Part shown: piece by piece, positions 1 through 64,000 of the stretch
Layout of the letters: every line of letters begins with the position of its first letter
Numbering within the stretch: position 1 is the first letter of the stretch
Source: Clostridia bacterium
GTDB taxonomy: Bacteria > Bacillota > Clostridia > Oscillospirales > CAG-272
Direction: 5' to 3'
NCBI GenBank assembly: GCA_017461765.1
Contig: JAFTXO010000014.1
Location: 10,926 to 74,925, forward strand
DNA length: 64,000 bases
Program-made: the position numbers and the translations under genes
Notes under the pieces: model-generated
What the model saw: the letters and a program-made list of their open reading frames with translations, nothing else
What the model was told of the DNA's origin: nothing
The model's database searches: none

Positions 1-81
1 TATGCTCAAAAGCACATCTTCTCTTTTTATTCCGCAGTTATCGGAAAGCGAGTTTTCGATAACCTTTTCTATAACAACCAT
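1..81 (-). CDS. 5' end (27 codons) of an unidentified gene running off the left edge of the window
   Basis: ATG at 81-79 on the minus strand, preceded by an AGAGG RBS. The frame stays open to position 1. Too short to identify. Confidence 0.3.
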   Translation of the reverse strand, partial: MVVIEKVIENSLSDNCGIKREDVLLSI

Positions 82-139
82 TTTAAACCTCTAAGCATAC
101 TTATTTAATTATATATTATATACTATAATTGCGAAAAAA

Positions 140-823
140 TCAACCTTCACCTGATAAATATTTATTTATTTTTTCAAGCGATGACTTTTCTATTCTCGAA
201 ACATAGGATCTTGAAATTCCAAGAATTTGTGCAACCTCTCTTTGAGTATAAGCCTGGGTATTACCAAGACCGTATCTCATAATAAGTATCTGCTTTTCTC
301 TTTCCTCTAAATTATCCCGTATAAATTTCAAAGCCTTATTTATCTGTATCTTCTTATCTATATCCTCAATTATTGTATCCTCCGTGCTTATTATATCGAT
401 ATACGTAAGCGGATTTCCATCCTTATCTATATCAATAGTATCATTAAGCGATACCTCGCATCCTATCTTTTTCTGACTTCTGAAAAACATAAGTATCTCG
501 TTTTGGATACATTTTGCCGCATAAGTTGCAAATCGTGCTCCGTTTGAAAAATTGAAGGTATCGATTGCCTTTATAAGTCCTATTGTGCCTATTGATATCA
601 GATCCTCAGTATTTTTTGTTGAAGTATAATATTTTCTTACTATATGAGCTACAAGTCTCAGATTGTGCTCGATAAGCTTTTCCCTTGCTTTTTCATCACC
701 CTGCGATGAAAGTCTAAAGCATTCCTTTTCTTCTTCCGGAGACAGAGGCGGTAAAAATTTCTGCGTAGGCTCTACTCCAAGTATCATATATGCTATATGC
801 ATAATGACAGAAAAAATCCCCAT
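140..823 (-). CDS. sigK: Sporulation sigma factor, pro-sigma-K type (sigma-70 family, SigE/SigK group)
   Basis: LIEHNLRLVAHIVRKY, DLISIGTIGLIKAI, ATYAAKCIQNEILM and GISRSYVSRIEK match the SigK/SigE signature. An N-terminal hydrophobic pro-sequence is present. GAGGTGA RBS before the ATG at 823. The gene is uninterrupted. Confidence 0.7.
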   Translation of the reverse strand: MGIFSVIMHIAYMILGVEPTQKFLPPLSPEEEKECFRLSSQGDEKAREKLIEHNLRLVAHIVRKYYTSTKNTEDLISIGTIGLIKAIDTFNFSNGARFATYAAKCIQNEILMFFRSQKKIGCEVSLNDTIDIDKDGNPLTYIDIISTEDTIIEDIDKKIQINKALKFIRDNLEEREKQILIMRYGLGNTQAYTQREVAQILGISRSYVSRIEKSSLEKINKYLSGEG

Positions 824-962
824 AAAATCACCTCACATAAACTATATTTTCAATTGTAAAAAAATTGCTTGTCAGGTTGAAATTTCAATTTTGATTTTTG
901 AATATGAAAGCAATTTAAGAGAAAAATAATAGTGAACGAAAGTTCAATTTGGAGGATTTAAA

Positions 963-1190
963 ATGATAATAGACAGAATAGCTCTTCTTCTGCTTATAGT
1001 AGGCGGAATAAACTGGGGCAGCATTGGTCTTTTCCAATTCGATATTGTTGCTTGGATATTTGGCGGACAGGATGCTATCGGAGCAAGAATAGTTTACGTA
1101 CTGGTTGCTCTTTGCGCTCTTTGGTGTATCTCGCTCTTATTCAGAGAAAGAGGAAAGATTACAAGTTCGGATACCGATCGCGTAGAATAA
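963..1190 (+). CDS. DUF378 family small membrane protein
   Basis: LLLIVGGINWGSIGLFQFDIVAWIFGG is the typical DUF378 motif. GGAGG RBS. Terminator follows at 1216-1245. Confidence 0.6.
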   Translation: MIIDRIALLLLIVGGINWGSIGLFQFDIVAWIFGGQDAIGARIVYVLVALCALWCISLLFRERGKITSSDTDRVE

Positions 1191-1215
1191 TCTAAATTTT
1201 AATATGCCAAAAAGC

Positions 1216-1245
1216 AAAAATCTCCGCTGAAAAACGGAGATTTTT
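1216..1245. terminator. Bidirectional rho-independent terminator
   Basis: AAAAATCTCCG / CGGAGATTTTT hairpin between the convergent DUF378 and tmcAL-like genes. Confidence 0.7.
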
Positions 1246-1249
1246 CATT

Positions 1250-2422
1250 TTATTTTTTAAGAAAAGGTTGTTTTTTAAATACGTCATTTTGCACCGAGGG
1301 CGATCTCATAAAGCTTATATGAAATTTATCCATTTTCAAGGACATTTCAGCCTGATTTATCGACACAGGGTCAAGTTTTTTATAATTTGCCACTTTAGTT
1401 AAAATATTTATTTTATTTGCTTTTTTTGCATTCTTTACAATTACTCTTCCGCATGAATTTGAAGAAAGTAATGTTGTATATGAAGGCATTTCCTCTATTT
1501 TTTTAACCTTAAACATCATATAAAATATGACACGTCTAAGCCTTGAATGGGTATAGGATTTAGATGTCAATTTTTCAAAAAACTCTTTGCCGCTTGAGGC
1601 TTCCTTAGCAACATTCAAAATAAAATGTGACATACCCGGCAGTGTATCGTATATAGTCTCAAAATCATCGGCAATTGCTAAAAGAAGATATTTATGGATA
1701 AAATCATCTAATGCTTCCTCATTAAGAATTTTACCTTCATTCTGCTCTCTTTTATAAACATCAAGAACATCTTCGGGAACAGATATAAATTTTCCTTTTT
1801 TATAGAAAAACTTTCTTATTGCTCCCGCAGACATGATATCCGATATCTCATAATCCTTGTATGATGATCCCTTGCGCTTGATTACTATTGGGATTATGCT
1901 AGAATCAATACTTTTAATGGCTCTTAAATATTCTACTCCAAGAATATCATTTGGCGTATTTGGTATAGATTTTCCAAGCTTTATAAGCGCTTTTTCACGA
2001 GCCCTCGGATAGCTTATTCCTTTCTCCTTAAGCGCTAAGGAAATGGCATTTGCAAAATTCTCACTATCTATCGTATCTGCAATATCCTTCAAATAATCTA
2101 TCTCCCCCGTTTCAGAGCCAAAGCAAAGATGTGTTGCTCCAAGAGATGATGCTATATATACTCCCGCCTTAGCAAACACCTCAGCGTTCGAAGACGAATA
2201 CGGATACGGTATTTCAAATACTGCATCAACGCCGCATATTACAGCCGCTTCTGCTCTTGAATACTTGTCCATTATAGCAAGCTCTGCTCTTTGCGTGCAA
2301 TTTCCTGACATGATGGCTATTATTTTAGATTTCGGGAAGCTCTCCTTAATTTTATTTATTTGAATTTTATGACCGCTGTGAAACGGATTATATTCGCATA
2401 TTATTGCGATAATTTCGCTCAT
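1250..2422 (-). CDS. tmcAL: Nucleotidyltransferase of the YlbM/TmcAL family (tRNA-Met cytidine acetate ligase-like)
   Basis: N-terminus MSEIIAIICEYNPFHSGH (HxGH nucleotidyltransferase motif) and ~390 aa length. Start chosen at 2422, which follows a GAAAGGA RBS, rather than the ORF-track start at 2452. Confidence 0.65.
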   Translation of the reverse strand: MSEIIAIICEYNPFHSGHKIQINKIKESFPKSKIIAIMSGNCTQRAELAIMDKYSRAEAAVICGVDAVFEIPYPYSSSNAEVFAKAGVYIASSLGATHLCFGSETGEIDYLKDIADTIDSENFANAISLALKEKGISYPRAREKALIKLGKSIPNTPNDILGVEYLRAIKSIDSSIIPIVIKRKGSSYKDYEISDIMSAGAIRKFFYKKGKFISVPEDVLDVYKREQNEGKILNEEALDDFIHKYLLLAIADDFETIYDTLPGMSHFILNVAKEASSGKEFFEKLTSKSYTHSRLRRVIFYMMFKVKKIEEMPSYTTLLSSNSCGRVIVKNAKKANKINILTKVANYKKLDPVSINQAEMSLKMDKFHISFMRSPSVQNDVFKKQPFLKK

Positions 2423-2467
2423 TTTTACATTCCTTTCAAAAAAATCCAACATTTTTCTTGTTTAGCC

Positions 2468-2496
2468 TTGAAATTAACCAATCTTTCATATATAAT
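2468..2496 (+). promoter_or_regulatory. Sigma-A type promoter for ackA
   Basis: TTGAAA - 17 nt - TATAAT, read directly. Confidence 0.5.
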
Positions 2497-2547
2497 ATAC
2501 TTGATATTTTAAAATTTGTCAAGAAACAATTTACGGAGGATACAAAA

Positions 2548-3813
2548 ATGAAAGTTCTTGTTGTTAATGCAGGTAGCTCATCTCTCAAATATCAGCTTAT
2601 GGATACAGCTACCGAAGAAGTTCTTGCAAAGGGCATTTGCGAGAGAATCGGAGATGTGCAAGGTAGCCTTATCGATCACAAAAAGGCTGATGGCACAAAA
2701 ATCAAAAAACAAATTCCTATGAAAGACCACGCTGTTGCTACCGAGATTGTTGTTTCGATGCTTACAGATAAAGAAAACGGATGCATCTCGAATATGAATG
2801 AGATCGAAGCTGTTGGTCACAGAGTTGTTCACGGCGGCCCTTACTTCTTTGAAAGTGTTATAGTTACCCCCGAAGTAGTTGATACTATAGATATTTGCAG
2901 TGAATTTGCACCTTTACATAATCCCGCTCACATTATGGGTATCAAGGGCTGTCAAAAAGTTATGCCCGATGTTCCCCAAGTCGTTGTATTCGATACTGCT
3001 TTCCATCAGACAATGGAGCCTAAAGCATATACATATCCTCTTCCTATAAAGATGGTTGAGGAGGATCATATCAGAAGATACGGTATGCACGGTACATCTC
3101 ACCGCTTTGTTGCTACTGAAGCGATCAAGCTTTTAGGCGACAAAAAGGATTCAAAGATAGTAACCTGCCATATTGGTAACGGTTCTTCAATATCTGCCGT
3201 AAGAGACGGTAAGGTAGTTGATACAAGCATGGGCTTCACTCCTCTTGACGGTGTTGAAATGGGTACTCGTTGCGGTTCTATAGATCCTGCTATCGTTCCT
3301 TATATCATGAAAAAATACGGTATAGGCGTTGATGAAATTTCTGATTTTCTTAATAAAAAATGCGGATTTTTAGGCGTTTCCGATTACTCTTCCGATAGCC
3401 GTGATATCGAAGCTGCTATTCTCGGTAAATTCAACGAGGAAAATCCCAAATGCCCCAAAACAGACGAAGAAAAGGCTATTGTTAAAAAGCACGCTCAGCT
3501 TGCCGCTGATATTCTTGCTTTCCAGGTTAAGAAATATATAGGTTCATATGCCGCTATAATGAACGGTCTTGATGCAATCGTATTTACAGCAGGAATGGGC
3601 GAAAACAATCCTGAGCTTCGTGAAAGAGTTTGCCGCGATATGGATTATATGGGTATCGATATCGATATGGAGCTCAATGCAAAAACATTGAGACAGCCAA
3701 ACATCGTAGAGCTCTCCACACCGAAATCCAAGGTTAAGGTTTATGTTCTTCCTACAAATGAAGAGTTTATGATTGCAAGAGATACAGAAGCTATCGTTTT
3801 GAAAAACAAATAA
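2548..3813 (+). CDS. ackA: Acetate kinase
   Basis: MKVLVVNAGSSSLKYQL N-terminus, HRVVHGG and GMHGTSH motifs. GGAGGA RBS before the ATG at 2548. The upstream part of the ORF is non-coding leader. Confidence 0.95.
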   Translation: MKVLVVNAGSSSLKYQLMDTATEEVLAKGICERIGDVQGSLIDHKKADGTKIKKQIPMKDHAVATEIVVSMLTDKENGCISNMNEIEAVGHRVVHGGPYFFESVIVTPEVVDTIDICSEFAPLHNPAHIMGIKGCQKVMPDVPQVVVFDTAFHQTMEPKAYTYPLPIKMVEEDHIRRYGMHGTSHRFVATEAIKLLGDKKDSKIVTCHIGNGSSISAVRDGKVVDTSMGFTPLDGVEMGTRCGSIDPAIVPYIMKKYGIGVDEISDFLNKKCGFLGVSDYSSDSRDIEAAILGKFNEENPKCPKTDEEKAIVKKHAQLAADILAFQVKKYIGSYAAIMNGLDAIVFTAGMGENNPELRERVCRDMDYMGIDIDMELNAKTLRQPNIVELSTPKSKVKVYVLPTNEEFMIARDTEAIVLKNK

Positions 3814-3820
3814 TTAAATG

Positions 3821-3849
3821 AAAAATCGGGCTTGAAATGCCCGATTTTT
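3821..3849. terminator. Bidirectional terminator between ackA and fucU
   Basis: AAAAATCGGGC ttgaaat GCCCGATTTTT. Confidence 0.75.
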
Positions 3850-3853
3850 GCTT

Positions 3854-4288
3854 TTATATTACGCCCTTTTGGAGCATTATATTTGCATAGATAGCTTTTT
3901 CACTGGTTGCTATTATTGCATATGCAGTCTTTGCTTCCTCATAAAAAGCAAATCTTTCGATCGTTCCTACGGTGTCTGCTCCTCTTTTGTCGTGCTTTGC
4001 AATGATCTCCTTATATGTGTCCCAAATAGGAGTTTTAGCGTTATCGCCCTTCATTACCTCCATCAAGCTTACAGGCTTTTCAACATAGGTATCAAGCGGA
4101 AAAAGCTGCAAAATTGCATCCAATATTTCCGGAACACCGTGTCCGTCGCATCTTATTACCTTTGCATTTTTTCCGATTGATTCGGAGGGAAAATTACCGT
4201 CAGCAATTACTATTCTGTCGCTATGTCCCATTTCACAAAGAACTTTAAGAAGCTCAGGTGAGATTATACTTGGAATTCCTTTTAACAT
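3854..4288 (-). CDS. fucU: RbsD/FucU family mutarotase, L-fucose mutarotase-like
   Basis: MLKGIPSIISPELLKVLCEMGHSDRIVIADGNFP is the typical FucU/RbsD N-terminus. 144 aa. Confidence 0.75.
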   Translation of the reverse strand: MLKGIPSIISPELLKVLCEMGHSDRIVIADGNFPSESIGKNAKVIRCDGHGVPEILDAILQLFPLDTYVEKPVSLMEVMKGDNAKTPIWDTYKEIIAKHDKRGADTVGTIERFAFYEEAKTAYAIIATSEKAIYANIMLQKGVI

Positions 4289-4312
4289 TTTTATTCTCCT
4301 TTATATAAAAAT

Positions 4313-5038
4313 TTATTTTGTATCTTTTGCGTATGTAACGGGAATTATCATTTTTGCTCCCGCGGTTTTTAAAAGTTGCATACAAACCTTAACAGTTGCG
4401 CCGGAAGTTATAACATCGTCTATTAAAAACACATTCTTACCTTGAATATCAACATCATTTATTCTATAAGAATTTGCTGCGTTTATTACTCTTTCGTGCT
4501 TTGTAAGTGTTTTTTGCTCCGATCTTCCGATGTTTGTAAAGCAAGAAACCACTTTCATTCCCATCTTTTTCGCGTATGCTTTTGCAAGAAGCTTTGTGTG
4601 ATCGTATCCGTATTTTATCTTTCCGCTTTTTCTTCTTGGAGGATATGTAACGATAAAATTATTACGATAATCTATATTTAGTCGTTTACAATGCATTATT
4701 GTTTTTTCTTTCATTACTTGAGCACAAAAATCAATTACCTCCAATAAATACTCACGCTTCAATTTATAAACAATATAATTTACAGGTGAATTTACATTTG
4801 GTTTATAAAACACACACGATATAATAGGCGGTTTATTCTTTCTTGAAAGAGTTGACGGAGTACAGGTGCAATAATCTATATCATATCCACATTTTTCACA
4901 AAGAATATCAAGATGGTCAAGCCAAAGCGAAGAACAATCATCGCAAATTGCCTTTTGACGTTTATAATCTATAACCTCATCGCATATCACGCACTTCCGC
5001 GTAAAGAATGACCGTTTGATATATTCAATCACATTCAT
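4313..5038 (-). CDS. comFC: ComF family protein (phosphoribosyltransferase domain, ComFC-like)
   Basis: N-terminal Cys-rich zinc-finger region plus the C-terminal PRTase motif VFLIDDVITSGATV. Overlaps the end of recD2, as is usual for this pair. Confidence 0.8.
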   Translation of the reverse strand: MNVIEYIKRSFFTRKCVICDEVIDYKRQKAICDDCSSLWLDHLDILCEKCGYDIDYCTCTPSTLSRKNKPPIISCVFYKPNVNSPVNYIVYKLKREYLLEVIDFCAQVMKEKTIMHCKRLNIDYRNNFIVTYPPRRKSGKIKYGYDHTKLLAKAYAKKMGMKVVSCFTNIGRSEQKTLTKHERVINAANSYRINDVDIQGKNVFLIDDVITSGATVKVCMQLLKTAGAKMIIPVTYAKDTK

Positions 5039-7253
5039 CTTCGCCGTTCCTCAAAAAATAACAAAGTCCCGTGTTTTTGCATATTTCATTATCATTAAGT
5101 ATCATATTTTCGAATGTTTTTTTATCACCTATAACAATAACAACGTCCTCTGCTCTTGTGATGGCGGTATAGATAAGGTTTCTTGTAAGCAAAAATGATG
5201 ATGTTTTAGATAAAACGACTATAACTATCGAATATTCACTACCTTGACTTTTATGTACAGTCACGGCATATGCGGGATCTATTTCAACAAGAGCTGAAAA
5301 ATCGTATTCTGTAATTTTTTCATCGAAATCAATGGTGATCTTTTTTTCCTCTTTATTTATTGCTTTTATAATGCCGATTTCGCCGTTATAAATACCGTAA
5401 TCCTCTTCGTTTCCGCGATGCCATATAGCACAATAATCGTTTCTTGTCTGCATAACCTTATCTCCGACCCTGAACACTCTTTCAGACGATGTCGTATATT
5501 CGGTCTTCGACGGTGATGGAGGATTTAATACATCCTTTAAAATAAGATTTAAATTTTTCGTTCCTGTAACGCCCTTTTTTGTAGGAGTGATCACCTGTAT
5601 TGTCCTATCTTCACCGTATTTTGCAGGTAGCCTTCTTTTATAAAGATCTGCAACGTAACTCGGTATTTGCGACTCATTTTCCTTTGAAATAAAGAAAAAA
5701 TCATCGTATTTTTTTGTAAGATCGGTAATGATACCGTTTTTTATTTGGTGTGCTACGCTTATAATTCCGCTATCTTTATCCTGACGGAATATCTCTTTTA
5801 GCTCTATTGTAGAAAAGCGCTCGGATCTTATTATATCGTTAAGCACATCGCCCTCTCCGATAGATGGCAGCTGATTTACATCACCGATAAGTATCAGCCT
5901 TGATCCCGGCTTTATGGCTTTTAAAAGCGCTTTCATTAGAAAAATATCTATCATTGACGTTTCATCTACGATTATTACGTCCTGTAATAAATGATTTTTT
6001 TCATTTCTGCCAAAGCGCAAAGGAGGAAGTCTTTCATCGTACTCTCGCTCCATTTCAAGCAAACGGTGAATCGTTTTAGCCTCGCAAGATGTAGTTTCGC
6101 TCATTCTTTTGGCAGCTCTTCCTGTTGGCGCTGCCAAGGCACATTTTAGGCCGAGCTTATTAAAAATCTCCAAAAGAGCTTTAACAACGGTTGTTTTTCC
6201 CGTTCCCGGTCCGCCCGTTATAACGGTAACCCCATTAGAAATTGCTTTCTCTATAGATTTTTTTTGCATAGATGCATATTTTATTGAATTTTTATATTCT
6301 ATCTGCTCTATGAAGGCGTGAATATTTGAAATATCAATAGTAAAAATAGTTTTGTTCAAAAAAAGAAGCTTTTTTGCAATATATTCCTCTGTTATATATG
6401 TATCCTTTAAATACACGTGGCTTTCCGAAGCAAAATTAACTATGCGTATCTTATCCTCTTTTACAAGCTCGTCTATCATAACAAATATTTTCTCTTTATC
6501 AACATCAAGTAACTTTTGAGATGATGTAGCAAGCGTTTCTTTAAACACATATGTATGTCCGTCTCTTTCGGAATAGGTCTTTAAAACGAAAATTATACCG
6601 CTTTTTATTCTCAAATTGCTTTCGTGATAAATATTACCGAGCTTCTTCGCCATTTGATCTGCGGTATTGAACGGAAATCCGAACTCACATAATGCGTAAG
6701 GGTCTTCTGTTATTCTTTTAACAGCTTCTCTGCCCCATTTTTGATATATTTGTAATGCCATAGCGGGAGAAAGATGGCCGTCACAAGCAATCATAAGCTC
6801 ACGCACGCCTGTTTTATCACGAAAATCCTTGCTTATCTCACGAGCTTTATTCAATGATATTCCGCGGATTTGCATAAGCCAATCGCCGTGATTTGCTATT
6901 ACCTCAAACGTATCCTCGCCGTATTTATCGACGATTTTTTGAGCGATTTTCGGGCCTATACCCTTTATTATGCCTGAAGAAAGATATTTGAAAATTCCGT
7001 TCTTATCGTTTGGGAGAACCTTTTCGTACTTTTCTACCTTGAACTGCCTACCGTAAAGCTGATGGTGAGTCCAGCTTCCAAAAACATCTATTCTTTCGCC
7101 TACAGAAATATATGGCATACTACCTACGATCATAGTTGTCTCGCCGTTATCATTCTTTATTTCACATATGCTATATCCCGTTTCGTCGTTCGAATAAACG
7201 ACATTCTCGACTGTTCCGCATATGTGCAACAGATTGGAATAAGCGCCGTCCAT
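5025..7253 (-). CDS. recD2: ATP-dependent RecD2-like DNA helicase (RecD/TraA family)
   Basis: Walker A ITGGPGTGKTT, DETSM, GDVNQLPS, and the C-terminal SH3/UvrD_C region TVHKSQGSE. Start chosen at 7253 (AAGGGGGAG RBS). The ORF-track start at 7304 is an alternative. Confidence 0.9.
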   Translation of the reverse strand: MDGAYSNLLHICGTVENVVYSNDETGYSICEIKNDNGETTMIVGSMPYISVGERIDVFGSWTHHQLYGRQFKVEKYEKVLPNDKNGIFKYLSSGIIKGIGPKIAQKIVDKYGEDTFEVIANHGDWLMQIRGISLNKAREISKDFRDKTGVRELMIACDGHLSPAMALQIYQKWGREAVKRITEDPYALCEFGFPFNTADQMAKKLGNIYHESNLRIKSGIIFVLKTYSERDGHTYVFKETLATSSQKLLDVDKEKIFVMIDELVKEDKIRIVNFASESHVYLKDTYITEEYIAKKLLFLNKTIFTIDISNIHAFIEQIEYKNSIKYASMQKKSIEKAISNGVTVITGGPGTGKTTVVKALLEIFNKLGLKCALAAPTGRAAKRMSETTSCEAKTIHRLLEMEREYDERLPPLRFGRNEKNHLLQDVIIVDETSMIDIFLMKALLKAIKPGSRLILIGDVNQLPSIGEGDVLNDIIRSERFSTIELKEIFRQDKDSGIISVAHQIKNGIITDLTKKYDDFFFISKENESQIPSYVADLYKRRLPAKYGEDRTIQVITPTKKGVTGTKNLNLILKDVLNPPSPSKTEYTTSSERVFRVGDKVMQTRNDYCAIWHRGNEEDYGIYNGEIGIIKAINKEEKKITIDFDEKITEYDFSALVEIDPAYAVTVHKSQGSEYSIVIVVLSKTSSFLLTRNLIYTAITRAEDVVIVIGDKKTFENMILNDNEICKNTGLCYFLRNGEDECD

Positions 7254-7323
7254 AAAAGCTCCCCCTTTCTCAAATCTTAAAAATATTTTATCATATAACA
7301 TCATCTAATTCAAGTAATAATTG

Positions 7324-7352
7324 AAAAAGCACGATCAAAAAATCGTGCTTTT
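7324..7352. terminator. Terminator downstream of metK
   Basis: AGCACGAT caaaaa ATCGTGCT with flanking A and T runs. Confidence 0.7.
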
Positions 7353-7356
7353 ATTA

Positions 7357-8529
7357 TTAAAGAAGCTCTGCTTTGATTTTCTCTGCAAGATCAGTCTTTT
7401 CCCACGGAATATCGAGATCCTCTCTTCCTACATGACCGTATGATGCGAGCTGACGGTATATCGGACGGCGAAGTCCGAATTTTTCAATTATAGCGCTTGG
7501 TCTTAAGTCAACATTTTTGTTCACAAATTCAGCGATCTTTTGTTCATCCACCTTTGCAGTACCGAATGTATCTACCAAGACAGAAACAGGCTTTGCAACG
7601 CCGATTGCATATGCTATCTGAACCTCACATTTTTCTGCCACACCGGATGCCACTATATTTTTAGCCACATATCTTGCGGCATAAGATGCACTTCTGTCAA
7701 CCTTTGTGGGATCTTTTCCAGAGAAAGCTCCGCCGCCGTGACGTGAATATCCACCGTATGTATCTACGATTATTTTTCTTCCTGTAAGACCTGTATCACC
7801 GTTAGGACCGCCAACAACAAATCTTCCTGTGGGATTTACGAATATCTTTGTATTTTCATCTATCATTTCAGCAGGTATTATAGGCTTTATAACATTTTCT
7901 ATAACATCATTTCTGATCATTGAGAGAGATACGTCGGGGCTATGCTGAGAGGATACCACGATAGCATCTACTCTTATAGGCTTATCATCTTCATATTCAA
8001 CAGTTACCTGAGTTTTTCCGTCAGGACGAAGATATGCCATTTTTCCGTCCTTTCTTACTTTTGAAAGACGAATGGCAAGCTTATGCGCTAATGAAATAGG
8101 AAGCGGCATAAGCTCCTTTGTTTCGTTACAAGCATATCCAAACATAAGACCTTGGTCTCCTGCCCCGTTTTCCTGCTCACTCTCTCCGCTTTTTGCTTCG
8201 GCAGAATTATCAACTCCGAGAGCAATATCGGGTGATTGCTCGTGAATTGAGCTTATTACTGCGCAGGTATCGGCATCGAAGCCATATTTTGCTCTATCAT
8301 ATCCGATTTCTTTAACAGTCTTACGAACTATTCCCTGAATATCAACATAAGCTTTTGTTGTCACCTCGCCCATTACCATTACCATACCTGTTGTACAGCA
8401 TGTTTCGCACGCTACTCTGGACATAGGATCTTGTCTTAACATTTCATCAAGTATTGCATCTGATATTTGGTCACATATTTTATCGGGATGTCCTTCGGTT
8501 ACGGATTCCGATGTAAAAAATTTTCTCAT
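7357..8529 (-). CDS. metK: S-adenosylmethionine synthetase
   Basis: [26 protein letters not shown] and [16 protein letters not shown] motifs. AGGAG RBS before the ATG at 8529. Confidence 0.97.
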
Positions 8530-8550
8530 ATTTTTCTCCTTATTAATAAT

Positions 8551-8675
8551 CAAAAGCCCGCGTAATTCCGCGGGCTGAACTTTTTAAGGTCTCATCTCTC
8601 GGAATTGGCACCTTGTCTTTCGATAGGTTGCCGTAGCTTCATAGGGCCTGTCCCTCCGCTACTCTTGATAAGAAT
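8551..8675 (-). ncRNA. SAM-I (S-box) riboswitch with expression-platform terminator, in the 5' leader of metK
   Basis: The minus strand reads TTATCAAGAGTAGCGGAGGGACAGGCCCTATGAAGCTACGGCAACC...GGTGCCAATTCCGAGAGA. It is followed by the AGCCCGCG gaatta CGCGGGCT TTTG hairpin at 8555-8576. Confidence 0.9.
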
Positions 8676-8727
8676 TTTATTTGCTTGATAAGTATAACAT
8701 ATACTATTCTATATTTCAATAGTTTTT

Positions 8728-9654
8728 TTAATTTTTTTGCAAAATTTTCGAATTTTCTTTTGCTTCCTTTTTCTTTTCCAAAATATAAAGCATAAACGAT
8801 ATTACAAATCCGACAGCCAATGCCAATACTCCGAAAATTATATCAGTTATGATATCATTACCGCTCCACGCTTTATAAATTTCCAAGCAGTCGCTTCCTA
8901 AAAATACTGCAAAAACCGAGCCTATTGCCAAACCGCATATTACAAAGAAAAATTTGCGGCGATAACTATTTAAAAATCTGTTTATGATCTTTGAGAAAAG
9001 AAGCGTACCTATAACAAAGCCCACCACCAAGACAACATAAACAAGTAACAGCTTTGCATTTGAAACAAGCTCTATATTTATTCCGTCCATAAGAGCCGTA
9101 TAATATCCGCAGATCATAAGAAGAACGGTTGCGCTAAGTCCCGGAATAAGCTGTGTCAAGGAGATAAGTATTCCTATAACCAAAAACAGTATATAATGCG
9201 CTGCATTTACATCGGAAAGCGAATTGCTTTGGTTAATGAAAAGTGACACTACCGTTATCAATAGCGGAATAAGCACGCCTATAACCATAAGTGCTATTCC
9301 CTTTCTATCCTTTTCCCCTTTAATTTCTTTAAAGAGCAACGGATATGTTCCTATCATAAGTCCGACAAAAAAGCATATTGTGATAAACGGAATAAGATCA
9401 AGTAAAAGCTTCACCAAAATAAATCCAATACCAAATCCCAACACAATGCCTATAAGAATAGGTATCAAAAATAAAACGCAAAGCTTAAACTTTTTAAACA
9501 AATTAGAAAAAGCGTACATAAGCTTATCGTAAATTCTCAGAACCATAGCTATAGCCGAACCGCTTATTCCGGGAACTATTACAGAAAGACCTATTGAAAA
9601 TCCAGCAATAACTGCCACTAAAATCTCTTTAAAATTTTTATATTTTAATTCCAT
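8728..9654 (-). CDS. DUF368 family polytopic membrane protein
   Basis: VPGISGSAIAMVLRIYDKL motif, a second half-repeat (IPGLSATVLLMICGYY), and about 8-9 predicted TM helices. Confidence 0.7.
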   Translation of the reverse strand: MELKYKNFKEILVAVIAGFSIGLSVIVPGISGSAIAMVLRIYDKLMYAFSNLFKKFKLCVLFLIPILIGIVLGFGIGFILVKLLLDLIPFITICFFVGLMIGTYPLLFKEIKGEKDRKGIALMVIGVLIPLLITVVSLFINQSNSLSDVNAAHYILFLVIGILISLTQLIPGLSATVLLMICGYYTALMDGINIELVSNAKLLLVYVVLVVGFVIGTLLFSKIINRFLNSYRRKFFFVICGLAIGSVFAVFLGSDCLEIYKAWSGNDIITDIIFGVLALAVGFVISFMLYILEKKKEAKENSKILQKN

Positions 9655-9657
9655 ATT

Positions 9658-11385
9658 TTAATCTTTCACTTGTTTCAAATATTTTTCAGCAAGGTAATAC
9701 ATTATTTTGATGTATTGAACAAGCTCGCCCATTTTGCTCTCCTGCAAATATACCTCTTTATATTCAGCAAGCCATTCCTCTACATCCTTGATATTAACTC
9801 CGAATTTTTCGCCGTAAAGCTTGGACATAAGCATAGCAATCATATACTCACTGCCTTTTGCAGTAACCAAAAGAGCTTTTCTTGCTTTTTCATTTTCCCA
9901 AGTTGTTGCCATAAGATACGGGATTGTATCCTCGCAGTCATAGAAGCATCTTGTAAGAACATCGGGATCGGGCTTATATGATGACTTCATAATGCTCTCC
10001 TCGCCGTATTTATCGACACAGTAATAAGCCAAAAGATGCCACCAATATCTATCAAGATGAGCTTTTGATATTTTTTCGTAAAGAGCATACGCTCCATCAT
10101 ATCCGAAATACAAAAGATCGAGCTTTTTACCGAAATCAGAAGTATCGGAGTTTGTATTCCAGCCCTTCTCCGCACCGAACAAGAGTCCGTGCATACACGC
10201 ATACATTGAAGATATATGACCGTGATCTCCCCAGCAGGTCGTCAAAAGTCCCTTAGCACCACATTCAAAACCGCACTGTGCCATCTTTGTAATGTTAGGC
10301 TCTGAAACATGAACAAACTCTATAAGACTGCTCCAGTTTGTAATACCGGGGCAAACATATTGCATTTTTCCCTTTTCTGCAGTATCGTAGATCATTTTAG
10401 TATAAGGATCTGCACTGTATCCCCAGTTTAAGAAAATCGTACTGTCATCTATTTCTTCGATAAATTCGGGGTGTTGATGGATTATATCGCCCCACATCAT
10501 AGCAATCTTTCCAAGGCTTCTTATATGCGCAATTATCTTTTTAACAAAATCAACATAGAGTCTTCCCTTGTCCTTGCCCGCATTTTTTCCTTGGCAAAGA
10601 TCAAATGTTTCGTCACAGCAAATATTGAATTTATTGCTTCTGAAAAGAGGCGCATATTGGTTTATAAGGCTTTTTATAACCTCAATGCTTTCGGGATTTG
10701 TGGGGTCTATGGTGTGATGCCTCATTCTTTCGTTCCAATCAACAGATGTTGGAGTATATTCCTCAAGCTCACAAAGTCTTTTATAATCGGTATATTGCAA
10801 AAGCTCATAAAGATGTCCGAAGCATGAAAGGGACGGTACAAATTCTATAAAGTTCTGATAACAGTATTCATCAAGCTCCTTAATCTCCTCAGGAGTCAAA
10901 TATCCAGTTCTTTGATAAATGCCGTCATATTCCTTAAACGGAAAAACGTGCTCAACATAAAGCTGAAGCATATTTATTTTTGTATATGCAAGATTATCAA
11001 CAAGCTCCTTCAAGGCTTCAAGAGTCGGAATTCTTCCTCTTGTTACATCGTAATAAATTCCGCGTGTTTCAAAATCAGGGCTATCCGATATCTCGCAAAT
11101 GTCGCAATATCCGTTTTTTATAACTTGTCTTAACGTTTGTATAGCATAAAAGACAGCTTGCTGAGATGACGCATTTATAATAACTTCGTGTTCGGAAAGC
11201 TTCATCTTATATTCGCATTTATCAGCCTCAATTACCGAAACTGTTACCTTTGTAGCGCCTTTTTCAACCTTATTTGCAAGATTGACTACTCTTTTGTCAA
11301 TATTGCTTGGAAAATCAAAGGTACAACCTTTGATCTTGAATTTTTCGCATTTTACAGTGCTTTTGAGTTCGGGTATAAAGTACAT
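9658..11385 (-). CDS. Glycoside hydrolase family 20-like protein (putative beta-N-acetylhexosaminidase)
   Basis: RGIYYDVTRGRIPTLEALKELVDNLAYTKINMLQLY TIM-barrel start and a CCDETFD candidate catalytic D-E pair. The family call rests on motif resemblance only. Confidence 0.6.
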   Translation of the reverse strand: MYFIPELKSTVKCEKFKIKGCTFDFPSNIDKRVVNLANKVEKGATKVTVSVIEADKCEYKMKLSEHEVIINASSQQAVFYAIQTLRQVIKNGYCDICEISDSPDFETRGIYYDVTRGRIPTLEALKELVDNLAYTKINMLQLYVEHVFPFKEYDGIYQRTGYLTPEEIKELDEYCYQNFIEFVPSLSCFGHLYELLQYTDYKRLCELEEYTPTSVDWNERMRHHTIDPTNPESIEVIKSLINQYAPLFRSNKFNICCDETFDLCQGKNAGKDKGRLYVDFVKKIIAHIRSLGKIAMMWGDIIHQHPEFIEEIDDSTIFLNWGYSADPYTKMIYDTAEKGKMQYVCPGITNWSSLIEFVHVSEPNITKMAQCGFECGAKGLLTTCWGDHGHISSMYACMHGLLFGAEKGWNTNSDTSDFGKKLDLLYFGYDGAYALYEKISKAHLDRYWWHLLAYYCVDKYGEESIMKSSYKPDPDVLTRCFYDCEDTIPYLMATTWENEKARKALLVTAKGSEYMIAMLMSKLYGEKFGVNIKDVEEWLAEYKEVYLQESKMGELVQYIKIMYYLAEKYLKQVKD

Positions 11386-11395
11386 TTGTTTTTCC

Positions 11396-12247
11396 TCACT
11401 TTATAATTATTTCTCTACCGTATCCAATTAAAGCGCTTGAAGTAGTATATTGCATAAGCTTATCGGTTATCGGATATTCCATCGTTCTATGTATATGTCC
11501 TGCAAGAACACATATAAATTTTTCACTGTTTTCTTCAACGAGGCGAGTAAATTCAAACGATTCCTCGCAATCACCGTTTGCAGGCATCAGAAAGTATGAA
11601 TTGAGAGATCTTCTCGCTTCCTCGCCGAATTTTCCTATATTTAAGGGAGCATGAAGGACAAGGATCAGCTTTTTTTCCTTTTCAAGCTCAATTTTTAGTT
11701 TTTTGATTTGATCCTTTGTAATCTGTTTAGTTCCGTTATCAACGGTTATTATTTCAAGCTCACCGTAATCGTAGATATCAAAATCAGGGTTATCGATAAG
11801 ACCGACGAAACGTTCGTACATTTTTTTATTATGATTTCCGTATTCATCGGTATAAGCATGATTTCCGGGGCAATATATCACGGGAATTTTATATTCGGAC
11901 TTGAATTTTTTAAGGTATCTTATATTGCTCTCCGATACTCTGTCCATTATATCACCCGATAAAATAAGAGCATCTGCTCCAAAGTCAAGGGCATACCTTG
12001 CGAGCTTTTCAAAAAGAACATTTGCCTCGACATTATAACGGTCATCGCAAAATTCTCCCGCATCTTTTGCCATATCAATCTTCAGAGTATCCCACTGACC
12101 GTGAGAACGCTTATATTCATCGTGATCAACATCCGAGCTTTGCTCATCTATATTTGCCATATGAGCATCACTTATCTGAAAAAATCTATATTCTTTCGAA
12201 AGACCTATATCTATTTCGGTTTTCGAGATCTGTAATAAATTATCCAT
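11396..12247 (-). CDS. Calcineurin-like metallophosphoesterase
   Basis: ISDAHM, SGDIMDR, GNHA and GHIHR motifs. Start chosen at 12247 (AGGTG RBS). The ORF-track start at 12349 is an alternative. Confidence 0.75.
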   Translation of the reverse strand: MDNLLQISKTEIDIGLSKEYRFFQISDAHMANIDEQSSDVDHDEYKRSHGQWDTLKIDMAKDAGEFCDDRYNVEANVLFEKLARYALDFGADALILSGDIMDRVSESNIRYLKKFKSEYKIPVIYCPGNHAYTDEYGNHNKKMYERFVGLIDNPDFDIYDYGELEIITVDNGTKQITKDQIKKLKIELEKEKKLILVLHAPLNIGKFGEEARRSLNSYFLMPANGDCEESFEFTRLVEENSEKFICVLAGHIHRTMEYPITDKLMQYTTSSALIGYGREIIIK

Positions 12248-12414
12248 ATTCTTTACACCTATATTTTTAATTCTAACAACTGTATAATAACATACCTTAA
12301 GTTCAATGTCAACATTTATCAAACTTTGTCGCTCAAAAATTTTTTTCATATGATTTTTTACGACATTTTTTTCGTTTGGCTAATACTACAATGATATAAA
12401 AGGAAGGTGAAAAT

Positions 12415-12756
12415 ATGCGAGAACGTGAAAGCGTTGAGCTGGTTTACGAAAATCAAACACTTAATGTAAAAATAAAGGGTGATATTGATCATCATTGCGC
12501 CAAGCGCGTAAGAGAAAAAATAGATGATGCTATATTTTCAAAAAAGCCTTATAAGATCTCCTTAGATCTTAGTGAGGTTGATTTTATGGATTCCTCGGGC
12601 TTGGGACTTATTCTTGGAAGATATACGAACGCTACAGACATCGGAGCGAAGTTTTCGCTCTGCAATCCGAACAAAAGAGTAAAAAAGATACTGCATCTTG
12701 CCGGTATTGAAAGAATTATGGATATTGAAGGAGATGAAACAAATGAAGCGTATTGA
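12415..12756 (+). CDS. spoIIAA: Anti-sigma-F factor antagonist (STAS domain)
   Basis: STAS motif FMDSSGLGLILGRY, first gene of the three-gene spoIIA arrangement, GGAAGGTG RBS. Confidence 0.9.
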   Translation: MRERESVELVYENQTLNVKIKGDIDHHCAKRVREKIDDAIFSKKPYKISLDLSEVDFMDSSGLGLILGRYTNATDIGAKFSLCNPNKRVKKILHLAGIERIMDIEGDETNEAY

Positions 12757-13171
12757 AAATCAAATGAAATTATATCTTCCCTCTCTATCCGTAAATGAAA
12801 GCATGGCAAGACAAGCCGTAGCTGCGTTTATTGCTCAGCTCAATCCGACAATCGAGGAGATATCGGATATAAAATGTGCGGTTTCCGAGGCAGTCACAAA
12901 TGCAATAGTTCACGGATATAAATACAAGAGCGGAATGATCTACATAGGAGTCAAATATTATTCTGACAGGACGGTGATCATCGAGGTGCGTGACAAAGGA
13001 TGCGGAATTCAAGATGTTAAGGAGGCTATGACTCCCCTTTTTACTACCGATACAAGCGGAGAACGAAGCGGAATGGGCTTCGCTGTTATGCAAACCTTCA
13101 CAGATTCGCTTGATGTTCGCTCGAAATTAAATTCGGGTGTACGCATTCTTATGACTAAAAAGCTCGGATAA
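12743..13171 (+). CDS. spoIIAB: Anti-sigma-F factor (serine protein kinase)
   Basis: HATPase_c motifs (AVSEAVTNAIVHGY, DKGCGI, ERSGMGF). GAAGGAG RBS before the ATG at 12743. Overlaps the end of spoIIAA. Confidence 0.9.
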   Translation: MKRIENQMKLYLPSLSVNESMARQAVAAFIAQLNPTIEEISDIKCAVSEAVTNAIVHGYKYKSGMIYIGVKYYSDRTVIIEVRDKGCGIQDVKEAMTPLFTTDTSGERSGMGFAVMQTFTDSLDVRSKLNSGVRILMTKKLG

Positions 13172-13172
13172 A

Positions 13173-13892
13173 ATGGATTTTACTAAAAATCAGGAATTAC
13201 TTGAATTAGCGGTGTCGGGAGACGAAAACGCTACAAATCAGCTTATGCAATTAAATCTTGGTCTTGTCAGATCCTGCGCTCTAAAATTTAAGGATAGAGG
13301 CGTTGAATATGACGATCTTGTACAAATAGGCTCGATAGGTATGCTAAAAGCAATAAAAAGCTTTGATTTTTCAAGAGGTACTGCCTTCTCTACGTATGCT
13401 GTTCCTCTTATTATTGGGGAAATAAAGCGATTTATACGCGATGACGGACTTATAAAGGTAAGCAGAATATATAAAAAGCAGGGTGCTATACTTATGAGGG
13501 AGCGTGAAAAATATATTTCAGAAAACGGAAAAGAGCCTCACATAGAAGAGCTCGCTATGCTTTGCAATATGAAGGTTGAGGATGCGGTAATAGCTCTTGA
13601 TGCTTCTTCGCCTGTAAACTCCCTCTCTGCTTCTTTAAACAATGATGATGAAAATTATACTCTTGAAAATACGCTGAGCGACACTAAAAACGATATTGAT
13701 AATAAAATAGACCGCTTGGCACTCTCACAGGCAATATCAGCTCTTCCTCCTCTTTGGAGAAAGATCATAGTTATGAGATATTTAAAGGAATATTCTCAGC
13801 AAAAAACAGCACAGCTTCTTGGCCTTACGCAGGTTAAGATCTCTCGCGAAGAAAAGAAAATTTTCGAAACTCTAAGAAAAGAGTTATCATAA
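13173..13892 (+). CDS. sigF: Sporulation sigma factor F
   Basis: Sigma-70 regions 2-4 (DLVQIGSIGMLKAIKSFD, TYAVPLIIGEIKRFIRDD, QQKTAQLLGLTQVKISREEKK). Third gene of the spoIIA operon. Confidence 0.9.
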   Translation: MDFTKNQELLELAVSGDENATNQLMQLNLGLVRSCALKFKDRGVEYDDLVQIGSIGMLKAIKSFDFSRGTAFSTYAVPLIIGEIKRFIRDDGLIKVSRIYKKQGAILMREREKYISENGKEPHIEELAMLCNMKVEDAVIALDASSPVNSLSASLNNDDENYTLENTLSDTKNDIDNKIDRLALSQAISALPPLWRKIIVMRYLKEYSQQKTAQLLGLTQVKISREEKKIFETLRKELS

Positions 13893-13902
13893 AATTGTAC
13901 TA

Positions 13903-13938
13903 AAAAAGTCATCACTGAAAACTCGGTGATGACTTTTT
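13903..13938. terminator. Bidirectional terminator between sigF and the ABC genes
   Basis: AAAAAGTCATCAC ... GTGATGACTTTTT. Confidence 0.75.
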
Positions 13939-13943
13939 GATTT

Positions 13944-14756
13944 TTAAACTAAGCTTGTGTTTTTAAGAACTATATCGCTGACAGATCCAAGTCCTATACT
14001 GAACAGTGCTCCGCCCGCCAAGCAAAGAAATACGTTCATTGCAGTGGAATTAAGCGGCGCTATCATTGGTATCATTGTGAAAAGCAACATACTTACTGCA
14101 AGAGAGCCTACGATCGAAAGCCAAGTTTTTTGCTTTGCCGCAACACTTACTAAAAGATAGATCGGCACAAACACCAAAACAAGTAATACTTTGGAAATCA
14201 AGCACATAATGACTCCGCTGGCTCCTGCAACTCCCGTATCAAAGGAAAGACCCGAGATTGCTCCGCCGAGCATTGAACCTACAAAAAATGCAATAATCAT
14301 CAAAGCTCCGCCAACAAATCCAACCAAGGTTTTTGAAATCACATAGTCCGTCTTTATTGCGCGGACAGTAAACAGATTTTTAGCATATCCACTTCTGAAA
14401 TCCTCGGATACAAAGAGACAAACAAGAGCTGCTATAAAGAAATACAACAAGTTGATATTGCACATACTCATCATATCCATACCCATTTGCGCATCAGAGC
14501 TTTCTGCACCGCTGATTGTTCCGATTATCTGCCACGTATTTTCAAAGCCCTTCATTACTGTTTCCGCACCTGTTTGAGGATTGACCGATACACTGCCCTC
14601 CATCATACTTGTCATGACAAGGATCAAAATCGGAATAACAAGACAAATGCCCACCATGATATAAAGCAAGGGCATAGTAAACATTCTTCTGAAATCAACA
14701 GATAACATACTTTTAAGTCTTTTATTTAAGGTATTGCGTTCAAATTTAGTTTCCAT
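13944..14756 (-). CDS. ABC-2 type transporter permease (pair 2)
   Basis: Six predicted TM helices with a large first extracytoplasmic loop. Sits directly downstream of the ATPase. Paralogue of 15671-16492. Confidence 0.7.
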   Translation of the reverse strand: METKFERNTLNKRLKSMLSVDFRRMFTMPLLYIMVGICLVIPILILVMTSMMEGSVSVNPQTGAETVMKGFENTWQIIGTISGAESSDAQMGMDMMSMCNINLLYFFIAALVCLFVSEDFRSGYAKNLFTVRAIKTDYVISKTLVGFVGGALMIIAFFVGSMLGGAISGLSFDTGVAGASGVIMCLISKVLLVLVFVPIYLLVSVAAKQKTWLSIVGSLAVSMLLFTMIPMIAPLNSTAMNVFLCLAGGALFSIGLGSVSDIVLKNTSLV

Positions 14757-14757
14757 A

Positions 14758-15657
14758 TTATCTGCCCTCCTTCATAAGATCGATATAATATTCTTCAAGA
14801 CCGATTTTATCAATTTTGATCTCACTTACCAAAATTCCGTTTTCATATAAATGTGTAACGATTTCTTCGGGGTCTTTTGCATCATATACACGGATATATC
14901 CGGCTTCGTCTTCTTCAACACGAGAATATTTGCAGGAAAGCAACGACTTTGTTCTGTTCATATCCTTTGTTTGAAGTGCTACGTAAGTACGGCAGCTCGC
15001 GTTAAGCTCCTCGGCAGTCATTTCCTTGAGCATTTTACCGCCACGGACAATTCCATAATGTGTAGCTATTTTTTCAAGCTCTCCTAATATATGAGAGGAT
15101 ACAACGACGGTACAGCCGTAATTTTTTGTAACATCTACAAGAATTTCACGCATAATTCTCATACCGTCCGCATCAAGACCGTTTATAGGCTCGTCAAGCA
15201 CAAGCAAAGTCGGTTTCCCCAAAAGTGCCATTGCAATTCCGATCCTTTGCTTCATACCAAGAGAGCAATTTTTATATTTATTGGAAGCAGCGCCTTCCAT
15301 TCTGACCATTTTAAGAACCTTCACAACCTCTTCTTTAGCATTGGGAATGCTTAAATTTGCGGCTTGGAGCATCAGGTTATTCCATACGCTATAGTTTGGA
15401 AAGCATCCGGGAGCTTCTATGAGTACCCCCACCTTTGCTCTCACATCTGCATCGGTATAATCTCTGCCAAACAGCTTAACTTCTCCGCCGCTTGGGTGAA
15501 TGAGCCCGCATATTATCTTTTCAGTAGTTGATTTACCGCTTCCGTTTTCTCCGATAAATCCGTATATTGCTCCCTCCGGAACGGTCATATTGAGTCCCGA
15601 AAGTGCTTGCTTCGGCCCGAAATTTTTAGTTAATCCTTTAATTTCTATTGCATTCAT
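14758..15657 (-). CDS. ABC transporter ATP-binding protein (pair 2)
   Basis: Walker A GENGSGKST, signature SLGMKQR, Walker B LLVLDEPINGLD. Confidence 0.9.
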   Translation of the reverse strand: MNAIEIKGLTKNFGPKQALSGLNMTVPEGAIYGFIGENGSGKSTTEKIICGLIHPSGGEVKLFGRDYTDADVRAKVGVLIEAPGCFPNYSVWNNLMLQAANLSIPNAKEEVVKVLKMVRMEGAASNKYKNCSLGMKQRIGIAMALLGKPTLLVLDEPINGLDADGMRIMREILVDVTKNYGCTVVVSSHILGELEKIATHYGIVRGGKMLKEMTAEELNASCRTYVALQTKDMNRTKSLLSCKYSRVEEDEAGYIRVYDAKDPEEIVTHLYENGILVSEIKIDKIGLEEYYIDLMKEGR

Positions 15658-15670
15658 AAATTATACCTCC

Positions 15671-16492
15671 TTAATACACATCGCACTTTGAGAGGATGTG
15701 CGTACCGATCACATTATAAATAATTGCCCATGCAACCGAACACACAATACATACGAGCAAGGTTACTATATTACTTGAAAGACACGCATAAACCGATGAA
15801 CCGTAAAGAAATATATTAAGTGCGGAATTGTTTCCGATAACAGCCGCCGCACCGATAATGAGAATTCCCGTACCGAAGAAGAAGGATGACGCGATAGAAA
15901 TACCGAAAAATCTTCTGAAAATAATATTAAGCAAAGTATAAAGGCTTGCCCAGCCTAAGCTCATGACGATTTTACCGAGAACAGCAAAAATGAGCGAGCC
16001 TACATTGACCTCCATAGATGCTCCTACCAACAGTCCTGCGACCACGCCTCCAAGCAAGTAGGTTATGCACATACAAGCCATGGAAAAAGCGCCTACGAGA
16101 GATTTTGATATCATATAATCCTGCTTTTTAGCGTGCGTTGTAAACAGCTGCTTTACATATCCGCTTTTATAATCGTGACCTATAAATATCGAAACCATAA
16201 TACCGCCAAAAATGAACACCATATTCATATTTGCGTATTCAGAAATACTGTTAACGACATACAAAGGAGTATCTGCTGCGATGATCTGCCATGTGTTTGT
16301 GTAAAGAGGTTCAACTATTCCCTCGGCGTTCTCTATGCTTGTCATCCCCAATATCATTGCGGGAATTATTGCTGCAATTGCAAGAAAAATATAAAACATA
16401 GGGGTATGAAATAAACGGTAGAAATCAACGCCAAGCATACCCTTGAGCCTTTGAATAAAGCTAGGTGATTCAAATTTTAATTCACGCGTCAT
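15671..16492 (-). CDS. ABC-2 type transporter permease (pair 1)
   Basis: Start taken at MTRELKFE (16492), one nt after the stop of the upstream ATPase. Same topology and shared motifs with 13944-14756 (TWQIIG/TWQIIA, DFRSGYAKNLFT/DYKSGYVKQLFT). Confidence 0.7.
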   Translation of the reverse strand: MTRELKFESPSFIQRLKGMLGVDFYRLFHTPMFYIFLAIAAIIPAMILGMTSIENAEGIVEPLYTNTWQIIAADTPLYVVNSISEYANMNMVFIFGGIMVSIFIGHDYKSGYVKQLFTTHAKKQDYMISKSLVGAFSMACMCITYLLGGVVAGLLVGASMEVNVGSLIFAVLGKIVMSLGWASLYTLLNIIFRRFFGISIASSFFFGTGILIIGAAAVIGNNSALNIFLYGSSVYACLSSNIVTLLVCIVCSVAWAIIYNVIGTHILSKCDVY

Positions 16493-16493
16493 C

Positions 16494-17396
16494 TTATTCT
16501 TCCTCCTTCTTTGACATAAGCTCAATGTAGTATTCTTCAAGACCGATCTTATTCTTTTTGATCTCGTTTACAACATGCCCGTTTTTTATCAAATATTCAA
16601 CGATTGCTTCTGTATCATCAACATCGTAAACACGAAGACACTCTTCTTCTTCCTTAACATTTTCATATTTAGCTTTAAGGACAGATTTTGCGCCCTTCAT
16701 ATCCTTCGTTTTGAGAGAAACGAAAACACGCGCTCTGTTATCCATTTCCTTTGCGGATATTTCCTGAATCATTTTTCCCTGACGGATTATTCCGTAATGC
16801 GTTGCGATCTTTTCAAGCTCGCCGAGAATATGTGAGGATATCAAAACCGTACAGCCGTATTTTTTTGTTATGTCGACCAAAATTTCTCTCATAATTCTCA
16901 TTCCGTCCGTATCAAGACCGTTTATCGGCTCATCAAGAATAAGAAGTGCAGGATCACCGAGAAGCGCCATTGCGATACCAATGCGTTGCTTCATACCAAG
17001 TGAGCAGCTTTTGAATTTAATATTTGCGGAGTCCTGCATACGAACAATTTCAAGGACTCTTTGTATCTCATCATCGGGATTTTCAAGTCCGAGATTGATA
17101 GCCTGCATTCTAAGGTTTTGGTACACGCTTGATCCAAGGAAGCAACCTGCACTTTCAATCAAAGCGCCTACCCTTACTCTCACACCTGCGTCTGTATAAT
17201 CTCTGCCGAACAGCTTGATTTCTCCGCCGTCTGGGACAAGATGACCGCAGATGAGCTTTTCAGTTGTTGATTTACCGCTTCCGTTTTCACCGATGAAGCC
17301 GTATATCGCACCAACGGGAACGGTCATATTTAAATGATCCACCGCATACATTCCGCGAAAACTTTTCGATAAATTTCTTATTTCGATAGCATTCAT
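16494..17396 (-). CDS. ABC transporter ATP-binding protein (pair 1)
   Basis: Walker A, signature and Walker B motifs. Roughly two-thirds identical by eye to 14758-15657. Confidence 0.9.
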   Translation of the reverse strand: MNAIEIRNLSKSFRGMYAVDHLNMTVPVGAIYGFIGENGSGKSTTEKLICGHLVPDGGEIKLFGRDYTDAGVRVRVGALIESAGCFLGSSVYQNLRMQAINLGLENPDDEIQRVLEIVRMQDSANIKFKSCSLGMKQRIGIAMALLGDPALLILDEPINGLDTDGMRIMREILVDITKKYGCTVLISSHILGELEKIATHYGIIRQGKMIQEISAKEMDNRARVFVSLKTKDMKGAKSVLKAKYENVKEEEECLRVYDVDDTEAIVEYLIKNGHVVNEIKKNKIGLEEYYIELMSKKEEE

Positions 17397-17558
17397 TTTT
17401 CTTTCCCTCTCTGAATTTTATTTTTACTAATTTATTTTACATTGCAAAGGTTTGAATTCTATTAAAAAAATGTTTTTGTTTTGTTAAAATAAAAATTTTA
17501 CCTATAAAATTTTGTTCTTAAATGAATTTTTCATTCTATATAAAATTTTATAAAAGGT

Positions 17559-17586
17559 AAAACAGACAGTCACGCTGTCTGTTTTT
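17559..17586. terminator. Terminator downstream of the aminotransferase gene
   Basis: ACAGACAG tcacg CTGTCTGT with A and T flanks. Confidence 0.65.
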
Positions 17587-17626
17587 ATGGTCATGATGAA
17601 TATTCGATAACACATCAGGGTTATTT

Positions 17627-18877
17627 TTATGAATGTCTGTTTTTAATTACAGAAAATGCTTCGTCCGCTATTTCAACGGTTTGTTTTATATCCTTCTCCG
17701 TTAAAGATGCATTTATGAAGTGATTATGATGATTTGTAAAAAATACACCGCGCTTTACGCACTCTGCTATCCATTCCTGATGCAGCATAAGAGAGGGGTC
17801 GTTTGCTATTCTCAGATAAAACAAGGATTCTATTCCCGTTACGTGCAGATCGTATCCGTATTTATTTGCGCTTGCAATAAGTCCATCCTTGAGCATTTTT
17901 CCTTTTTCAATGAGGATCTTCGGGCAATTTATTTTTTTCATCTTATTTATACAAGCAATAGCTGCCGCAAACGGTACTGCGGAAAGCCAATAGCTTCCTG
18001 TATACGACATACCCGAAACAGTGTTTTTCAAAAACTCTTTTCCACAAAGAGCCGAGACGTTATATCCGTTTGCGAGAGCCTTACAGAAGCATATAAGGTC
18101 TGCCTCAAATCCGAAATAGTGATCCGAGCCCGCAATATCCATTCTGAAGCCTGCTCTTACATCGTCTATTACAAGCACGGTATCATTGTCTGTGCATATT
18201 TTTCTTACCTTTTGCCAAAAATCCTTCTCGGGCATTTGATTATCCATAAAATTACCGTGCATATAAGGCTGACCGATAACAGCGGCAATTTGACCCTTAT
18301 ACTTCTCAAAGGCTTCTTCAACGGCTTGAAAATCGTTCCAATCAAGATAGATGTTGTTTACTATATCTTCTTCTATTATTCCCGAATAATCTATTTTTTG
18401 TGTCCACGGTGAAACTCCGTGATAATATCCTTTAAAGAAAATGATCTTTTTTCTTTTTGTATAGGCTCTTGCCGTCATTATTGCAAGTGTCGTAACATCA
18501 TTACCGTTTTTAGCAAAGAAAGCCCAATCCGCGCTTGCTACGGTATCTACCAAAAGCTCGGCAAGCTCTATCATCTTTGTTGATGGTAGGGTTGTACAAT
18601 CGCCTTTTTTTCTTTGTTTCGCCGCAGCCTCGTCTACATCAGGATCGTTATATCCCAGAATATTAGGGCCGTATGCACACATATAGTCAATAAATTTGTT
18701 TCCGTCAACGTCCCATATGTATGAGCCCTGCGCTCTTTCCGAAAAGAGCGGGAACGCTTCAATAGGAATATAACATCCCTCAGCAGGACCTTGATGACCG
18801 TAAATTCCCGAAGGAATTACTTTTTCTGCGCGTATAAAATACTCTCTGCTTTTTGTATAATCGTTTATCTTATGCAT
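17627..18877 (-). CDS. Class-III (PLP) aminotransferase, glutamate-1-semialdehyde aminomutase-like
   Basis: Aminotransferase class III fold motifs (GSYIWDVDGNKFIDY, VLVIDDVRAGFR, FCKALANG with the candidate PLP lysine). AAGGAG RBS before the ATG at 18877. Confidence 0.75.
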   Translation of the reverse strand: MHKINDYTKSREYFIRAEKVIPSGIYGHQGPAEGCYIPIEAFPLFSERAQGSYIWDVDGNKFIDYMCAYGPNILGYNDPDVDEAAAKQRKKGDCTTLPSTKMIELAELLVDTVASADWAFFAKNGNDVTTLAIMTARAYTKRKKIIFFKGYYHGVSPWTQKIDYSGIIEEDIVNNIYLDWNDFQAVEEAFEKYKGQIAAVIGQPYMHGNFMDNQMPEKDFWQKVRKICTDNDTVLVIDDVRAGFRMDIAGSDHYFGFEADLICFCKALANGYNVSALCGKEFLKNTVSGMSYTGSYWLSAVPFAAAIACINKMKKINCPKILIEKGKMLKDGLIASANKYGYDLHVTGIESLFYLRIANDPSLMLHQEWIAECVKRGVFFTNHHNHFINASLTEKDIKQTVEIADEAFSVIKNRHS

Positions 18878-18887
18878 TTTACTCTCC

Positions 18888-19643
18888 TTATGCCAAATAA
18901 TACGACACTCTGTCAAGAATTCTGTTCAAATTATCTACCATAGACACCATTCCGCCTATTCGTACATTTCCGAGCCCTACTGCGGATACAGCGTTTACTT
19001 TTCCGTCAAAAAGCGCACGCGCTAAATTTATATCGGCAAATTCCATATAAGATGTATAATCATCAATATGCAAATGTACTGTTTTGAGCTTGTGATCATC
19101 ACATACGATATATGCACTTTCCTCGCCCTTTATAGTGATCCTTGCAATGCCGTCAACTATATTTGATGCGCTAAACATTCCGACCTTATCCTGATTTCCT
19201 ATCTGCGACATAGCCTCTGTTATCACGTAGAACATTACCAAGGTGCTTGTTTTAAAGAATTTTTCATCCTTCAGATCATCTTCGCTTGCTCTTAAATATT
19301 TTGATAAAAGATCCGTCAACGGAATAAATTTTTTAAGTAAAAAACCGATTTTGGTAAAGCCCTTTGAGGGAATTGGTGTCACTGTGCCGTCTATCATTCC
19401 GTTAAATTTTTCAGGCTTTGAGAAAGAAAGCTTTATATTGCATTTCTCTATTCCTTCAACCATTTTGCATTCGCCTTTATCAAATATAAGAGTAGCTCTC
19501 GGTCCGTTTTTGACCGAAAATCCTATAGATATTTCATCGTTTTCTATCAATCTTCTTGCCTCATCGCATTCTTGGCAAAGTTTAGGAATTGCGCCTAAAA
19601 TGGCAAAAAGATTTATGTATGAGAGTGTTCTGTTATCCTTCAT
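18888..19643 (-). CDS. Hypothetical protein with a C-terminal SCP2-like (sterol-carrier/lipid-binding) region
   Basis: C-terminus LARALFDGKVNAVSAVGLGNVRIGGMVSMVDNLNRIL resembles the SCP2 helix-strand signature. Co-oriented with the aminotransferase start and 11 nt upstream of it. The functional call is weak. Confidence 0.4.
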   Translation of the reverse strand: MKDNRTLSYINLFAILGAIPKLCQECDEARRLIENDEISIGFSVKNGPRATLIFDKGECKMVEGIEKCNIKLSFSKPEKFNGMIDGTVTPIPSKGFTKIGFLLKKFIPLTDLLSKYLRASEDDLKDEKFFKTSTLVMFYVITEAMSQIGNQDKVGMFSASNIVDGIARITIKGEESAYIVCDDHKLKTVHLHIDDYTSYMEFADINLARALFDGKVNAVSAVGLGNVRIGGMVSMVDNLNRILDRVSYYLA

Positions 19644-19731
19644 AGCCTTTCTCCTTATTTATTTTACTGTTTTATTTTATCACTTTATCGTTTTTATGTC
19701 AAGATTTAATCAAATTTGATGCATACTATAC

Positions 19732-19760
19732 TTGACATTGAAAAAATAAAGGTTTATAAT
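19732..19760 (+). promoter_or_regulatory. Sigma-A type promoter for ppa
   Basis: TTGACA - 17 nt - TATAAT. Confidence 0.6.
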
Positions 19761-19793
19761 ATCATATAGGAAATTATAAGAGAGGTGTTATTT

Positions 19794-20366
19794 ATGAATC
19801 CTTGGCACAACTTTGATGATAACCGAATAACAGATAAAAAATTTATTGCCGTTGTTGAAATTCCAAAGGGCAGTAAAAACAAATACGAGCTTGATAAGGA
19901 AAGCGGACTTTTAAAGCTTGACAGAATTCTCTACACTTCTACTCATTATCCTGCTAACTACGGCTTTATTCCGCGTACACTCTCCGAGGACGGCGATCCG
20001 CTCGACGTTTTGGTTTTGTGTCAGGAAAGTCTTGAGCCGCTTTCAATAGTTGAGTGCTATCCTATCGGTTTGATAAATATGATAGATGATAACGAAGCTG
20101 ATGAAAAGATCGTTGCTATTCCTTTCAAGGATCCTTTCCTCAATTCATACAATGATATATCAGATCTTCCAAATCATCAATTTCAGGAGATCAAGCACTT
20201 TTTTGAGGTTTACAAATTTCTCGAGGACAAGGAAACGAGAGTTGATAAGATCTGCGGACGCGATATAGCTATTGAAACAATTGCAAGATGCAAGGAAGCA
20301 TACCTTCAAAGATTCGTTTGCAAAGATATTCATATCGAAACAGAATACAAATCGGAAAATAAATGA
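19794..20366 (+). CDS. ppa: Family I inorganic pyrophosphatase
   Basis: [36 protein letters not shown] and [10 protein letters not shown] motifs. Confidence 0.93.
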
Positions 20367-20899
20367 TGAATATAGAGGCTGAGGTTATATATAATAAGCA
20401 GGCGTTTGGCGATCTTATGAAATTCAACGCTATTCCATCACTCGCTAAGGCTATATTTTATGTTGTTAGCTTTGTCTTTGCTTTAGGGCTTATGATAACG
20501 AGTATCGGACAGCAGTTTTTTCCGATCTCGCTTGTTTTATTCATATTGGTGTGTACCGTTTCTCTTCTCGCTCTGTATTCTTATTTTATAAGACCGCAGC
20601 TTGCGCTTAGAAAATTCAATGATGATATGATCGTTACAAATCATTTCGTTTTTGAGGATGACGGAGTGAAAATGTCTTCCAAGACAAAGTCAAGGCAAGG
20701 CTCATCAAAGCTCGCTTATTCAAGCTTTGTCAAGATATGTGAGACGAAAAAATATTTTTATCTGTTTGTAAACAAAACAGGTGTTCTTATAGTTACAAAA
20801 TCGGAGATCTTAAATTCGGATGAAAAGGCTTTGAGAAGCTTTTTAAATTCGAAATTTCCCGACAGAACTAAAAACAAATTAAAGAAAAAAGGCACTTGA
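20363..20899 (+). CDS. YcxB-like membrane protein (two TM helices plus a bacterial PH-like domain)
   Basis: Two TM helices followed by [10 protein letters not shown]...[19 protein letters not shown], which is the YcxB architecture. ATGA overlap with ppa. Confidence 0.55.
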
Positions 20900-20910
20900 T
20901 GCCTTTTTAT

Positions 20911-20995
20911 GTAGGCGTGGCGGAACTGGTATACGCGTCGGTCTCAGAAGCCGATGGAGCAATCCTTGTGGGTTCAAGTCCCATCGCCTGCACCA
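20911..20995 (+). tRNA. tRNA-Leu (anticodon CAG), class II with long variable arm, CCA encoded
   Basis: Folded by hand. Acceptor GTAGGCG/CGCCTGC, D stem GCG/CGC, anticodon stem TCGGT/GCCGA with loop CT-CAG-AA, variable arm GGA-gcaa-TCC, T arm GTGGG-TTCAAGT-CCCAT, 3' ACCA. Confidence 0.9.
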
Positions 20996-21002
20996 ACAAA
21001 AA

Positions 21003-21036
21003 CAGAACTTTTGTCTACCAAAAGTTCTGTTTTTGT
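21003..21036 (+). terminator. tRNA terminator hairpin. This is copy 1 of the conserved CAACAAA..GAAC..TTTGTCTAC hairpin.
   Basis: CAGAACTTTT gtctacc AAAAGTTCTG followed by TTTTTG. Confidence 0.7.
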
Positions 21037-21047
21037 TTATCCAAGCC

Positions 21048-21170
21048 GCAGGATTGGCATATCATCGCCGCACAACGTGCGGTGTATATCATCAGCCCTT
21101 CGGGCTGTATCTCATCACGCGCCAGCGTGTATTCTCCTGCAGCTTCATGATATGCAATGCTTCGCATTGA
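21048..21170 (+). repeat. Hairpin array 1: four short GC-rich hairpins separated by TAT(A/C)TCATC spacers, the first three enclosed by a GCAGGA/TCCTGC closing stem
   Basis: Hairpins are CCGCAC-aac-GTGCGG (21068-21082), CAGCCC-ttc-GGGCTG (21093-21107), CACGC-gcca-GCGTG (21116-21129) and CAATGC-ttc-GCATTG (21155-21169). Spacers sit at 21058, 21085 and 21108. Confidence 0.6.
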
Positions 21171-21195
21171 TTTATTTGCCAAAGTGTGATATAAT
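21167..21195 (+). promoter_or_regulatory. Sigma-A promoter of cassette 1 (extended -10)
   Basis: TTGATT - 17 nt - TATAAT, with TG one nt upstream of the -10. AAAGGAG RBS at 21203-21209. Confidence 0.6.
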
Positions 21196-21216
21196 ACTGT
21201 TGAAAGGAGTGATTAT

Positions 21217-21564
21217 ATGGCTAAAAACTATTTATTGATATATTCGGAGCAGCTCGCAATCGAGATAGAGCTACTTTGTCAAAAGATAAAAGCACCTTCT
21301 AATACTTTTTTCCAAATCCGTAAGAGTTCAAGTAGCGTTTATGCGAATATTCGTGAAGCCAATTACGGGCAAAGTAAGGCTGATATGCTTTCGAAATTCG
21401 AAATAGCTATCAAAGAGTGCAGCGAAACAGAAGGCTGGTTACAGTTGTTATATAACACAAAAGGTATTGATGAAGAAACATATAAAAACTATAGAAATCT
21501 ATGTGGTCGAATAAGACGAATGTTTATTGCAAGTTGCAGAACTTTGAAGGAGAATGCGAAATGA
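21217..21564 (+). CDS. Four-helix-bundle protein (23S rRNA intervening-sequence protein / Avd-like family)
   Basis: 115 aa. IRKSSSSVYANIREANYGQSKADMLSKFEIAIKECSETEGWLQLL matches the family signature (..s..sI.aNIAEg.gr.s..df..fl.iA.gS..El...l.l). Confidence 0.7.
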   Translation: MAKNYLLIYSEQLAIEIELLCQKIKAPSNTFFQIRKSSSSVYANIREANYGQSKADMLSKFEIAIKECSETEGWLQLLYNTKGIDEETYKNYRNLCGRIRRMFIASCRTLKENAK

Positions 21565-21989
21565 TAGTTTATCATTACACAGACAAATCAAATCTTGACA
21601 ACATAATGAAGAACGGTCTTAAAGCAACCTCAAGATATGAGTCTTTTACTGAACTCAGAAAAAATGTTGTTTTCTGTTGGTTATCTCCATCTGACAATAA
21701 AATATTTTCCGATGATACGATATGCCTTGAAGTAACTGTGAATGAAAATGATTGCATAGTTGCAAGTATGGATTATATAAGCTTTGCTATGATGTATAAA
21801 TACGGGGGAGCAAAGTATGGCGGGATGAACATTCCTATAAACGAGACTGCCTCTGAATTGTTTGTAAAACTATATGATACAACTGCTATCCCTCTGTCTC
21901 AATATAGAAACGGAAATCTATTATCTCCGGAAGTGCTGGTAAAAGGAAGTATTTCTCCGGAAAACATACGAATTTACAATGACAAATAG
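21561..21989 (+). CDS. 142-aa uncharacterised protein with DarT/Tpt1-like ADP-ribosyltransferase-type motifs (hypothesis only)
   Basis: ATGA start/stop overlap with the four-helix-bundle gene. N-terminus VYHYTDKSNLDNIMKNGL (H-x-T), central VVFCWLSP, C-terminus PEVLVKGSISPENIRIY. No search or fold prediction was done. Confidence 0.3.
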   Translation: MIVYHYTDKSNLDNIMKNGLKATSRYESFTELRKNVVFCWLSPSDNKIFSDDTICLEVTVNENDCIVASMDYISFAMMYKYGGAKYGGMNIPINETASELFVKLYDTTAIPLSQYRNGNLLSPEVLVKGSISPENIRIYNDK

Positions 21990-21991
21990 TG

Positions 21992-22101
21992 TATTGACCT
22001 TTTCTTCGCTTTTACCTCGTTTTTTTACCTTTTATCACGTTTAAGGCAACAAAAAAAGAACATTTGTCTACCAAGACAAATGTTCTTTTTTTGAACGATG
22101 T
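21992..22101 (+). repeat. 3' module copy A (pyrimidine-rich box, then CAACAAA..GAAC hairpin/terminator, then TTGAACGATGT)
   Basis: Starts 3 nt after the stop codon of 21561-21989. 39 of the first 45 nt are identical to 23274-23318. The hairpin AGAACATTTGTCT acca AGACAAATGTTCT (22057-22086) is flanked by A7 and T7. Confidence 0.8.
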
Positions 22102-22236
22102 GTTCCGCCACAGCGGAACGTGATGCGTACTTCGTGCGTGAGGATGCGGAACACATCACATCACTTTGCGCCCAAGGCGCAATACATCATTATGGCGAAG
22201 CCATAACATCACTGCGCGGGCGCCGCAACATCACTA
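22097..22236 (+). repeat. Hairpin array 2: GC-rich hairpins separated by ACATCA(C/T) heptamers, plus a 12-nt long-range inverted repeat
   Basis: Heptamers at 22153, 22184, 22206 and 22228. Hairpins at 22166-22182, 22191-22205 and 22213-22227. GATGTGTTCCGC (22097-22108) is the exact reverse complement of GCGGAACACATC (22146-22157). Confidence 0.6.
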
Positions 22237-22265
22237 TTTACAAACTACTAAAATTATGCTATAAT
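22237..22265 (+). promoter_or_regulatory. Sigma-A promoter of cassette 2 (extended -10)
   Basis: TTTACA - 17 nt - TATAAT, with TGc immediately upstream of the -10. Confidence 0.6.
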
Positions 22266-22289
22266 AAAATCCGGAAAGGCGGTGAACTC

Positions 22290-23273
22290 GTGGAAGAAAA
22301 CAACTTAAAGCATATTGAAGGAAAAAAGATACGCCGACAGTATTTTAATATTCCTCTGATTATTCTATATTCATTGATGCTTGCAATCCCCTATGCTATT
22401 TTTACGATTTCGTTATGCATAGGAAAGTCTGATTCTTACGAGTGGTCATCTACGCTTTGGACATCAATATGGATTTGCTTTTTCTTTTCATTACCCCTAC
22501 TTGTTCTCAGCACATTAAACAAACATTGCTTTGGAAGAATTCTTTGTGTTCTTAATAAAGAAGGGATACATTTTTCGAATAAAGGAAAGCTTCGTTGGGA
22601 AGTAATTGAAAAAATTGAATATGTCATAGATTCAAAACCAAGATACAAAAGCGATACAAAAAAAGCATTCAGAGCAATTATCTATACACAAGGCGGTAAG
22701 CATATTGTTCTCGCCAATGTGCCTCTTTATATTGTATCACGCATAAAGAAATATCAAAAAGGGCTTGAGATCAAAATTTTAGGTATAACATCATTGTTGC
22801 CCGTTACGTTGGTTATGGTGGCAATACTACTTCTGTGTCCTTTTTATGTGGTGCTGCTTCGAAATGCACCCGGCGCTTCAGTCGCTCATTTTATTGTTTT
22901 GGCGATTATTTGGCTTATCTTTGGAATTATTCGTACGCCTATATTTGATATGTATGACATACGGTATCGGTTTTGGAGCAAGGTTTTACCAAAGAAATGG
23001 CTATCATACATGATACTCGGGTGTTATTATTCATCATTTTTTGTAGTTCTCCTTATTTTGTTTTATCTTCCCAATTGGGTTGTGGTTTCTATTCTTGGTG
23101 TATATCTGGGCATAGTACAACCGCCTATGCCTTCCAAATATGGTAGCAGTCGTTTCAACTACATACTGTCATATGATAAGTTGTGGGAGATCTATATTAA
23201 TAAAGCAGATTTTTGGGAAGATCATATAGCGAAGAACAAGAAAAAAAGGGCTGAGAAAAAGAGTAAGAAATAA
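22290..23273 (+). CDS. Polytopic membrane protein with an internal bacterial PH-like segment and a Lys-rich tail; function unknown
   Basis: GTG start at 22290, 7 nt after a GGCGGTG/AAAGG RBS. The ORF-track N-terminal extension (22098-22289) covers the hairpin array and the promoter and is not coding. Two TM helices, then VLNKEGIHFSNKGKLRWEVIEKIEYVI, then about four more TM helices. Confidence 0.6.
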   Translation: MEENNLKHIEGKKIRRQYFNIPLIILYSLMLAIPYAIFTISLCIGKSDSYEWSSTLWTSIWICFFFSLPLLVLSTLNKHCFGRILCVLNKEGIHFSNKGKLRWEVIEKIEYVIDSKPRYKSDTKKAFRAIIYTQGGKHIVLANVPLYIVSRIKKYQKGLEIKILGITSLLPVTLVMVAILLLCPFYVVLLRNAPGASVAHFIVLAIIWLIFGIIRTPIFDMYDIRYRFWSKVLPKKWLSYMILGCYYSSFFVVLLILFYLPNWVVVSILGVYLGIVQPPMPSKYGSSRFNYILSYDKLWEIYINKADFWEDHIAKNKKKRAEKKSKK

Positions 23274-23381
23274 TATTGACCATTTCTTTACTTTTACCTC
23301 GAATTTTTACCTTTTAACCGCAATATTACAACAAAGAACGCACTTTTGTCTACTGACAAAGGTGCGTTTTTTGAATGATGT
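23274..23381 (+). repeat. 3' module copy B
   Basis: Starts directly after the TAA of 22290-23273. Same pyrimidine-rich box. The hairpin ACGCACTTTTGTC tact GACAAAGGTGCGT (23338-23367) is followed by T6 and then TTGAATGATGT. Confidence 0.8.
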
Positions 23382-23556
23382 TTAGCTCTCTCGCCCTAAA
23401 AATCTTTTAGGATTTTCAAGAACCCTGAGGTACGGCTGATGTTCGCTTTGCGAAGAAGATACGGTTATGAAAGACAACAAGTTTGTCGAGCTCTCGATGA
23501 ACTTTTCTGTTGATATCATAATCCCGTTAAATTCTTGAAAACAAATCACTAAACGA

Positions 23557-25353
23557 TTATTGCTTTAAATAATTTATTTTTCTCATTCTGTTTATAAGCG
23601 CAAGCAGCTCTTGCTTGCGAGGAAGATCAAGAAAACGCTCGCACGTGGTAAAATATGATGAATACAGAAAATCAATGCCTTCCTTCTCTATCCTTGCATA
23701 AAGCTCATTCACTTCTCTTTTTATATCGATTTTTCTATCACTGTTTGATATTTCTATATATCTGAGCATAAAGCCAAGCGTATCAAGTTGTCGCGGTGAG
23801 ATGATGTTATAAAGTCCTCTTACATCTATTTTTTCGTCTCCGATAATTATAAATCCCGTATCGGAAACGCTAAGGCGTTCGCTTCCGCTTCCTTCGGGAT
23901 ACGAAGTAAATCCTTGCGAATAAAGCGTTCTTTCCTGTTTCCAGCTTGCAGGCTCAGGTGGTTTTATGGAAACTCCGTATACTGAACAGATCGATTTTGA
24001 TCTTTCAGTAACATCATGGATAGTATAATCCTGCATCATATATATCTTATCGGCAACAGAAAGATATTCTCCGCTTCCGCCAATAACGAGTATTGTCGAA
24101 ACTCCAAGTGTATCATACAGCTCCTTTACGCGATCGGTAAAGGGTGTTATCGGTTCTTTTTCAATAAGCTCCTTCATCATTCCATCGCGTATCATAAAGT
24201 TTGTTGCACTACGGTCCTCGTCGATAAGCAGAAGCTTAGCCTCGCTATCGATAGCTTCCATTATGTTCGCGGCTTGTGATGTCGAGCCCGAGGCGTGCTC
24301 GGTCGAAAAATCACTCGTATCGCCGTTTGAAAGCCATTTTATAAAAGGTGAAATATTTACGTGCGTTACGCTTCTTCCATCCTCTGCGCAGATCGTAACG
24401 GCGCTTCTATCGGTAATACAAAGCTCGCGTCCATCTCCGGGCGAATGATCATAAATACCGACAGATATAGCATCGAGCAAGGTTGATTTTCCCGAATATC
24501 CTCCGCCTGTGATAACTGTAACTCCTTTTTTGATACCCATTCCGCGCAAGCCAAAAATTTCTATTTCATCATTTGGTGTTGATATAAACGGAATTGCATC
24601 AGGCATCGGAAGATCGGTGTTTTTAGCTCTCGGCAAAATGCTTCCGTTTGCAATAAATGCGCAATAGTTGCTTGTTTTAAGCCACTCCCTTATATTTTTT
24701 TGCTTTTCCGCTATCTCCAAGCTTTTTAAAAGCTTAACAAGATCAAATTCCGCTATAAATCTATCAGTAGCGTTCGGCAGATCACGGCAAAGCATCTGAA
24801 CAGCCTTGCGAAGCTTCTTTTTCGGTAGCTGAACCTGTAATTTTATACAAATACACATTCTCGGAGAAAGTGATATATCATCATTGAGCAAATATGCGCT
24901 TGAGCCTGCTCCGTTTTCGTAATCCTTTTGTGTACATATTTCAAAATATGACGAATTTCTTTTGATAACCTCGCCTCCGATTTTTGAAATATAATATTTT
25001 CCGTTTTCATTATCAGGACGGCTTCTGTTATAAAGCTCTGCGTTAAGCTCTTGTACATATTTTTCGAATTCTCTCAGGCAGAAATCCGCGGCAATATCGT
25101 TATATTCCGATATACCAAGAAGCTCACACGGTATCATTACTGTAACGGTTGGCTTATCCTGTGCAAGCTTATGAGTTACCGTGATCATAAAGCCGATATC
25201 TCCGTTATAATACGTCGGATCATAACGCGTTTCGGGAAGCTCCCAAGGGCGTTTTGGATCGGATACAATCAAGATACCGTTATACATTTCCGAATAAGTA
25301 GCTGTGTTTGGTTCCATTGATAATAATTTATTTTTTAATCTTTTCATTGGCAT
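23557..25353 (-). CDS. ABC-ATPase domain protein (predicted ATPase of the ABC class, COG3044-like)
   Basis: 598 aa. VTVITGGGYSGKSTLLDAISVGIYDH P-loop and LLLIDEDRSATNFM Walker B-like motif, with no transmembrane partner. Confidence 0.65.
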   Translation of the reverse strand: MPMKRLKNKLLSMEPNTATYSEMYNGILIVSDPKRPWELPETRYDPTYYNGDIGFMITVTHKLAQDKPTVTVMIPCELLGISEYNDIAADFCLREFEKYVQELNAELYNRSRPDNENGKYYISKIGGEVIKRNSSYFEICTQKDYENGAGSSAYLLNDDISLSPRMCICIKLQVQLPKKKLRKAVQMLCRDLPNATDRFIAEFDLVKLLKSLEIAEKQKNIREWLKTSNYCAFIANGSILPRAKNTDLPMPDAIPFISTPNDEIEIFGLRGMGIKKGVTVITGGGYSGKSTLLDAISVGIYDHSPGDGRELCITDRSAVTICAEDGRSVTHVNISPFIKWLSNGDTSDFSTEHASGSTSQAANIMEAIDSEAKLLLIDEDRSATNFMIRDGMMKELIEKEPITPFTDRVKELYDTLGVSTILVIGGSGEYLSVADKIYMMQDYTIHDVTERSKSICSVYGVSIKPPEPASWKQERTLYSQGFTSYPEGSGSERLSVSDTGFIIIGDEKIDVRGLYNIISPRQLDTLGFMLRYIEISNSDRKIDIKREVNELYARIEKEGIDFLYSSYFTTCERFLDLPRKQELLALINRMRKINYLKQ

Positions 25354-25481
25354 TCCCTCTTTCTTTTTTAGTATAATAGCGGCTGAAAAGAGAAAGTAAG
25401 CTTACTTTTCTCCTGTCTTTAATTCTCCTTTCATTTTTGAATTTTCCGTTATTACTTACTTATATTTTAGGGGTTTCCACG

Positions 25482-25541
25482 AAAAACAAAAGCACCCTTT
25501 GGGGCGCTATATAAGAAAAGCACACCCAAAACCAGGTGTGC
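25482..25541 (-). terminator. Two consecutive hairpin/T-run terminators after the 18-codon micro-ORF
   Basis: On the minus strand: GCACACCTGG tt TTGGGTGTGC TTTTCTT (25520-25541), then GCGCCCC aaa GGGTGC TTTTGTTTTT (25482-25508). Confidence 0.6.
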
Positions 25542-25560
25542 ATTAAATTAGTATAAATTA

Positions 25561-25617
25561 TCAGCCCTGAAATTTGATGGGCGATACATATGACACCTGA
25601 TAAATATAAGTTTTCAT
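25561..25617 (-). CDS. 18-codon micro-ORF (MKTYIYQVSYVSPIKFQG) with its own expression signals
   Basis: AGGAGG RBS 8 nt before the ATG at 25617, TGA stop at 25563-25561. Dedicated promoter upstream and terminators downstream. There is no homology evidence. Confidence 0.4.
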   Translation of the reverse strand: MKTYIYQVSYVSPIKFQG

Positions 25618-25641
25618 AATAATCGCCTCCTTTGGCTGTAT

Positions 25642-25690
25642 TTGTAGATTTCTACAACGACAGTATACTACTTTTTTTCGATATTGTCAA
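25642..25690 (-). promoter_or_regulatory. Near-consensus sigma-A promoter plus a palindrome in front of the micro-ORF
   Basis: On the minus strand: TTGACA (25690-25685) - 17 nt - TATACT (25667-25662), followed by the palindrome TTGTAGA-aa-TCTACAA (25657-25642). Confidence 0.55.
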
Positions 25691-25714
25691 TAGAAATTCA
25701 ACATTTTAGATATT

Positions 25715-26482
25715 TCATATAGAATTTATTCTGTATTGGCTTGGCGAGATGCCTGTAATTCTTTTGAAGTTTCGGTTAAAGCTGCGAAGCGAGTCAAAGC
25801 CGCATTCATACGCTATTTCAAGTATCGTTTTATCGGTGTTTATAAGACGGTAGCAGGACTCGTTCACGCGGTATCTGTTTACATATTCGGTATAAGTTAT
25901 ACCTGTGCGCTTGGTAAAATATTTAGAAAGATACACATAATTATACGATGTTTTATCGGCAAGAACGCTTAATTTACATTCTCTTGCGTAATTCTCCTCA
26001 ACGAACTTAAACACGGTAAATAAAAGATCCTTGCGATCCTTTTCCACGCTTATATATTTTGACTGCTTATCAAAGCACGCGACAACGGAATAAAGGAGTC
26101 CCTTTAGCTCCAAAATGCTTTTTTTATCATCAAGCTCGTCTATTTGATTTTGATAAATTTTGTCCAAGTTAAATTTATTGCATTCGGGAATTTTGCTATC
26201 AAATATTTTTCCGTATGCTCTTACGAGCTGAGGTGAAAAAATGCACAAGGTATGAGCGCTTATATTGGGGGTTTTAAGCTCGTGTATCTGATTCGGGAAA
26301 ATCAACACACTCTCCCCCGCTTTCAGTAAATATTCTTTTTTTCCTACTGTGACAAGAAGCTCTCCGTCGGTTACCGTAACAAGCTCGAAATTCCTGTGAA
26401 TATGAGCGGGAAAATTAAGATCTACTCCTTTTTCGAGCACGACAGAATCGGCGTTTACGGAATGCTTGGTTTGGTATATCAT
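25715..26482 (-). CDS. AraC family transcriptional regulator (cupin sensor plus HTH)
   Basis: N-terminal cupin (FPAHIHRNFELVTV) and C-terminal AraC HTH (IAYECGFDSLRSFNRNFKRITGISPSQYR). Divergent from the GH3-MFS genes. Confidence 0.9.
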   Translation of the reverse strand: MIYQTKHSVNADSVVLEKGVDLNFPAHIHRNFELVTVTDGELLVTVGKKEYLLKAGESVLIFPNQIHELKTPNISAHTLCIFSPQLVRAYGKIFDSKIPECNKFNLDKIYQNQIDELDDKKSILELKGLLYSVVACFDKQSKYISVEKDRKDLLFTVFKFVEENYARECKLSVLADKTSYNYVYLSKYFTKRTGITYTEYVNRYRVNESCYRLINTDKTILEIAYECGFDSLRSFNRNFKRITGISPSQYRINSI

Positions 26483-26602
26483 AAAATCTCCTGTGAAAAG
26501 GTTAAATTTTGTCTTATTATTATATCACATTTGTCGTGACATATCAATAGCTTTGAAGTAAAATATAATTAAAGTATTTAATTATTTAATATGGAGGCTT
26601 TT

Positions 26603-28480
26603 ATGAGTTTTTCAGATAGAGCAAAGGAGCTTGTTTCCAAAATGACGATTGAGGAAAAGATATCTCAAATGAGATATGATGCTCCCGCTATTCCGCGTCT
26701 TGGTGTTCCTGCTTACAACTGGTGGAATGAATGCTTACACGGTGTTGCACGCCAAGGCTGTGCTACTGTTTTTCCGCAGGCAATCGCTATGGCATCAAGC
26801 TACAATACCGATCTTATGCACAAGGTTGCAACCGCTATTTCAGACGAGGCGCGCGCAAAATACAACGAATTCAAAAAATTCGGCAATACAGAGCTTTATC
26901 AAGGTCTTACCTATTGGTCTCCGAACATCAATATTTTCAGAGATCCGCGTTGGGGCAGAGGCCACGAAACTTATGGCGAAGATCCGCTGCTGACAGGTAA
27001 AATGGGTACAGCCTTTATAAAGGGCTTACAGGGTGAGGGAAAATACAGAAAGCTCGATGCTACTATCAAGCATTACGCTGTACACAGCGGGCCTGAATAT
27101 GAAAGACATGGCTTTGATGCGATAGTTAATAAAACCGACCTTTATGACACTTATCTTAGTGCTTTTAAGTATTGTATCGATCACGCTGATCCTTCGGCTG
27201 TAATGGGTGCTTATAACAGAGTAAACGGTGAGGCTTGCTGTGCAAGCAAGACGCTTTTAAAAGACATTTTATACGGTGAATTCGGCTTTAAAGGATATGT
27301 TGTTTCCGACTGCGGAGCTATTGCAGATATAAATAAAAATCACAAGATAACTTCTAACGAGGCTGAAAGCGCCGCGCTTGCGGTAAACAACGGATGCCAG
27401 CTTAATTGCGGTGATGCCTATCTTGCTCTTTATGACGCTTATGAGCAGGATCTCGTTACAGAAGAAACTATTACTGAATGTGTTGAAAAGCTTTTCGAAG
27501 CAAGATTTCGCCTCGGAATGTTTGACGACGACTGCGAATACGACAAAATTCCTTATGATGTAGTTGAGTGCAAGAAGCATACGGAGCTTAACAGACAAAT
27601 GGCTCGCGAAAGCTTAGTTTTGCTCAAAAACAACGGAATTTTACCTCTTAAGGACAATGTGAAAACTATTGCGGTTATCGGTCCGAATGCCGATGACAAA
27701 CGTGTTTTACAGGCAAACTACAACGGAACTCCTTCAAGATACTCTACTCTTTTAAAGGGAATTCAGGACAATTTCGACGGACGAGTTATCTTCTCTCACG
27801 GCTGCCATGTAAATGATCCGAATGCAGGCAACTGGAGCGGATATCCCGTACGTGAAGCAGTTATTGCGGCAAAAATGGCTGATGTAGTTATTCTTTGCAT
27901 GGGTCTTAATCCTTCCATGGAGGGCGAGGAGGGTGACTCCTTTAACGGCGATGTTGCGGGAGATAAAAAGGATCTTTCGCTTCCTGCTCCTCAAATAAAG
28001 CTTTACAACGAGATAATGAAGCTTAAAAAGCCTACTGTTTTTGTAAATGTAAGCGGAAGCTGTATCTCTTTATGTGATCAGGACAGGGAATGCGATGCGG
28101 TTATACAGTGCTTCTATCCCGGTGCGGAGGGTGGTAATGCGCTTGCAGATATTATTTTCGGAAAATACTCTCCAAGCGGAAGATTACCTGTTACTTTCTA
28201 CCGTTCAACAGAGGATCTTCCTCCGTTTAACGATTACAGTATGAAAAACAGAACTTATAAATTCTTCAGCGGAGCCCCTCTCTATCAGTTCGGTCACGGT
28301 CTTACATATGCAAATATTGAGGAAAAATGGATCTCCGACAGTGAGGTCGAGATTTCAAATAAGGGCGGAATGGACACAGATTATGCGGTTTTACAATTTA
28401 AAAACGAGTCTCACAAGCAGCTTCTTGATTTCAAGAAAATACATATAAAGATTGGTCAAACGGTAACTGTAAAATTTTAA
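26603..28480 (+). CDS. Glycoside hydrolase family 3 (beta-glucosidase / beta-xylosidase-like)
   Basis: EEKISQM, WNECLHGV, RDPRWGRGHETYGEDP and GYVVSDCGAI (nucleophile Asp) motifs. Start at 26603 after a GGAGG RBS. Confidence 0.9.
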   Translation: MSFSDRAKELVSKMTIEEKISQMRYDAPAIPRLGVPAYNWWNECLHGVARQGCATVFPQAIAMASSYNTDLMHKVATAISDEARAKYNEFKKFGNTELYQGLTYWSPNINIFRDPRWGRGHETYGEDPLLTGKMGTAFIKGLQGEGKYRKLDATIKHYAVHSGPEYERHGFDAIVNKTDLYDTYLSAFKYCIDHADPSAVMGAYNRVNGEACCASKTLLKDILYGEFGFKGYVVSDCGAIADINKNHKITSNEAESAALAVNNGCQLNCGDAYLALYDAYEQDLVTEETITECVEKLFEARFRLGMFDDDCEYDKIPYDVVECKKHTELNRQMARESLVLLKNNGILPLKDNVKTIAVIGPNADDKRVLQANYNGTPSRYSTLLKGIQDNFDGRVIFSHGCHVNDPNAGNWSGYPVREAVIAAKMADVVILCMGLNPSMEGEEGDSFNGDVAGDKKDLSLPAPQIKLYNEIMKLKKPTVFVNVSGSCISLCDQDRECDAVIQCFYPGAEGGNALADIIFGKYSPSGRLPVTFYRSTEDLPPFNDYSMKNRTYKFFSGAPLYQFGHGLTYANIEEKWISDSEVEISNKGGMDTDYAVLQFKNESHKQLLDFKKIHIKIGQTVTVKF

Positions 28481-28486
28481 ACAACT

Positions 28487-28515
28487 AAAAAAGTCTTGAT
28501 TATCAAGACTTTTTT
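28487..28515 (+). terminator. Terminator after the GH3 gene
   Basis: AAAAAAGTCTTG attat CAAGACTTTTTT. Confidence 0.7.
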
Positions 28516-28582
28516 ATATTTCCACTTTAAAAAACAAATTTATTATGATATAATTATCTTCTAAGATCCGAGGTGATATAAT

Positions 28583-29800
28583 TTGGATAACTCAGATAAA
28601 AGAAGCAATATTAAAAACGCTGTTTTTTTGGGAATCATCTGTTCTATTTCCTATCTTGCCGTTTACGTTGCAAGAAACATTTTAAGTACTGTTACTCCTC
28701 AAATGATTGAGGGTGGAAGCTTTACAAAAGAATATATCGGGCAGGTGTCATCATTATTCTTTATTTTTTATGCGATAGGTCAGCTTTTAAACGGAATTAT
28801 CGGTGATAAGATAAAGGCTCGTTATATGATGAGCATAGGTCTTATGCTTTCCGCTGTAACTACAGTGATCTTTCCTTATGTGGCACATTTCAAGTTCGGT
28901 GCGACGGCTATTTACTCTATGACAGGATTTTTCCTCTCCATGATATACTCACCCATGACTAAGGTAGTATCTGAAAATACTCCTCCCGTATATGCGATAA
29001 GATGCAGCTTCAGCTATTCCTTGGCTTCATATTTGGGATCTCCATTGGCAGGTGTTTTCGCTTCTGTTTTTGCTTGGCAAAGCGCTTTTCTTACAAGCGG
29101 TATTTTCCTCTTTATAATGGCTCTTTCCTGCTTTGCTTCTCTTTTATTTCTTGAAAAAAAGGGAGTCATTAAGCATAACAGATTTGAAAAACAAGAAGCA
29201 CCAAATGCAAAGGGCTCTATAAAGGTTCTTATAAAGCGCAGAATCATTGTATTTTCCATAATCTCGGTTTTAACAGGAGTTGTGCGCACGACAGTAGTTT
29301 TTTGGTTACCTACATATTTTAACGAATATTTAGGGTATTCGGCAACCGAGTCTGCGAGCATATTTACGATAGCTACTCTTGCAATAGCTCTTACTGTATT
29401 TGTAACAATGGCAATTTACGAGCTATTTAAGCGAAATATGGATCTTACGACGAGAATGATGTTTATTTTTGCATCTCTGTTCTTCCTTTGCGCTTTTCTC
29501 ATCTCTCATCCCGTTTTAAACATTATTTTTATAGTTTTGGCTATTTTAGGATCAAATGCGGCGGCAAACGTTCTTTGGAGCATTTACTGTCCAAGCTTAA
29601 GAGATACGGGCATGGTATCTACCGCAACGGGATTTTTAACGTTTATAGGATATATGGGTTCATCGGCTTCAAGCTACATTTTTGCATATATGGTTGATGC
29701 TACAGGCTGGAAAACGGTTGTTTTCGTTTGGTTTGCGCTTATGGTGCTCGGTGTTATTATAACTCTGCCTTACGGAAAAATATTAAAAAAACGCTCTTAA
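28583..29800 (+). CDS. MFS transporter
   Basis: About 12 predicted TM helices and the MFS loop motif GIIGDKIKARY. Apparent TTG start 7 nt after a GAGGTGA RBS. Confidence 0.8.
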   Translation: MDNSDKRSNIKNAVFLGIICSISYLAVYVARNILSTVTPQMIEGGSFTKEYIGQVSSLFFIFYAIGQLLNGIIGDKIKARYMMSIGLMLSAVTTVIFPYVAHFKFGATAIYSMTGFFLSMIYSPMTKVVSENTPPVYAIRCSFSYSLASYLGSPLAGVFASVFAWQSAFLTSGIFLFIMALSCFASLLFLEKKGVIKHNRFEKQEAPNAKGSIKVLIKRRIIVFSIISVLTGVVRTTVVFWLPTYFNEYLGYSATESASIFTIATLAIALTVFVTMAIYELFKRNMDLTTRMMFIFASLFFLCAFLISHPVLNIIFIVLAILGSNAAANVLWSIYCPSLRDTGMVSTATGFLTFIGYMGSSASSYIFAYMVDATGWKTVVFVWFALMVLGVIITLPYGKILKKRS

Positions 29801-29857
29801 AAATAAATCAAAAGGCACTTATCACACAATAAATGATGTGTATAAGCGCCTTTTTTA

Positions 29858-31102
29858 TTAAATTTTATGGATGAGAAGTCCGCTACGGAGCTTCGGCTCA
29901 AACCAAGTTGACTTAGGAGGCATTACTGCGCCCGAATCGGCAACAGCCATAAGCTCCTCAAGTGATGTGGGATACATGGATATTGCCATCTTCATATCGT
30001 GATTACATCTTTGCTCAAGGTACTCAAGTCCTCTTATTCCGCCTGCAAAATCTATTCTCTTATCGCTTCTCGGATCTTCTATTCCAAGGATCTGAGACAA
30101 AAGATTTTTTTGCAATATTGCACAGTCAAGGCAATCCACAGGATCTTTTGCATTACATAAAGCATCATGGAAACGAACAAGATACCATTTACCGTCAAGA
30201 TACATTCCAAAGGAATGCTTTTTATCGGGTCTGCACGGACCGTTTCCTTTATATTCCTCTATAGCTCCGACCTTTTCACTTACTGCTTTCAAAAAAGCTT
30301 GAGTACTGTAACCATTCAAGTCCTTCAAAAGCCTGTTATAATCAAGTATCTTAAGCGAATTTGCAGGGAAAATTACAGAAAGAAAGAAATTAAATTCCTC
30401 TGTTCCGTCATAAGTGGGATTTTCCTTTCTGCGTTTAACTCCAACCTTTACTGCAGATGCGGCTCTATGGTGTCCGTCTGCTATATAAAGCGCGTCAAGT
30501 GCCGAAAAAGCTTGTTCTATTGCTTTATCGGTTTCTTCTCCATCGGTCGACCAAACGGTATGTCTAACGCCGTCCTCGGCCGTGAAATCGTAAATGGGGG
30601 CTTTCTCCGTTTGCTTTGATATTATCGCATCAAGAGCTACGCTTTCTTTATATGCCAAGAATATAGGCCCTGTATGAGCCGAGCAGATATCAACATGCTT
30701 GATCCTGTCTATTTCCTTATCTGCTCTTGTAAATTCGTGCTTTTTTATTCTGTTTTCCAAATAGTCATCTATCGAAGCACAGCCAACGATACCCGTTTGA
30801 GCTCTGCCATCCATGATCTGACGGTAGAAATAATACTTTTTTTCGGTATCATTTACGTAAACGCCGTCTTTTTCGAATTTTTTAAGATTTTCCGCAGCCT
30901 TAGCATATACTCTTTCGTCGTATATATCGATATTCTTATCAAGATCGATCTCTGCTTTATCTATGTGCAGAAAGGAGTACGGATTACCTTTTACCATTTC
31001 TCTTGCTTCATCGCTTGACATTACGTCATAAGGAAGTGCCGCGCACTGCGAAGCAAGCTCCTTGGCGGGTCTTAATGCACAAAACGGTTTAACGGTTATC
31101 AT
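29858..31102 (-). CDS. DUF1015 family protein
   Basis: MITVKPFCALRPAKELASQCAALPYDVMSSDEAREM N-terminus and the YIADGHHR motif are typical of DUF1015. Last gene of the serC-serA cluster. Confidence 0.8.
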   Translation of the reverse strand: MITVKPFCALRPAKELASQCAALPYDVMSSDEAREMVKGNPYSFLHIDKAEIDLDKNIDIYDERVYAKAAENLKKFEKDGVYVNDTEKKYYFYRQIMDGRAQTGIVGCASIDDYLENRIKKHEFTRADKEIDRIKHVDICSAHTGPIFLAYKESVALDAIISKQTEKAPIYDFTAEDGVRHTVWSTDGEETDKAIEQAFSALDALYIADGHHRAASAVKVGVKRRKENPTYDGTEEFNFFLSVIFPANSLKILDYNRLLKDLNGYSTQAFLKAVSEKVGAIEEYKGNGPCRPDKKHSFGMYLDGKWYLVRFHDALCNAKDPVDCLDCAILQKNLLSQILGIEDPRSDKRIDFAGGIRGLEYLEQRCNHDMKMAISMYPTSLEELMAVADSGAVMPPKSTWFEPKLRSGLLIHKI

Positions 31103-31115
31103 TGCAAAGAGCCTC

Positions 31116-32276
31116 TTAATAGCAAACTACTCTGATAACACCGTTTATTGCGGAAATTGCGTTTACTACATCATCAACTACCTTGCTTGCGGTTTCGATT
31201 ATAGTATAAGCGTTTTCGCCCTTTGCGCCGTTTGCAAGATTTTCGATGTTTACATTAGCAGATGCAAATACAGCTGTTATGCTTGTAAGAGCATCGGGGG
31301 CATTTTTATGCATTACGCAAACACGTGCATTTGCGCTTTGAGGAATTGCAACGTTCGGGAAGTTAACGCTATTCTTAATGTTACCGTTAGCAAGAAATTC
31401 AACAAGTTGATTTGCTGCCATAACTGCGCAGTTATCTTCGGATTCGAAGGTTGATGCGCCAAGGTGAGGAATGTTAACGATGCCCTCTGCTCCAACTGTA
31501 TCGTTGGTCGGGAAGTCGGTAACGTATCTTGCAACCTTTTTATCAAGAAGCGCCTTTTTGATATCAGCAGCACAAACAAGATCTGCTCTTGCAAGGTTTA
31601 TAATTCTAACTCCGTCCTTCATCATTGCGATAGTCTTTTCGCAGATCATATTCTTTGTTTGAGGAGTTGCGGGAACGTGAATAGAGATATAATCACAGGT
31701 TTTAAATATTTCTTCAAAGCTTGCTGCTTGCTTGATTGAAGGTGAGAGATGCCAAGCTGCGTTAGGTGTAAGATAAGGATCGCAACCGATAACCTTCATT
31801 CCGAGTGCGCTTGCCGCATTCGCAACCATACCGCCGATAGCGCCAAGTCCGATTACACCGAGTGTTTTGCCTATAAGCTCGTTACCTACATAAGCGCCCT
31901 TGCCTGCTTCAACTGCTTTTGCAACATTTTCGTTTCCTTGGAGTGTTTTTGCCCATTCGATACCACCAACAACATCTCTTGCCGCGAGAACCAAAGCGCA
32001 TACTGCGAGCTCTTTAACGCCGTTTGCGTTAGCACCGGGAGTATTGAATACTACAACACCCTTATCCGTACATTTATCAACAGGAATATTGTTTACGCCG
32101 GCGCCGCAACGTGCAATAGCTTTAAGATTTGTGGGGATCTCCATTTCATGAAGTGCCGCAGAACGAACCATTATGGCATCGGGATTTTCAGCTGTATCGG
32201 AAACTTCGTATATATCGCGGTCGAAAATATCTGTTCCAACCTTTGCGATCTTATTCATAAGCTTAATTGTTTTCAT
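31116..32276 (-). CDS. serA: D-3-phosphoglycerate dehydrogenase (with C-terminal ACT-like region)
   Basis: 2-hydroxyacid dehydrogenase NAD motif GVIGLGAIGGMVA and catalytic-region motifs. Start at 32276 after an AGAGG RBS. Confidence 0.85.
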   Translation of the reverse strand: MKTIKLMNKIAKVGTDIFDRDIYEVSDTAENPDAIMVRSAALHEMEIPTNLKAIARCGAGVNNIPVDKCTDKGVVVFNTPGANANGVKELAVCALVLAARDVVGGIEWAKTLQGNENVAKAVEAGKGAYVGNELIGKTLGVIGLGAIGGMVANAASALGMKVIGCDPYLTPNAAWHLSPSIKQAASFEEIFKTCDYISIHVPATPQTKNMICEKTIAMMKDGVRIINLARADLVCAADIKKALLDKKVARYVTDFPTNDTVGAEGIVNIPHLGASTFESEDNCAVMAANQLVEFLANGNIKNSVNFPNVAIPQSANARVCVMHKNAPDALTSITAVFASANVNIENLANGAKGENAYTIIETASKVVDDVVNAISAINGVIRVVCY

Positions 32277-32354
32277 TTTTTGACCTCTTATTTTTATCGG
32301 GCGCACCCATTCGACTCATTCAAATGGGTGCTTTGCCTTATATAATAAATTTAT

Positions 32355-33443
32355 TTACGCCTTGGGATTTTCTTGAGCGAACTTCTTCATAAACTCTACG
32401 AGCTTAACAACGCCGTCGTAAGGCATAGCATTGTAGATAGATGCTCTCATACCGCCTACAGAACGGTGACCCTTAAGGTTCTTAAGACCGTTTTTAGCAG
32501 CCTCGGATGCGAATTTCTTATCGAGCTCTGCATCGCCTGTAACGAAGGTTACGTTCATCATTGAACGGCTTTCCTTTTCAACAGGAGCAATATAATAATC
32601 CTGACTGTCGAGATAATCGTAAAGAACCTTTGCTTTCTTTTCGTTCATCTCCTTCATCTTCTCAAGTCCGCCGAGGTTATCGATCCATTCGTAAACGAGC
32701 TTTGCAATATAGATGCAGTAGCAAGGCGGTGTATTATACATAGAGCCGTTATCTGCCATTGTCTTATAATCAAGCATTGTAGGAATGTCTGCTCTTGCGT
32801 TGCCGAGAAGGTCTTCTCTTATGATAACGAGAGTAAGGCCTGCGGGAGCCATATTCTTTTGAGCGCCTGCGTAAATTACGCCAAATTTGCTTACGTCAAC
32901 AGGCTCACTGATGATGCACGAGGACATATCTGCTACGAGAGGAATATCTCCTGTATCGGGAATATAGGGGAACTTTGTTCCGTAAATTGTGTTGTTGAAG
33001 CAAATATGAACATAGTCAGCATCAGCTCTGAAGGATGAACGGTCTGTCTTGGGTATGAACGAGAAGTTTGCGTCCTTGCTTGTAGCTACGCATACTGCAT
33101 CGCCGTATTTTTGAGCTTCCTTGAAAGCTTTTCCCGAAAATTGACCGGAAACTATATAGTCAGCCTTATTATTCTTGTTCATAAGGTTGAGCGGTACTGC
33201 TGCAAACTGAGTTGAAGCTCCGCCTTGCAAGAAGAGTACCTTGTAGTTGTCGGGAATGTTCATGATCTTACGCAAAAGCTTTTCTGCCTCTGTAATGATC
33301 TCCTCGTAAACAGGTGAGCGGTGGCTCATCTCCATTACAGACATTCCACTGTCTTTGTAGCAAAGCATTTCTGCTGCTGCCTTCTCAAGTACCTCGAGAG
33401 GAAGCATAGAAGGTCCTGCTGAAAAATTATAAACGCGTTCCAT
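32355..33443 (-). CDS. serC: Phosphoserine aminotransferase
   Basis: YNFSAGPSMLP N-terminus, FLQGGASTQF, YAGAQKN (PLP lysine), HRSVGGMRASIYNAM. Confidence 0.93.
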   Translation of the reverse strand: MERVYNFSAGPSMLPLEVLEKAAAEMLCYKDSGMSVMEMSHRSPVYEEIITEAEKLLRKIMNIPDNYKVLFLQGGASTQFAAVPLNLMNKNNKADYIVSGQFSGKAFKEAQKYGDAVCVATSKDANFSFIPKTDRSSFRADADYVHICFNNTIYGTKFPYIPDTGDIPLVADMSSCIISEPVDVSKFGVIYAGAQKNMAPAGLTLVIIREDLLGNARADIPTMLDYKTMADNGSMYNTPPCYCIYIAKLVYEWIDNLGGLEKMKEMNEKKAKVLYDYLDSQDYYIAPVEKESRSMMNVTFVTGDAELDKKFASEAAKNGLKNLKGHRSVGGMRASIYNAMPYDGVVKLVEFMKKFAQENPKA

Positions 33444-33489
33444 AATATTATAATACCTCCGTATATGGAAAAATTTTTATTATACTTAA

Positions 33490-36400
33490 TTATTTAAAAT
33501 ATTTTACTGCCGATTTGAACATTTTTATGTCATAATCGCCGTAAACATTTTTATAAAGTCCGTTACCGATACGCTCGGAATGGCCCATTTTACCGATTAC
33601 TCGTCCATCGGGTGAAATGATACCCTCGATAGCGAGGCTTGAACCGTTGGGATTATAGTCGATATCGTAAGTAGCCTTTCCATCAAGATCTACGTATTGA
33701 GTTGCTATTTGTCCGTTTGCTATAAGCTGTGCAATAGTTTCGTCGCTTGCATAGAACTTACCTTCTCCGTGTGAGATCGGAACATTATACACATCTCCTA
33801 CATTGCAATCTGCAAGCCAAGGAGATTTGTTTGTAGCAATTCTCGTTCTTACGATCTTTGATTGGTGACGAGCAATATTATTGAATGTAAGTGTCGGGCA
33901 AGTTTCGTCGGTATTTATAATCTTTCCGTATGGAACAAGTCCGAGTTTTATAAGTGCCTGGAAGCCGTTACAGATACCGCACATAAGTCCGTCTCTGTTT
34001 TCAAGAAGGTTTGTTACCTCCTCCTTGATCTGTGCTCCTCTGAAGAATGCTGTGATAAATTTACCCGATCCGTCGGGCTCATCTCCGCCTGAAAATCCGC
34101 CGGGGATAAATACTATTTGAGAATCCTTAAGCTTAGCCGCAAATTGTTCGACGCTTCTCTTAATTCCCTCTGCGCTGAGGTTATTTATAACAAATATATC
34201 AGCCTTTGCGCCTGCGTCCTCAACAGCCTTTGCCGAGTCAAATTCGCAGTTAGTACCAGGGAATACGGGGATAAGAACCTTTGGCTTTGCTACCTTGATA
34301 TTTGATGCAAGCTTTTTATCGGAATTATAAGAAACAGTCTCGGGCTTTTCAGAGCTTGACTTGATGTTACAGGGATATACGCTTTCAAGCTTATTTTCGT
34401 AAAGCTCTGTAAGTGTACACATACAAACTTTCTTATCATTATATGCAAGATAAGCATCGTTAGTTACTTTTCCGAGATATGTGCCTATATCTATATCCTC
34501 GTTAAGCTCAAGAATAAACGAACCGTAATTATAGCCGAATATATCCTCAAGAGTAAGCTTGGGATCAAATTCAAAGCCAAGACCGTTACCGATAGCCATC
34601 TTATAAACAGCCTCAGCAACGCCGCCTATTGTGGGTGTATACGCGCTTGCCACCTTTCCGTCTCTTGCAAGAGCGGTTACCTTATCGTATACCGCCAAGA
34701 GAGAATCTGTTTTGGGAAGGTTATTTTCGTCGTATTCGGGTTTTATTATAACTACCTTATTTCCCGCTTTTTTAAATTCGGGTGAAATAACATCGTTTGT
34801 TTTACCTGTAGTTACTGCAAATGAAATCAGTGTGGGAGGAACATCAAGCTTTTCGAATGAACCGCTCATTGAGTCCTTACCGCCGATAGAGCCGATTTGA
34901 AGATCCTTTTGGGCCTTATATGCACCAAGAAGTGCAGAAAGCGGCTTACCCCATCTCTTAGGATCCTTAAGAGGCTTTTCGAAGTACTCTTGGAACGTAA
35001 GATATACGTCCTCGAATTTCGCGCCCGTTGCGATAAGCTTTGAAACAGATTCAATGACCGCAAGGTATGCGCCGTGGAAGGGGCTCTTTTCGGAAATGAA
35101 GGGATTATATCCCCAAGACATGAACGAGCAATCGTCAGTATGCTCTTTTTCAACGGATATTTTTTGAACCATTGACTGAATAGGTGTTCTTTGATATTTT
35201 CCGCCGAAGGGCATAAGAACCGTACCTGCACCGATCGTGCTGTCAAATCTTTCGCTAAGTCCTCTCTTTGAGCATATGTTAAGATCGGAAACGACAGCCT
35301 TCATTCCGCATTCGAAGCAAGCGGGCATTTCCTTTGCATAGTTTTGTATCTTTGCAGGAGCAATATCGATATGCTTTTCAGCTCCGTTTGAATTCAAGAA
35401 TTCACGGCTGATATCAACTATCGCTCTGCCGTTATGGAACATTTTAAGTCTCGGTTCTGCTTTAACGGTTGCTACAACCGTTGCTTCAAGGTTTTCGGAG
35501 TTTGCAAGCTTCAAGAATGCTTCAACATTCTCCTTCTCTACAACTACAGCCATTCTTTCTTGGCTTTCGCTTATTGCGAGCTCCGTTCCGTCAAGACCGT
35601 CATATTTTTTGGGTACTGCGTTAAGATCGATCTCAAGACCATCGGCAAGCTCGCCGATAGCAACAGATACACCGCCTGCTCCGAAATCGTTACAGCGCTT
35701 TATCATACGGCAAGCTTCATAGTTTCTGAAAAGTCTTTGAAGCTTTCTTTCCTCGGGAGCATTACCCTTTTGAACCTCAGCTCCGCACTGTTCAAGAGAT
35801 TTTACGGTATGAGATTTAGATGAGCCTGTAGCTCCTCCGCAGCCGTCTCTGCCCGTACGTCCGCCAAGAAGGATAACTATGTCTCCATCCTCAGGTCTTT
35901 CACGTCTTACGTTTCTTTGAGGAGCTGCGGCAATAACTGCACCTACCTCCATATGCTTTGCGGCATAACCGTCATGGTAGATCTCATCAACTATGCCTGT
36001 TGCAAGACCGATCTGGTTACCGTAAGAGGAATATCCCGCTGCGGCTGTTGTTACGATCTTTCTTTGAGGAAGCTTGCCCTCTATTGTCTGCTCAACAGGC
36101 TTAAGAGGATCGGCAGCACCGGTAAGACGCATCGCTCCATATACATAGGATCTTCCCGAGAGGGGATCACGGATAGCTCCGCCTATACAAGTTGCAGCTC
36201 CGCCAAACGGCTCAATCTCTGTAGGATGGTTATGAGTTTCATTTTTGAAAAGGAGCAACCAGGGCTCTTTCTTTCCGTCGACCTCAACCTCAATTTTTAC
36301 CGTACAAGCATTGATTTCTTCGCTCTCATCAAGCTTTTCAAGCTTTCCTTCTTTTTTAAGATATCTTACAGCCAAGGTTGCAAGATCCATAAGATTTACA

Positions 36401-37179
36401 GGCTTTGTTCTGCCAAGATATTTTCTTGTTTCAATATAATCGTTATATGTTTCCTGAAGAAGCTTATCTTCAAAGGTAACATTATCGATAGTTGTCAAAA
36501 ACGTCGTATGACGGCAGTGGTCAGACCAATATGTATCTATCATACGGATTTCTGTAACTGTAGGGTTTCTTCTCTCTGATTTAAAGTAATCCTGACAGAA
36601 CTTGATATCGTCATTATCCATAGCGAGTGCATAGGAGCTTACGAACTTGGCGAGTCCGTCCTTATCAAGATCGCAAAAGCCGTCTATAGTTTTTACATCG
36701 GCAGGTATTTCGTATTCCGCCTTTATCGTTTCCTTTTCTTCAAGAGATGCTTCTCTTGCTTCAACAGGGTTTATAACGTGCTTTTTAATTCTTGCTACCT
36801 CTTCGGATGTCAGTTTACCGTAAAGCATATAAACCTTTGCGCTCTGTACGCTCGGCTTATCACCTTGAGATATAAGCTGAATACACTGCGCTGCCGAGTC
36901 TGCTCTCTGATCAAATTGACCGGGGAGATATTCTGTTGCAAAAACTGTTGAGTCATCGTTTTCAAGTTTTGTGAATACATTATCAAGCTGAGGCTCTGAA
37001 AATACAGTTTCAACTGCATAGTCAAAAAGCTCTTTAGTAATGTTTTCAACATCATATCTATTGATAAGTCTTACCTTATCGATATTTTGAATTCCCAAAA
37101 AGGTTCTGATCTCTGAGCAAAGTGCATTTGCTTCGTTTTCAAGCCCCTTTTTCTTTTCAACATAAATGCGATAAACCAT
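33490..37179 (-). CDS. purL: Phosphoribosylformylglycinamidine synthase, single-chain large form
   Basis: 1229 aa. ETHNHPTEIEPFGGAATCIGGAIRD, duplicated AIR-synthase-like domains, and a C-terminal glutaminase domain (GICNGFQAL, HSE). Confidence 0.93.
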   Translation of the reverse strand: MVYRIYVEKKKGLENEANALCSEIRTFLGIQNIDKVRLINRYDVENITKELFDYAVETVFSEPQLDNVFTKLENDDSTVFATEYLPGQFDQRADSAAQCIQLISQGDKPSVQSAKVYMLYGKLTSEEVARIKKHVINPVEAREASLEEKETIKAEYEIPADVKTIDGFCDLDKDGLAKFVSSYALAMDNDDIKFCQDYFKSERRNPTVTEIRMIDTYWSDHCRHTTFLTTIDNVTFEDKLLQETYNDYIETRKYLGRTKPVNLMDLATLAVRYLKKEGKLEKLDESEEINACTVKIEVEVDGKKEPWLLLFKNETHNHPTEIEPFGGAATCIGGAIRDPLSGRSYVYGAMRLTGAADPLKPVEQTIEGKLPQRKIVTTAAAGYSSYGNQIGLATGIVDEIYHDGYAAKHMEVGAVIAAAPQRNVRRERPEDGDIVILLGGRTGRDGCGGATGSSKSHTVKSLEQCGAEVQKGNAPEERKLQRLFRNYEACRMIKRCNDFGAGGVSVAIGELADGLEIDLNAVPKKYDGLDGTELAISESQERMAVVVEKENVEAFLKLANSENLEATVVATVKAEPRLKMFHNGRAIVDISREFLNSNGAEKHIDIAPAKIQNYAKEMPACFECGMKAVVSDLNICSKRGLSERFDSTIGAGTVLMPFGGKYQRTPIQSMVQKISVEKEHTDDCSFMSWGYNPFISEKSPFHGAYLAVIESVSKLIATGAKFEDVYLTFQEYFEKPLKDPKRWGKPLSALLGAYKAQKDLQIGSIGGKDSMSGSFEKLDVPPTLISFAVTTGKTNDVISPEFKKAGNKVVIIKPEYDENNLPKTDSLLAVYDKVTALARDGKVASAYTPTIGGVAEAVYKMAIGNGLGFEFDPKLTLEDIFGYNYGSFILELNEDIDIGTYLGKVTNDAYLAYNDKKVCMCTLTELYENKLESVYPCNIKSSSEKPETVSYNSDKKLASNIKVAKPKVLIPVFPGTNCEFDSAKAVEDAGAKADIFVINNLSAEGIKRSVEQFAAKLKDSQIVFIPGGFSGGDEPDGSGKFITAFFRGAQIKEEVTNLLENRDGLMCGICNGFQALIKLGLVPYGKIINTDETCPTLTFNNIARHQSKIVRTRIATNKSPWLADCNVGDVYNVPISHGEGKFYASDETIAQLIANGQIATQYVDLDGKATYDIDYNPNGSSLAIEGIISPDGRVIGKMGHSERIGNGLYKNVYGDYDIKMFKSAVKYFK

Positions 37180-38456
37180 TATTTAGCCTCCGTTGCTTTG
37201 AGCGCTTTTTGTCCAATGTCACTTCTGTAAAAAGCGTTATCAAATTTTATCTTTTTAACTTTAGCGTAAGCGCCCTCTATTGCTTTCTCAAGAGTATTGT
37301 TAACGTCGGTTACTCCAAGAACTCTGCCGCCTGCGCTCAAAAGCTTTCCATCTGCTTTTTTTGCTCCTGCAACGTAAACGGTATCATTTATTTCCTCGGG
37401 AATTACGATCTCAAATCCGTTTTCGTATTTTTCGGGATATCCTTTTGAAGCCATAATTACACAGCAAGCATTCTTATCAGCGAATTTTACGTCGCAATTT
37501 TCAAGAGTTTGATTAGTAACGCTTTTCATTATCTCAAAAAGATCGCTTTCCAAAAGCGGCAATACTACCTGTGTTTCGGGATCTCCGAAGCGACAGTTGT
37601 ATTCAATAACCTTAGGACCGTTGGGAGTGAGCATAAGGCCGAAGTAAAGACATCCTTTAAATTCTCTGCCCTCTGCGTTCATAGCGTTTACAGTAGGCAG
37701 AAAAATCGTCTTCATACACTCATCCGCTATATCATTTGTGTAATAGGGATTTGGAGCTACTGTACCCATTCCGCCTGTGTTAAGACCTTTATCAAAATCA
37801 AGCGCACGCTTATGGTCCATAGATGATACCATAGGCTTTACGCATTTTCCGTCCGTAAATGCAAGAACCGATACCTCGGGGCCTGTTAAAAATTCTTCAA
37901 TAACGATATTGTTTCCGCTGTCTCCGAATTTTTTGTCCCCCATTATAGATCTGACTGCATCATAAGCTTCTTCTCTTGTCATTGCAATAACAACGCCCTT
38001 ACCGAGAGCCAAGCCGTCAGCCTTTATAACTGTGGGGATAGGTGCAGTCTTTAAGTACTCAAGAGCCACCTCGGCGCTATTGAACACCTCATATTCAGCG
38101 GTAGGAATACCGTATTTTTTCATAAGGTTTTTGGAAAACACCTTGCTTCCTTCAATTATAGCCGCTTTTTTATTAGGACCAAAGCAAGGAACGCCTATCT
38201 CCTCAAGCGCATCTACACAACCGAGCACCAAGGGATCGTCGGGTGCTACAACTGCGTAGTCTATCTTATTTTCCTTTGCAAAATTCACTATACCGTTAAT
38301 ATCCTTAGCACCGATGCTTACGCATTTTGCATCAGCCTCTATGCCTCCGTTTCCGGGGAGTGCGTAAAGCTCGGTTATGTTTTTATTTTCTTTAATCTTT
38401 TTTATTATGGCGTGCTCTCTGCCGCCTCCGCCTACAACTAATACCTTCATGTTCAC
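37179..38456 (-). CDS. purD: Phosphoribosylamine-glycine ligase
   Basis: MKVLVVGGGGREHAI N-terminus and ATP-grasp motifs. Confidence 0.95.
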   Translation of the reverse strand: MNMKVLVVGGGGREHAIIKKIKENKNITELYALPGNGGIEADAKCVSIGAKDINGIVNFAKENKIDYAVVAPDDPLVLGCVDALEEIGVPCFGPNKKAAIIEGSKVFSKNLMKKYGIPTAEYEVFNSAEVALEYLKTAPIPTVIKADGLALGKGVVIAMTREEAYDAVRSIMGDKKFGDSGNNIVIEEFLTGPEVSVLAFTDGKCVKPMVSSMDHKRALDFDKGLNTGGMGTVAPNPYYTNDIADECMKTIFLPTVNAMNAEGREFKGCLYFGLMLTPNGPKVIEYNCRFGDPETQVVLPLLESDLFEIMKSVTNQTLENCDVKFADKNACCVIMASKGYPEKYENGFEIVIPEEINDTVYVAGAKKADGKLLSAGGRVLGVTDVNNTLEKAIEGAYAKVKKIKFDNAFYRSDIGQKALKATEAK

Positions 38457-38462
38457 CTCGTA

Positions 38463-39647
38463 TTAATGGTGGAAGAGACGCATTTTTGTAAATGCCATTA
38501 CTATTCCGTATTTGTCGCAGCATTCGATAACGAGATCGTCTCTTATAGATCCGCCCGGCTCTGCTATATAGGATACTCCGCTCTTTCTTGCTCTTTCGAT
38601 GTTATCGCTGAACGGGAAGAATGCGTCCGAGCCTACGCTAACGCCTGTGATCGTATCAAGGTATGCTCTTGCTTCCTCTGCTGTCAAGGGCTCAGGTTGC
38701 TTTGTGAAATATTTCTGCCATACGCCGTCAGCACAAACATCTTCTTCATTCTTATTTATATAACCATCGATTACATTATCTCTGTCGGGTCTTGATATAG
38801 TTGGCAAGAAAGGAAGGTTCAAAACCTTTTCATGCTGTCTCAAATGCCATGTATCAGCCTTTGTTCCTGCAAGACGTGTGCAGTGAATTCTTGATTGCTG
38901 TCCTGCGCCTACGCCGATTGCCTGTCCGTTATATGCATAGCATACGGAGTTTGACTGTGTATATTTGAGTGTGATAAGAGAAATTATAAGGTCTGTAACT
39001 GCGCTTTCGGGAAGGTCTTTATTCTTAGTTACGATATCGGAAAGCAATTCCTTATTGATCTTGAAATTATTTCTGCCCTGTTCAAAGGTGATACCGTAAA
39101 CCTGTTTCTTCTCGATAGGATCGGGTGTGAAATCGGGATCGATCTTTACAATGTTATATGTACCCTTTCTCTTTGTTTTGAGTATTTCAAGAGCTTCATC
39201 TGTATATCCGGGAGCAATAACTCCGTCGGAGATTTCTCTCTTTATAAGTAATGCCGTTGTAACATCGCAAACATCGGAAAGTGCGATCCAGTCGCCAAAC
39301 GAGCTCATTCTGTCAGTTCCTCTTGCTCTTGCATATGCACACGCGAGAGGTGAATCGTCAAGTCCCTCGATATCATCAACAAAGCAAGCCTTTTTAAGCT
39401 TTTCGGGAAGCTTTATACCAACTGCCGCTGATGTGGGGCTAACGTGCTTAAAGGATGTTGCGCAAGGCATTCCAGTTGCTTCTTTAAGCTCTTTTACAAG
39501 CTGCCATGAGTTAAATGCATCGAGGAAGTTTATATATCCGGGTCTTCCACAAAGGATCTCAATAGGAAGCTCAGAACCGTTCTCCATATAAATCTTAGAA
39601 GGCTTTTGATTAGGGTTACAACCGTATTTAAGTTCAAATTCTTTCAT
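38463..39647 (-). CDS. purH: AICAR transformylase-only PurH homologue (no MGS-like IMP cyclohydrolase domain)
   Basis: 394 aa starting at KYGCNPNQ, and ending MRLFHH like the AICARFT domain. Confidence 0.8.
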   Translation of the reverse strand: MKEFELKYGCNPNQKPSKIYMENGSELPIEILCGRPGYINFLDAFNSWQLVKELKEATGMPCATSFKHVSPTSAAVGIKLPEKLKKACFVDDIEGLDDSPLACAYARARGTDRMSSFGDWIALSDVCDVTTALLIKREISDGVIAPGYTDEALEILKTKRKGTYNIVKIDPDFTPDPIEKKQVYGITFEQGRNNFKINKELLSDIVTKNKDLPESAVTDLIISLITLKYTQSNSVCYAYNGQAIGVGAGQQSRIHCTRLAGTKADTWHLRQHEKVLNLPFLPTISRPDRDNVIDGYINKNEEDVCADGVWQKYFTKQPEPLTAEEARAYLDTITGVSVGSDAFFPFSDNIERARKSGVSYIAEPGGSIRDDLVIECCDKYGIVMAFTKMRLFHH

Positions 39648-39656
39648 TTCAACACC

Positions 39657-40379
39657 TCAAATATTTTTATTTACTATTCTTGTTTCAGCCTCTCCGCTTG
39701 CGATATCTATATATCTAACGAAAAGAGATACCTTATTATCTTCGTTAAGATTTGTCCAGATAAGGTCTGTAAGAGCATCGATATCCATATTGGGAAGCTC
39801 AAGTGTTTTAGGCTCGCCTTCAAAGGAAGGAAGCGGATTTCCGTCTCCGTTATACGTGTGAATAAATTTGGCTTTTCCTGCTATGGGATTTGAATATGCG
39901 TATGTAAATCTTTCGCAAGAGCTGTCATCGCCCTCTGCGCTCTTAAGAATTGACATAGCGTAGTTCATGTCTCCGTTCTCGCGGTGAATTATACCTGAAA
40001 TTCTGGGAGTGAAGTTGGGCTTATCGTCCTCGAATTCTCTTGTTCTGAGCGCTTGCTCGAATGTCATCTGCTTATCCATAAGCTCGTAGATAGTATCGGT
40101 CTGATCGCCGTTTGTAACGATAGTCTTATTACCGAGAACTCTTACGGGATAGTAAATGATAAGATGAGGATCTACCATTTTGGATTCATCAAATGCTTTT
40201 GTACGCATATCGTTGCCTTCGGGAACGAACACTCTGTTACGGCTGTTTACGCTTCTGCCCATTATGAAATAAGCTGCAACCGCTTTTTTTCCGTCGGCGC
40301 TCTTTCCGATCATAATGCCTCTTCCGTGATAAGCCAAGGAATTGAGCTCATTTGCAATTGTTGATACCTTCATTTTCAT
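39657..40379 (-). CDS. PurO-type (archaeal-like) IMP cyclohydrolase
   Basis: 240 aa. GRGIMIGKSADGKKAVAAYFIMGRSVNSRNRVF matches the IMP_cyclohyd family signature. Sits between purN and purH. Confidence 0.65.
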   Translation of the reverse strand: MKMKVSTIANELNSLAYHGRGIMIGKSADGKKAVAAYFIMGRSVNSRNRVFVPEGNDMRTKAFDESKMVDPHLIIYYPVRVLGNKTIVTNGDQTDTIYELMDKQMTFEQALRTREFEDDKPNFTPRISGIIHRENGDMNYAMSILKSAEGDDSSCERFTYAYSNPIAGKAKFIHTYNGDGNPLPSFEGEPKTLELPNMDIDALTDLIWTNLNEDNKVSLFVRYIDIASGEAETRIVNKNI

Positions 40380-41011
40380 TCTCCTTTAATGTATACTTTA
40401 TTATTTTCTACAATGATTTTGCCCTCGCAAAAGAGCTTCACTGCTTGGGGAAGTATCTTCCACTCTGCCTCCTCCATAATACGCCTTTGAAGCGTTTCGG
40501 GAGTGTCGTCCTGCTTTACCTCTACCGCTTTTTGAAGAACTATTGGACCTGCATCACATTCAGGCGTTACTATATGCACCGTAGCTCCTGAAAGCTTGAC
40601 TCCTTTTTCAAGAGCCGCCTCGTGAACATGAAGTCCGTAAAATCCTTTTCCGCAGAATGAGGGAATAAGTGCAGGATGAACATTCAATATTCTGTTCGGA
40701 AATCTATTATATACCTGCTCATCTATGATCGTAAGGAAGCCTGCAAGCACAACAAGATCTATATTTTCATTCTCCATCGTATCGGCAAGTGCCTTTGAAT
40801 AATCGGCAATACTGTCATATTCCTTGCGAGGAAGAACTATTGATTTTATAGAATTGTTTTTTGCACGCTCAAGAGCATAAACATCGGGCTTTGAGGAAAT
40901 TACCAAGGATATTTTTCCGTTGCCAAGCTCTCCTCTTTTTTCAGCATCTATAAGAGCCTGTAAATTCGTACCTCCACCCGACACGAGCACTGCTATTTTA
41001 GCGTTTAGCAT
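40376..41011 (-). CDS. purN: Phosphoribosylglycinamide formyltransferase
   Basis: [24 protein letters not shown] and GATVH motifs. Confidence 0.93.
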
Positions 41012-42045
41012 AATACTACTCCGTCTTCGGATTTTACGATCTCTCCTATTACGTAAGCATCCTCACCATTTGCTTTGAGGATTTCGATAGCCTTATCAGC
41101 ATCCTCTTTAGCAACAACAACGCTCATACCAACGCCCATATTATATGTATTGAACATATCTCTTTCGGGAATATTTCCTGTCTTTGCAATAAGATCGAAT
41201 ATAGGAAGGACACGTACGTTTTTCTTTTCGATCTTCGCGCCGAGTCCTTTCGGAATGCTTCTTGGAATATTTTCATAGAAGCCGCCGCCTGTAATGTGCG
41301 ATACGCCCTTTACCTTAACCTGTTCAAAGAGTGCGAGCATAGGCTTTACGTATATCTTTGTAGGTGTAAGAAGTGTTTCGCCAAGGCTCTTTCCGCCAAG
41401 TGCTTCGATAGGAGTTTTGATATCCGCGTTTTCGATATCAAAAACCTTACGAACGAGTGAAAATCCGTTTGAGTGTACTCCGCTTGAGGGAAGTGCGATT
41501 ACAATATCGCCCTCTTTCATAGTAGAATTATCAAGAACCTTCGATTTATCAACTATACCAACGCAAAATCCTGCAAGATCATATTCGTCTATCGGATAAA
41601 AGCCCGGCATTTCTGCGGTTTCTCCGCCGATAAGTGCTGCTCCTGACTGTACACAGCCTTCCGCAACACCCTTTACGATATCTGCGATCTTTTCGGGAAC
41701 ATTTTTGCCGCACGCAATATAATCAAGGAAGAACAGCGGCTTTGCGCCTGCGCAAATGATATCGTTTGCGCACATAGCAACGCAATCGATACCGACCGTA
41801 TCGTGCTTGTCCATTAAAAATGCCATTTTAAGCTTTGTACCAACTCCGTCTGTTCCGCTTACCAATACAGGATTTGTCATGCCAGTAAGATCAAGCTCGA
41901 AAAGTCCGCCAAAGCCTCCTATTTCGGAATCAGCGCCTTTGATAATCGTTTTGGCGATATGTGCCTTCATAAGCTCTACCGCTTTATATCCCGCGGTAAT
42001 ATCAACGCCCGCTGCTGCGTAGCTTTCGGATTTTGAATTTTTCAC
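41005..42045 (-). CDS. purM: Phosphoribosylformylglycinamidine cyclo-ligase (AIR synthase)
   Basis: SYAAAGVDI and [10 protein letters not shown] motifs. GTG start at 42045, 9 nt after an AGGGAG RBS. The ORF-track start at 42090 overlaps purF. Confidence 0.9.
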
Positions 42046-42061
42046 TTTAACTATCTCCCTT

Positions 42062-43468
42062 TTATTTATTTTCAGAAATTTTATAATCAAATTTGTTTGT
42101 TATAAGCTCAGGAATATCGGTTGGATATTTTCCGTCAAAGCAAGCTGTACAATAGCCCTTGCATTTTCCGCCCTCTCCAAGCTTTGTAACGTCTTCAATA
42201 GGCAAATAGCCCAAAGAATCTACATCAAAGATTTTTTTCATTTCTTCAATAGTGTGGTTACAAGCTATAAGAGCTTCCTTTGATTCGATATCTGTACCGT
42301 AATAGCACGGGTTGAGATAAGCAGGTGCGGATGAACGGAGATGAACCTCCTTAGCTCCCGCATTTCTTAAAAGCTTTACAATTCTTGCACACGTTGTTCC
42401 GCGGACTATTGAGTCATCGACAAGCACTACTCTCTTGCCCTTAACCGTATTGATTACGGGATTGAGCTTTATTCTGACCTTGTCCTCTCTAACGTTTTGT
42501 CCCGGAGCAATAAATGTTCTGCCTATGTATTTATTTTTAATAAGTCCTATTCCGTACGGAATTCCGGATTCTTCGGCATATCCAAGTGCCGCTTCAAGTC
42601 CGGAATCGGGAACTCCAACTACAACGTCTGCTTCAACAGGATGAGCCTTCGCAAGATATGCGCCGGCACGCTTTCTTGCCATTTGAACGGCACAATCGCT
42701 AATTATCGAATCGGGGCGGGCGGTATATATGTATTCGAACACACACAACGCTTCCGGCTTTTTATTACAATGGTCCTTTATTGACTTTATTCCGTCCTTT
42801 GAAAATACCAATATTTCACCGGGATCGATATCGCGAACAAATGTAGCTCCAACAGAATCAAGTGCACAGCTCTCGCTTGCTATTACATATTCTCCGTTTT
42901 CACGCTTACCGTAGCAAATCGGATGCAAACCGTATTCATCTCTTGCTACGACAATCTTTTGAGGAGACATAATAACGAATGTATATCCGCCCTCAAGCTT
43001 GTCCATAGCTCTGTTAACAGCCTCCTCTATCGATGAAGCGGTTAAACGCTCTTTAGTAATTATACACGAAATTATTTCGGCATCACTGTTTGTGTGAAAT
43101 ATAAGTCCCTGAAGCTCAAGCTCTCTTCTGAGCGCGGCGGCATTTACAAGTCTTCCGTTAGTTGCAATAGCCATTCTGCCCTTAACGTGATTTACAACAA
43201 TAGGCTCGGCGTTTACGCGTTCTTTCGTTTTAAGAGTTCCGTAGCGCACATGACCCAAAGCCATATTTCCTTCGCCAAGCTTTTGAAGCTTTTCCGATGT
43301 AAAAACATCGTTTACCAAGCCCGAATCCTTATGAGTACGGAAAACACCGTCATCATTAACCACTATTCCGGCGCTTTCCTGTCCTCTGTGTTGCAAGGAA
43401 TAAAGTCCGTAATATACACTTGACACAACATTGGTTCTTTCTTTTCCGATTATTGCAAAAATTCCCAT
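42062..43468 (-). CDS. purF: Amidophosphoribosyltransferase homologue (N-terminal nucleophile Cys absent)
   Basis: [28 protein letters not shown], PRTase loop [13 protein letters not shown], and C-terminal Cys ligands [14 protein letters not shown]. The N-terminus reads MGIFAIIG, not MCGIFG. Confidence 0.85.
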
Positions 43469-43532
43469 ATGATCATTCTCCTATCAAAGGTGCACAGTTT
43501 CTCATTTTTCAATCAGAGAATATGCATCAAAA

Positions 43533-44027
43533 TTATACATTGTATTTAGCTTCTATTTCCTTGTTTTTAGCAAGTACCTTTTGCTTTCCCGCTTCTCTTG
43601 CCTCAAGAAGCTTTTCATAAAGCTCTTTATCTTCAAGCGCAAGAATTTGAATAGCAAGAATTGCGGCGTTAGCAGCTCCGTCTATTGCAACTGTAGCAAC
43701 AGGAATACCCGAGGGCATTTGAACAGTGGCCAGAAGCGCATCCATTCCGCCTGTATTTTTACATGATATCGGAATACCGATGACAGGAAGAACCGTATTA
43801 GCTGCAACAGCTCCCGCCAAATGAGCTGCCATGCCTGCTGCGGCAATAATAACTCCAAAGCCGTTTGCTTTAGCGTTCTTTACGTAATCAGATGTTTCCT
43901 TAGGCGTTCTGTGCGCAGAATACACATGAACCTCAAACGGTACTCCGTATTCTTTAAGTACGTTTATGCCCTTTTCCACTATAGGCAAATCACTGTCGCT
44001 GCCCATGATGATAGCTACTTTTTTCAT
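43533..44027 (-). CDS. purE: N5-carboxyaminoimidazole ribonucleotide mutase (class I PurE-like)
   Basis: VAIIMGSDSDLP, SAHRTP and AGMAAHLAG motifs. Confidence 0.9.
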   Translation of the reverse strand: MKKVAIIMGSDSDLPIVEKGINVLKEYGVPFEVHVYSAHRTPKETSDYVKNAKANGFGVIIAAAGMAAHLAGAVAANTVLPVIGIPISCKNTGGMDALLATVQMPSGIPVATVAIDGAANAAILAIQILALEDKELYEKLLEAREAGKQKVLAKNKEIEAKYNV

Positions 44028-44065
44028 TTTTCAATTCTCCTTATCATTATAAATAAAAATTTTCA

Positions 44066-44180
44066 CTAAAAAAATAAATGGACAGAACTACCCTACTGCG
44101 GTAGAACTGCCCAGACGGTCGACATCGAAGGAAATTTGCTCCCTTGCGGTGTTCCCGCCATCCGTCAGTTGCAAAAACCT
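44066..44180 (-). ncRNA. ZTP (pfl motif) riboswitch with terminator, leader of the pur operon
   Basis: The minus strand reads CAACTGACGGATGGCGGGAACACCGCAAGGGAGC ... GTCGACCGTCTGGGCAG. GACGG and CCGTC can form the pseudoknot, and CCGTCTGGGCA resembles the conserved 3' CCGCCUGGGCA. The overlapping terminator is GGGCAGTTCTACC gcagta GGTAGTTCTGTCC plus a T-run (44066-44113). Confidence 0.7.
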
Positions 44181-44192
44181 TTACCGATATCA

Positions 44193-44222
44193 ATTTTAAC
44201 ATAATAATATATTATTTGTCAA
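44193..44222 (-). promoter_or_regulatory. Candidate sigma-A promoter of the pur operon
   Basis: On the minus strand: TTGACA - 18 nt - TAAAAT, with TG upstream of the -10. Confidence 0.5.
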
Positions 44223-44309
44223 TAGAATATCTTTATTTTAATTTAAAAATATTGTCGCTTTTTAGGGTTATTTTTCGTCATTTTATACAAATTATAAGAG
44301 CCAAGTAAC

Positions 44310-45155
44310 TTAACTGTTTACCGATGTAGCGTTTATATAATCGTCATAAAGGCGATCTTGCAAATACGAAAGCAGCTTAGGATTTTTCTCACCGACCTTT
44401 TTTCCGTCTATGCTTTCAACTCCCCTGGCAATTTTGCTTGAGCTCGTTATTATTATCTCATCCGCCGAAAAAAGCTCTGTAAGACCGTATCTTCGTTCCT
44501 CCACATCAATTCCGGCTTTTTTAGCCTCATCAATAAGATGAGCTCTTGCAACTCCCGGAAGAATATAGCAGTCTGCCGGGGCCGTTATCAATTTATCGTC
44601 TTTTATGATCGAAACATTACAGTGAGAGCCTTCGGTTACGAAATCGTTTCTGTAAAATATCGTCTCGTCACATCCCAATTCCTTAGCGTACTGAGCCGCC
44701 AAAACGCTTGGCAACAGGTTTAAGGTCTTTATATTGCAAAGCTTATAGCGTATATCCTTCATAAGAGCCGTTTTCATTTTCACACTTATATCTCCGATAG
44801 TCTGCGGAATAACGGTTATACATAAATTTCCCTTTTCGCCATCAAAGGTATGAGAGCGTATTCCGCTTCCGCGAGAAACATGAAAATAAACGAATTTTTC
44901 TTCAGCATCTACTTCCTTAACAAGCGAGTATATAAGCTCGTAAAGCTCGTTTTTTGGCATTGGAATATGTATCGATAAGGTCTTGCAGTTTTTATAAAAT
45001 CTGTCTATATGCTCATTCAAAAGATATGGGATATTATTACGGCACATGACGGCATCATAGACTCCGTCACCGAAGTAAAAAGCCCTATCCGTCATAGGAA
45101 TACAGATCTGCTCTATAAGTCCTGTTTTTCCGTTATAATATCCCAAATTTTTCAT
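44310..45155 (-). CDS. Class-IV (fold type IV PLP) aminotransferase, D-amino-acid or branched-chain type
   Basis: DRAFYFGDGVYDAV and ETIFYRNDFVTEGSHCNVSII motifs. GGAGG RBS before the ATG at 45155. Confidence 0.75.
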   Translation of the reverse strand: MKNLGYYNGKTGLIEQICIPMTDRAFYFGDGVYDAVMCRNNIPYLLNEHIDRFYKNCKTLSIHIPMPKNELYELIYSLVKEVDAEEKFVYFHVSRGSGIRSHTFDGEKGNLCITVIPQTIGDISVKMKTALMKDIRYKLCNIKTLNLLPSVLAAQYAKELGCDETIFYRNDFVTEGSHCNVSIIKDDKLITAPADCYILPGVARAHLIDEAKKAGIDVEERRYGLTELFSADEIIITSSSKIARGVESIDGKKVGEKNPKLLSYLQDRLYDDYINATSVNS

Positions 45156-45168
45156 ATATACCTCCGAA

Positions 45169-47457
45169 TCAAACAACCACAAATTTCTTATTGGGTGTAA
45201 GATGAATCTCTCTATCCGCACCCTCTACGGTTATTATAGCGGTTTGTTCGTGAGGTGTTACAAGTTCAAGTGAAGAAAGTTTCGAGTTTTTCCACTCAAT
45301 ATCGACTTTTATGCCGCCTTTCGCCAAAAGTCCCTTTATTTTTCCGTTTTTCATCTCATCCGGAAGCGCGGGCAATATCTTTATTTTACCGTCCTCGCAC
45401 TGTAAAAACATTTGTGTTATTCCCGCAGTTACACCGAAGTTGCCGTCTATCTGGAACGGTGGATGCGCGTCGAACATATTTGCGTATGTTCCGCCGCCCT
45501 CGCTGTAATTTATATCGCCTTGCGGATGTACAAATGTAAGCTGTGTTTTAACGAGCTTCAAAGCGCGGTTTCCGTCCTTGAGCTTAGCCCACAGATTTAC
45601 CTTCCAGCCCATGCTCCAGCCCGTGCTTTCGTCACCTCTTATTTCAAGAGTTTGACGGCAAGCCTCTGCCAAGGCAGGTGTTTTTTCTGTAGATATAAGG
45701 TTTGCGGGATAAAGACCGTACAAATGAGAAACGTGTCTGTGGTGGATATCCTCTTCCTGATACTCCTTATCGTATTCAAGAAGCTGACCATAAGATCCGA
45801 TCTCGTAAACATTTAGGCAAGGAAGCTTTTCCTTTACTTCCTTTACAAAATCGTCATTTATTCCGAGAATATCTGCGCTCTTTACGATATTTGTGAAAAG
45901 ATCCTCTACAATTCCCTGAGTCATTGCCGTATACGGATATACGGTTACTGCCTTTCCGTCGATAATACAAGCATTTTCAGGAGAGGTTGAAGGAGTCACG
46001 AGCCATTTTCCGTCATGATATTCCATTATCGAAAGATAGAACTCTGCCGCCTTCTTCATTATCGGATATGCTGTATTTGCAAGGAATTCCTTATCGAGTG
46101 TATATTCATAATGCTCAAAGAGATGTCTTGAAAGCCAGCCCGACGACATATTCCAATATGCATATCTTGCAGAGCCTTCTCTCTTACTTCCCACAGGGGT
46201 AGTATTTGCCCAAAGATCCATATTATGATGAGACACAAAGCCTTTTGCCTTATAGAATTTTTGAGCTGTTTCTTCTCCGTTTTTGCTTGCATTTTCAATA
46301 AGCTCCAAAAGCGGATAGTGGCACTTTTCAAGATCGCACATAAGAACAGGCCAATAATTCATTTCCGTATTGATATTCACAGTATAGTTTGACGACCAAG
46401 GAGCATAAAACTTATCGTTCCAAATTCCTTGGAGATTTGTTGCACGCGAGCCTTCACGCGATGATGCGATAATAAGATATCTTCCAAAATTATACAAAAG
46501 CTCACAGAGTCCGAGATCTTTATTCTCGCTTTTCAATCTTTGATCGGTAGGAAGCGCGCTTATCTCTCCGCCGAAATCGGTCTCGACCTTATTAAAGAGA
46601 GGCTTTACATCGTTTATATGAGCTTCCTTGAGCACGTTATAGTCTTTTTTGCAGATTGCTTCAAGCTTTTCAAGACAGGGATAGAAGGTTGGCTTATTCG
46701 GAAGCTTATCAAATGCGACAAAGCTGGTCTCGGCGCAGAAGCGAAGCGTAACATCCTTTGCATTTAAAATTCTTATGCCCTCAGAGCAATATTCGGTCTT
46801 ACCGTCACAAATAACGCGAGCCATAGCACTCACCTTTACTCCGTCGCCGTCATACAAAATCGGTGACTCATGGCGAGCATATTCGGGAGTTATATGCGAG
46901 GGGCATTCGCCCGAAAGATAGAGAGTATCTTTTCCGGAGGTAACGGAGCTTTTTCCGACGCAATCGGCAGAGAGCTTATACGATGCCGGCTTACTTGATC
47001 TTATCTTCAAAACAAAGCAATCATCGGGCTTTGAAACGAAATACTCTCTTTCGAAATCAATTCCGCCCTGACTGTATTTTACGGTAACAATGGAATTTTC
47101 CATATCCAAAACGCGGGAGTATTCGGAGACAGGATCGCTTGCATCTTCTCTTTCAAGATATAAGTTTCCAAGATAGATATAGGAATTCAGCCAGCGTCCC
47201 GTAAAATTGTTTTCAATTTCACGCTGTGCTTCATAAAACTTACCTTGTGAAACGAGCTCTTTGGCTTTTTCGTTAGCTTCATATGCGGTATCAACTATTT
47301 TTTGACCCGGTTTTCCCGACCAAAGAGTATCGTGGTTTAAAGATATTCTTTCTTTTTCAATCTTTCCGTATACCATAGCACCGAGCGAGCCGTTACCAAG
47401 CGGTAAGGCTTCCTCAAACACTCTGGCTTCATCCTTATAATAAAGTATTTTCTCCAT
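45169..47457 (-). CDS. Glycoside hydrolase family 95 (alpha-L-fucosidase-like)
   Basis: EALPLGNGSLGAMVYG...ISLNHDTLWSGKPG N-terminal signature. ~760 aa. NLQGIWN and HRHVSHLYGLYP motifs. Confidence 0.85.
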   Translation of the reverse strand: MEKILYYKDEARVFEEALPLGNGSLGAMVYGKIEKERISLNHDTLWSGKPGQKIVDTAYEANEKAKELVSQGKFYEAQREIENNFTGRWLNSYIYLGNLYLEREDASDPVSEYSRVLDMENSIVTVKYSQGGIDFEREYFVSKPDDCFVLKIRSSKPASYKLSADCVGKSSVTSGKDTLYLSGECPSHITPEYARHESPILYDGDGVKVSAMARVICDGKTEYCSEGIRILNAKDVTLRFCAETSFVAFDKLPNKPTFYPCLEKLEAICKKDYNVLKEAHINDVKPLFNKVETDFGGEISALPTDQRLKSENKDLGLCELLYNFGRYLIIASSREGSRATNLQGIWNDKFYAPWSSNYTVNINTEMNYWPVLMCDLEKCHYPLLELIENASKNGEETAQKFYKAKGFVSHHNMDLWANTTPVGSKREGSARYAYWNMSSGWLSRHLFEHYEYTLDKEFLANTAYPIMKKAAEFYLSIMEYHDGKWLVTPSTSPENACIIDGKAVTVYPYTAMTQGIVEDLFTNIVKSADILGINDDFVKEVKEKLPCLNVYEIGSYGQLLEYDKEYQEEDIHHRHVSHLYGLYPANLISTEKTPALAEACRQTLEIRGDESTGWSMGWKVNLWAKLKDGNRALKLVKTQLTFVHPQGDINYSEGGGTYANMFDAHPPFQIDGNFGVTAGITQMFLQCEDGKIKILPALPDEMKNGKIKGLLAKGGIKVDIEWKNSKLSSLELVTPHEQTAIITVEGADREIHLTPNKKFVVV

Positions 47458-47509
47458 ACTGTTCTCCCAAGATTATTTTCAATTATTTTTTATCAAGAAT
47501 TATTTTTCA

Positions 47510-47755
47510 TTAAGATAATTTTTTGATCTTTCCGAGGCAATCCTCGCAAATCATTTTTCCATCTATAGCCAATGCGTTTTTAGAGCTTCCGCAGATGACG
47601 CATGATATCTGTGCTTTTTTTAGAATGATCTTGTCGCCCTCAACATATATTTCAATGAGGTCCTTAGGCTCAATCCCGAGTGAATTACGAAGCTCGATCG
47701 GTAATACAATTCTTCCGAGTGAGTCTACCATTCTTCTTATTCCTGTTGTCTTCAT
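47510..47755 (-). CDS. AbrB/SpoVT-family transition-state regulator with a C-terminal CxxC...CxxC tail
   Basis: GIRRMVDSLGRIVLPIELRNSLGIEPKDLIEIYVEGDKIILKK swapped-hairpin domain, then CVICGS...CEDC. Confidence 0.8.
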   Translation of the reverse strand: MKTTGIRRMVDSLGRIVLPIELRNSLGIEPKDLIEIYVEGDKIILKKAQISCVICGSSKNALAIDGKMICEDCLGKIKKLS

Positions 47756-47872
47756 AAAATACCTCCTCGACCTTTTCGGTCAGAATTTTTTAATTTACGA
47801 CATTATTTTATCATGTTTTTGGTAAGATGTCAATTGATATTCAGGATAAATCAATAATTTTGAGGTGAAAAA

Positions 47873-48457
47873 ATGCTTGGAAAATGCTTTGGTGTAATTT
47901 CTTGTATATCCATACTTTATTCGTTTTTTGTCGGCACTGCGTCAAATATATCCGAGGCAATAATTTCGAGTGCCTCAAAAAGCGTTTCTTTGGTGATCTC
48001 TCTTATGGGATCTATGGCTCTTTGGAACGGGATCTTAAATGTACTCAAGGATTGCGGAGTGATAAAAAAATTATCAAATCTGTTAAAGCCGATATTAAAG
48101 CTCGTATTTCCAAGCTCTTTTAAAAACGATATAGCCACGGAGGAGATAACAGCCTGCATAAGTGCAAACCTTCTCGGAATATCAAATGCAGCCACTCCCC
48201 TCGCTCTTTCGGCTATAAAAAAGATGAATGAGCGCAACCCGGATAAAAGCTCTGCCACTGCCGATATGATAATGCTTGCGGTGCTTGGCTGCTCTTGCTT
48301 CAATTTTCTTCCGACTACGATATTGGCGATAAGAAATGCTTTTTCTGCCGAAATCACCTATCAGCTTATCGTTCCTATATGGATATGCTCGGGAATGTGT
48401 ATGATTTTAGGGATTTTACTTTGCAGAATATTAGGAAAATTATATGGAAAAAATTAA
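47873..48457 (+). CDS. spmA: Spore maturation protein A (nucleoside-recognition domain membrane protein)
   Basis: Gate/nucleoside-recognition-type membrane protein, paired with and overlapping an spmB-like gene. Confidence 0.7.
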   Translation: MLGKCFGVISCISILYSFFVGTASNISEAIISSASKSVSLVISLMGSMALWNGILNVLKDCGVIKKLSNLLKPILKLVFPSSFKNDIATEEITACISANLLGISNAATPLALSAIKKMNERNPDKSSATADMIMLAVLGCSCFNFLPTTILAIRNAFSAEITYQLIVPIWICSGMCMILGILLCRILGKLYGKN

Positions 48458-48971
48458 AGTTTTTTCTTCTTTCGTCCTACCCTGTATCATTTTTTTGATA
48501 GGTGTCATATTTCTATTTGGGAAAAAGGATTATTTTTCTTCGTTTATAAAGGGTGCAAGGGACGGCATCAGCAGTTCTCTCTCTTTATTGCCTACCATGT
48601 GTGCTTTAACAGTATCGATAAGTATTTTTTCAGCATCGGGAATTTCTGATTTTTTGGTAAAAATACTCGACCCTGTGTGCGATTTTTTAAAAATACCCGC
48701 CGCTATATTTCCTTTTGTTCTGACAAAGCCACTTTCCGGGGGAGCTTCCATGGCAACATACGAAAATCTTCTTGAAAATTACGGTGCTGACTCTTTTATT
48801 GCTCTTTGCGCATCGGTAATCATGGCATCGTCCGACACTGTATTTTATGTTCTTAGCGTATATTTTTCGGAGAGCAAGATAAAGAAAACCCGTTACGCTC
48901 TTCCTTGCGCGCTTTTTGTATTTCTTTTTTGCGTAATTTTATCCTCTATTCTATGTAATCTCTTCTTTTGA
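48444..48971 (+). CDS. spmB: Spore maturation protein B
   Basis: Paralogous membrane protein overlapping the end of spmA (PLSGGASMATYENLLENYG). Confidence 0.7.
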   Translation: MEKIKVFSSFVLPCIIFLIGVIFLFGKKDYFSSFIKGARDGISSSLSLLPTMCALTVSISIFSASGISDFLVKILDPVCDFLKIPAAIFPFVLTKPLSGGASMATYENLLENYGADSFIALCASVIMASSDTVFYVLSVYFSESKIKKTRYALPCALFVFLFCVILSSILCNLFF

Positions 48972-49024
48972 ATATTTTTTCATTCTTGCGGCTATAATCA
49001 TAAAAAGATTTTTTAGGAGTTATT

Positions 49025-49300
49025 ATGATAAAAGGCTGTAAAAAGAAAATGATCTTTATAAAGGATACCAAAAGCGATTTTTTTGACGAAGCTTATTTCG
49101 TTCTTAAGGGCGATATTGATTATTCTTACACAAGCGAGAGCGACATTGTAAAGGCTGCCGCTATGATAATTAATGAATTTGATGAAAACAAACAGAAAGG
49201 AGCTCGAAAAAAAAGAAAAGCTCCGAGATTTCTTCTCGGATTTTTTCTTGGCTTGCTTATTTCAAGTGCTATTTTAGGGTTGTTTCTTATTTTTTATTGA
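49025..49300 (+). CDS. Small hypothetical protein with a C-terminal membrane anchor
   Basis: 91 aa: soluble N-terminal part, a KKRK basic patch, then one TM helix (FLLGFFLGLLISSAILGLFLIF). No family recognised. Confidence 0.45.
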   Translation: MIKGCKKKMIFIKDTKSDFFDEAYFVLKGDIDYSYTSESDIVKAAAMIINEFDENKQKGARKKRKAPRFLLGFFLGLLISSAILGLFLIFY

Positions 49301-49325
49301 CGAAACGCTCTTTCTGTGGTAAAAT
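49297..49325 (+). promoter_or_regulatory. Candidate sigma-A promoter for rnj with a ~130-nt leader
   Basis: TTGACG - 17 nt - TAAAAT. The leader contains the nested inverted repeats GAACG...CGTTC and GTGTG...CACAC (49355-49400). Confidence 0.45.
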
Positions 49326-49457
49326 AGACATAATAAATTTTCGTTTTACTTTTTGAACGCTATTTGTGTGGGGCCGTTTATACACACATTTTGACCGTTC
49401 AAATCAAATGATGCGTACCTGATATCAGGTGCTTCTTTACTTATGGAAAGGAATATT

Positions 49458-51356
49458 ATGTCTAAAACAGCACAGGAAACAAAAAAGCAAGGCACTAAAA
49501 AATGGCGCAAGCCTGCCTCAAAGAAAAAGAATTCTATGGATAATAATACTATTACGGAGAACTCAAAATCAAAAAAGGCGGTAAAGCCTGCCGCAAAATC
49601 AGCTTCGAAAAAAGCTACTACACCGACTAAGGCTTCGAAAAGAGTATCCGGCAGAGCTATAAAAAGGAGTACAAAAAAAGCTCCCGCCAAAAAAGCCGCT
49701 CCAAAGCTTAAGATATTCTCCTTGGGAGGTCTTAACGAGATAGGAAAAAACATAACCGTTTTCGAGTGTGAAAACGATATCATAATCGTTGACTGCGGAA
49801 TTGGATTTCCCGATGACGATATGCTCGGCGTTGATCTTGTTATTCCCGACTTTTCTTATCTTGAAAGCAACGTTGAAAAGATCCGCGGTGTATTTATAAC
49901 TCACGGACACGAGGATCATATCGGTTCTCTTCCCTATTTATTAAGAACCATGAATGTTCCTATTTTCGGCACTAAGCTTACTTTGGGAATTTTGGAAAAC
50001 AAGCTTATCGAGCACAAGCTTTTACAAACTGCAAAGCTTCACACGGTAAATGCCAAGGATGTTATCACCGTTGGCTGCTTCAAGGTTGAATTTATAAGAG
50101 TAAATCATTCGATTGCCGATGCATGCGCTCTTGCAATTACCACTCCGCAGGGAGTTATCGTTCACACGGGAGATTTTAAGCTCGATCTTACTCCTATTGA
50201 AAGCGAGCCTATGGATATTGCCAGATTAGGCCAGCTAGGAAATGATGGCGTTACTATGCTTCTTTGTGAATCTACAAATGTTGAGCGCTCGGGTTACACT
50301 CCTTCAGAAAGCAAGGTTGGTATTTCTCTTGAAAAGATATTCTCCTCTGCAAAGGACAAACGAATAATAATTGCTACATTTGCTTCAAACGTTCACAGAG
50401 TTCAGCAGATAATAAACACCAGCATTCGCCACAACAGGAAGGTGGCTGTTACGGGACGCAGTATGGAAAATGTCGTAAATGCGGCTGTTCGTCTCGGTTA
50501 CATGAATGTTCCCGATGATGTTCTGATAGATATCGATTCAATTAAAAAGTATCCGCCCGAAAAGCTCACCATCGTAACCACGGGAAGTCAGGGCGAGCCT
50601 ATGAGTGCGTTATACAGAATGGCATTTTCAGATCATAACAAGGTGGTGCTTACGGATAAGGATCTTGTTGTTCTTTCATCAAGTGCTATTCCCGGTAATG
50701 AGCCTCTTGTCGGAAAAATCGTCAACGAGATGTACCGTCGCGGTGTGAATGTTTATCATGATTCGAGCGTTGAGGTCCACGTTTCGGGGCACGCGTGTCA
50801 AGAGGAGCTTAAGCTTATGCATTCTCTTGTAAAGCCTAAATATTTCATGCCTATTCACGGTGAATACAGACATTTAATCCAGCATAAAGAGCTTGCGGAA
50901 AGCATGGGAATGTCAAGCGAAAATATTTTTGTTTCGGATATCGGCAAGGTAATCGAAATCGACGAAAACGGTGCGAGATTTTCAGGAACTGTGCCTTCGG
51001 GAAAAATTCTTATTGACGGAAGCGGCGTTGGTGACGTTGGTAATATTGTTTTAAGAGATCGTAAAAACCTTGCGGAAAACGGTCTCATAATTGCAGTTGC
51101 TACGATAAGCATGGATGCAAGAATGCTTATGTCCGGCCCTGAAATAATTTCAAGAGGATTTGTTTATGTTCGCGAAAACGAGGAGCTTATGAATGAAGCG
51201 CGTGATGTTGCGACAAAGTGTATTATAAATGCTCTTGAAAAGGATGTTCACGATTGGAACGAGCTTAAGACTGCTATTAAAAATTCAATTTCCAAATTTA
51301 TTTTCAACAAAACCAAGCGCAAGCCTCTTATCCTGCCTATACTTATGAATATTTAA
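49458..51356 (+). CDS. rnj: Ribonuclease J with a ~85-aa Lys/Ala/Ser-rich N-terminal extension
   Basis: Metallo-beta-lactamase/beta-CASP motifs (ITHGHEDHIG, HTGDFK, HVSGHA). Start at 49458 after a GGAAAGGA RBS. Confidence 0.9.
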   Translation: MSKTAQETKKQGTKKWRKPASKKKNSMDNNTITENSKSKKAVKPAAKSASKKATTPTKASKRVSGRAIKRSTKKAPAKKAAPKLKIFSLGGLNEIGKNITVFECENDIIIVDCGIGFPDDDMLGVDLVIPDFSYLESNVEKIRGVFITHGHEDHIGSLPYLLRTMNVPIFGTKLTLGILENKLIEHKLLQTAKLHTVNAKDVITVGCFKVEFIRVNHSIADACALAITTPQGVIVHTGDFKLDLTPIESEPMDIARLGQLGNDGVTMLLCESTNVERSGYTPSESKVGISLEKIFSSAKDKRIIIATFASNVHRVQQIINTSIRHNRKVAVTGRSMENVVNAAVRLGYMNVPDDVLIDIDSIKKYPPEKLTIVTTGSQGEPMSALYRMAFSDHNKVVLTDKDLVVLSSSAIPGNEPLVGKIVNEMYRRGVNVYHDSSVEVHVSGHACQEELKLMHSLVKPKYFMPIHGEYRHLIQHKELAESMGMSSENIFVSDIGKVIEIDENGARFSGTVPSGKILIDGSGVGDVGNIVLRDRKNLAENGLIIAVATISMDARMLMSGPEIISRGFVYVRENEELMNEARDVATKCIINALEKDVHDWNELKTAIKNSISKFIFNKTKRKPLILPILMNI

Positions 51357-51362
51357 AAATCA

Positions 51363-51404
51363 ACAAGAGAATTTTGCAAAAACCGCAAAATTCTCTTGTT
51401 TTTT
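51363..51404 (+). terminator. rnj terminator
   Basis: ACAAGAGAATTTTGC aaaaacc GCAAAATTCTCTTGT TTTTT. Confidence 0.8.
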
Positions 51405-51715
51405 CGACAATATATGATCATATGTAAATTTGATAATATATTCAATATTTATTTCAAGTCTCCAAAAGTCCTTAAAATCCAATATAATTTACCATTTTTA
51501 CAAAAATCAGAATTTTTGTTTTTTTATAAAAAGCTTGAAATTTTATGATGCTCAGCTTTTGTCTTTTGTGTTAAGTCTTAGTAAAATTTAAACTAATTTC
51601 ATTTTATATTATTGTAATATTAAATTTTATATGGTATACTGTATAATGAAATATTATGGGCGTGATCAGAGTTATATTCTCTATGCTCGTTTTAGCTTTA
51701 TGAAGGGAGCGCAAT

Positions 51716-53467
51716 ATGAAAAAGCTTTTAGCCTATATGAAGGGCTATTATAAGGAATGTATCATAAGTCCGCTTTTTAAGATGCTCGAGGCGGTCTTTG
51801 AGCTTCTTGTTCCGCTTGTAATAGCGAACATTATAGATATAGGAATTGCAAACAAGGATAAGGGATACGTTATAAAAATGTGTCTTGTTTTGGTTGCTTT
51901 TGCAATCGTAGGTCTTTCGTGTACTCTTATCGCACAGTATTTTGCGGCAAAGGTGGCAGTAGGATTTTCCTGCAAGGTCAAGCATTCGCTGTTTTCGCAT
52001 ATTCAATCGCTTTCTTATTCCGAGATTGACGATCTTGGTACATCTACTATGATCACAAGAATGACGAGCGACATGAACCAAGTACAAACGGGTGTCAATT
52101 TGACACTAAGACTCTTTATGCGTTCTCCTGTTGTTGTTTTCGGTGCTATGATAATGGCATTTTACGTTGACAGGACAAGCGCATCGTTCTTTGATCGTCC
52201 TGCTACGACATTCGTTATTGCAATTCCGCTTCTTGCTATCATAGTATTCAGTATCATGTGTGCTTCGATACCGCTTTTCAAGAAGGTACAAATGAAGCTT
52301 GACAAGGTTCTTAACAGAACTCGAGAAAATTTAAGCGGTGTTCGTGTTATCCGTGCATTCGGCAAGGAAAATGATGAGATAGGAGAATTTAAAAAAGAAG
52401 CCTCTTCACTCTTTTCGGCACAGACATTCGTTGGCAAGATATCTGCTATTATGAATCCTGCGACCTTTGCCATTATAAATCTCGCTATCGTTATGCTTAT
52501 CTGGAACGGAGCTATTCAAGTAAATTCGGGCTCTCTTTCTCAAGGACAGGTTATAGCTTTATATAACTATATGTCTCAGATTCTTGTTGAGCTTATAAAG
52601 CTTGCAAATCTTATAATCAATATAACAAAATCCGTAGCCTGCGGAAACAGAGTTCAAGCTGTTTTCGAGATATCTCCCTCAATAAAGGACGATGCATTGG
52701 ATACTGCTCCTATGATTATGTCGGAAAATGCCGTTGATTTCAGAAATGTATCTATGACATATTTAAAGGCGAGTGAAAGCTCGCTTGACGATATTGATTT
52801 TTCCGTAAAACACGGTGAAACTGTCGGAATAGTTGGCGCTACGGGAAGCGGAAAAACAACGCTTATAAACTTAATATCAAGATTTTACGATGTATCGAGC
52901 GGTGAGGTCTTAGTTGACGGAATAAACGTAAAAAGCTACAGATCCGAGGAGCTTTTAAGTAAGATCGGTATCGTTCCGCAAAAGGCGGTACTGTTCCGCG
53001 GCTCGCTGCGCGACAATATGAAATGGGGCAACGAAAACGCAAGTGATGATGAGATCATCGAGGCTATAAAAAGCGCTCAAGGCGCTGATATTCTTCTATC
53101 TAAAAAGGAGGGGCTTGATTTCTTCATTGAGCAAGGCGGAAAAAATCTTTCGGGCGGTCAAAAGCAACGTCTCACGATCGCTCGCGCTTTAGTGAAAAAG
53201 CCAAGCATTCTTATTCTTGACGATTCCTCGTCTGCTCTTGATTTTGCAACAGACGCATCACTTCGAAAATCCATATCGGAGCTTGATTTCAAGCCGACTG
53301 TATTTATCGTTTCACAAAGGGCTTCTTCCGTTATGCACGCGGACAAAATAATCGTTCTTGATGACGGAAAATGCGTCGGAATTGCAACTCACAGTGAGCT
53401 TTTGAAGCAATGCTCGGTATATGCTGAGATCTATGCTTCTCAGTTCGGAAAGGAGAGTATTGCATGA
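51716..53467 (+). CDS. ABC exporter, fused permease/ATPase half-transporter (subunit 1 of a heterodimer)
   Basis: Six TM helices plus an NBD (GATGSGKTT, LSGGQKQR, ILILDDSSSALD). Confidence 0.9.
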   Translation: MKKLLAYMKGYYKECIISPLFKMLEAVFELLVPLVIANIIDIGIANKDKGYVIKMCLVLVAFAIVGLSCTLIAQYFAAKVAVGFSCKVKHSLFSHIQSLSYSEIDDLGTSTMITRMTSDMNQVQTGVNLTLRLFMRSPVVVFGAMIMAFYVDRTSASFFDRPATTFVIAIPLLAIIVFSIMCASIPLFKKVQMKLDKVLNRTRENLSGVRVIRAFGKENDEIGEFKKEASSLFSAQTFVGKISAIMNPATFAIINLAIVMLIWNGAIQVNSGSLSQGQVIALYNYMSQILVELIKLANLIINITKSVACGNRVQAVFEISPSIKDDALDTAPMIMSENAVDFRNVSMTYLKASESSLDDIDFSVKHGETVGIVGATGSGKTTLINLISRFYDVSSGEVLVDGINVKSYRSEELLSKIGIVPQKAVLFRGSLRDNMKWGNENASDDEIIEAIKSAQGADILLSKKEGLDFFIEQGGKNLSGGQKQRLTIARALVKKPSILILDDSSSALDFATDASLRKSISELDFKPTVFIVSQRASSVMHADKIIVLDDGKCVGIATHSELLKQCSVYAEIYASQFGKESIA

Positions 53468-55221
53468 AAAGATCAAGTACTTTAAAGCAAGTTTTTCATT
53501 ATTTAAAAAAATACAAGCTATATATGCTCCTTTCTATTTTATTTGCCGCTGTTACAGTTATTTTCTCGCTTTATATTCCTATCGTTATCGGTGACACAAT
53601 AGATCTCATTATTGGAAAGGATAGCGTTGATTTTAAAAGTATCGGAAGGCTGCTTACAACTGTCGCTATAATTGCTGTCGGAGTTGCCGTCTTCCAATGG
53701 ATAATGAACAACATCAACAACAAAATAGTTTACAACATTACTAAGGATGTAAGAAACGAGGCCTTCGAAAAAATTCATTCCTTGCCGTTAAAATATATAG
53801 ATTCTCATTCCTACGGCGAGGTTGTAAGTAAGGTCATAACAGATGTCGATCAGTTTGCTGACGGACTTTTGATGGGCTTTACTCAGCTCTTTACCGGCAT
53901 TGTTACGATAATAGCAACATTGGTATTTATGCTCACGATAAGCTGGCAGATAACGATTGTTGTAGTCGTATTGACTCCGCTTTCGCTCTTTGTTGCGAAT
54001 TTTATCGCAAAAAGGACATATTCAATGTTCAGCGCGCAATCAAAAACGAGAGCCGATCAAACTGCGATAGTTGAGGAGATGATCGGAAATCAAAAAACGG
54101 TAAAAGCCTTCTCGCACGAGGATGAAGCTATCGAAAAATTCGATATTGTAAACGACAAGCTTGAAAAATGCTCTATTAAAGCCATATTTTTCTCGTCACT
54201 TGTTAACCCATGTACCCGTTTCATAAACTCTCTTATTTATGCTTCTGTGGCACTCGTGGGCGCATTTATGGCTATGGGCAGCTTCGGCTCTGTGCTTACT
54301 ATCGGAGCTTTATCATGCTTTTTAAGCTATGCAACTCAGTATGCCAAGCCCTTTAATGAAATATCCGGAGTTATAAGTGAGCTTCAAAACTCCTTTGCTT
54401 GCGCATCAAGGACATTTGAATTCATTAACGAAGACTCCGAGGTAGCTGATTCCTCTGCTAACGTTTTGGATAACGTGAACGGAAGGATCGATTTCGAAAA
54501 CGTAAGCTTTTCATATAATGAGGATCAAAAGCTTATCGAGAATCTTTCATTCAGTGCTTCTCACGGTCAAAGGGTTGCTATCGTAGGTCCTACGGGCTGT
54601 GGAAAAACGACGCTTATAAATCTTATTATGAGATTTTATGATGTAAAAAGCGGTTCTATTTCCGTTGACGGAAGCAATATAAAAGAAATCACCCGTCATT
54701 CGCTGCGAAAAAGCTTTGGCATGGTGCTTCAGGATACTTGGGTAAGAAATGCCTCGATTTACGAAAACATCGCTATAGGAAAGCCAAATGCAACTTATGA
54801 CGAAATAATAAACGCGGCTAAGCTTTCTCACGCTCACAGCTTTATAAAAAGGCTTCCCAACGGTTATGATACGGTTGTTTCGGAAAGCTCCTCTATCTTA
54901 TCACAGGGACAAAAGCAGCTTTTGTGCATAGCGCGCGTTATGCTCGCCTTACCGCCTATGCTCATTCTTGACGAGGCGACATCGTCGATCGACACAAGAA
55001 CGGAGCTTAAAATACAAGAAGCGTTTTCCTTACTTATGGAAAACAGAACATCATTTATCGTTGCTCACCGCCTTTCCACGATCAAAGAGGCTGATATTAT
55101 ACTCGTTATGAAAAACGGTAATATCGTGGAAAAGGGTAATCACGATGAGCTTATCAAAAAGCAAGGATTTTATTATAAATTATACAATTCTCAATTTGGA
55201 GTCATGGAGGAATCATTATGA
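53464..55221 (+). CDS. ABC exporter, fused permease/ATPase half-transporter (subunit 2)
   Basis: GPTGCGKTT, LSQGQKQL (degenerate signature) and ILDEATSSID. ATGA overlap with subunit 1. Confidence 0.9.
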   Translation: MKRSSTLKQVFHYLKKYKLYMLLSILFAAVTVIFSLYIPIVIGDTIDLIIGKDSVDFKSIGRLLTTVAIIAVGVAVFQWIMNNINNKIVYNITKDVRNEAFEKIHSLPLKYIDSHSYGEVVSKVITDVDQFADGLLMGFTQLFTGIVTIIATLVFMLTISWQITIVVVVLTPLSLFVANFIAKRTYSMFSAQSKTRADQTAIVEEMIGNQKTVKAFSHEDEAIEKFDIVNDKLEKCSIKAIFFSSLVNPCTRFINSLIYASVALVGAFMAMGSFGSVLTIGALSCFLSYATQYAKPFNEISGVISELQNSFACASRTFEFINEDSEVADSSANVLDNVNGRIDFENVSFSYNEDQKLIENLSFSASHGQRVAIVGPTGCGKTTLINLIMRFYDVKSGSISVDGSNIKEITRHSLRKSFGMVLQDTWVRNASIYENIAIGKPNATYDEIINAAKLSHAHSFIKRLPNGYDTVVSESSSILSQGQKQLLCIARVMLALPPMLILDEATSSIDTRTELKIQEAFSLLMENRTSFIVAHRLSTIKEADIILVMKNGNIVEKGNHDELIKKQGFYYKLYNSQFGVMEESL

Positions 55222-56633
55222 GAAAAACAAAGATCGTATGTACTATCGGGCCTGCGTGTGAGGACGAAAAGGTTCTCACAGAGCTTTGTCTTGCGGGTAT
55301 GAACGTTGCAAGACTTAACTTCTCTCACGGAACGCACGAGGAGCATCTTCAAAAAATAAACGCTATCAAAAATGTTCGTCAGAAGCTTGGAATGCCTATT
55401 GCGATAATGCTTGATACAAAAGGGCCTGAATACAGAATAAAAAAATTCAAGGACGGAAAAATATTTTTAAAGGACGGTGATATATTCACCTTCACCACAA
55501 ACGATATTGACGGCGATCAAACCGCTGTCAGCGTTACATACAAGGGTATGATAAACGACCTTAATATAGGTGACAACATATCAGTAAACAACGGTCTTGT
55601 TCTTTTCGAGGTAATTGAGCTTACCGATACAGACGCTAAATGCAAGGTTATTGTGGGCGGCGAGATCTCCAATTCAAAGAGCATGAGCTTTCCTAACAAG
55701 GTATTAAATCAAGCTTATCTTTCGGAGCAGGATAAAAGTGATATCCTTTTCGGAATAGAAAACGACGTTGATTTCATTGCCTGCTCCTTCGTTTCAAGAA
55801 GACAGGATCTTAAGGATGTAAAAAAATTCATCAATGAAAACACAAAGTCTCACGATATTGATATTATTGCAAAGATCGAAAACCGTGCAGGTGTTGACAA
55901 TATTGAGGATATTTGCATGGAGTGCGACGGTATTATGATCGGTCGCGGAGACCTCGGTGTTGAGATTCCGTTTGAAGAAGTTCCTTCTGTACAGAAATAT
56001 CTTATAACCAAATGCAGAATGCTTGGAAAGCGCGTTATTACCGCTACTGAGATGCTTGAATCCATGATTCAAAATCCCCGTCCCACAAGAGCGGAGATAT
56101 CTGACGTTGCAAACGCCGTATACGACGGTACAAGTGCTATCATGCTATCAGGTGAGACCGCTGTCGGAAAATATCCCGCACTCACCGTAAAAACCATGTC
56201 AAAGATTGCTGAAAAGGCTGAGAGCTGTATCGATTATGAAACTCTTTTCAGAAATTCGGGATTTATTATTACAAACCCTGTCGATGCGATATCTCATTCC
56301 TCTGCTTGCATGGCTATAGATATTCATGCTAAGGCTATCGTTGTTTGCTCGATATCGGGTATTACGGTTCGAATGGTTTCGCGTTTCCGCGCTCCTGTTG
56401 ATATTCTCGGTATGACAACAAATGAAAAAACCTGGAGAAAGCTTGCTCTTTCATGGGGCGTTACTCCTATAATGAACGAAACTGTAAATTCTACCGATGT
56501 TCTGTTTTATATGGCTAAAAAGGCTGCTAAGCAGACCTTCAACCTGAAAAAAGGTGATGAGCTTGTCATAACGGGCGGCATGATAAACGGTGAAAGCGGA
56601 AATACAAATCTTATTAAGCTCGAATCCATTTAA
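55218..56633 (+). CDS. pyk: Pyruvate kinase
   Basis: MRKTKIVCTIGPA, NVARLNFSHG, MIGRGDLGVEIP and MLSGETA motifs. Overlaps the stop of the preceding gene. Confidence 0.95.
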   Translation: MRKTKIVCTIGPACEDEKVLTELCLAGMNVARLNFSHGTHEEHLQKINAIKNVRQKLGMPIAIMLDTKGPEYRIKKFKDGKIFLKDGDIFTFTTNDIDGDQTAVSVTYKGMINDLNIGDNISVNNGLVLFEVIELTDTDAKCKVIVGGEISNSKSMSFPNKVLNQAYLSEQDKSDILFGIENDVDFIACSFVSRRQDLKDVKKFINENTKSHDIDIIAKIENRAGVDNIEDICMECDGIMIGRGDLGVEIPFEEVPSVQKYLITKCRMLGKRVITATEMLESMIQNPRPTRAEISDVANAVYDGTSAIMLSGETAVGKYPALTVKTMSKIAEKAESCIDYETLFRNSGFIITNPVDAISHSSACMAIDIHAKAIVVCSISGITVRMVSRFRAPVDILGMTTNEKTWRKLALSWGVTPIMNETVNSTDVLFYMAKKAAKQTFNLKKGDELVITGGMINGESGNTNLIKLESI

Positions 56634-56642
56634 GGAGATCTT

Positions 56643-57407
56643 ATGGGAAAAATAACTTCTGCTATTAAAAATTTTCGTTGGGGCTATCTGTTTATTGCAG
56701 TCTTGCTTTGCACTCTTGGCATCTTATGCTTCGTATTTCAGGAAAAATTCCTTCAAACTATAGGATACATAGTTGGCGGCTCTGTCTTGCTTTTCGGTAT
56801 TGTATTGGCTATTAAGATACTTGCGGAGCGCCAAAGAGGATTCAAGTTTGGAATTACGCTATTTTTATCTGTTTTAACTATAATTTGCGGTATCACCTCA
56901 ATGATTCTGAATGATCAGGCGATAACCGTTTATCCTATGTTTATCGGTCTTTTTATCGTTATTGACGGCTCGTTCAAGCTTCAAACTGTTATAAACGCAA
57001 AGAGATACAAAATGAAGATGTGGTGGTTCTTGCTCATTTTCTCGTGTCTTACAATAGCTTCGGGATTTTTACTTATAAAGGATGAGGCTGATAATATTGT
57101 AAGATCGGTAATCGTAATGGGAGTTGCGCTTTGTCTTTCGGGACTTGGAAATCTGTTTTCTCTTTTCTATTTTGGAACTATAATGAAAAGAGCCGTTGCG
57201 CAATACAAGCAGCGTTACGAAAATCATAGCGAGGATGCTTTGGTTGCGGATACGTATGACAATGTTGCATCATCTGATAAGGAGCAACCCAAAGAAGCTC
57301 CGTTGGCTACCATCGAACGACTCACAGACGCTCAAAATAACGATGATGAGACAGCCGATGATAAAACAGAAAATATAAATAATAACAATGATCTTCCCGC
57401 GCTTTAA
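56643..57407 (+). CDS. HdeD/DUF308-like membrane protein with an acidic C-terminal tail
   Basis: Six TM helices in the DUF308 repeat pattern. The family call is tentative. Confidence 0.45.
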   Translation: MGKITSAIKNFRWGYLFIAVLLCTLGILCFVFQEKFLQTIGYIVGGSVLLFGIVLAIKILAERQRGFKFGITLFLSVLTIICGITSMILNDQAITVYPMFIGLFIVIDGSFKLQTVINAKRYKMKMWWFLLIFSCLTIASGFLLIKDEADNIVRSVIVMGVALCLSGLGNLFSLFYFGTIMKRAVAQYKQRYENHSEDALVADTYDNVASSDKEQPKEAPLATIERLTDAQNNDDETADDKTENINNNNDLPAL

Positions 57408-57448
57408 AAAAGAAGGGGCTGTTGAGTATTTTAACTCAACAGCTTTTT
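57405..57448. terminator. Bidirectional terminator between the DUF308 gene and atpC
   Basis: GCTGTTGAG tattttaa CTCAACAGC with A-run and T-run flanks. Confidence 0.75.
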
Positions 57449-57449
57449 A

Positions 57450-57709
57450 TTATTTCCATGAAAATGTGCTTGAAAGCACGGTTACATTATTTTTATCCAC
57501 AGTTAAAATTCCGCCCTGTATTGTTCCTGTACGCTCCGTCGTGTTCTCAAGTTCAATGCGGACATCGCCTTCCTTTATAACGGTTATAAAAGGGGTATGA
57601 CCTGCGAGGACTGCAAGCTGTCCCTCTGTACCGTCAACATAAAGTGCCACCACATTTCCTTGAAAATAGCTTCCGTCGGGAGTTGAGATCGTAAGCTTAT
57701 ATTCCTTCA

Positions 57710-57710
<1 letters not shown>
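57450..57710 (-). CDS. atpC: F1 ATP synthase epsilon subunit, beta-sandwich domain only
   Basis: Last gene of the atp operon. LTISTPDGSYFQGNVVALYVDGTEGQLAVLAGHTPFIT is the typical epsilon N-terminal domain. Only 86 aa. Confidence 0.85.
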
Positions 57711-59110
<1,400 letters not shown>

Positions 59111-59136
59111 TTATTCCTCCTTTAGATTGCTAATTG

Positions 59137-59937
59137 CTATACGCCGCTTCCAGCAACGATCTCGGTAATCTCCTGAGTGATCGCGCCTTGACGCGCTCGG
59201 TTATAGGAAAGCTGCAATTCATTTATCATTTCGTTTGCGTTCTTTCCTGCGGAATCCATAGCGGCTCTTCTTGCATTCACCTCACAAGCAAAGCTTTCTC
59301 TGACAGATACGCTTATCATTCCCGCTACGTATTCGGGAACTACGGAGCTTAATACCGTCAGCTCATCGGGCTCGAATATCGTGCTCACAGATGTACGCTC
59401 ATGGTATTTCAACGGCAACACCTCGGTATATGTTGGAGCTTGCGACATAGCGGAAATATATTCGGTAGACACAATTGCAAGAGTGTCGAATTTTCCGTCA
59501 AGATAATCCCTACACTGCTCTTTCGCTATTTCCATAGCCTCGGCTGACGTAAAATGCTCTGAGGATCTGTATTTACGATGATAACGGTCGCAGGCGCGTT
59601 TACCGATTGCGATTATCTCAGCGTTCGGGTAATCACGCATAAATCTGAAAATATTTGCGTTATAGCCGCCCGCCATACCTCGGTCTGCTGCAATAACTAT
59701 TATTCTGAGTCTGCCTCCGTCTCTTTTTTGCATATACGGACTTTTTTTACATTCACTGGATGCGGCGAGTAACGATACTGTCTCCAAAAGCGCAGTCTTA
59801 TACGCTCTTCCCTTTTGCATAGCATCATTCGCTTTTTTTATTTTCGACGATGCCACAAGTCCCATTGCTTTTGTAAGATGCAAGGTGGAATTAACGCTTT
59901 TTATTCTGTTACGTAATGCTTTTATATTTTGTGACAT
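59137..59937 (-). CDS. atpG: F1 ATP synthase gamma subunit (short, 266 aa)
   Basis: IKSVNSTLHLTKAM N-terminus and YNRARQGAITQEITEIVAG C-terminus. Confidence 0.9.
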   Translation of the reverse strand: MSQNIKALRNRIKSVNSTLHLTKAMGLVASSKIKKANDAMQKGRAYKTALLETVSLLAASSECKKSPYMQKRDGGRLRIIVIAADRGMAGGYNANIFRFMRDYPNAEIIAIGKRACDRYHRKYRSSEHFTSAEAMEIAKEQCRDYLDGKFDTLAIVSTEYISAMSQAPTYTEVLPLKYHERTSVSTIFEPDELTVLSSVVPEYVAGMISVSVRESFACEVNARRAAMDSAGKNANEMINELQLSYNRARQGAITQEITEIVAGSGV

Positions 59938-59940
59938 TCA

Positions 59941-61434
59941 TCATACCTCTAATTCTTTAAGGGCGTTCTCCATCATTTCGATATCACAATCGTCATAGAA
60001 GCCATCCTCAAATCTTTTAAGAAGCGCTGAATATTTTCTGTGTAAAAGCTCGTAAAGGTCTTTTTCGTACTTATTTACATCCTTAACAGCCACATTATCA
60101 AGGTATCCGTGAGTTACTGCGTAAATTATAACTACCTGACAGCCCACGGGAACAGGTGAATTTCTATCCTGCTTTAGCACCTCAACTATTCTTTCACCAA
60201 GCGCAAGCCGTGCTTTCGTATCAGCATCAAGATCGCTTCCAAACTGTGCGAAGGCTTGAAGCTCACGGTATTGCGAATAAAGAAGCTTAAGCTCGCCTGA
60301 TACCTTTTTCATTGCCTTGAGTTGTGCAGCACCACCTACACGGCTTACAGAAATGCCCGGATTTATAGCCGGCATTACGCCTGCGTGAAAAAGCTCTGTT
60401 TCAAGAAATATCTGTCCGTCTGTTATCGATATTACGTTTGTCGGGATATATGCCGAAACATCACCCGCTTGTGTTTCTATTATAGGAAGTGCGGTTATAG
60501 AGCCGCCTCCGTATTCGGGAGCTAAGCAAGCTGCTCTTTCAAGCAAACGCGAATGAAGATAGAATACGTCTCCCGGATATGCTTCACGTCCCGGCGGACG
60601 TCTTATAAGAAGCGAAAGCGCACGGTAAGCCACCGCGTGCTTTGAAAGGTCGTCGTATATTATAAGTACGTCCTTTCCTTGTTCGCAAAAGTATTCCGCC
60701 ATGGCACATCCCGAATAAGGTGCTATATATTGCAGAGGTGCGCTCTCAGAAGCCGATGCTGATACTATTATCGTATTATTCATAGCATCATTCTCCGTAA
60801 GCTCGTTTGCGAGCTTTACAACAGTAGAATTTTTCTGTCCTATAGCGACGTATATGCAGATAACTCCCGTATTTTTTTGATTTATAATCGTATCTATAAC
60901 GATCTCTGATTTTCCTGTTTGACGGTCACCTATTATAAGCTCACGCTGACCTCTGCCGATAGGTATCATACTGTCAATTGCCTTAATGCCCGTTTGAAGA
61001 GGAACTGAGATGCTTTGCCTTTCGATAATTCCGTGTGCCTCCGTCTCAGCGGGACGCGTTTCATTACAGTCGATTTGCCCTTTTCCGTCAATAGGCTCAC
61101 CAACAGCATTTACCACTCTGCCGAGCATTGCCTCGCCTACGGGAACTGAAAATACCTTTCCTGTACGCTTGACCGCCGTTCCTTCCCTGATGTTATAATT
61201 GTTTGACAGTATGGCTACTGATACAGTATTTTCTTCAAGGTTCTGCGCAAGTCCGTAGCTTCCATCCTCAAACTGTAAAAGCTCGCTTGCCATACAGTCA
61301 CGAAGTCCGTAAACACGCGCTATTCCGTCTCCTACAAGGACTACCGTACCGTTTTCAGCCATTTCTATTTTAGAGCGGTATTCCTTTATCTGTTCCTTTA
61401 TTATATTGCTTATTTCCTCGGTTTTTGCGTTCAT
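59941..61434 (-). CDS. atpA: F1 ATP synthase alpha subunit
   Basis: GDRQTGKS P-loop, [34 protein letters not shown]. Confidence 0.97.
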
Positions 61435-61964
61435 TCGTCAATCACCTTCTTTATTTCCCTTAATCGGCGTTTGAGGCTGCCGTCGTATACTTTTCCGCCT
61501 ATTTCGACGGTAATTCCGCCTAAAAGGCTTTTATCTACCGAGCAATCAAGCATCACGCTTCCGCCTGTCTGAGCCTCTAATTTTGATCTTATTTTTTCTT
61601 TTTCCTCATCACTAAGCTCAAATGCACTTATTACACTTGCGCAAGAAAGCTTAATCTTTTGCGAATAAAGCTTTTCATATTCATCAACACATTCAAAAAA
61701 GCCTTGTATTTGATTGTTTTCGCATAAAAGAAGTACAACGGAGCTTGTATAATTCGAAAAATTGCTTCCGAGCATTTTAGTAAGGAGCTGTATTCTCTCC
61801 TTTTTTGATATAAGCGGTGATGATATGATTTGCGTATATTCTGAATTTTCCTCAAATATTTTTTTGAGCATCAAAAGCTCGTTATACGTTATTTCAGTAC
61901 AATTTTCCTCATCGCATAAAGAAAACAATGCCATGGCATAACCCTTATTTATCTCTGCCATCAT
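61431..61964 (-). CDS. atpH: F1 ATP synthase delta (OSCP) subunit
   Basis: Position between atpF and atpA. YAMALFSL start and [25 protein letters not shown] end. Confidence 0.85.
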
Positions 61965-62487
61965 CTTCACCAACCTTGCTTAAAAAGTCGTCTATTAAGC
62001 TTTCATGATCAGTTCTTTTAACTTCTCTTTCAAGGAGCTTTTCAGCCAAAGCAGTTGAGACATTGGCAATTTCCTTTTTGATGCTTTTCTCTGCCTGTTT
62101 AAGCTCAAGCTCTGCTGTATTTTCGGCACGGCGGACAATTCCCTCCGCTTTTTTATTAGCCTCGGAAATAATCTTCTCTTCACGTATATGAGCAAGGTTT
62201 TCGGCTTTCTTAATTATATTATCAGCCTCGTTTTGCGCTTCATTCATTTTTATTTTCCAAGCTTCCTTATCCTTTTGGGCAAGCAGCTTGGCATTTTTGG
62301 CTTCGCTATAATCCGCAGCTATTGCTTCACGGCGCTCGCTCAAAACCTTTTTTACAGGCTTATAAAGAAATCTTTTCAAGATAAAAAACAGAATAAGCAG
62401 ATTTGCAAGGGAGATCAGGATAGCCCATATATTAACAGATATTATATCAAGTGCTAAAGGCTCTGCTATCATCAGTTGTGTTTTCAT
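61945..62487 (-). CDS. atpF: Fo ATP synthase b subunit
   Basis: Single N-terminal TM helix followed by a long charged coiled coil. Start at 62487 after a GGTGGA RBS. Confidence 0.85.
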   Translation of the reverse strand: MKTQLMIAEPLALDIISVNIWAILISLANLLILFFILKRFLYKPVKKVLSERREAIAADYSEAKNAKLLAQKDKEAWKIKMNEAQNEADNIIKKAENLAHIREEKIISEANKKAEGIVRRAENTAELELKQAEKSIKKEIANVSTALAEKLLEREVKRTDHESLIDDFLSKVGEDDGRDK

Positions 62488-62500
62488 TATTTTCCACCGA

Positions 62501-63700
<1,200 letters not shown>

Positions 63701-63711
<11 letters not shown>

Positions 63712-64000
63712 TTCCTCCTTTGAATTTAGGGCGGAAAAGCATTGCTATACGCGGAAAGAACAGCGGTATAATCACGGTCCATGTACTAAAGTACGGAAGC
63801 GCGACACCGATTACAACACCAACAAGCAAAATCAGAGTGCGCAAGGAGTGCGAGAGCTTCATAAAGCTTTTTGCTTCCTTTTCTTCCTTAATTACAGCCT
63901 TTTGAACGGTAATGCCCATAAGAAAAAAGTTAAGAACCGACACAAATACACTAAGTATATTGCCAAAGAGCACGGTCATATCCCATCCCTGTATTATCAA
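63701..64000 (-). CDS. atpI: AtpI-like small membrane protein, partial (5' end outside the window)
   Basis: Hydrophobic protein immediately upstream of atpB and overlapping it. The frame stays open to the right edge of the window. Confidence 0.6.

Follow-up and report, generated by a model that had tools for sequence, protein, structure and literature searches.

Two stacked gene cassettes behind tRNA-Leu(CAG) of a Clostridia bacterium belong to a family of hairpin-led units in gut and rumen metagenomes

The window analysed here is a 64,000-nt stretch of a Clostridia bacterium genome (GTDB lineage Bacteria; Bacillota; Clostridia; Oscillospirales; CAG-272; GenBank assembly GCA_017461765.1, contig JAFTXO010000014.1, positions 10,926 to 74,925, forward strand). 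Behind its tRNA-Leu(CAG) gene one layout occurs twice: a terminator hairpin (HP), a GC-rich hairpin array, an extended –10 promoter, the gene or genes, and a ~55-nt module of two direct repeats that ends in CA. A third HP ends the series (Table 1). An earlier reading made from the letters alone (the sequence-only reading) had recognised both the doubled layout and a near-consensus extended –10 promoter in each cassette, and the three HPs, two arrays, two promoters and two modules now located agree with it. Its bounds for the unit, from a terminator through genes and module to the following hairpin, need revision; the natural unit is HP–array–promoter–genes–module. It also overlooked that the arrays and promoters belong to the conserved repeat, and that the PF05635 gene of cassette 1 is a recurrent 'leader'. 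Single units here span only about 1–1.3 kb, and the GC content of the cassette genes is 0.35, compared to 0.54 in array 1 and 0.56 in array 2. The CA that closes the tRNA-Leu(CAG) CCA end is at the same time the opening CA of the HP consensus CAACAAA, and the window contains no duplicated tRNA 3′ fragment.

Table 1. Features of the two-cassette stack (positions in the window)
Feature	Position	Strand	Basis or description
tRNA-Leu(CAG)	20911..20995	+	ARAGORN; Rfam RF00005, 51.6 bits
HP0 terminator hairpin CAACAAAAACAGAACTTTTGTCTACCAAAAGTTCTGTTTTTG	20994..21038	+	opens cassette 1; doubles as tRNA terminator
Array 1 (type I)	21039..21166	+	GC hairpins; linkers ATATCATC-type in left half, GATATG / TGATAT in right half
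Promoter P1	21167..21195	+	TTGATT, 17-nt spacer, TG-extended TATAAT (TGTGATATAAT)
Leader, four-helix-bundle protein, 115 aa (PF05635 / TIGR02436)	21217..21564	+	Pfam 5e-18; NCBIfam 8.7e-21
Cargo 1, 142 aa, ADP-ribosyltransferase-like fold	21561..21989	+	AlphaFold2 + Foldseek
Module 1	21992..22046	+	direct repeats TTGACCTTTTCTTCGCTTTTAC and TTTACCTTTTATCACGTTTAAG; ends ..GGCA
HP1	22047..22093	+	20-bp perfect stem, 100% complementary; opens cassette 2; terminator for cassette 1
Array 2 (type II)	22094..22236	+	linkers GATG-type on left, CATCA(C/T) on right
Promoter P2	22237..22265	+	TTTACA, 17-nt spacer, TG-extended TATAAT (TGCTATAAT); 11/12 matches
Cargo 2, multi-pass membrane protein, 327 aa from GTG	22290..23273	+	ORF; start codon inferred
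Module 2	23274..23328	+	same two-repeat module; abuts stop codon; ends ..TTACA
HP2 + type II array stub (TTTTTTGAATGATGTTT)	23329..23384	+	distal edge of cassette stack

The pattern CAACAAA-N9-TTTGTCTAC occurs in three in-register copies (starting at 20994, 22047 and 23329); TTTGTCTAC is otherwise absent from the 64-kb window, and 3 of 100 shuffles attain three copies. Each copy forms a hairpin of 19–20 bp with a T run behind it, and the first is the tRNA terminator itself, as had been proposed. Past HP2 the family consensus runs on as ..GATGTTTGCCTTCGGCAAATGATG, whereas the window has unique sequence; family similarity stops at the HP2 stub, which is therefore the distal edge of the stack. 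Metagenome depth at HP2 is 632, versus 23.5 (X1). The 43-nt module pattern has just two matches, starting at 21992 and 23274, and 0 of 100 shuffles contain it. Alignment of both modules reproduced the 39 identities in the initial 45 nt and the common TTGAA(C/T)GATGT end, the full closing sequence being TTTTTTGAA(C/T)GATGT, and the claimed proximity to the stop codon (within 3 nt) is exact: module 1 starts 2 nt past the TAG at 21987–21989 and module 2 starts 0 nt past the TAA at 23271–23273.

The arrays are dyad-symmetric structured elements that found no match in Rfam. A candidate long-range helix in array 1 joins AAGCCGCAGG (21043–21052) to CCTGCAGCTT (21136–21145) with one mismatch, and array 2 holds a 12-bp long-range inverted repeat (GATGTGTTCCGC at 22096–22107 with GCGGAACACATC at 22146–22157) that rivals a local hairpin. 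Array 2 has relatives in two loci (L044 and L099), and copies with extra or missing hairpin units are seen in metagenome contigs; one metagenome contig diverges directly past P2, at 22270. Type I arrays conserve a TGTG(A/G)TATAAT element at their 3′ end and show compensatory changes in their hairpins. Each of five array flavours has a linker word in its left half that returns, reverse-complemented, in its right half, and on the + strand G·U pairs are far commoner than A·C pairs. In the stems of 20 distinct HPs, the share of paired cells is 99.2%, with 43 cells changed on both sides, compared to 47–59% paired in slid controls, and the covariation score is 0.348 versus 0.097 in shuffles (0/500 attain 0.348). 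The earlier remark that the stems differ yet remain paired thus extends from the window to the family. Together, these patterns would point to selection on structure, strongly so for the HP, and suggest that the array may work as folded + strand RNA or as single-stranded DNA.

The leader resembles PDB 2rld (1.4e-15), and its family, PF05635, is also that of Avd, an accessory protein of DGRs (PMC10053308). Homologues were found by tblastn in 24 fetched loci, 17 of them picked by HP pattern alone. In 16 of 81 HP-downstream contexts the leader comes first, and in the 12 of these with a following ORF it overlaps or nearly abuts that ORF, the cargo there being diverse (GNATs, a methyltransferase, unknowns). 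In cassette 1, the cargo 1 ATG overlaps the leader stop codon (ATGA). Neither cargo protein matched a family in Pfam, NCBIfam or PADLOC. The AlphaFold2 model of cargo 1 (pLDDT 90.4) retrieved DarT1, KptA/Tpt1 and pertussis toxin S1 as best Foldseek matches (probability 0.9–1.0), a likeness at the level of fold only, with TM 0.36–0.45 and 11–15% identity for full-length matches. Residues H5, Y26, Y79 and E124 are invariant, and invariant H, Y and E are also what cargo 1 has in common with DarT/Tpt1-type ADP-ribosyltransferases. Translational coupling to a small upstream gene recalls type II toxin–antitoxin operons, a likeness that concerns cassette 1 only. Unlike in DarT-type modules, the gene upstream encodes a PF05635 four-helix bundle and not a macrodomain, and, unlike in two-gene toxin–antitoxin modules, this partner is also found ahead of unrelated cargo enzymes. 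A functional pair may be formed by the leader and the cargo with the ADP-ribosyltransferase fold. Cargo 1 has 82 homologues, many on ~1 kb contigs, and occurs also at tRNA-Ser, tRNA-Arg and tRNA-Pro loci; in L056 and L155, a type I frame directly behind tRNA-Gln(CTG) carries a 59% identical homologue of cargo 2. Across the family the cargo includes GNATs, beta-lactamase-family proteins, methyltransferases, a nucleotidyltransferase, membrane proteins and many unknowns.

A scan for the HP pattern in gut and rumen metagenome contigs returned at least 120 loci. The matches listed comprise 123 distinct contexts, 59 directly behind tRNA genes and 55 non-tRNA, about 30 of the latter being counted as two-repeat modules, all with a CA end. 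ARAGORN identified a tRNA in 58 contexts among the matches listed, of 26 anticodon types, and in 57 of these HP position 2 coincides with the A of CCA; the HP/array/module architecture is repeated behind 26 kinds of tRNA. Copies of HP0 and its array in L038, L124 and L152 show 72–95% identity to those of the window. Depth over HP0 and array 1 is 450–1549 versus 5–25 in the flanks (20–290 times the flanks for array 1), indicating high copy number, and contigs of the window species and of a sister lineage break at the HP/array repeats. The sequence-only reading had allowed that the module might be unique to this locus, or the hairpins ordinary, unrelated terminators. Homologous modules in fact lie directly before an HP in L038, L086, L093 and L130, and one module family adjoins several HP types. 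Chance likeness among ordinary terminators and 3′ UTRs could draw on the A-tract, stem and T-tract being generic terminator features; it is refuted by the module shuffles, the scan, with more than 100 homologous HPs that conserve CAACAAA..TTTGTCTAC, and the covarying stems, as well as by arrays homologous between loci, and retains a negligible probability. The cassettes constitute a large and apparently undescribed family of self-contained, swappable units in uncultured gut and rumen Clostridia.

Mobility is suggested by comparison of loci. A sister lineage (L168–L175) has an identical tRNA-Leu(CAG), directly behind which neither HP nor cassettes occur: similarity to the window ends after ..GCACCAA and an unrelated terminator follows. 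All strains with the locus have the identical two-cassette form. In L124 and L152, the HP–array–promoter–leader frame matches that of the window (about 65–95% nucleotide identity per 40-nt bin, mostly 78–90%), and identity falls to background exactly across the cargo; conversely, L044 has a different frame (leader 45% identical in amino acids) and the same cargo (84%). Start and stop codons mark the breaks in these swaps. In L138, a 4.85-kb unit, from its own HP′ to a module TTTTAGA, directly adjoins the 5′ side of an HP; in L045 this HP is unoccupied. Reiterated insertion at a tRNA-proximal site, as first suggested, is the best-supported reading given the 26 kinds of tRNA, cargo 1 at other tRNAs and the empty sister lineage, although neither insertion nor excision was observed at the tRNA-Leu(CAG) locus itself. 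We therefore regard the locus, with a probability of roughly 0.55, as a two-unit stack of widespread 'tRNA-tail' cassettes moved at CCA|HP or module|HP junctions, most likely through site-specific recombination by an enzyme encoded elsewhere.

Breakpoints occur at every edge of a conserved block (either side of the HP, downstream of the –10 promoter, and at start and stop codons), hence homologous recombination between conserved flanks must play a part and could explain much of the mosaic; some contrasts between contigs could also come from chimeric assembly where array repeats exceed the assembler's k-mer in length. A possible, though clearly less probable, alternative takes this further: a REP/BIME-like 'terminator–insulator–promoter' repeat spread to tRNA flanks and intergenic regions and was reshuffled by homologous recombination or gene conversion, the cassettes being by-products and their genes ordinary accessory genes. 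The very high copy number at which assemblies break is consistent with such a repeat, as is a window in which no homologue of the tested recombinases occurs. The arrays likewise resemble REP/BIME as intergenic clusters of short GC-rich palindromic units of variable number; unlike these, they have linker words that are mutually complementary between halves, a fixed place between terminator and promoter, and strand-specific G·U pairing, and no RAYT transposase was seen with them. In addition, the junction has no dyad symmetry around it, which favours the dispersed repeat and speaks against a core site of the kind typical for tyrosine or serine recombinases. Against this alternative, the L138 and L045 junctions have only GA|CA in common, the HP′ of the inserted unit is distinct from the resident HP while both remain self-complementary, the same module family is joined to several HP types, modules abut stop codons, with the HP clustering 49–66 nt past the stop, and similar frames occur in organisms with very different flanks.

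The tRNA anchor invites comparison with tRNA-targeting islands, their tandem accretion, CIMEs (non-autonomous, att-flanked elements) and tycheposons. Cassettes and islands have in common the tRNA 3′ end, tandem stacking, partial tRNA 3′ ends at some junctions and, as proposed here, a need for a recombinase in trans. It is doubtful, however, that the units are decayed tRNA-integrating islands, prophages or integrative mobilisable elements that lost their integrases and left HP and module as attL/attR-like scars. Partial tRNA 3′ ends do precede about 10 HPs, the L044 cassette lies between 55-nt direct repeats holding a tRNA-Arg-like 3′ end, larger serine-recombinase elements end at the same |CA-HP junction (L074, L138, L166), and a prophage-like element occupies tRNA-Ser in L039. 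The abundant serine-recombinase element is, on the other hand, also found beside unrelated hairpins, and its end sequence is a different one; in the window no tRNA segment is duplicated, CA and the hairpin being all that is shared. Moreover, the small tRNA-tail units look engineered in their uniformity (terminator, spacer, promoter, tight ORF, module), which random decay would not yield, and one leader and frame can be seen with many cargos. For recombinases, the earlier statement that no integrase, transposase or phage gene is present is consistent with our searches: none is encoded in the roughly 8 kb to each side of the locus, no homologue of those tested occurs in the 64-kb window, and none was linked to small cassettes. 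No excision joints, circular or excised forms were found in metagenome contigs assembled from four DNA runs.

The nucleotide-exact junction at the mature tRNA end in 26 tRNA types could also reflect capture of RNA, in which cassette transcripts were reverse-transcribed, joined to the tRNA CCA by primer use or template switching, and recombined into tRNA loci, with the Avd-like protein as a reverse transcriptase cofactor. Neurospora mitochondrial retroplasmids are a precedent for such a route, and the ORF- or transcript-like cargo boundaries, the Avd family assignment and the selected + strand structure would fit. We consider this improbable. The units contain promoter and spacer, which lie outside any single mRNA, and the Pfam annotations of the fetched loci (selected ORFs and precomputed tables) name no reverse transcriptase. 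tRNA terminators in these genomes also begin right after CCA when unrelated to HP, so part of the exactness may be ordinary terminator design; platforms with a non-HP terminator upstream (L181, L056) indicate that HP is not indispensable.

In a tRNA-tail unit the HP is a strong intrinsic terminator, starting on the CA of the tRNA CCA or on the closing CA of the previous unit and halting incoming transcription. It is followed by a 120–250-nt GC-rich structured spacer, whose left linker words are the reverse complement of right-half words, and by the unit's own extended –10 promoter. The leader, which is often present, supplies in its last codons the ribosome-binding site for the next gene, whose start its stop codon overlaps (ATGA), and the cargo ORF is the exchangeable part, closed by the two-repeat module of ~55 nt abutting the stop codon and ending in CA. 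Units may be gained, lost or swapped at CCA|HP or module|HP by a putative recombinase acting in trans, with the module as its putative binding site and module plus HP as an attP-like site. The outcome would be an integron-like array in which each cassette is transcriptionally insulated and self-expressed.

The statement that no element class fits can be softened accordingly, in that the cassettes behave like non-autonomous att-flanked units (integron/CALIN, rAID-1 or CIME-like) and lack the features that define membership of those classes. Integrons and CALINs likewise consist of small, co-oriented, tightly packed cassettes with accessory cargo and a conserved hairpin-forming repeat between them; one cassette can occur in different arrays, and the stack grows from a single proximal site. 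In contrast, tRNA-tail cassettes have neither IntI nor attI, their proximal site is a tRNA 3′ end, each carries its own promoter instead of relying on a common Pc, and a structured spacer and often a leader gene are added. The HP is a perfect terminator hairpin without R″/R′ boxes (RYYYAAC / GTTRRRY) or extrahelical bases. The host differs as well, being a Clostridia bacterium; integrons are essentially unreported in Firmicutes. The recombinase-associated acquired interbacterial defence clusters (rAID-1) of Bacteroidales (bioRxiv 10.1101/471110) differ in being headed by a conserved XerD-family recombinase, of which the tRNA-Leu stack has none, in their repeats, in having no tRNA anchor, and in an interbacterial immunity role that is not established for tRNA-tail cargo. 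[quoted passage not shown]

The sequence-only reading had described a layout occurring twice behind tRNA-Leu(CAG), and this could be confirmed by locating the hairpins, modules, promoters and GC-rich hairpin arrays of both units (table). Cassette 1 encodes a leader protein and cargo 1, cassette 2 encodes cargo 2, and each is closed by a ~55-nt module of two direct repeats. The two modules are identical at 39 of their first 45 nt, have the common tail TTTTTTGAA(C/T)GATGT, and follow the stop codon after 2 nt (module at 21992) and 0 nt (module at 23274); their 43-nt pattern gives two copies in the window against 0 of 100 shuffles. The terminator hairpins, hereafter HP (HP0, HP1 and HP2 in the window), are predicted to be intrinsic terminators, each comprising a sense-strand stem-loop downstream of a gene and then a T run. 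HP2 was flagged by a terminator scan, and RNAfold returned –24.9 kcal/mol for HP1, –27.8 kcal/mol for HP2 and –23.0 kcal/mol for a listed variant identical to HP0, with plus-strand G·U pairs present in the HP stems. Between 20900 and 23600 the tRNA was the sole match in Rfam 15 (E up to 5, other hits being noise), and the 3′ end of tRNA-Leu is present only once in 20800–23700.

Features of the cassette stack and of other elements in the window
Feature	Position	Description
tRNA-Leu(CAG)	20911-20995	ARAGORN and Rfam
HP0, HP1, HP2	starts 20994, 22047, 23329	in-register CAACAAA-N9-TTTGTCTAC; 19-20-bp hairpin, then T run
Modules	21992 and 23274	43-nt pattern; only two occurrences
TG-extended -10 promoters (P1, P2)	21167-21195 and 22237-22265	one per unit
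Hairpin arrays	21039-21166 and 22094-22236	GC 54-56% versus 35% in cassette genes
Upstream flank		pyrophosphatase and YcxB-like protein; housekeeping-type
Downstream flank		convergent ABC-class ATPase; housekeeping-type
SAM riboswitch	8589-8674 (-)	Rfam, 76 bits; no relation to cassettes
ZMP/ZTP riboswitch	44102-44182 (-)	Rfam, 53 bits; no relation to cassettes
251-aa ORF	18888-19643 (-)	between aminotransferase and pyrophosphatase; no Pfam hit on record

The comparative evidence comes throughout from metagenome assemblies, in which a scan with the HP pattern returned at least 120 loci. The matches listed contain 123 distinct HP contexts, 59 of them directly behind a tRNA gene; among the 55 non-tRNA contexts listed, ~30 were counted as modules of two ~22-nt direct repeats (e.g. 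GGTGTACTTTTAGTCGTTCTTAC), and partial tRNA 3′ ends precede the HP in ~10. In these matches every type of context, whether tRNA, module or partial tRNA, terminates in CA, and the upstream tRNAs identified by ARAGORN represent 26 anticodon types, with the A of CCA forming HP position 2 in 57 of 58. Across 20 distinct HPs, 99.2% of cells are paired with 43 double changes, and the covariation score is 0.348 compared to 0.097 in shuffles (reached by 0 of 500). The 78 HP variants, about five of which are chance hits, are near-perfect 18–22-bp hairpins with a T run; the invariance of TTTGTCTAC and CAACAAA is partly by construction, since both were used in the search pattern. The concern that the three hairpins might prove to be ordinary, unrelated terminators is thus answered by covarying stems at many loci, and chance resemblance is excluded as an explanation. 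Distances from stop codon to HP cluster at 49–66 nt, and tRNA terminators in these genomes start directly after CCA even if unrelated to HP. Platforms also occur behind non-HP terminators (L181 and L056), so the family is broader than the HP pattern. HP with the first array had no blastn match in plasmid and phage collections, and a viral-contig scan gave two hits only. The module core TTTTACCTCGNNTTTTTACC had 33 hits in species-representative genomes, about the chance expectation; neither the TATTGACC head nor an HP accompanied any of them, and they were rejected as family members: some matched coding regions by coincidence and others were local tandem repeats of TTTACC(TCG) from unrelated phyla. 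Such short intergenic repeats in L006, L012, L021, L024 and L025, in part located close to a tRNA gene or start codon, were judged chance or low-complexity pattern matches.

Comparison between loci provides an opportunity to define the unit and its boundaries. L138 and L045 have upstream and downstream sequence in common, and L138 contains an additional 4.85 kb exactly 5′ of the resident HP; the insert opens on an HP that differs from the resident one and closes on a two-repeat module, and GA|CA are the only bases shared at the junctions. The filled/empty pair therefore indicates that the unit extends from HP to module, and the module|HP junction within an array looks like a reconstituted attachment site. 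Mosaicism of the cargo and its frame of HP, array, promoter and leader is also apparent: identity of L124 and L152 to the window is ~65–95% per 40-nt bin (mostly 78–90%) from HP0 to the leader end, and is at background level over the cargo. Conversely, L044 carries the same cargo as cassette 1 (84%) in another frame, with a leader 45% identical, an array of the type II linker flavour and a different module, and a cargo 2 homologue (59% identical) lies behind tRNA-Gln(CTG) in a frame of the type I flavour. Cargo 1 itself occurs behind tRNA-Leu(CAG), tRNA-Ser(GCT) (in second position), tRNA-Arg(CCG) and tRNA-Pro(GGG); chimeric assembly across the array repeat could account for the contrast between the Pro and Arg loci. 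Cargo 1 homologues also led to L038, where a series of small genes in the same orientation lies behind tRNA-Ser(GCT); homologous modules close the first two, which also have homologous HP-array-promoter junctions in front of them, and the later junctions have diverged.

We interpret these patterns as a family of non-autonomous, self-expressed cassettes put in and exchanged at the junctions of HP with the tRNA 3′ end (CCA|HP) and with the preceding module end (module|HP) by a recombinase acting in trans, and place the probability of this reading at roughly 0.55. The outcome of insertion and exchange at these junctions would be stacks behind tRNA genes that resemble integrons. Homologous recombination of the conserved blocks with one another must play a part; as the sole cause it is the main rival, and an unlikely one. 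The proposal of reiterated insertion at a tRNA-proximal site gains from the cross-locus comparison, but no mobility was seen at the window locus: L001 and L176 show no difference from the window and have the same two-cassette form, other contigs stop at the repeat, and no excision joints were present in assembled contigs of four gut-metagenome runs. Runs containing the locus included none of RNA. In a sister lineage, recognised by its pyrophosphatase (≥90% identity), tRNA-Leu(CAG) is identical, similarity to the window stops after ..GCACCAA, and an unrelated terminator follows, such that this tRNA locus does differ among relatives. The sister-lineage contigs L168–L175 all end shortly beyond the tRNA terminator; their final stretch, 150–300 nt past tRNA-Leu, carries GTGGTGC..GTGGTGC repeats, and another variable or repeated element may start at this point.

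Read depth indicates that the conserved parts are present in many copies. In the four gut-metagenome runs, HP0 with the first array reached a depth of 450–1549 compared to 5–25 in the flanks, a 28-fold excess in the run with the deepest genome, and the second module with HP2 reached 632 compared to 23.5. Alternative metagenome contigs part from the window right after the –10 element or the ATG, some contigs join HP to other tRNA ends, and in both this species and the sister lineage contigs break off at the tRNA or slightly beyond it; metagenome assemblies are systematically broken by these repeats at tRNA loci.

The arrays between HP and promoter occur in at least five flavours, in which a linker word is present two to five times in the left half and its reverse complement two to five times in the right half (ATATCA/TGATAT, ATGATG/CATCAT, GTGATG/CATCAC, GTGAAG/CTTCAC and TGAAAT/ATTTCA), with self-complementary GC hairpins between the linkers. 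RNAalifold paired left linkers with right linkers, and in type I arrays 15 pairs of the local hairpins have undergone compensatory changes. The 5′ segment can alternatively pair locally or with a distal complement (22096–22107 with 22146–22157 in the window). Plus-strand G·U pairs far outnumber A·C pairs, which points to folding of that strand, as RNA or as single-stranded DNA. Movement of the units by an RNA-mediated route is very improbable in our estimate. The arrays match no Rfam family, and the dyad-symmetric hairpin array constitutes a new structured nucleic-acid element.

If a recombinase acts on these units, it would be encoded elsewhere. Pfam annotation of all genes within ~8 kb on both sides revealed no recombinase, and a tblastn search of the 64 kb, for which one tyrosine integrase and four serine recombinases served as queries, gave no homologue (best E 0.95), in line with the earlier remark that no integrase was seen. 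Large serine recombinase genes do lie near HP in L063, L074, L112, L138 (truncated) and L166, representing about four independent elements. The enzyme in L074 is encoded by an extremely abundant element, which also ends beside an unrelated hairpin in another host, and dyad symmetry was absent at HP junctions; large serine recombinases were therefore not accepted as the driver and stay candidates only. The element itself (L074 4453–8386; L167 1558–5518) combines three adjacent large-serine-recombinase genes with KilA-N and DUF1016, falls in protein clusters with thousands of members in human gut data, and, in two or more different hosts, ends ..GTTATGA|CA beside hairpins that resemble terminators.

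Several known systems resemble the stacks. Co-oriented compact cassettes with a conserved repeat between them, recurring in different arrays, are integron/CALIN-type features seen in the window, the L038 array, L112 with its five HPs and cargo 1 at four tRNA loci. However, (i) the IntI-type tyrosine recombinase and adjacent attI at the array head are absent; (ii) HPs are without the imperfect hairpin, R″/L″–L′/R′ boxes (RYYYAAC...GTTRRRY) and extrahelical bases of attC, and type II HPs have no GTTRRRY at their 3′ edge; and (iii) integron cassettes are mostly promoterless and share a common Pc, whereas each unit here has its own TG-extended –10 promoter. An integron reading was ruled out on these grounds. 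In rAID-1, a conserved XerD-family recombinase heads an array with repetitive intergenic sequences (10.1101/471110); the repeats have a counterpart here, the recombinase does not. CIME-like elements have att-type flanks and a recombinase elsewhere, compared to conserved ends, one precise filled/empty pair and no junction dyad in this family, and REP/BIME sequences have a head motif and a RAYT transposase, compared to clustered palindromic units with no GTAG-type head. IS200/IS605, IS110/bridge-RNA, Tn7-like, HUH/rolling-circle (iterons and nick hairpin) and DGR readings were considered as speculations from anatomy and set aside, the unit having no inverted ends; their defining proteins were absent from the Pfam annotations seen for the fetched loci. 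A tyrosine-integrase tRNA island would have tRNA 3′ direct repeats and an internal integrase, and the window has neither. Such a repeat was found only in L044, there also without integrase: a 55-nt direct repeat with a tRNA-Arg-like 3′ end (..GAGTCCTGTAGGGTGGGCCA) at 4374–4425 and 5486–5545 surrounds a leader and ART cassette, the upstream copy lying within a ~100-nt GC-rich structured stretch with no ARAGORN call. That the loci are scars of decayed islands is improbable; the partial tRNA 3′ ends before some HPs are among the points in its favour. The earlier verdict that no element class explains the locus holds insofar as the defining features of integrons, rAID-1 and classical tRNA islands are missing, although the stacks work most like these.

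The 115-aa leader is a four-helix-bundle protein (PF05635, 65.7 bits, cut-off 33.8; TIGR02436, 74.2 bits, cut-off 24) with a match to PDB 2rld. It comes first in 16 of 81 HP-downstream contexts, most of them from loci picked by HP pattern alone, and is coupled to diverse cargo among the 12 of these that have a following ORF. We found no description in the literature of a PF05635 role outside DGR Avd, and the cassette context offers a first lead on the function of this large ‘four-helix bundle / 23S rRNA intervening sequence protein’ family. The ATG of cargo 1 (142 aa) overlaps the leader stop codon. Neither cargo 1 nor cargo 2, a 327-aa membrane protein, had a hit in family-model searches, and PADLOC defence-system models gave no match. 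The AlphaFold2 model of cargo 1 (pLDDT 90) resembles DarT1, KptA/Tpt1 and pertussis toxin S1 in Foldseek at fold level only (probability 0.9–1.0, but TM 0.36–0.45 and E ~3e-3). In an ADP-ribosyltransferase, the ART fold would be accompanied by a triad of H-Y-E or R-S-E type that binds NAD; H5, Y26, Y79 and E124 do not vary across 34 homologues, and the active-site placement is putative.

More broadly, the family may be a hitherto unrecognised Firmicutes platform for gene capture and expression, functionally analogous to integrons, a proposal that is tentative and, taken jointly for all its components, somewhat doubtful. These components are that tRNA 3′ ends would be the primary docking sites; that each unit would be bounded by terminator hairpin and two-repeat module, and would carry a promoter of its own as well as a new structured element of dyad symmetry, formed by RNA or single-stranded DNA; that the PF05635 (Avd-like) leader of many units would act as a universal ‘adapter’ for translation, into which cargo ORFs are exchanged precisely from start to stop; and that mobilisation would involve a recombinase class or RNA-based route not yet tied to cassette systems. 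Integrons are, to our knowledge, essentially unreported in Firmicutes; if the units are mobile, gut Clostridia would own a cassette system comparable in logic, and a route for sharing accessory genes. Predicted cargo includes acetyltransferases, beta-lactamase-family proteins, nucleotidyltransferases, methyltransferases, membrane proteins and a DarT/Tpt1-like enzyme. The order of terminator, insulator, promoter, adapter and ORF amounts to a natural ‘expression cassette’ design. No prior description of the system was found in the full-text literature, the searchable portion of which is incomplete.

Other elements accompany some of the comparison loci. In L112 (reverse strand, 1–9182), a serine-recombinase C-terminal fragment stands at the head of the stack, whose cargo comprises three beta-lactamase-family/PBP-like proteins, an M3 peptidase-like protein and a SAM methyltransferase. 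L039 (1–2490) has the same cassette array as L038 and a prophage-like block of small genes in tRNA-Ser, with a 24-nt partial tRNA 3′ end directly 5′ of HP and ATACCCCTT repeats ~130 nt from the element end. Relative to L049 (~2216), L084 (359–5174) contains a 4.8-kb element that carries genes for a tyrosine integrase and an HTH protein and is flanked by a 12–15-bp direct repeat, (A)TAAAT(T/C)GGAATTTG; lying between an EamA-like cargo gene and the two-repeat module, it is a separate insertion and was rejected as driver. Finally, L159 (4701–6054) has an insertion of 1353 bp relative to L133 and L049, with an overlap of 8 bp; this is probably an insertion sequence that duplicated its target.

Follow-up and report, generated by a model that had tools for sequence, protein, structure and literature searches.

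The Gut-1 RNA motif (Rfam RF01706), found only in uncultured gut bacteria, consists of three short GC-rich hairpins with a repeated word, GUGAAAU; its discoverers rated it a likely RNA, and it has been an orphan motif in Rfam since 2010 (Weinberg et al. 2010, PMC2864571). A search of the literature on Gut-1 found nothing beyond that paper, and no context, partner or function has been given for it. Rfam models one arm of the motif only, as an sRNA.

Several other classes of structured or repeated DNA invite comparison. The REP, BIME and REPIN elements of Proteobacteria, for which action at the DNA level and mobilisation in trans have been proposed, have stems conserved in sequence, their partner being RAYT, a Y1 transposase. 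Integron attC sites are folded single strands that are read strand-selectively, and the system stacks unrelated accessory genes at one locus. Iteron and centromere arrays such as R1 parC-parR and F sopC are read as duplex DNA and autoregulate the adjacent gene. C-GNA-G and C-GNNA-G loops, of the d(GCGAAGC) type, are the classic class of stable DNA mini-hairpins and are known mainly singly, for example in the origins of ssDNA phages; we know of no phased arrays of them with conserved linkers. The 23S rRNA intervening sequences are inserted in rRNA helices and cut from the RNA by RNase III. The protein family PF05635 (23S rRNA IVP or Avd-like; hereafter IVP) is very widespread, and to our knowledge it has no known role outside diversity-generating retroelements (DGRs).

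The DNA analysed here, called the window, is a stretch of 64,000 nucleotides from a Clostridia bacterium (assembly GCA_017461765.1, contig JAFTXO010000014.1), and coordinates are counted from its first letter. A tRNA-Leu(CAG) gene, identified with ARAGORN and Rfam, lies at 20911–20995 on the plus strand, and the element of interest begins directly past its CCA end. The first component is a bidirectional intrinsic terminator (20996–21036)—an A-run, a stem, the loop TCTAC and a T-run—whose 16-bp stem (20998–21013 with 21019–21034) is perfect. Terminators of this GTCTAC-core type are also found behind different tRNAs in other genomes, with compensatory changes. Relatives in the same genus have unrelated terminators behind the same tRNA-Leu(CAG), and the array is absent there.

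An initial description made from the letters alone (the sequence-only reading) had placed a GC-rich block of three hairpins on a closing stem at 21048–21170, after a terminator and before a promoter, and all of these features are present there. The array opens with TTATCCA (21037–21043, plus strand, as are all of the following features unless stated), which is invariant in 96 of 96 aligned copies and served as the anchor of the pattern used to search for array copies. The first hairpin, hp0 (21041–21057), is degenerate: its canonical form is CCAAGCC-GCA-GGCTTGG, and the window copy reads CCAAGCC-GCA-GGATTGG, with a disabling C-to-A change in the 3' arm. Three words follow, each with its hairpin: CATATCATC (21058–21066) with C-G-CCGCAC AAC GTGCGG-T-G (21066–21084; one G.T pair), TATATCATC (21085–21093) with CAGCCC TTC GGGCTG (21093–21107), and TATCTCATC (21108–21116) with CACGC GCCA GCGTG (21116–21129). 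The word starts at 21058, 21085 and 21108 give spacings of 27 and 23 nt, the very range of 23–27 nt first proposed. The left arm is enclosed by a closure, TCCTGCAGCTT (21135–21145), an inverted copy of the hp0 5' arm and loop that pairs with AAGCCGCAGGA (21043–21053) at 10 of 11 positions, with one C.A mismatch. The pairing of GCAGGA (21048–21053) with TCCTGC (21135–21140), reported earlier, is part of this longer helix; the helix is real, and its left strand doubles as the 5' arm and loop of the conserved hp0.

Beyond the closure lies a truncated right arm. It starts with an inverted word, CATGATATG (21146–21154), a degenerate form of GATGATATA, which is the reverse complement of the left-arm word. 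The last right-arm hairpin, CAATGC TTC GCATTG (21155–21169), reads GCGAAGC on the minus strand; canonical copies have three. What had been described as a fourth hairpin overlapping the promoter is therefore present and does overlap it, as the sole surviving unit of the inverted arm behind CATGATATG. The cassette promoter (21167–21195, TTGATT-17-TATAAT with a TG extension) takes its −35 hexamer (21167–21172) from the end of this hairpin plus a conserved ATT, an arrangement repeated in other copies. The array heads a cassette whose first gene (21217–21564) encodes a PF05635 four-helix-bundle protein (Pfam E = 5e-18). The fold z-score of the block is −3.4 to −3.7 on both strands with either RNA or DNA parameters (0 of 200 shuffles as good), and the window contains the word pattern six times where 1.6 would be expected. 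A permissive Rfam search gave nothing meaningful at the locus, its miRNA and snoRNA matches being the terminator or noise.

The window block is the left arm and truncated right arm of a mobile word-and-mini-hairpin array of the Gut-1 architectural superfamily. The canonical unit runs, in order, from the bidirectional terminator through TTATCCA, hp0, three TATATCATC words each with a hairpin and the inverted copy of the hp0 5' half to three GATGATATA words each with a hairpin, and then often a promoter; relative to this, hp0 is damaged in the window copy and only one right-arm hairpin is left. The pair TATATCATC / GATGATATA characterises this dialect, or word variant. The motif search envisaged in the sequence-only reading recovers five array copies in the source genome and the array pattern in 37 of the 201 genomes sampled from its bacterial family (0 with the reversed control pattern), and a GTDB scan yielded at least 120 contigs with the pattern, nearly all of them gut Clostridia MAGs and a few of them chance matches. 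The commonest architecture is LLLRRR (3+3 units; 45 copies among those listed), but the unit number varies from 1 to 7 words, with tandem unit amplification at one locus (L021), and truncated and chimeric copies occur. The 9-base words are conserved, whereas the mini-hairpins between them are variable.

The likeness to Gut-1 lies in the three hairpins between repeated words, here YATMTCATC and so of other sequence; moreover, the genuine Gut-1 matches in the source genome (50–65 bits) are themselves two-armed, lie behind tRNA genes and have the same terminator type. The differences are the word itself, TATATCATC / GATGATATA here, and the order of the arms relative to the terminator, which is reversed, the terminator-side arm here having the CATC-type word and GNA loops. 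The RF01706 model gave no match in window positions 20900–22400 even at E ≤ 10, and two sister copies reach 25.1 and 22.3 bits with it, again on the opposite strand and below the gathering cut-off of 50 bits. With the two-armed word-and-hairpin superfamily found upstream of PF05635 genes the window copy shares an inverted second arm (one unit, 21146–21169), the complementarity of hp0 half and closure that is also seen in other dialects, and a PF05635 gene directly downstream. A CRISPR array differs in that its repeats are 23–50 nt rather than the 9 nt found here and its spacers are not palindromic; in the present arrays the 'spacers' are palindromes of 8–32 nt and no cas genes are found among the neighbours.

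The stems are hypervariable, with 292 unique sequences in 497 slots, and their pairing is preserved. At least four perfect end-counted pairs are present in 72% of 246 unique inter-word segments and in 0.75% of shuffled ones. Pairing holds in 97.6% of the cells of the 96-copy alignment, compared with 72.5% in shuffled data; slid registers give 25–40% pairing, and both sides have changed in 356 cells against 131 in shuffled data, a value reached by none of 500 shuffles; the compensatory changes that the sequence-only reading had looked to are thus abundant. The local hp0 hairpin covaries across copies (AU/UA, GC/UA, CG/GC), and the closure covaries with at least six hp0 types, being a perfect complement of hp0 over at least 9 nt in 95 of 133 copies, compared with 2% in the control. 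These comparisons show that selection on pairing preserves the hairpins. RNAalifold draws word 3 paired with the first right-arm word, but a single rod of RNA or ssDNA, with left words paired to right words, was rejected as a selected structure: the proposed word–word pairs are invariant, and at the sole variable position 43 of the 96 copies have a C.T mismatch and one has C-G.

The hairpins are also polar. On the word-sense strand (the TATATCAT reading), 105 loops are of the G..A type against 5 of the T..C type, a C-G pair closes 188 of 223 hairpins, and C-GNA-G and C-GNNA-G loops dominate, as in d(GCGAAGC)-type mini-hairpins. Counted on the plus strand, G.T pairs stand to A.C pairs as 16:7 for the left arm and as 4:10 for the right; an alignment of left-arm hairpins gives 31:6. 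Loop polarity and wobble bias both track the strand of the word and reverse between the arms, which shows that the hairpins are evidently read strand-specifically, on the plus strand in the left arm and on the minus strand in the right. Because the arms fold on different strands, ssDNA is favoured over one RNA. The suggestion in the first description of a DNA-level role, possibly as ssDNA hairpins, is in this sense favoured without being proven, given the polarity flip, the mini-hairpin loop class, the behaviour as mobile DNA and the enrichment of promoter-like sites on the plus strand only. The reading that we prefer, and to which we would give slightly less than an even chance, is that the array is a cis-acting nucleic-acid site of the IVP cassette head, recognised as a folded single strand that is most likely DNA.

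The best-surviving alternative, which we regard as possible but rather unlikely, operates at the RNA level, in keeping with the way Rfam lists Gut-1: the array would be a structured non-coding RNA or a leader, a hairpin ladder whose single-stranded words bind a protein such as IVP and which acts as a sponge, autoregulatory leader or stabiliser. The strong covariation and the Gut-1 architecture, judged a likely RNA by its discoverers, agree with this, but the flip in polarity and wobble is not explicable by a single transcript, which would contain one 'good' arm and one complementary arm, and the pairing between arms that such a transcript might form is the unsupported word–word pairing just described. 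G.U-type pairs are scarce (~2% of stem pairs), C-GNA-G triloops outnumber classic RNA tetraloops, and the Rfam Gut-1 model misses the window copy. The transcript would arise by read-through from the tRNA or the operon upstream, or else on the minus strand, where it would stop at the upstream terminator; the bidirectionality of that terminator suits this. In this dialect, however, a strong terminator stands before the array and the promoter after it, and promoter-like sites downstream of arrays are found on the plus strand in 43 of 112 cases and on the minus strand in 13 of 112, compared with 10 of 88 in a control stretch. As only the plus strand is enriched, a dedicated promoter for the antisense RNA that the sequence-only reading had offered as an alternative is unsupported. 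Other dialects are more favourable to an RNA-level role: the IVP ribosome-binding site abuts the array at 6 of 20 loci, where the array necessarily lies within the mRNA and such a role is possible, and two of these six arrays follow a coding gene with no clear intrinsic terminator and must be transcribed.

Among the listed copies, 79 of 146 (54%) lie 27–44 nt past a tRNA gene on the same strand, with 25 anticodons represented, and the cassette head of array plus IVP is found behind 10 identified tRNA species. A segment of ~300 bp comprising terminator and array is ~97% identical in two genomes whose tRNA genes and flanks are different. At the window tRNA-Leu(CAG) locus the genus does not conserve synteny with the ABC-ATPase gene downstream, so an empty site in the nearest relative was compared with a sister copy, that on contig C36. 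The occupied site differs from the empty one by a 1,370-bp insertion directly past the tRNA CCA, containing terminator, array, promoter, passenger gene and a pseudo-tRNA 3' end. Together these alignments show that the array, with its own bidirectional terminator, forms the 5' head of small gene cassettes inserted right after the tRNA CCA in uncultured gut Clostridia.

Several routes of movement were considered. The classic tRNA-integrase model, in which the 3' half of the tRNA is duplicated, was set aside: identity between copies at different tRNAs begins only past the CCA, and the far ends of the cassettes have only degenerate tRNA-3'-like ends (...ACTCACAAC, ...GGCAAC, ...TACAAC), which are suggestive of such a route but do not establish it. 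Recombination within terminator loops predicts chimeric mismatched stems and is unsupported here, the three terminators in the window being perfect or near-perfect hairpins with different stems. A phage origin was rejected with no DNA match in 50,697 phage records. Three of 11 pattern matches in IMG/VR are real arrays (two distinct sequences), all at contig ends beside tRNA-type flanks, with the tRNA 3' end visible in two, and the other eight are chance matches in coding DNA. Mobility of the RAYT type or by retrotransposition was discarded too: the source genome, 81% complete, has no Y1 (RAYT / IS200) transposase (PF01797) and no match to reverse transcriptase (PF00078) despite its six PF05635 genes, and in lacking the RT partner of the Avd-like protein it is unlike a DGR (Avd + RT + TR/VR).

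Within ±3.5 kb of 160 copies, IVP is the sole recurrent protein family, and no recombinase or transposase family recurs. IVP genes adjoin arrays at 22 loci, always on the plus strand, with a median start 203 nt from the array start. Each of the six IVP genes of the source genome is closely preceded by an array with a word of its own; five of these arrays contain hairpins and the sixth has none. A word-and-hairpin array likewise lies upstream of 19 of 20 randomly chosen distant IVP genes of the family, so that 25 of the 26 IVP genes examined have an upstream array. Homologues at least 76% identical to the window IVP adjoin the same array dialect in 13 other genomes. The dependence is weaker in the other direction: such an IVP is present in only 14 of the 37 array-positive genomes of the sample, and only ~16% of the listed arrays of this dialect have an adjoining IVP gene, so a strict model in which each array needs its own IVP fails. 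A strict one-protein-one-word code is likewise contradicted, both by the array-positive genomes with no cognate IVP and by the nearly identical word (GATGATATA) beside IVPs only 46–50% identical, with the arm order swapped; an IVP of 63% identity has a different word. A literature search found no paper linking PF05635 to such arrays. The 23S rRNA intervening sequences are similar in that a PF05635 protein lies in or beside a structured insertion tied to a stable-RNA gene, but the element described here is behind tRNA genes and outside the mature RNA.

The same distribution raises an alternative that we judge unlikely, a shade more so than the RNA: a non-autonomous selfish element, resembling REP/BIME or MITE repeats, that does nothing for host or cassette and is copied into terminator-proximal sites by a trans-acting enzyme, with IVP and passenger genes as neighbours through co-accumulation in permissive tRNA-flanking islands. 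It would account for the dispersal, for the variable copy and unit numbers and the truncated and chimeric copies, and for the 84% of arrays with no adjoining IVP and the many array-positive genomes with no cognate one; co-accumulation alone would hardly put an array upstream of 25 of 26 IVP genes. Dispersed intergenic palindromic units behind terminators, in inverted pairs, are also a property of REP/BIME/REPIN elements, but in those the stems are conserved, whereas here the stems are hypervariable and the linkers conserved, and the genome, as far as it is complete, has neither the Y1 transposase nor a reverse transcriptase. The array ends bear weak ATCCA...TGGGAT inverted termini in addition to the hp0/closure inverted repeat, as a mobile repeat might, although no consistent target-site duplication was found and no transposase recurs nearby. 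Finally, short GC hairpins are common in intergenic DNA, but that terminator-like palindromes of separate origin clustered here by chance is next to impossible given more than 150 homologous copies with invariant words and covarying stems and shuffled controls far below the observed values.

If the array is, as we prefer, a folded-strand site at the cassette head, it could be exposed as single-stranded DNA by replication, by transcription or by supercoiling-driven extrusion. Sequence-specific contact would then be made at the 9-nt words, with the C-GNA-G hairpins acting as rigid spacers that resist nucleases. The best candidate for the reader would be a presumed multimer of the IVP encoded alongside, its relative Avd being a pentamer. 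Binding would control how active or how insulated the neighbouring cassette promoter is, the last hairpin supplying its −35 hexamer, and might in addition tag the cassette for mobilisation by an enzyme that the host encodes at another place; where an IVP gene is missing, the copy would be either a relic or a solo site that acts in trans. Iteron and centromere arrays resemble this arrangement in their phased short repeats, in two sets, that overlap or abut the promoter of the presumed binder's gene, but they have no interspersed strand-polar hairpins, and the putative binder here is IVP.

A more far-reaching proposal draws on the analogy with integrons. Like attC, the array provides one structured site per cassette, variable in sequence and conserved in structure. 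It differs in having neither R/L boxes (R''-L''/L'-R') nor a GTTRRRY core, and no IntI-type integrase is nearby; unlike integron cassettes, each cassette here has its own terminator and promoter, and a tRNA 3' end takes the place of attI. By this analogy the arrays and PF05635 proteins would together be a hitherto unnoticed cassette system by which gut Clostridia stack accessory genes, equipped with promoters, at the 3' ends of tRNAs; in this system the array (with the terminator hairpin) would be an attC-like attachment or recognition site of folded ssDNA, read strand-specifically by a four-helix-bundle multimer that recruits host recombination or replication activity encoded elsewhere. We consider this improbable as a whole, and put it forward as speculation.

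The locus and its relatives connect Gut-1-type arrays with the PF05635 protein family, and they add four constraints: a strand-polar loop code, a covarying long-range helix, placement after tRNAs of 25 anticodons, and an occupied/empty site pair. A loop code that flips between the arms points to folded single strands, and not to one RNA or to plain duplex DNA. If the arrays prove to be protein-binding ladders of RNA or DNA, they would represent a new sequence-coded system of protein–nucleic-acid recognition. If they are sites of cassette capture or control, gut Firmicutes would have an integron-like shuffling of accessory genes that current annotation pipelines miss, and an attC-like cassette system would explain what the orphan Gut-1 motif and the '23S rRNA intervening-sequence protein' family do.

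The hairpin block downstream of the tRNA-Leu(CAG) gene (20911-20995) is a degenerate member of a mobile family of two-armed arrays, in which conserved 9-base words alternate with mini-hairpins, the words reading on the plus strand in the left arm and inverted in the right arm. It also heads a tRNA-linked cassette encoding an IVP (PF05635, '23S rRNA intervening sequence protein', a four-helix bundle). The array (21037-21175, plus strand) consists of TTATCCA, a first hairpin (hp0; CCAAGCC-GCA-GGATTGG), CATATCATC, hairpin 1, TATATCATC, hairpin 2, TATCTCATC, hairpin 3, TATTC, TCCTGCAGCTT, CATGATATG, CAATGC-TTC-GCATTG and ATTTATTTGCC; all of the elements that a sequence-only reading had placed in this block are present at their positions on inspection of the sequence. 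A terminator with a perfect 16-bp stem, A-run and T-run lies between the tRNA gene and the array, and downstream is a TG-extended promoter, TTGATT-17-TATAAT (21167-21195), whose -35 hexamer overlaps the last hairpin, with the IVP gene next (21217-21564; Pfam E = 5e-18). Whether RNA or DNA parameters are used, either strand of the array folds far better than shuffled sequences (z = -3.4 to -3.7; 0 of 200 shuffles as good). Wear is seen as a C-to-A change in hp0, a G-to-A change in the closure (the inverted copy of the hp0 5' arm and loop), and a right arm of one hairpin behind a degenerate word; this hairpin is GCGAAGC when read on the minus strand. A 143-aa gene (21558-21989) overlaps the IVP stop and has no Pfam match; it is a window-specific passenger, since related cassettes carry other genes or none there, and no homologue. 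Ordinary SAM-I and ZTP riboswitches are also present in the window (8589-8674 and 44102-44182, minus strand; Rfam gathering hits).

Three more copies were identified in the same genome on contig C16 by DNA search and one on C36 by a word-cluster scan. The sequence-only reading had proposed a genome-wide motif search and a comparative alignment; in the former, the left-end pattern TTATCCA N9-14 TGGYATATCATC matches exactly five places in this genome. The pattern is present in 37 of 201 sampled genomes of the same family (25 of 97 genera), with no matches to a reversed control pattern in these 201. At least 120 contigs of GTDB species representatives match it, with a small chance background for this strict pattern (8 of 11 IMG/VR matches and a few GTDB matches are not arrays); among the GTDB matches listed, nearly all are MAGs from the human or ruminant gut that carry the labels Acutalibacteraceae, Oscillospiraceae, Eubacteriales or Clostridia. 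The collected set comprises 160 distinct array copies, mostly from MAGs. The canonical order is a tRNA gene ending in CCA, an A-run, a terminator hairpin, a T-run, ATCCA with hp0, three units of YATMTCATC plus hairpin, a short spacer, the closure, three units of GATGATATA plus hairpin, and GATT. The hp0 is CCAAGCC-GCA-GGCTTGG, CCATTGC-GAAA-GCAATGG or a variant, and the closure is the reverse complement of its 5' arm plus loop. Three left and three right words form the most frequent architecture (45 copies), the number of units ranges from 1 to 7, and one copy (L021) has a tandem amplification of one unit.

The hairpins and long-range helix of the window array are under selection. The words are near-invariant and the hairpins hypervariable (292 unique sequences over 497 slots), and 72% of 246 unique inter-word segments form at least four perfect Watson-Crick pairs from their ends, versus 0.75% when shuffled. 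The comparative alignment (MAFFT, 96 array copies; RNAalifold) recovers hp0, hairpin 1 and hairpin 2, with many compensatory changes. Within it, the closing helix and hairpins 1 and 2 are paired in 97.6% of cells, versus 72.5% with shuffled columns and 25–40% in slid registers, and both sides have changed in 356 cells versus 131 after shuffling, a value reached by 0 of 500 shuffles (cells are not independent evolutionary events). The closing helix alone is 97.6% paired, with three positions switching among AU/UA, GC/UA/AU and CG/GC/UA. In an alignment-free comparison, hp0 and closure are perfectly complementary over at least 9 nt in 95 of 133 copies, versus 2% when hp0 is set against the closure from a copy of another type. 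The 5' arm of hp0 thus has two possible partners, its local 3' arm and the distant closure, and covariation is seen for each; hp0 and the closure make up an 11-nt inverted repeat, one half on either side of the left arm. A pairing of left with right words proposed by RNAalifold is not supported: at its sole variable position, 43 of 96 copies have a C.T mismatch and one has C-G.

The most informative new result on the arrays is the polarity of their loops and wobble pairs. Each well-formed hairpin was oriented to the strand on which the adjoining word reads TATATCAT; of 223 unique hairpins, 105 have G..A loops (GAA 37, GTA 13, GCA 9, GGA 8; also GCAA, GTAA, GAAA and other GNNA), 5 have the complementary T..C type, and 188 have a 5'-C/G-3' closing pair. 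C-GNA-G and C-GNNA-G are typical of the classic d(GCGAAGC)-like mini-hairpins, which are very stable in DNA. Counted by arm, G..A and T..C loops stand at 36:5 (left) and 69:0 (right); with the polarity present in both, the preferred strand is plus in the left arm and minus in the right. Wobble pairs are rare overall (~2%), with plus-strand G.T versus A.C at 16:7 in left-arm and 4:10 in right-arm stems, and at 31:6 among alignment cells of hp0 and hairpins 1 and 2 jointly (again not independent evolutionary events). Right-arm hairpins are not reverse complements of left-arm hairpins, so the polarity does not derive from a recent inverted duplication, and the free variation of loops inside the G..A constraint indicates selection. 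Selection on the hairpins is strand-specific and opposite between the two arms. Neither a simple palindrome in duplex form nor a symmetric cruciform accounts for a loop polarity; on the simplest reading, what is recognised in each arm is one folded single strand, and the strand differs between the arms. That the array is instead a structured RNA we consider less likely: at some loci of other dialects (word variants) the array necessarily belongs to the IVP mRNA, as this explanation would have it, but with arms of opposite polarity a lone transcript holds one favoured and one complementary arm.

When every ORF lying up to 3.5 kb to either side of the 160 array copies was clustered, the only true recurrent neighbour family was the IVP (22 loci, all on the plus strand, median start 203 nt past the array start); there is no recurrent integrase, transposase or other recombinase in these intervals, and the remaining downstream genes are small, very diverse accessory genes. 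The association is much tighter from IVP to array than from array to IVP. Each of the six PF05635 genes in the window's genome is closely preceded by a word array; five of these arrays bear hairpins and one is hairpin-less, and each uses a different word. Among distant IVP genes (at most 52% identity, random, from other genomes of the family), 19 of 20 are directly preceded by a word-and-hairpin array, and at least 12 of these 19 also come after a tRNA gene and terminator. IVPs at least 76% identical to that of the window occur in 14 genomes of the family sample, all 14 array-positive, and at least 13 of 16 such genes adjoin a TATATCATC array. The hairpin-less array (C12:20330-20420) has CTTCACTTTTCAC repeats and an inverted GTGAATAGTGAAAAG set upstream of another IVP gene, so an IVP-linked array need not contain hairpins. 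Three observations count against a code in trans that simply matches one protein to one word: 23 of 37 array-positive genomes lack an IVP at least 76% identical to the window's, nearly the same word stands beside IVPs only 46–50% identical with the two arms in swapped order, and a 63%-identical IVP uses TATGGCATC.

Of 146 copies with enough upstream sequence, 79 sit 27–44 nt (one terminator) after a same-strand tRNA gene, with 25 anticodons represented. A terminator of the type …GAACTTTTGTCTACCAAAAGTTC… follows differing tRNAs, with compensatory changes, and moves together with the array; array-less relatives of the same genus have unrelated terminators behind tRNA-Leu(CAG). Promoter-like sites lie within 140 nt downstream on the plus strand in 43 of 112 arrays, versus 13 of 112 on the minus strand and 10 of 88 control stretches, and in a subset of arrays the -35 TTGATT is formed by the end of the last hairpin and a conserved ATT.

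The window array shares the architecture of the Gut-1 motif (Rfam RF01706; Weinberg et al. 2010, PMC2864571), three hairpins separated by GUGAAAU, and real Gut-1 matches in the same genome are two-armed, tRNA-linked and of the same grammar. The window's word is, however, another, its two arms follow the terminator in the opposite order to those of Gut-1 and of 18 of the 19 arrayed distant-IVP loci, and the Rfam Gut-1 model does not detect the window copy. The searchable literature on Gut-1 reports only its occurrence in human-gut metagenomes and holds nothing linking PF05635 to word-and-hairpin arrays.

The head of the cassette (terminator, array, promoter and IVP gene) is found behind 10 identified tRNA species across genomes. 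A stretch of ~300 bp (terminator, array and a 110-nt tail) is ~97% identical between the C36 sister copy and one from a second species of the genus, although the adjacent tRNA genes are only ~80% identical and the flanks are unalignable; within this segment the left arm has been exchanged along with hp0 and closure. The nearest relative has an empty site (a 100% identical tRNA-Leu(GAG), its own terminator, and hpt), and the occupied site on C36 has 1,370 bp inserted directly after the tRNA-Leu(GAG) CCA. The insert contains the element's terminator, the array, a tail, a promoter, a passenger gene (238 aa) and a 3' module with a tRNA-3'-end-like terminus (...GATTACTCACAAC); a terminator and hpt come after. 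This arrangement recurs in the window: homologous cassette-end modules (21994-22049 and 23265-23331) end …CAAC, with terminators running to 22093 and 23373, and behind each comes an array of another dialect, one at 22097-22240 and the other an apparent decayed start at 23374. The modules consist of T-rich decamers (…TTGACC…CTTTTACCTCG…TTTTTACCTTTTA…) and are found also in cassette arrays of other genomes (L022, L027, L041 and L042); their …CAAC end is similar to the 3' end of a tRNA with 2 nt added (CACCAAC). Neither a Y1 transposase nor a reverse transcriptase was found in the window's genome, so RAYT-type and DGR/retro-type mechanisms are unavailable to it. That the array is a purely selfish, REP- or MITE-like repeat is less probable still than a structured RNA.

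In the second window array, GATGTGTTCCGC (22097-22108) pairs perfectly with GCGGAACACATC (22146-22157), and the hairpins (TTTGCGCC-CAA-GGCGCAA, TATGGC-GAA-GCCATA and one GC-rich) are separated by the words ACATCAC / ACATCAT. It lies between a perfect 20-bp terminator (22050-22093) and a promoter, TTTACA-17-TATAAT (22237-22265), and its arms stand in the order seen in the majority, the right arm having its GNA loops on the plus strand. Because array and promoter occupy 22097-22265, the 391-aa ORF called from 22098 probably starts later. Behind the third terminator (23332-23373), AATGATGTTTAGCTC (23374-23400) resembles the decayed start of a third array, in an AATGATG dialect.

Elsewhere in this genome, C16:1-11000 (L005) has three TATATCATC-dialect copies within 10 kb, around tRNA-Ser/tRNA-Arg and a block with genes for a Rep-like protein and for a large serine recombinase that is truncated; just before the copy at 10345-10470 stands a terminator nearly identical to that of tRNA-Ser but inverted relative to the real one. 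A chimera at C19:34300-34720 (minus strand) has a complete two-armed Gut-1-dialect array after tRNA-Tyr; behind it come the two final hairpins and words from a right arm in the TATATCATC dialect, and then the promoter of that array, which suggests that newer arrays are inserted or exchanged on the terminator-proximal side of older ones. A different mini-element of ~190 nt, sometimes tandem, is inserted after tRNA-Leu(GAG) in relatives of the genus (L207-L221). It starts with an inverted tRNA T-arm copy (GGGACTTGAAC…), has a hairpin with a TTCGGGGAA loop, ends by repeating the 3' end of the tRNA and the terminator in direct orientation (AGTCCCGTTTCTCGCACCA…), and looks like a separate family of small elements duplicating the tRNA 3' end.

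The reading that we tentatively favour is that the array is a cis-acting site, which would be recognised in the form of a folded single strand, most likely of DNA. Its words would serve as specific contacts, with the IVP as the most plausible, predicted reader, and binding of this reader may act on the abutting promoter, on the mobility of the cassette, or on both.

Follow-up and report, generated by a model that had tools for sequence, protein, structure and literature searches.

Two small genes that overlap by four nucleotides, the first encoding a four-helix-bundle (4HB) protein and the second a putative ADP-ribosyltransferase (ART), raise the question of whether the first gene controls the product of the second or serves something else. 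The two genes lie in the window, the whole 64,000-nucleotide stretch of DNA from a Clostridia bacterium of the Oscillospirales (contig JAFTXO010000014.1) that was analysed. An earlier note, made from the sequence by eye, had read them as a candidate toxin-antitoxin or defence module, in which a minimal ART-fold effector would be neutralised or guided by the 4HB protein.

Gene organization and expression signals

Gene 1 (21217–21564, + strand) is an ATG-initiated open reading frame for a basic protein of 115 aa, the 4HB leader of the cassette described below, while gene 2 (ATG at 21561 to TAG at 21989, + strand) encodes an acidic protein of 142 aa, the ART-fold passenger of that cassette. The stop codon of gene 1 and the start codon of gene 2 share the ATGA at 21561–21564. 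A longer call of gene 2, beginning at 21501, is not used by the homologues, all of which start M-[KI]-V-Y-H-Y-T, and the peptides that the earlier note had quoted (VYHYTDKSNLDNIMKNGL, VVFCWLSP and PEVLVKGSISPENIRIY) are each found in the translation. One predicted σ70-type promoter (21167–21195, + strand), composed of TTGATT, a 17-nt spacer and an extended −10 element (TG-TATAAT), serves both genes, and a related extended −10 element also precedes the next cassette. No promoter-like or terminator-like site is present on the + strand between gene 1 and gene 2. The proposed layout, comprising an ATGA overlap, one predicted promoter and one terminator, is confirmed.

The Shine-Dalgarno sequence of gene 2 (GAAGGAG, 21546–21552, + strand) is positioned 8 nt 5′ of its ATG, within the K-E-N codons of gene 1. 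The corresponding 4HB C-terminus, T-[AL]-K-E-N, is kept in most of the 4HB clades compared, and the ATGA junction is present in many cassettes, where it is seen again with different passenger genes. The recurring junction, together with a ribosome-binding site embedded in 4HB codons, indicates that passenger expression is built into the 4HB gene and that the arrangement is an organised one; translation of gene 2 would be coupled to translation of the 4HB gene. Comparison of orthologues yields dN/dS values of 0.03–0.33 for both genes, indicating that both are real coding genes under purifying selection. In an RNA-seq search, the window sequence turned up in DNA metagenome runs only.

Gene 2 is predicted to adopt an ART fold

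AF2 models gene 2 with confidence (pLDDT 90.2, pTM 0.83). In a Foldseek search of the PDB, the best 25 matches of the model are all ARTs, the first 22 of them at a probability of 0.85–1.00. The best structural match is DarT1 (8baq; E=3.2e-3, probability 0.99), and the matches also include KptA/Tpt1, pertussis S1, DarTG, OspC3 and diphtheria toxin, with moderate TM-scores of 0.38–0.47. Consistent with the structural search, the profile of the gene 2 family reaches DarT1 at E=5.6e-4. Using hhalign, a 90.9% probability match to a Tox-ART-HYD1-type protein is obtained over β1-α1-β2 (45 columns only), which puts position 38 opposite the Tyr-containing GVYF strand of the HYD1-type ART. The sequence matches of gene 2 to ARTs are mostly confined to the N-terminal β1-α1 motif, and its viral matches are small Tpt1- and DarT-like proteins. 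No above-threshold match to gene 2 was found in Pfam, NCBIfam, PHROGs or PADLOC, so that no curated ART family was reached; the sub-threshold Pfam matches of 30 family members are mainly to ART families, namely DUF7002 (9), DarT (7), Tox-ART-HYD1 (5) and Tpt1 (5).

In the H-Y-E clade of ARTs, the catalytic His is on β1, the aromatic residue on β2/3 and the Glu on β5. The H-Y-E residues of gene 2 would be H5, F38 and E124, accompanied by R33 just before β2. H5 and E124, which had been picked by eye as catalytic, are unchanged throughout the family, without exception among 49 close and 30 diverse members, and position 38 is either F or Y. Altogether H5, G19, R33, Y115, P123 and E124 are invariant, although the mean identity of the family is only 25%. 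Conservation of H5, the aromatic residue at position 38, R33 and E124 supports the ART reading. The profile comparison and the AlphaFold and Foldseek check suggested for gene 2 in the earlier note thus returned an ART fold and no other fold, and the model supports the assignment of gene 2 as an ART-fold protein of the H-Y-E type. Such a protein would bind NAD+ and move ADP-ribose to some target.

Relatives of 215–240 aa carry a C-terminal extension, modelled as a helical linker and a small β domain with an invariant HDD motif, and the structure model of a 231-aa relative again matches pertussis S1 and KptA. The possibility that the extension is a fused 4HB or another known domain was rejected, as Pfam gives no match to it and the PDB none that is informative.

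Comparison of gene 2 with known ARTs

Gene 2 shares with DarT, the ssDNA thymidine ART of DarTG (DUF4433), the N-terminal motif [LV]-[YF]-H-[FY]-T-x-x-x-N-L-x-S-I-[LM]-x-x-G-L and a Glu that opens a hydrophobic strand, whereas it is some 65 residues shorter and is acidic where DarT is basic. Unlike in DarTG, no macrodomain (DarG) gene adjoins gene 2 or occurs among the neighbours of gene 1 and gene 2, and the homologues of gene 2 stand alone; the observation that gene 2 is shorter than DarT and has no macrodomain partner therefore holds. The Pfam DarT profile (PF14487) gives no match to gene 2 of the window at E≤1, and its best score for a relative is 16 bits, compared with a threshold of 22.5; the matches in 7 of 30 members are all at E≥0.002.

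Tpt1/KptA, which supplies many of the top structural matches, has the same fold as gene 2 and the same L-Y-H-x-T...N-L-x-S-I-L-x-x-G-L motif. Gene 2, however, corresponds to the ART lobe only, without the N-terminal RNA-binding lobe, and scores 11.7 bits against Pfam Tpt1 (PF01885; threshold 26), over profile positions 102–125 only. In the comparison with Tox-ART-HYD1, the H-Y-D toxin domains of polymorphic toxin systems, 45 columns align and F/Y38 falls at the Tyr position of the triad, but the acidic catalytic position of gene 2 is the Glu of P-E-V-L-V, and gene 2 is a stand-alone protein without a toxin-delivery or immunity context. The Arr family gives no Pfam or NCBIfam match at E≤1 and is absent from the best 50 of the 62 PDB fold matches. 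The nearest structural relatives of gene 2, DarT and Tpt1/KptA, act on nucleic acids.

Gene 1 and the tRNA-linked cassette

Gene 1 scores 65.7 bits against Pfam 23S_rRNA_IVP (PF05635; cut-off 33.8) and 74.2 bits against TIGR02436 (cut-off 24). Being above both curated thresholds, it is by profile a 4HB protein of the 23S_rRNA_IVP/TIGR02436/Avd family, the family to which its motifs had led the earlier note. Its sole match in PADLOC, to part of PDC-M49A at E=0.012, is not significant. The family occurs within rRNA intervening or insertion sequences (PMC11270868). Like the founding members of this family of the 23S rRNA intervening-sequence (IVS) protein and Avd, gene 1 is tied to a stable-RNA gene. 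In contrast to the IVS protein, it lies outside any rRNA gene, genes of its type being located ~220–260 nt 3′ of tRNA genes and behind a hairpin array, and, in contrast to both, a 4HB gene of this type leads a variable passenger gene. A diversity-generating retroelement (DGR) context for gene 1 was rejected because no reverse transcriptase gene is nearby, the genes called in the ~4.5 kb on either side including none; no template/variable repeat pair was seen in 20800–22400.

The cassette sequence starts right after the 3′ CCA of a tRNA-Leu(CAG) gene (20911–20995, + strand; ARAGORN, Rfam tRNA 51.6 bits). Three related terminators mark the cassette boundaries, and the first of them, terminator 1 (20995–21037, + strand), has a 19-bp stem and a TTTGTCTAC loop region. 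It is followed by hairpin array 1 (21040–21170, + strand), in which variable GC-rich hairpins and a constant spacer, TATATCATCA / TATCTCATCA, precede an inverted unit (TGATAT plus hairpin); the hairpins of the array are located at 21068–21082, 21093–21107, 21116–21129 and 21155–21169. On the other side of the two genes, a conserved 3′ untranslated segment (21990–22046, + strand; TATTGACC...CTTTTACCTCG...TTTTACCTTTTAT), which by direct reading is repeated 3′ of the next cassette at 23274–23330, is followed by terminator 2 (22050–22093, + strand), a perfect 20-bp stem with a T-run that shares 80% identity with terminator 1 over 45 nt.

Hairpin array 2 (22094–22240, + strand) is a dyad, composed of GATG-type spacers and then the reverse complement ACATCAC, and abuts the next promoter. 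The second cassette (22237–23273, + strand) comprises this promoter (22237–22265) and a GTG-initiated gene (22290–23273) for a 327-aa multi-pass membrane protein without a Pfam match, and contains no 4HB gene. Terminator 3 (23332–23373, + strand), which has the TTTGTCTAC core, ends the cassette array, and only the first bases of a hairpin array (GAATGATGTTT) follow. The window thus contains two consecutive cassettes with 5′ and 3′ ends in common. Contig depth at terminator 1 is 31–280 times that of the flanking unique DNA, and the terminator and array segments overall show a depth 3–280 times that of their flanks, with array 2 elevated and a spike at terminator 3. In contigs from the same metagenomes, the 3′ ends of other tRNA genes are joined to the same downstream sequence.

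A same-strand tRNA gene ends 150–340 nt upstream of 30 of the 49 dereplicated 4HB genes surveyed, versus 3 of 887 control ORFs. These tRNAs cover 13 isotypes, and for the other 19 of the 49 the same upstream interval contains no tRNA. As read from these loci, the order of the cassette is tRNA, terminator, dyad hairpin array, promoter, 4HB gene and passenger, and its host group is Oscillospirales gut bacteria. Integrons consist of tandem small cassettes with very diverse passengers, bounded by structured, sequence-variable palindromic elements. Tandem small cassettes, diverse passengers and structured palindromic boundaries are also seen here, but no integrase gene is seen, a separate promoter and terminator belong to every cassette, a dyad array of several hairpins forms the boundary, and the site is a tRNA 3′ flank. 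No recombinase adjoining the cassettes was found.

Hairpin arrays and the Gut-1 motif

Alignment of array 1 with the arrays of loci L009, L001, L042, L045 and L020 reveals conserved spacers and compensatory changes in the stems. Arrays at the same position in related cassettes score 50–74 bits against Rfam Gut-1 (RF01706; gathering score 50 bits), for instance in L066, L080, L109, L058, L064, L054 and L016, and the Gut-1-matching arrays include those of L015 and L016, in whose cassettes a gene 2 homologue is found. The Gut-1 matches fall on the + strand and then on the − strand in the stretch from the tRNA to the 4HB gene. The arrays of the window have no Gut-1 match at E≤1; they have the architecture in common with Gut-1 arrays but other spacers, and array 1 is, on this comparison, a shortened variant of Gut-1-like dyad arrays. 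Gut-1 was described just as a non-coding RNA candidate from gut metagenomes, without context (Weinberg et al. 2010, PMC2864571), whereas here it forms an inverted pair at a fixed place.

The spacer motif of the array tracks the 4HB clade, every 4HB clade having its own spacer. The 4HB protein would serve the cassette or the hairpin array in it, and would most likely do so as a binder of the repeated spacers, in RNA or DNA form. The clade-specific spacers would be support for such binding; as each array lies next to its 4HB gene, the correlation could also be plain linkage. Stem mismatches of the G-T and A-C kinds number 5 vs 1 and 7 vs 3, which are few counts for a distinction between RNA and DNA. 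A density scan places hairpin arrays at just two sites, both flanking the module. A third site, near 52950, was rejected, since it reads as coding sequence and contains no array. A strict hairpin-cluster scan missed the arrays of the window because some of their stems have just 4–5 pairs.

Relationship between the 4HB gene and gene 2

At least four 4HB clades, 39–47% identical, precede copies of gene 2 that are 82–97% identical. Specifically, L007 and L010 have gene 2 copies that are 97% identical and gene 1 copies that are 39% identical, and between L007 and L015 the dS of gene 2 is 0.11 and the identity of gene 1 is 44%. In L001, gene 1 is at 82% identity and gene 2 at only 61%. The 4HB genes of the window clade, 75–86% identical to gene 1, precede unrelated genes, among them one for a lipoprotein and one for a membrane protein, and the passengers of other 4HB clades include GNAT proteins (three times), an ASCH protein and a P-loop protein; DUF1349 is also found among passengers, and many passenger genes encode no enzyme. 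No gene 2 homologue is present in any of the 80 metagenomic 4HB loci.

Furthermore, at least 13 homologues of gene 2 in which both H5 and E124 are intact occur on their own, without a 4HB gene. These lone homologues sit between housekeeping genes (e.g. glgC/glgD, queA and aspS), and no alternative conserved partner was found beside them, their neighbours being unrelated. In L006 and L020, the array and promoter are directly 5′ of gene 2 and the 4HB gene is missing, and in L012 just the last 58 codons of a 4HB gene remain. In four genomes (L006, L025, L034 and L036), gene 2 is interrupted by in-frame stops or frameshifts. In the close clade of gene 2, a 4HB gene is directly upstream in 15 of 17 evaluable genomes, and gene 2 and the 4HB protein may therefore retain some functional tie.

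The survey of co-occurrence that the earlier note had suggested thus finds adjacency kept in one clade, the partner swapped, and homologues of gene 2 living alone, and the two genes do not co-vary across genomes in the manner of a toxin and its antitoxin. Judged by these loci, the 4HB gene regularly comes first among the genes of a repeated cassette and is not the private partner of gene 2. The acidity of gene 2 and the survival of its homologues as lone genes indicate that it is probably not a lethal toxin restrained by gene 1.

Interpretation of the locus

The reading that we favour, and regard as probable with some reservation, is that the locus represents one unit of a cassette that is repeated and linked to tRNA genes, that its passenger is an H-Y-E ART, and that the 4HB protein would serve the cassette or its array and would not serve the ART. 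We put forward more tentatively an undescribed modular system of gut Oscillospirales, specific to tRNA flanks, in which the 4HB protein and its cognate Gut-1-type array would co-evolve and would mark, regulate or mobilise cassettes with interchangeable passengers, one of them a new minimal H-Y-E ART.

A toxin-antitoxin or anti-phage pair, in which gene 2 is a toxic ART that the coupled upstream 4HB protein neutralises or guides, appears improbable. The layout is the classic one (a small upstream gene, ATGA, a single promoter and a single terminator), the product of gene 1 is basic and that of gene 2 acidic, DarT, the nearest structural relative, is the toxin of a toxin-antitoxin system, the adjacency in 15 of 17 close-clade genomes persists in unrelated genomic contexts, and copies of gene 2 are disrupted in four genomes. 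These points are outweighed by the exchange of 4HB genes among clades of 39–47% identity in front of nearly identical gene 2 copies, by the lipoprotein, membrane protein and other genes that close relatives of gene 1 lead, by the lone homologues with intact H5 and E124 and no conserved neighbour, and by the three loci in which the 4HB gene is missing or truncated. In addition, neither gene has a significant PADLOC match, and tblastn of gene 2 against phage and plasmid collections returned no homologue. The dedicated module that had been proposed is thus not upheld. Nor is it likely that the adjacency is meaningless, selfish 4HB genes having inserted beside stable-RNA genes with gene 2 downstream by chance. 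The ATGA junction recurs with many passengers, the ribosome-binding site in the window is inside conserved C-terminal codons of the 4HB gene, and both genes are under purifying selection; pointing the other way are the extreme diversity of the passengers, the highly repeated element, and the residence of the same family within rRNA intervening or insertion sequences (PMC11270868).

Two further readings concern what gene 2 would modify. It is possible, if doubtful, that gene 2 is a nucleic-acid ART or phosphotransferase of the DarT/Tpt1 kind, that targets ends or bases of RNA or DNA, with a role in repair, modification or conflict that is independent of the 4HB gene. DarT1 and KptA/Tpt1 provide both the closest structures and the closest profiles, and the invariant R33 is positioned just before β2, which we take to be the position of the Arg preceding the VHL strand in Tpt1. 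A distant relative (P0088) overlaps a gene for a SpoU RNA methyltransferase, a link that comes from one short contig. Gene 2, however, is an acidic protein with a net charge of about −3, shows no extension that would bind nucleic acids, falls below the Pfam thresholds of both DarT and Tpt1, and has no counterpart of the Tpt1 N-terminal lobe, in which most catalytic residues of that enzyme are located. An ART that modifies small molecules, like the rifamycin enzyme Arr, in an accessory resistance or detoxification cassette would agree with a protein that is small (142 aa), acidic, stand-alone and tolerated without a partner. The same cassette type carries GNAT acetyltransferases and a P-loop kinase-like protein, and the genes next to the gene 2 homologues in L015 and L036, read directly, look like nucleotidyltransferases; a mix of GNAT, kinase-like and nucleotidyltransferase genes is typical of resistance cassettes. 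We nevertheless judge an Arr-like role improbable: Arr is matched neither in sequence at E≤1 nor among the best 50 of 62 structures, the best structures are nucleic-acid-modifying ARTs and protein toxins, and many passengers are non-enzymes.

Gene 2 represents a small, unannotated family of ART-fold proteins of minimal size (about 140 aa) in which the predicted catalytic positions, H, aromatic and E, are intact, and would be a compact new enzyme to characterise. The locus also demonstrates that an ATGA-overlapping pair with a toxin-like second gene need not be a toxin-antitoxin pair. The 4HB family of the 23S rRNA IVS protein and Avd is still called functionally uncharacterised outside DGRs, and Gut-1 has remained an orphan motif since 2010; here the motif is found in a fixed order with a 4HB gene beside tRNA genes. 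With clade-matched spacers and exchangeable passengers, the two questions merge into one testable hypothesis, that the 4HB protein binds its array. If the 4HB protein and the array do form a system, this would provide the first function and context for Gut-1 and the IVP family, and would connect the fact that IVP genes reside in rRNA intervening sequences with an affinity for stable-RNA genes in general.

Distribution of the gene 2 family and neighbours of the module

The gene 2 family is small and unannotated, comes from Oscillospirales gut MAGs, and comprises 68 representative clusters among 1.8 billion proteins. The contigs that carry distant relatives are mostly too short for their contexts to be used. 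Around gene 2 homologues, no synteny of the window neighbours was found in 38 loci. In the window, the neighbouring genes encode a pyrophosphatase, a YcxB protein, a 4HB protein, a membrane protein and an ABC_ATPase, and the contigs with the neighbouring YcxB protein either belong to the same strain or are broken at the repeat.

Gene 1 and gene 2 lie in the first of two consecutive cassettes

Gene 1, the four-helix-bundle (4HB) gene, is an ATG-initiated reading frame for 115 aa (21217-21564, + strand), and gene 2 encodes 142 aa on the same strand, from ATG 21561 to TAG 21989, with the ATGA at 21561-21564 serving as the stop of the one and the start of the other. The positions and the overlap are as the earlier note placed them, and the single promoter and single terminator that it gave the pair correspond to a predicted sigma-70-type promoter with an extended -10 element (21167-21195, +) and to a perfect 20-bp stem followed by a T-run past gene 2 (22050-22093, +). 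A Shine-Dalgarno sequence, GAAGGAG (21546-21552, +), sits 8 nt ahead of the gene 2 ATG, within the last codons of gene 1. A mechanical call that starts gene 2 at 21501 was rejected, since all homologues begin M-[KI]-V-Y-H-Y-T. Both genes are under purifying selection (dN/dS 0.03-0.33 in orthologue comparisons).

The assignment of gene 1 to the four-helix-bundle family, proposed earlier, is unambiguous: its score is 65.7 bits for Pfam 23S_rRNA_IVP, where the cut-off is 33.8, and 74.2 bits for TIGR02436, where it is 24. The literature consulted still describes this domain as functionally uncharacterised; it is noted within intervening or insertion sequences of rRNA (PMC11270868) and is related to the DGR protein Avd (PMC10053308). 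Neither a reverse transcriptase gene nor an rRNA gene is among the called neighbours of gene 1. Its product has a net charge near +5; proteins of the Avd family are nucleic-acid-binding oligomers of basic character.

The pair is embedded in a larger arrangement, all on the + strand. Upstream, a tRNA-Leu gene (20911-20995) ends at 20995, where terminator 1 begins (20995-21037), followed by array 1 (21040-21170), a series of GC-rich hairpins with differing stems and the constant spacer TATATCATCA, and then by the promoter. Downstream of gene 2, a conserved 3' segment (21990-22046) leads into terminator 2 (22050-22093), which matches terminator 1 at 80% identity over 22047-22091, then into array 2 with GATG/CATCAC spacers (22094-22240), a second promoter, and a gene (22290-23273) for a multi-pass membrane protein of 327 aa that matches no Pfam family. 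This second cassette has an array and a promoter and lacks a 4HB gene. Past the membrane-protein gene, the 3' segment recurs (23274-23330), followed by terminator 3 (23332-23373), which carries the core TTTGTCTAC; this core is common to the three related terminators and occurs nowhere else in the 64 kb. On the basis of the repeated 3' segments, terminators and arrays, the window therefore contains two consecutive cassettes with shared ends. Hairpin arrays are confined to these two sites in the window; a third flagged site, near 52950, is coding sequence and holds no array.

The cassette recurs behind many tRNA genes

The order tRNA, terminator, array, promoter, 4HB gene, passenger gene is found likewise at other loci. 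Among dereplicated 4HB genes with enough upstream DNA, 30 of 49 have a same-strand tRNA ending 150-340 nt upstream, versus 3 of 887 control ORFs from the same loci, and the tRNAs ahead of 4HB genes span 13 isotypes. Furthermore, when gut metagenome contigs are aligned to the window, the contig depth of the terminator and array segments (20976-21122, 22005-22298 and 23328-23474) is 3-280x that of the flanking unique DNA, and the loose contig ends at these segments derive from the 3' ends of tRNA genes other than tRNA-Leu of the window, indicating that within the community the same element lies behind many tRNA genes. Its high repetition accounts for the frequent contig breaks beside gene 2. At one locus (L064), two tRNA genes flank a 6S RNA gene (61.8 bits, 2474-2655), and a Gut-1 array and 4HB cassette follow closely downstream; stable-RNA genes besides tRNA may thus also adjoin these cassettes.

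4HB genes and passenger genes are exchanged

The context of gene 2 relatives was examined at 33 genome loci and several metagenome loci. Of the 17 evaluable genomes in the close clade of gene 2 (identity of at least 78%), 15 carry a 4HB gene immediately ahead of it, and the ATGA overlap is present at all 12 loci whose junction was read. Although this adjacency agrees with the co-occurrence expected of a pair, the partner itself is not constant. Specifically, loci L007 and L010 share a gene 2 that is 97% identical next to gene 1 copies that are 39% identical; the corresponding values are 92% and 68% for L014 and L015, while for L007 and L015 gene 2 has a dS of 0.11 and gene 1 an identity of 44%. 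Conversely, gene 1 of L001 is 82% identical to that of the window, its gene 2 only 61%. These mismatches imply that at least four 4HB clades (A-D, the window belonging to clade A) have been exchanged ahead of one conserved gene 2.

The exchange extends to the passengers. A gene 2 homologue is absent from all 80 loci returned by a 4HB-alignment scan of metagenome contigs. Passengers behind 4HB genes 75-86% identical to that of the window include a lipoprotein (L040), a membrane protein (L041) and a 231-aa protein of unknown function (L042-L044), among others, and those of other 4HB clades include GNAT acetyltransferases (L008, L064, L101), an ASCH protein (L080), a DUF1349 protein (L117), a P-loop protein (L019) and membrane proteins. 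In a single genome (L020), a clade-B 4HB gene leads an unrelated 132-aa gene, and a gene 2 copy stands without a 4HB gene. Lone gene 2 relatives that retain H5 and E124 occur at 13 or more loci (L002, L004, L021-L023, L026-L029, L032, L033, L036, L037), at sites that include the interval between glgC and glgD and positions after queA and aspS; none of them has a 4HB gene within 5 kb, and no other neighbour is conserved among them. Partner swapping and lone copies form a pattern unlike that of a lethal toxin dependent on a specific antitoxin, and the earlier proposal of a toxin-antitoxin or defence pair is not supported. None of the window's neighbouring genes lies beside gene 2 at any other locus compared; gene 2, with or without its leader gene, is accessory and mobile.

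The 4HB C-terminus, T-[AL]-K-E-N-x-K, is kept in most clades compared and encodes the passenger Shine-Dalgarno sequence AAGGAG, and the ATGA junction is seen again with many different passenger genes. Passenger translation would thus be coupled to 4HB translation, and the embedded signal and ATGA together make the junction a natural recombination point.

Broken copies were also encountered. Gene 2 homologues of four MAGs contain in-frame stops or frameshifts (L006 285-710, L025 705-1130, L034 1499-1907, L036 5001-5402), and 4HB genes are interrupted by a stop (L016 377-721) or 5'-truncated (L010 4211-4498, L012 4828-5001), which would mean that cassette genes often decay or that the assemblies contain errors. 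A further 4HB-led passenger (L109 3345-3890), with no Pfam match, begins M-I-L-Y-H-G-S, like the beta1 motif of H-Y-E ADP-ribosyltransferases (ARTs), and may from this motif be a second, unrelated ART-like passenger gene.

The hairpin arrays are dyads, many of which match Gut-1

The arrays are built as a dyad, with three to four spacer + hairpin units, a centre that repeats one arm of the first hairpin, and three to four hairpin + reverse-complement-spacer units, the last of which abuts the -35 box. Such dyads with variable hairpins lie between the tRNA terminator and the next promoter at L015 (4442-4609), L058 (641-811) and L066 (414-587). Many arrays, including those ahead of 4HB-ART pairs at L015 and L016, match Rfam Gut-1 (RF01706), once on the + and once on the - strand, with up to 74 bits. 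The 2010 description of Gut-1 (PMC2864571) presents it solely as a candidate non-coding RNA from human gut metagenomes and gives neither context nor function. The window arrays, whose spacers differ, give no Gut-1 match at E<=1; their alignment with clade-A relatives shows that the spacers are conserved and that stem changes are compensatory.

The 4HB clade and the spacer motif go together: GUGAAAU in clade B, AUGAUG in clade C, AUGAUAU in a fourth clade, and, in the opposite order, AUAUCAUCA in clade A. We infer that the 4HB protein would act on the array or on the cassette that carries it, and that the simplest mode would be binding to the repeated spacers, exposed as single strands between the hairpins. 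Plain linkage of array and 4HB gene could also account for the match of clade and spacer. In the upstream regions of 4HB genes at L001-L118, loops of the first half-array, read on the tRNA strand, are strongly biased to UUC(G) (72 pyrimidine-type versus 13 purine-type), whereas those of the second half are unbiased (29 versus 29), and the dyad is therefore not fully symmetric. The bias hints at an RNA role for at least the first half-array, with transcription in the direction of the tRNA; G-U versus A-C mismatches in the stems are too few to tell an RNA from a DNA role.

The association of tRNA, Gut-1-type dyad array, 4HB gene and exchangeable passenger was not found in the searchable literature and is, to our knowledge, undescribed. 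It joins two long-standing orphans, the Gut-1 motif and the 4HB family, and its tRNA linkage echoes the known home of that family in rRNA intervening sequences. The locus is worth following for the wider cassette pattern rather than for the gene 1/gene 2 pair.

Gene 2 has an ADP-ribosyltransferase fold

Gene 2 gives just 11.7-bit N-terminal matches in Pfam (DUF7002 and Tpt1/KptA), weak matches to PHROGs families of unknown function (E=0.0025 and 0.049), and no match in NCBIfam or PADLOC. A 5.8-billion-protein collection contains 82 relatives of about 140 aa, all unnamed or 'hypothetical'. Their sources are MAGs of Acutalibacteraceae, Oscillospiraceae and other Clostridia, mostly of ruminant or other animal guts; 68 clusters are all that an exhaustive profile search recovers among 1.84 billion representatives.

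An AlphaFold2 model of gene 2, computed from an alignment of 49 homologues, is confident (pLDDT 90.2, pTM 0.83), and its best 25 PDB matches are all ARTs. The top match is DarT1 (8baq; E=3.2e-3, probability 0.99, TM 0.47); others are KptA/Tpt1, pertussis toxin S1, M. tuberculosis DarTG, OspC3 and diphtheria toxin. Among viral structures, the best matches are to small proteins of phages, of which the few with a name are annotated as RNA 2'-phosphotransferase or DarT, and the model of a 231-aa relative likewise matches ARTs (pertussis toxin S1 and KptA). Profile comparisons concur: DarT1 (E=0.036 with the close and 5.6e-4 with the broad profile) and KptA are the sole matches among PDB sequences, 30 diverse family members give sub-threshold matches to DUF7002 (9), DarT (7), Tox-ART-HYD1 (5) and Tpt1 (5), and hhalign aligns the family's beta1-alpha1-beta2 region with a HYD1-type ART at 90.9% probability. 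The ART reading, made earlier from motifs read by eye, is thus borne out.

At a mean identity of only 25%, H5, G19, R33, Y115, P123 and E124 are invariant in the family, and position 38, which lies opposite the Tyr strand of the HYD1 protein in the alignment, is F or Y. The triad is therefore H5, F/Y38 and E124, in agreement with the H, aromatic and E picked out by eye. Gene 2 does not qualify as DarT (sub-threshold score, no macrodomain partner), Tpt1 (single lobe) or Arr (no similarity). The family is best called a new small family in the H-Y-E clade, a minimal variant of a known superfamily; gene 2 would be an NAD+-dependent ADP-ribosyltransferase and not an obligate-antitoxin toxin. As to its target, the structural neighbours of the model argue for nucleic acid, whereas acidity, small size, tolerance of the lone gene and the GNAT- and kinase-like passengers argue for a small molecule or protein.

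The 68 clusters include a subfamily of 215-240 aa (P0088-P0114) with a C-terminal extension that matches nothing in Pfam or the PDB and consists of a helical linker and a small domain of three strands, in which an H-D-D motif is invariant. At locus L124, one member of this subfamily overlaps a SpoU RNA methyltransferase gene.
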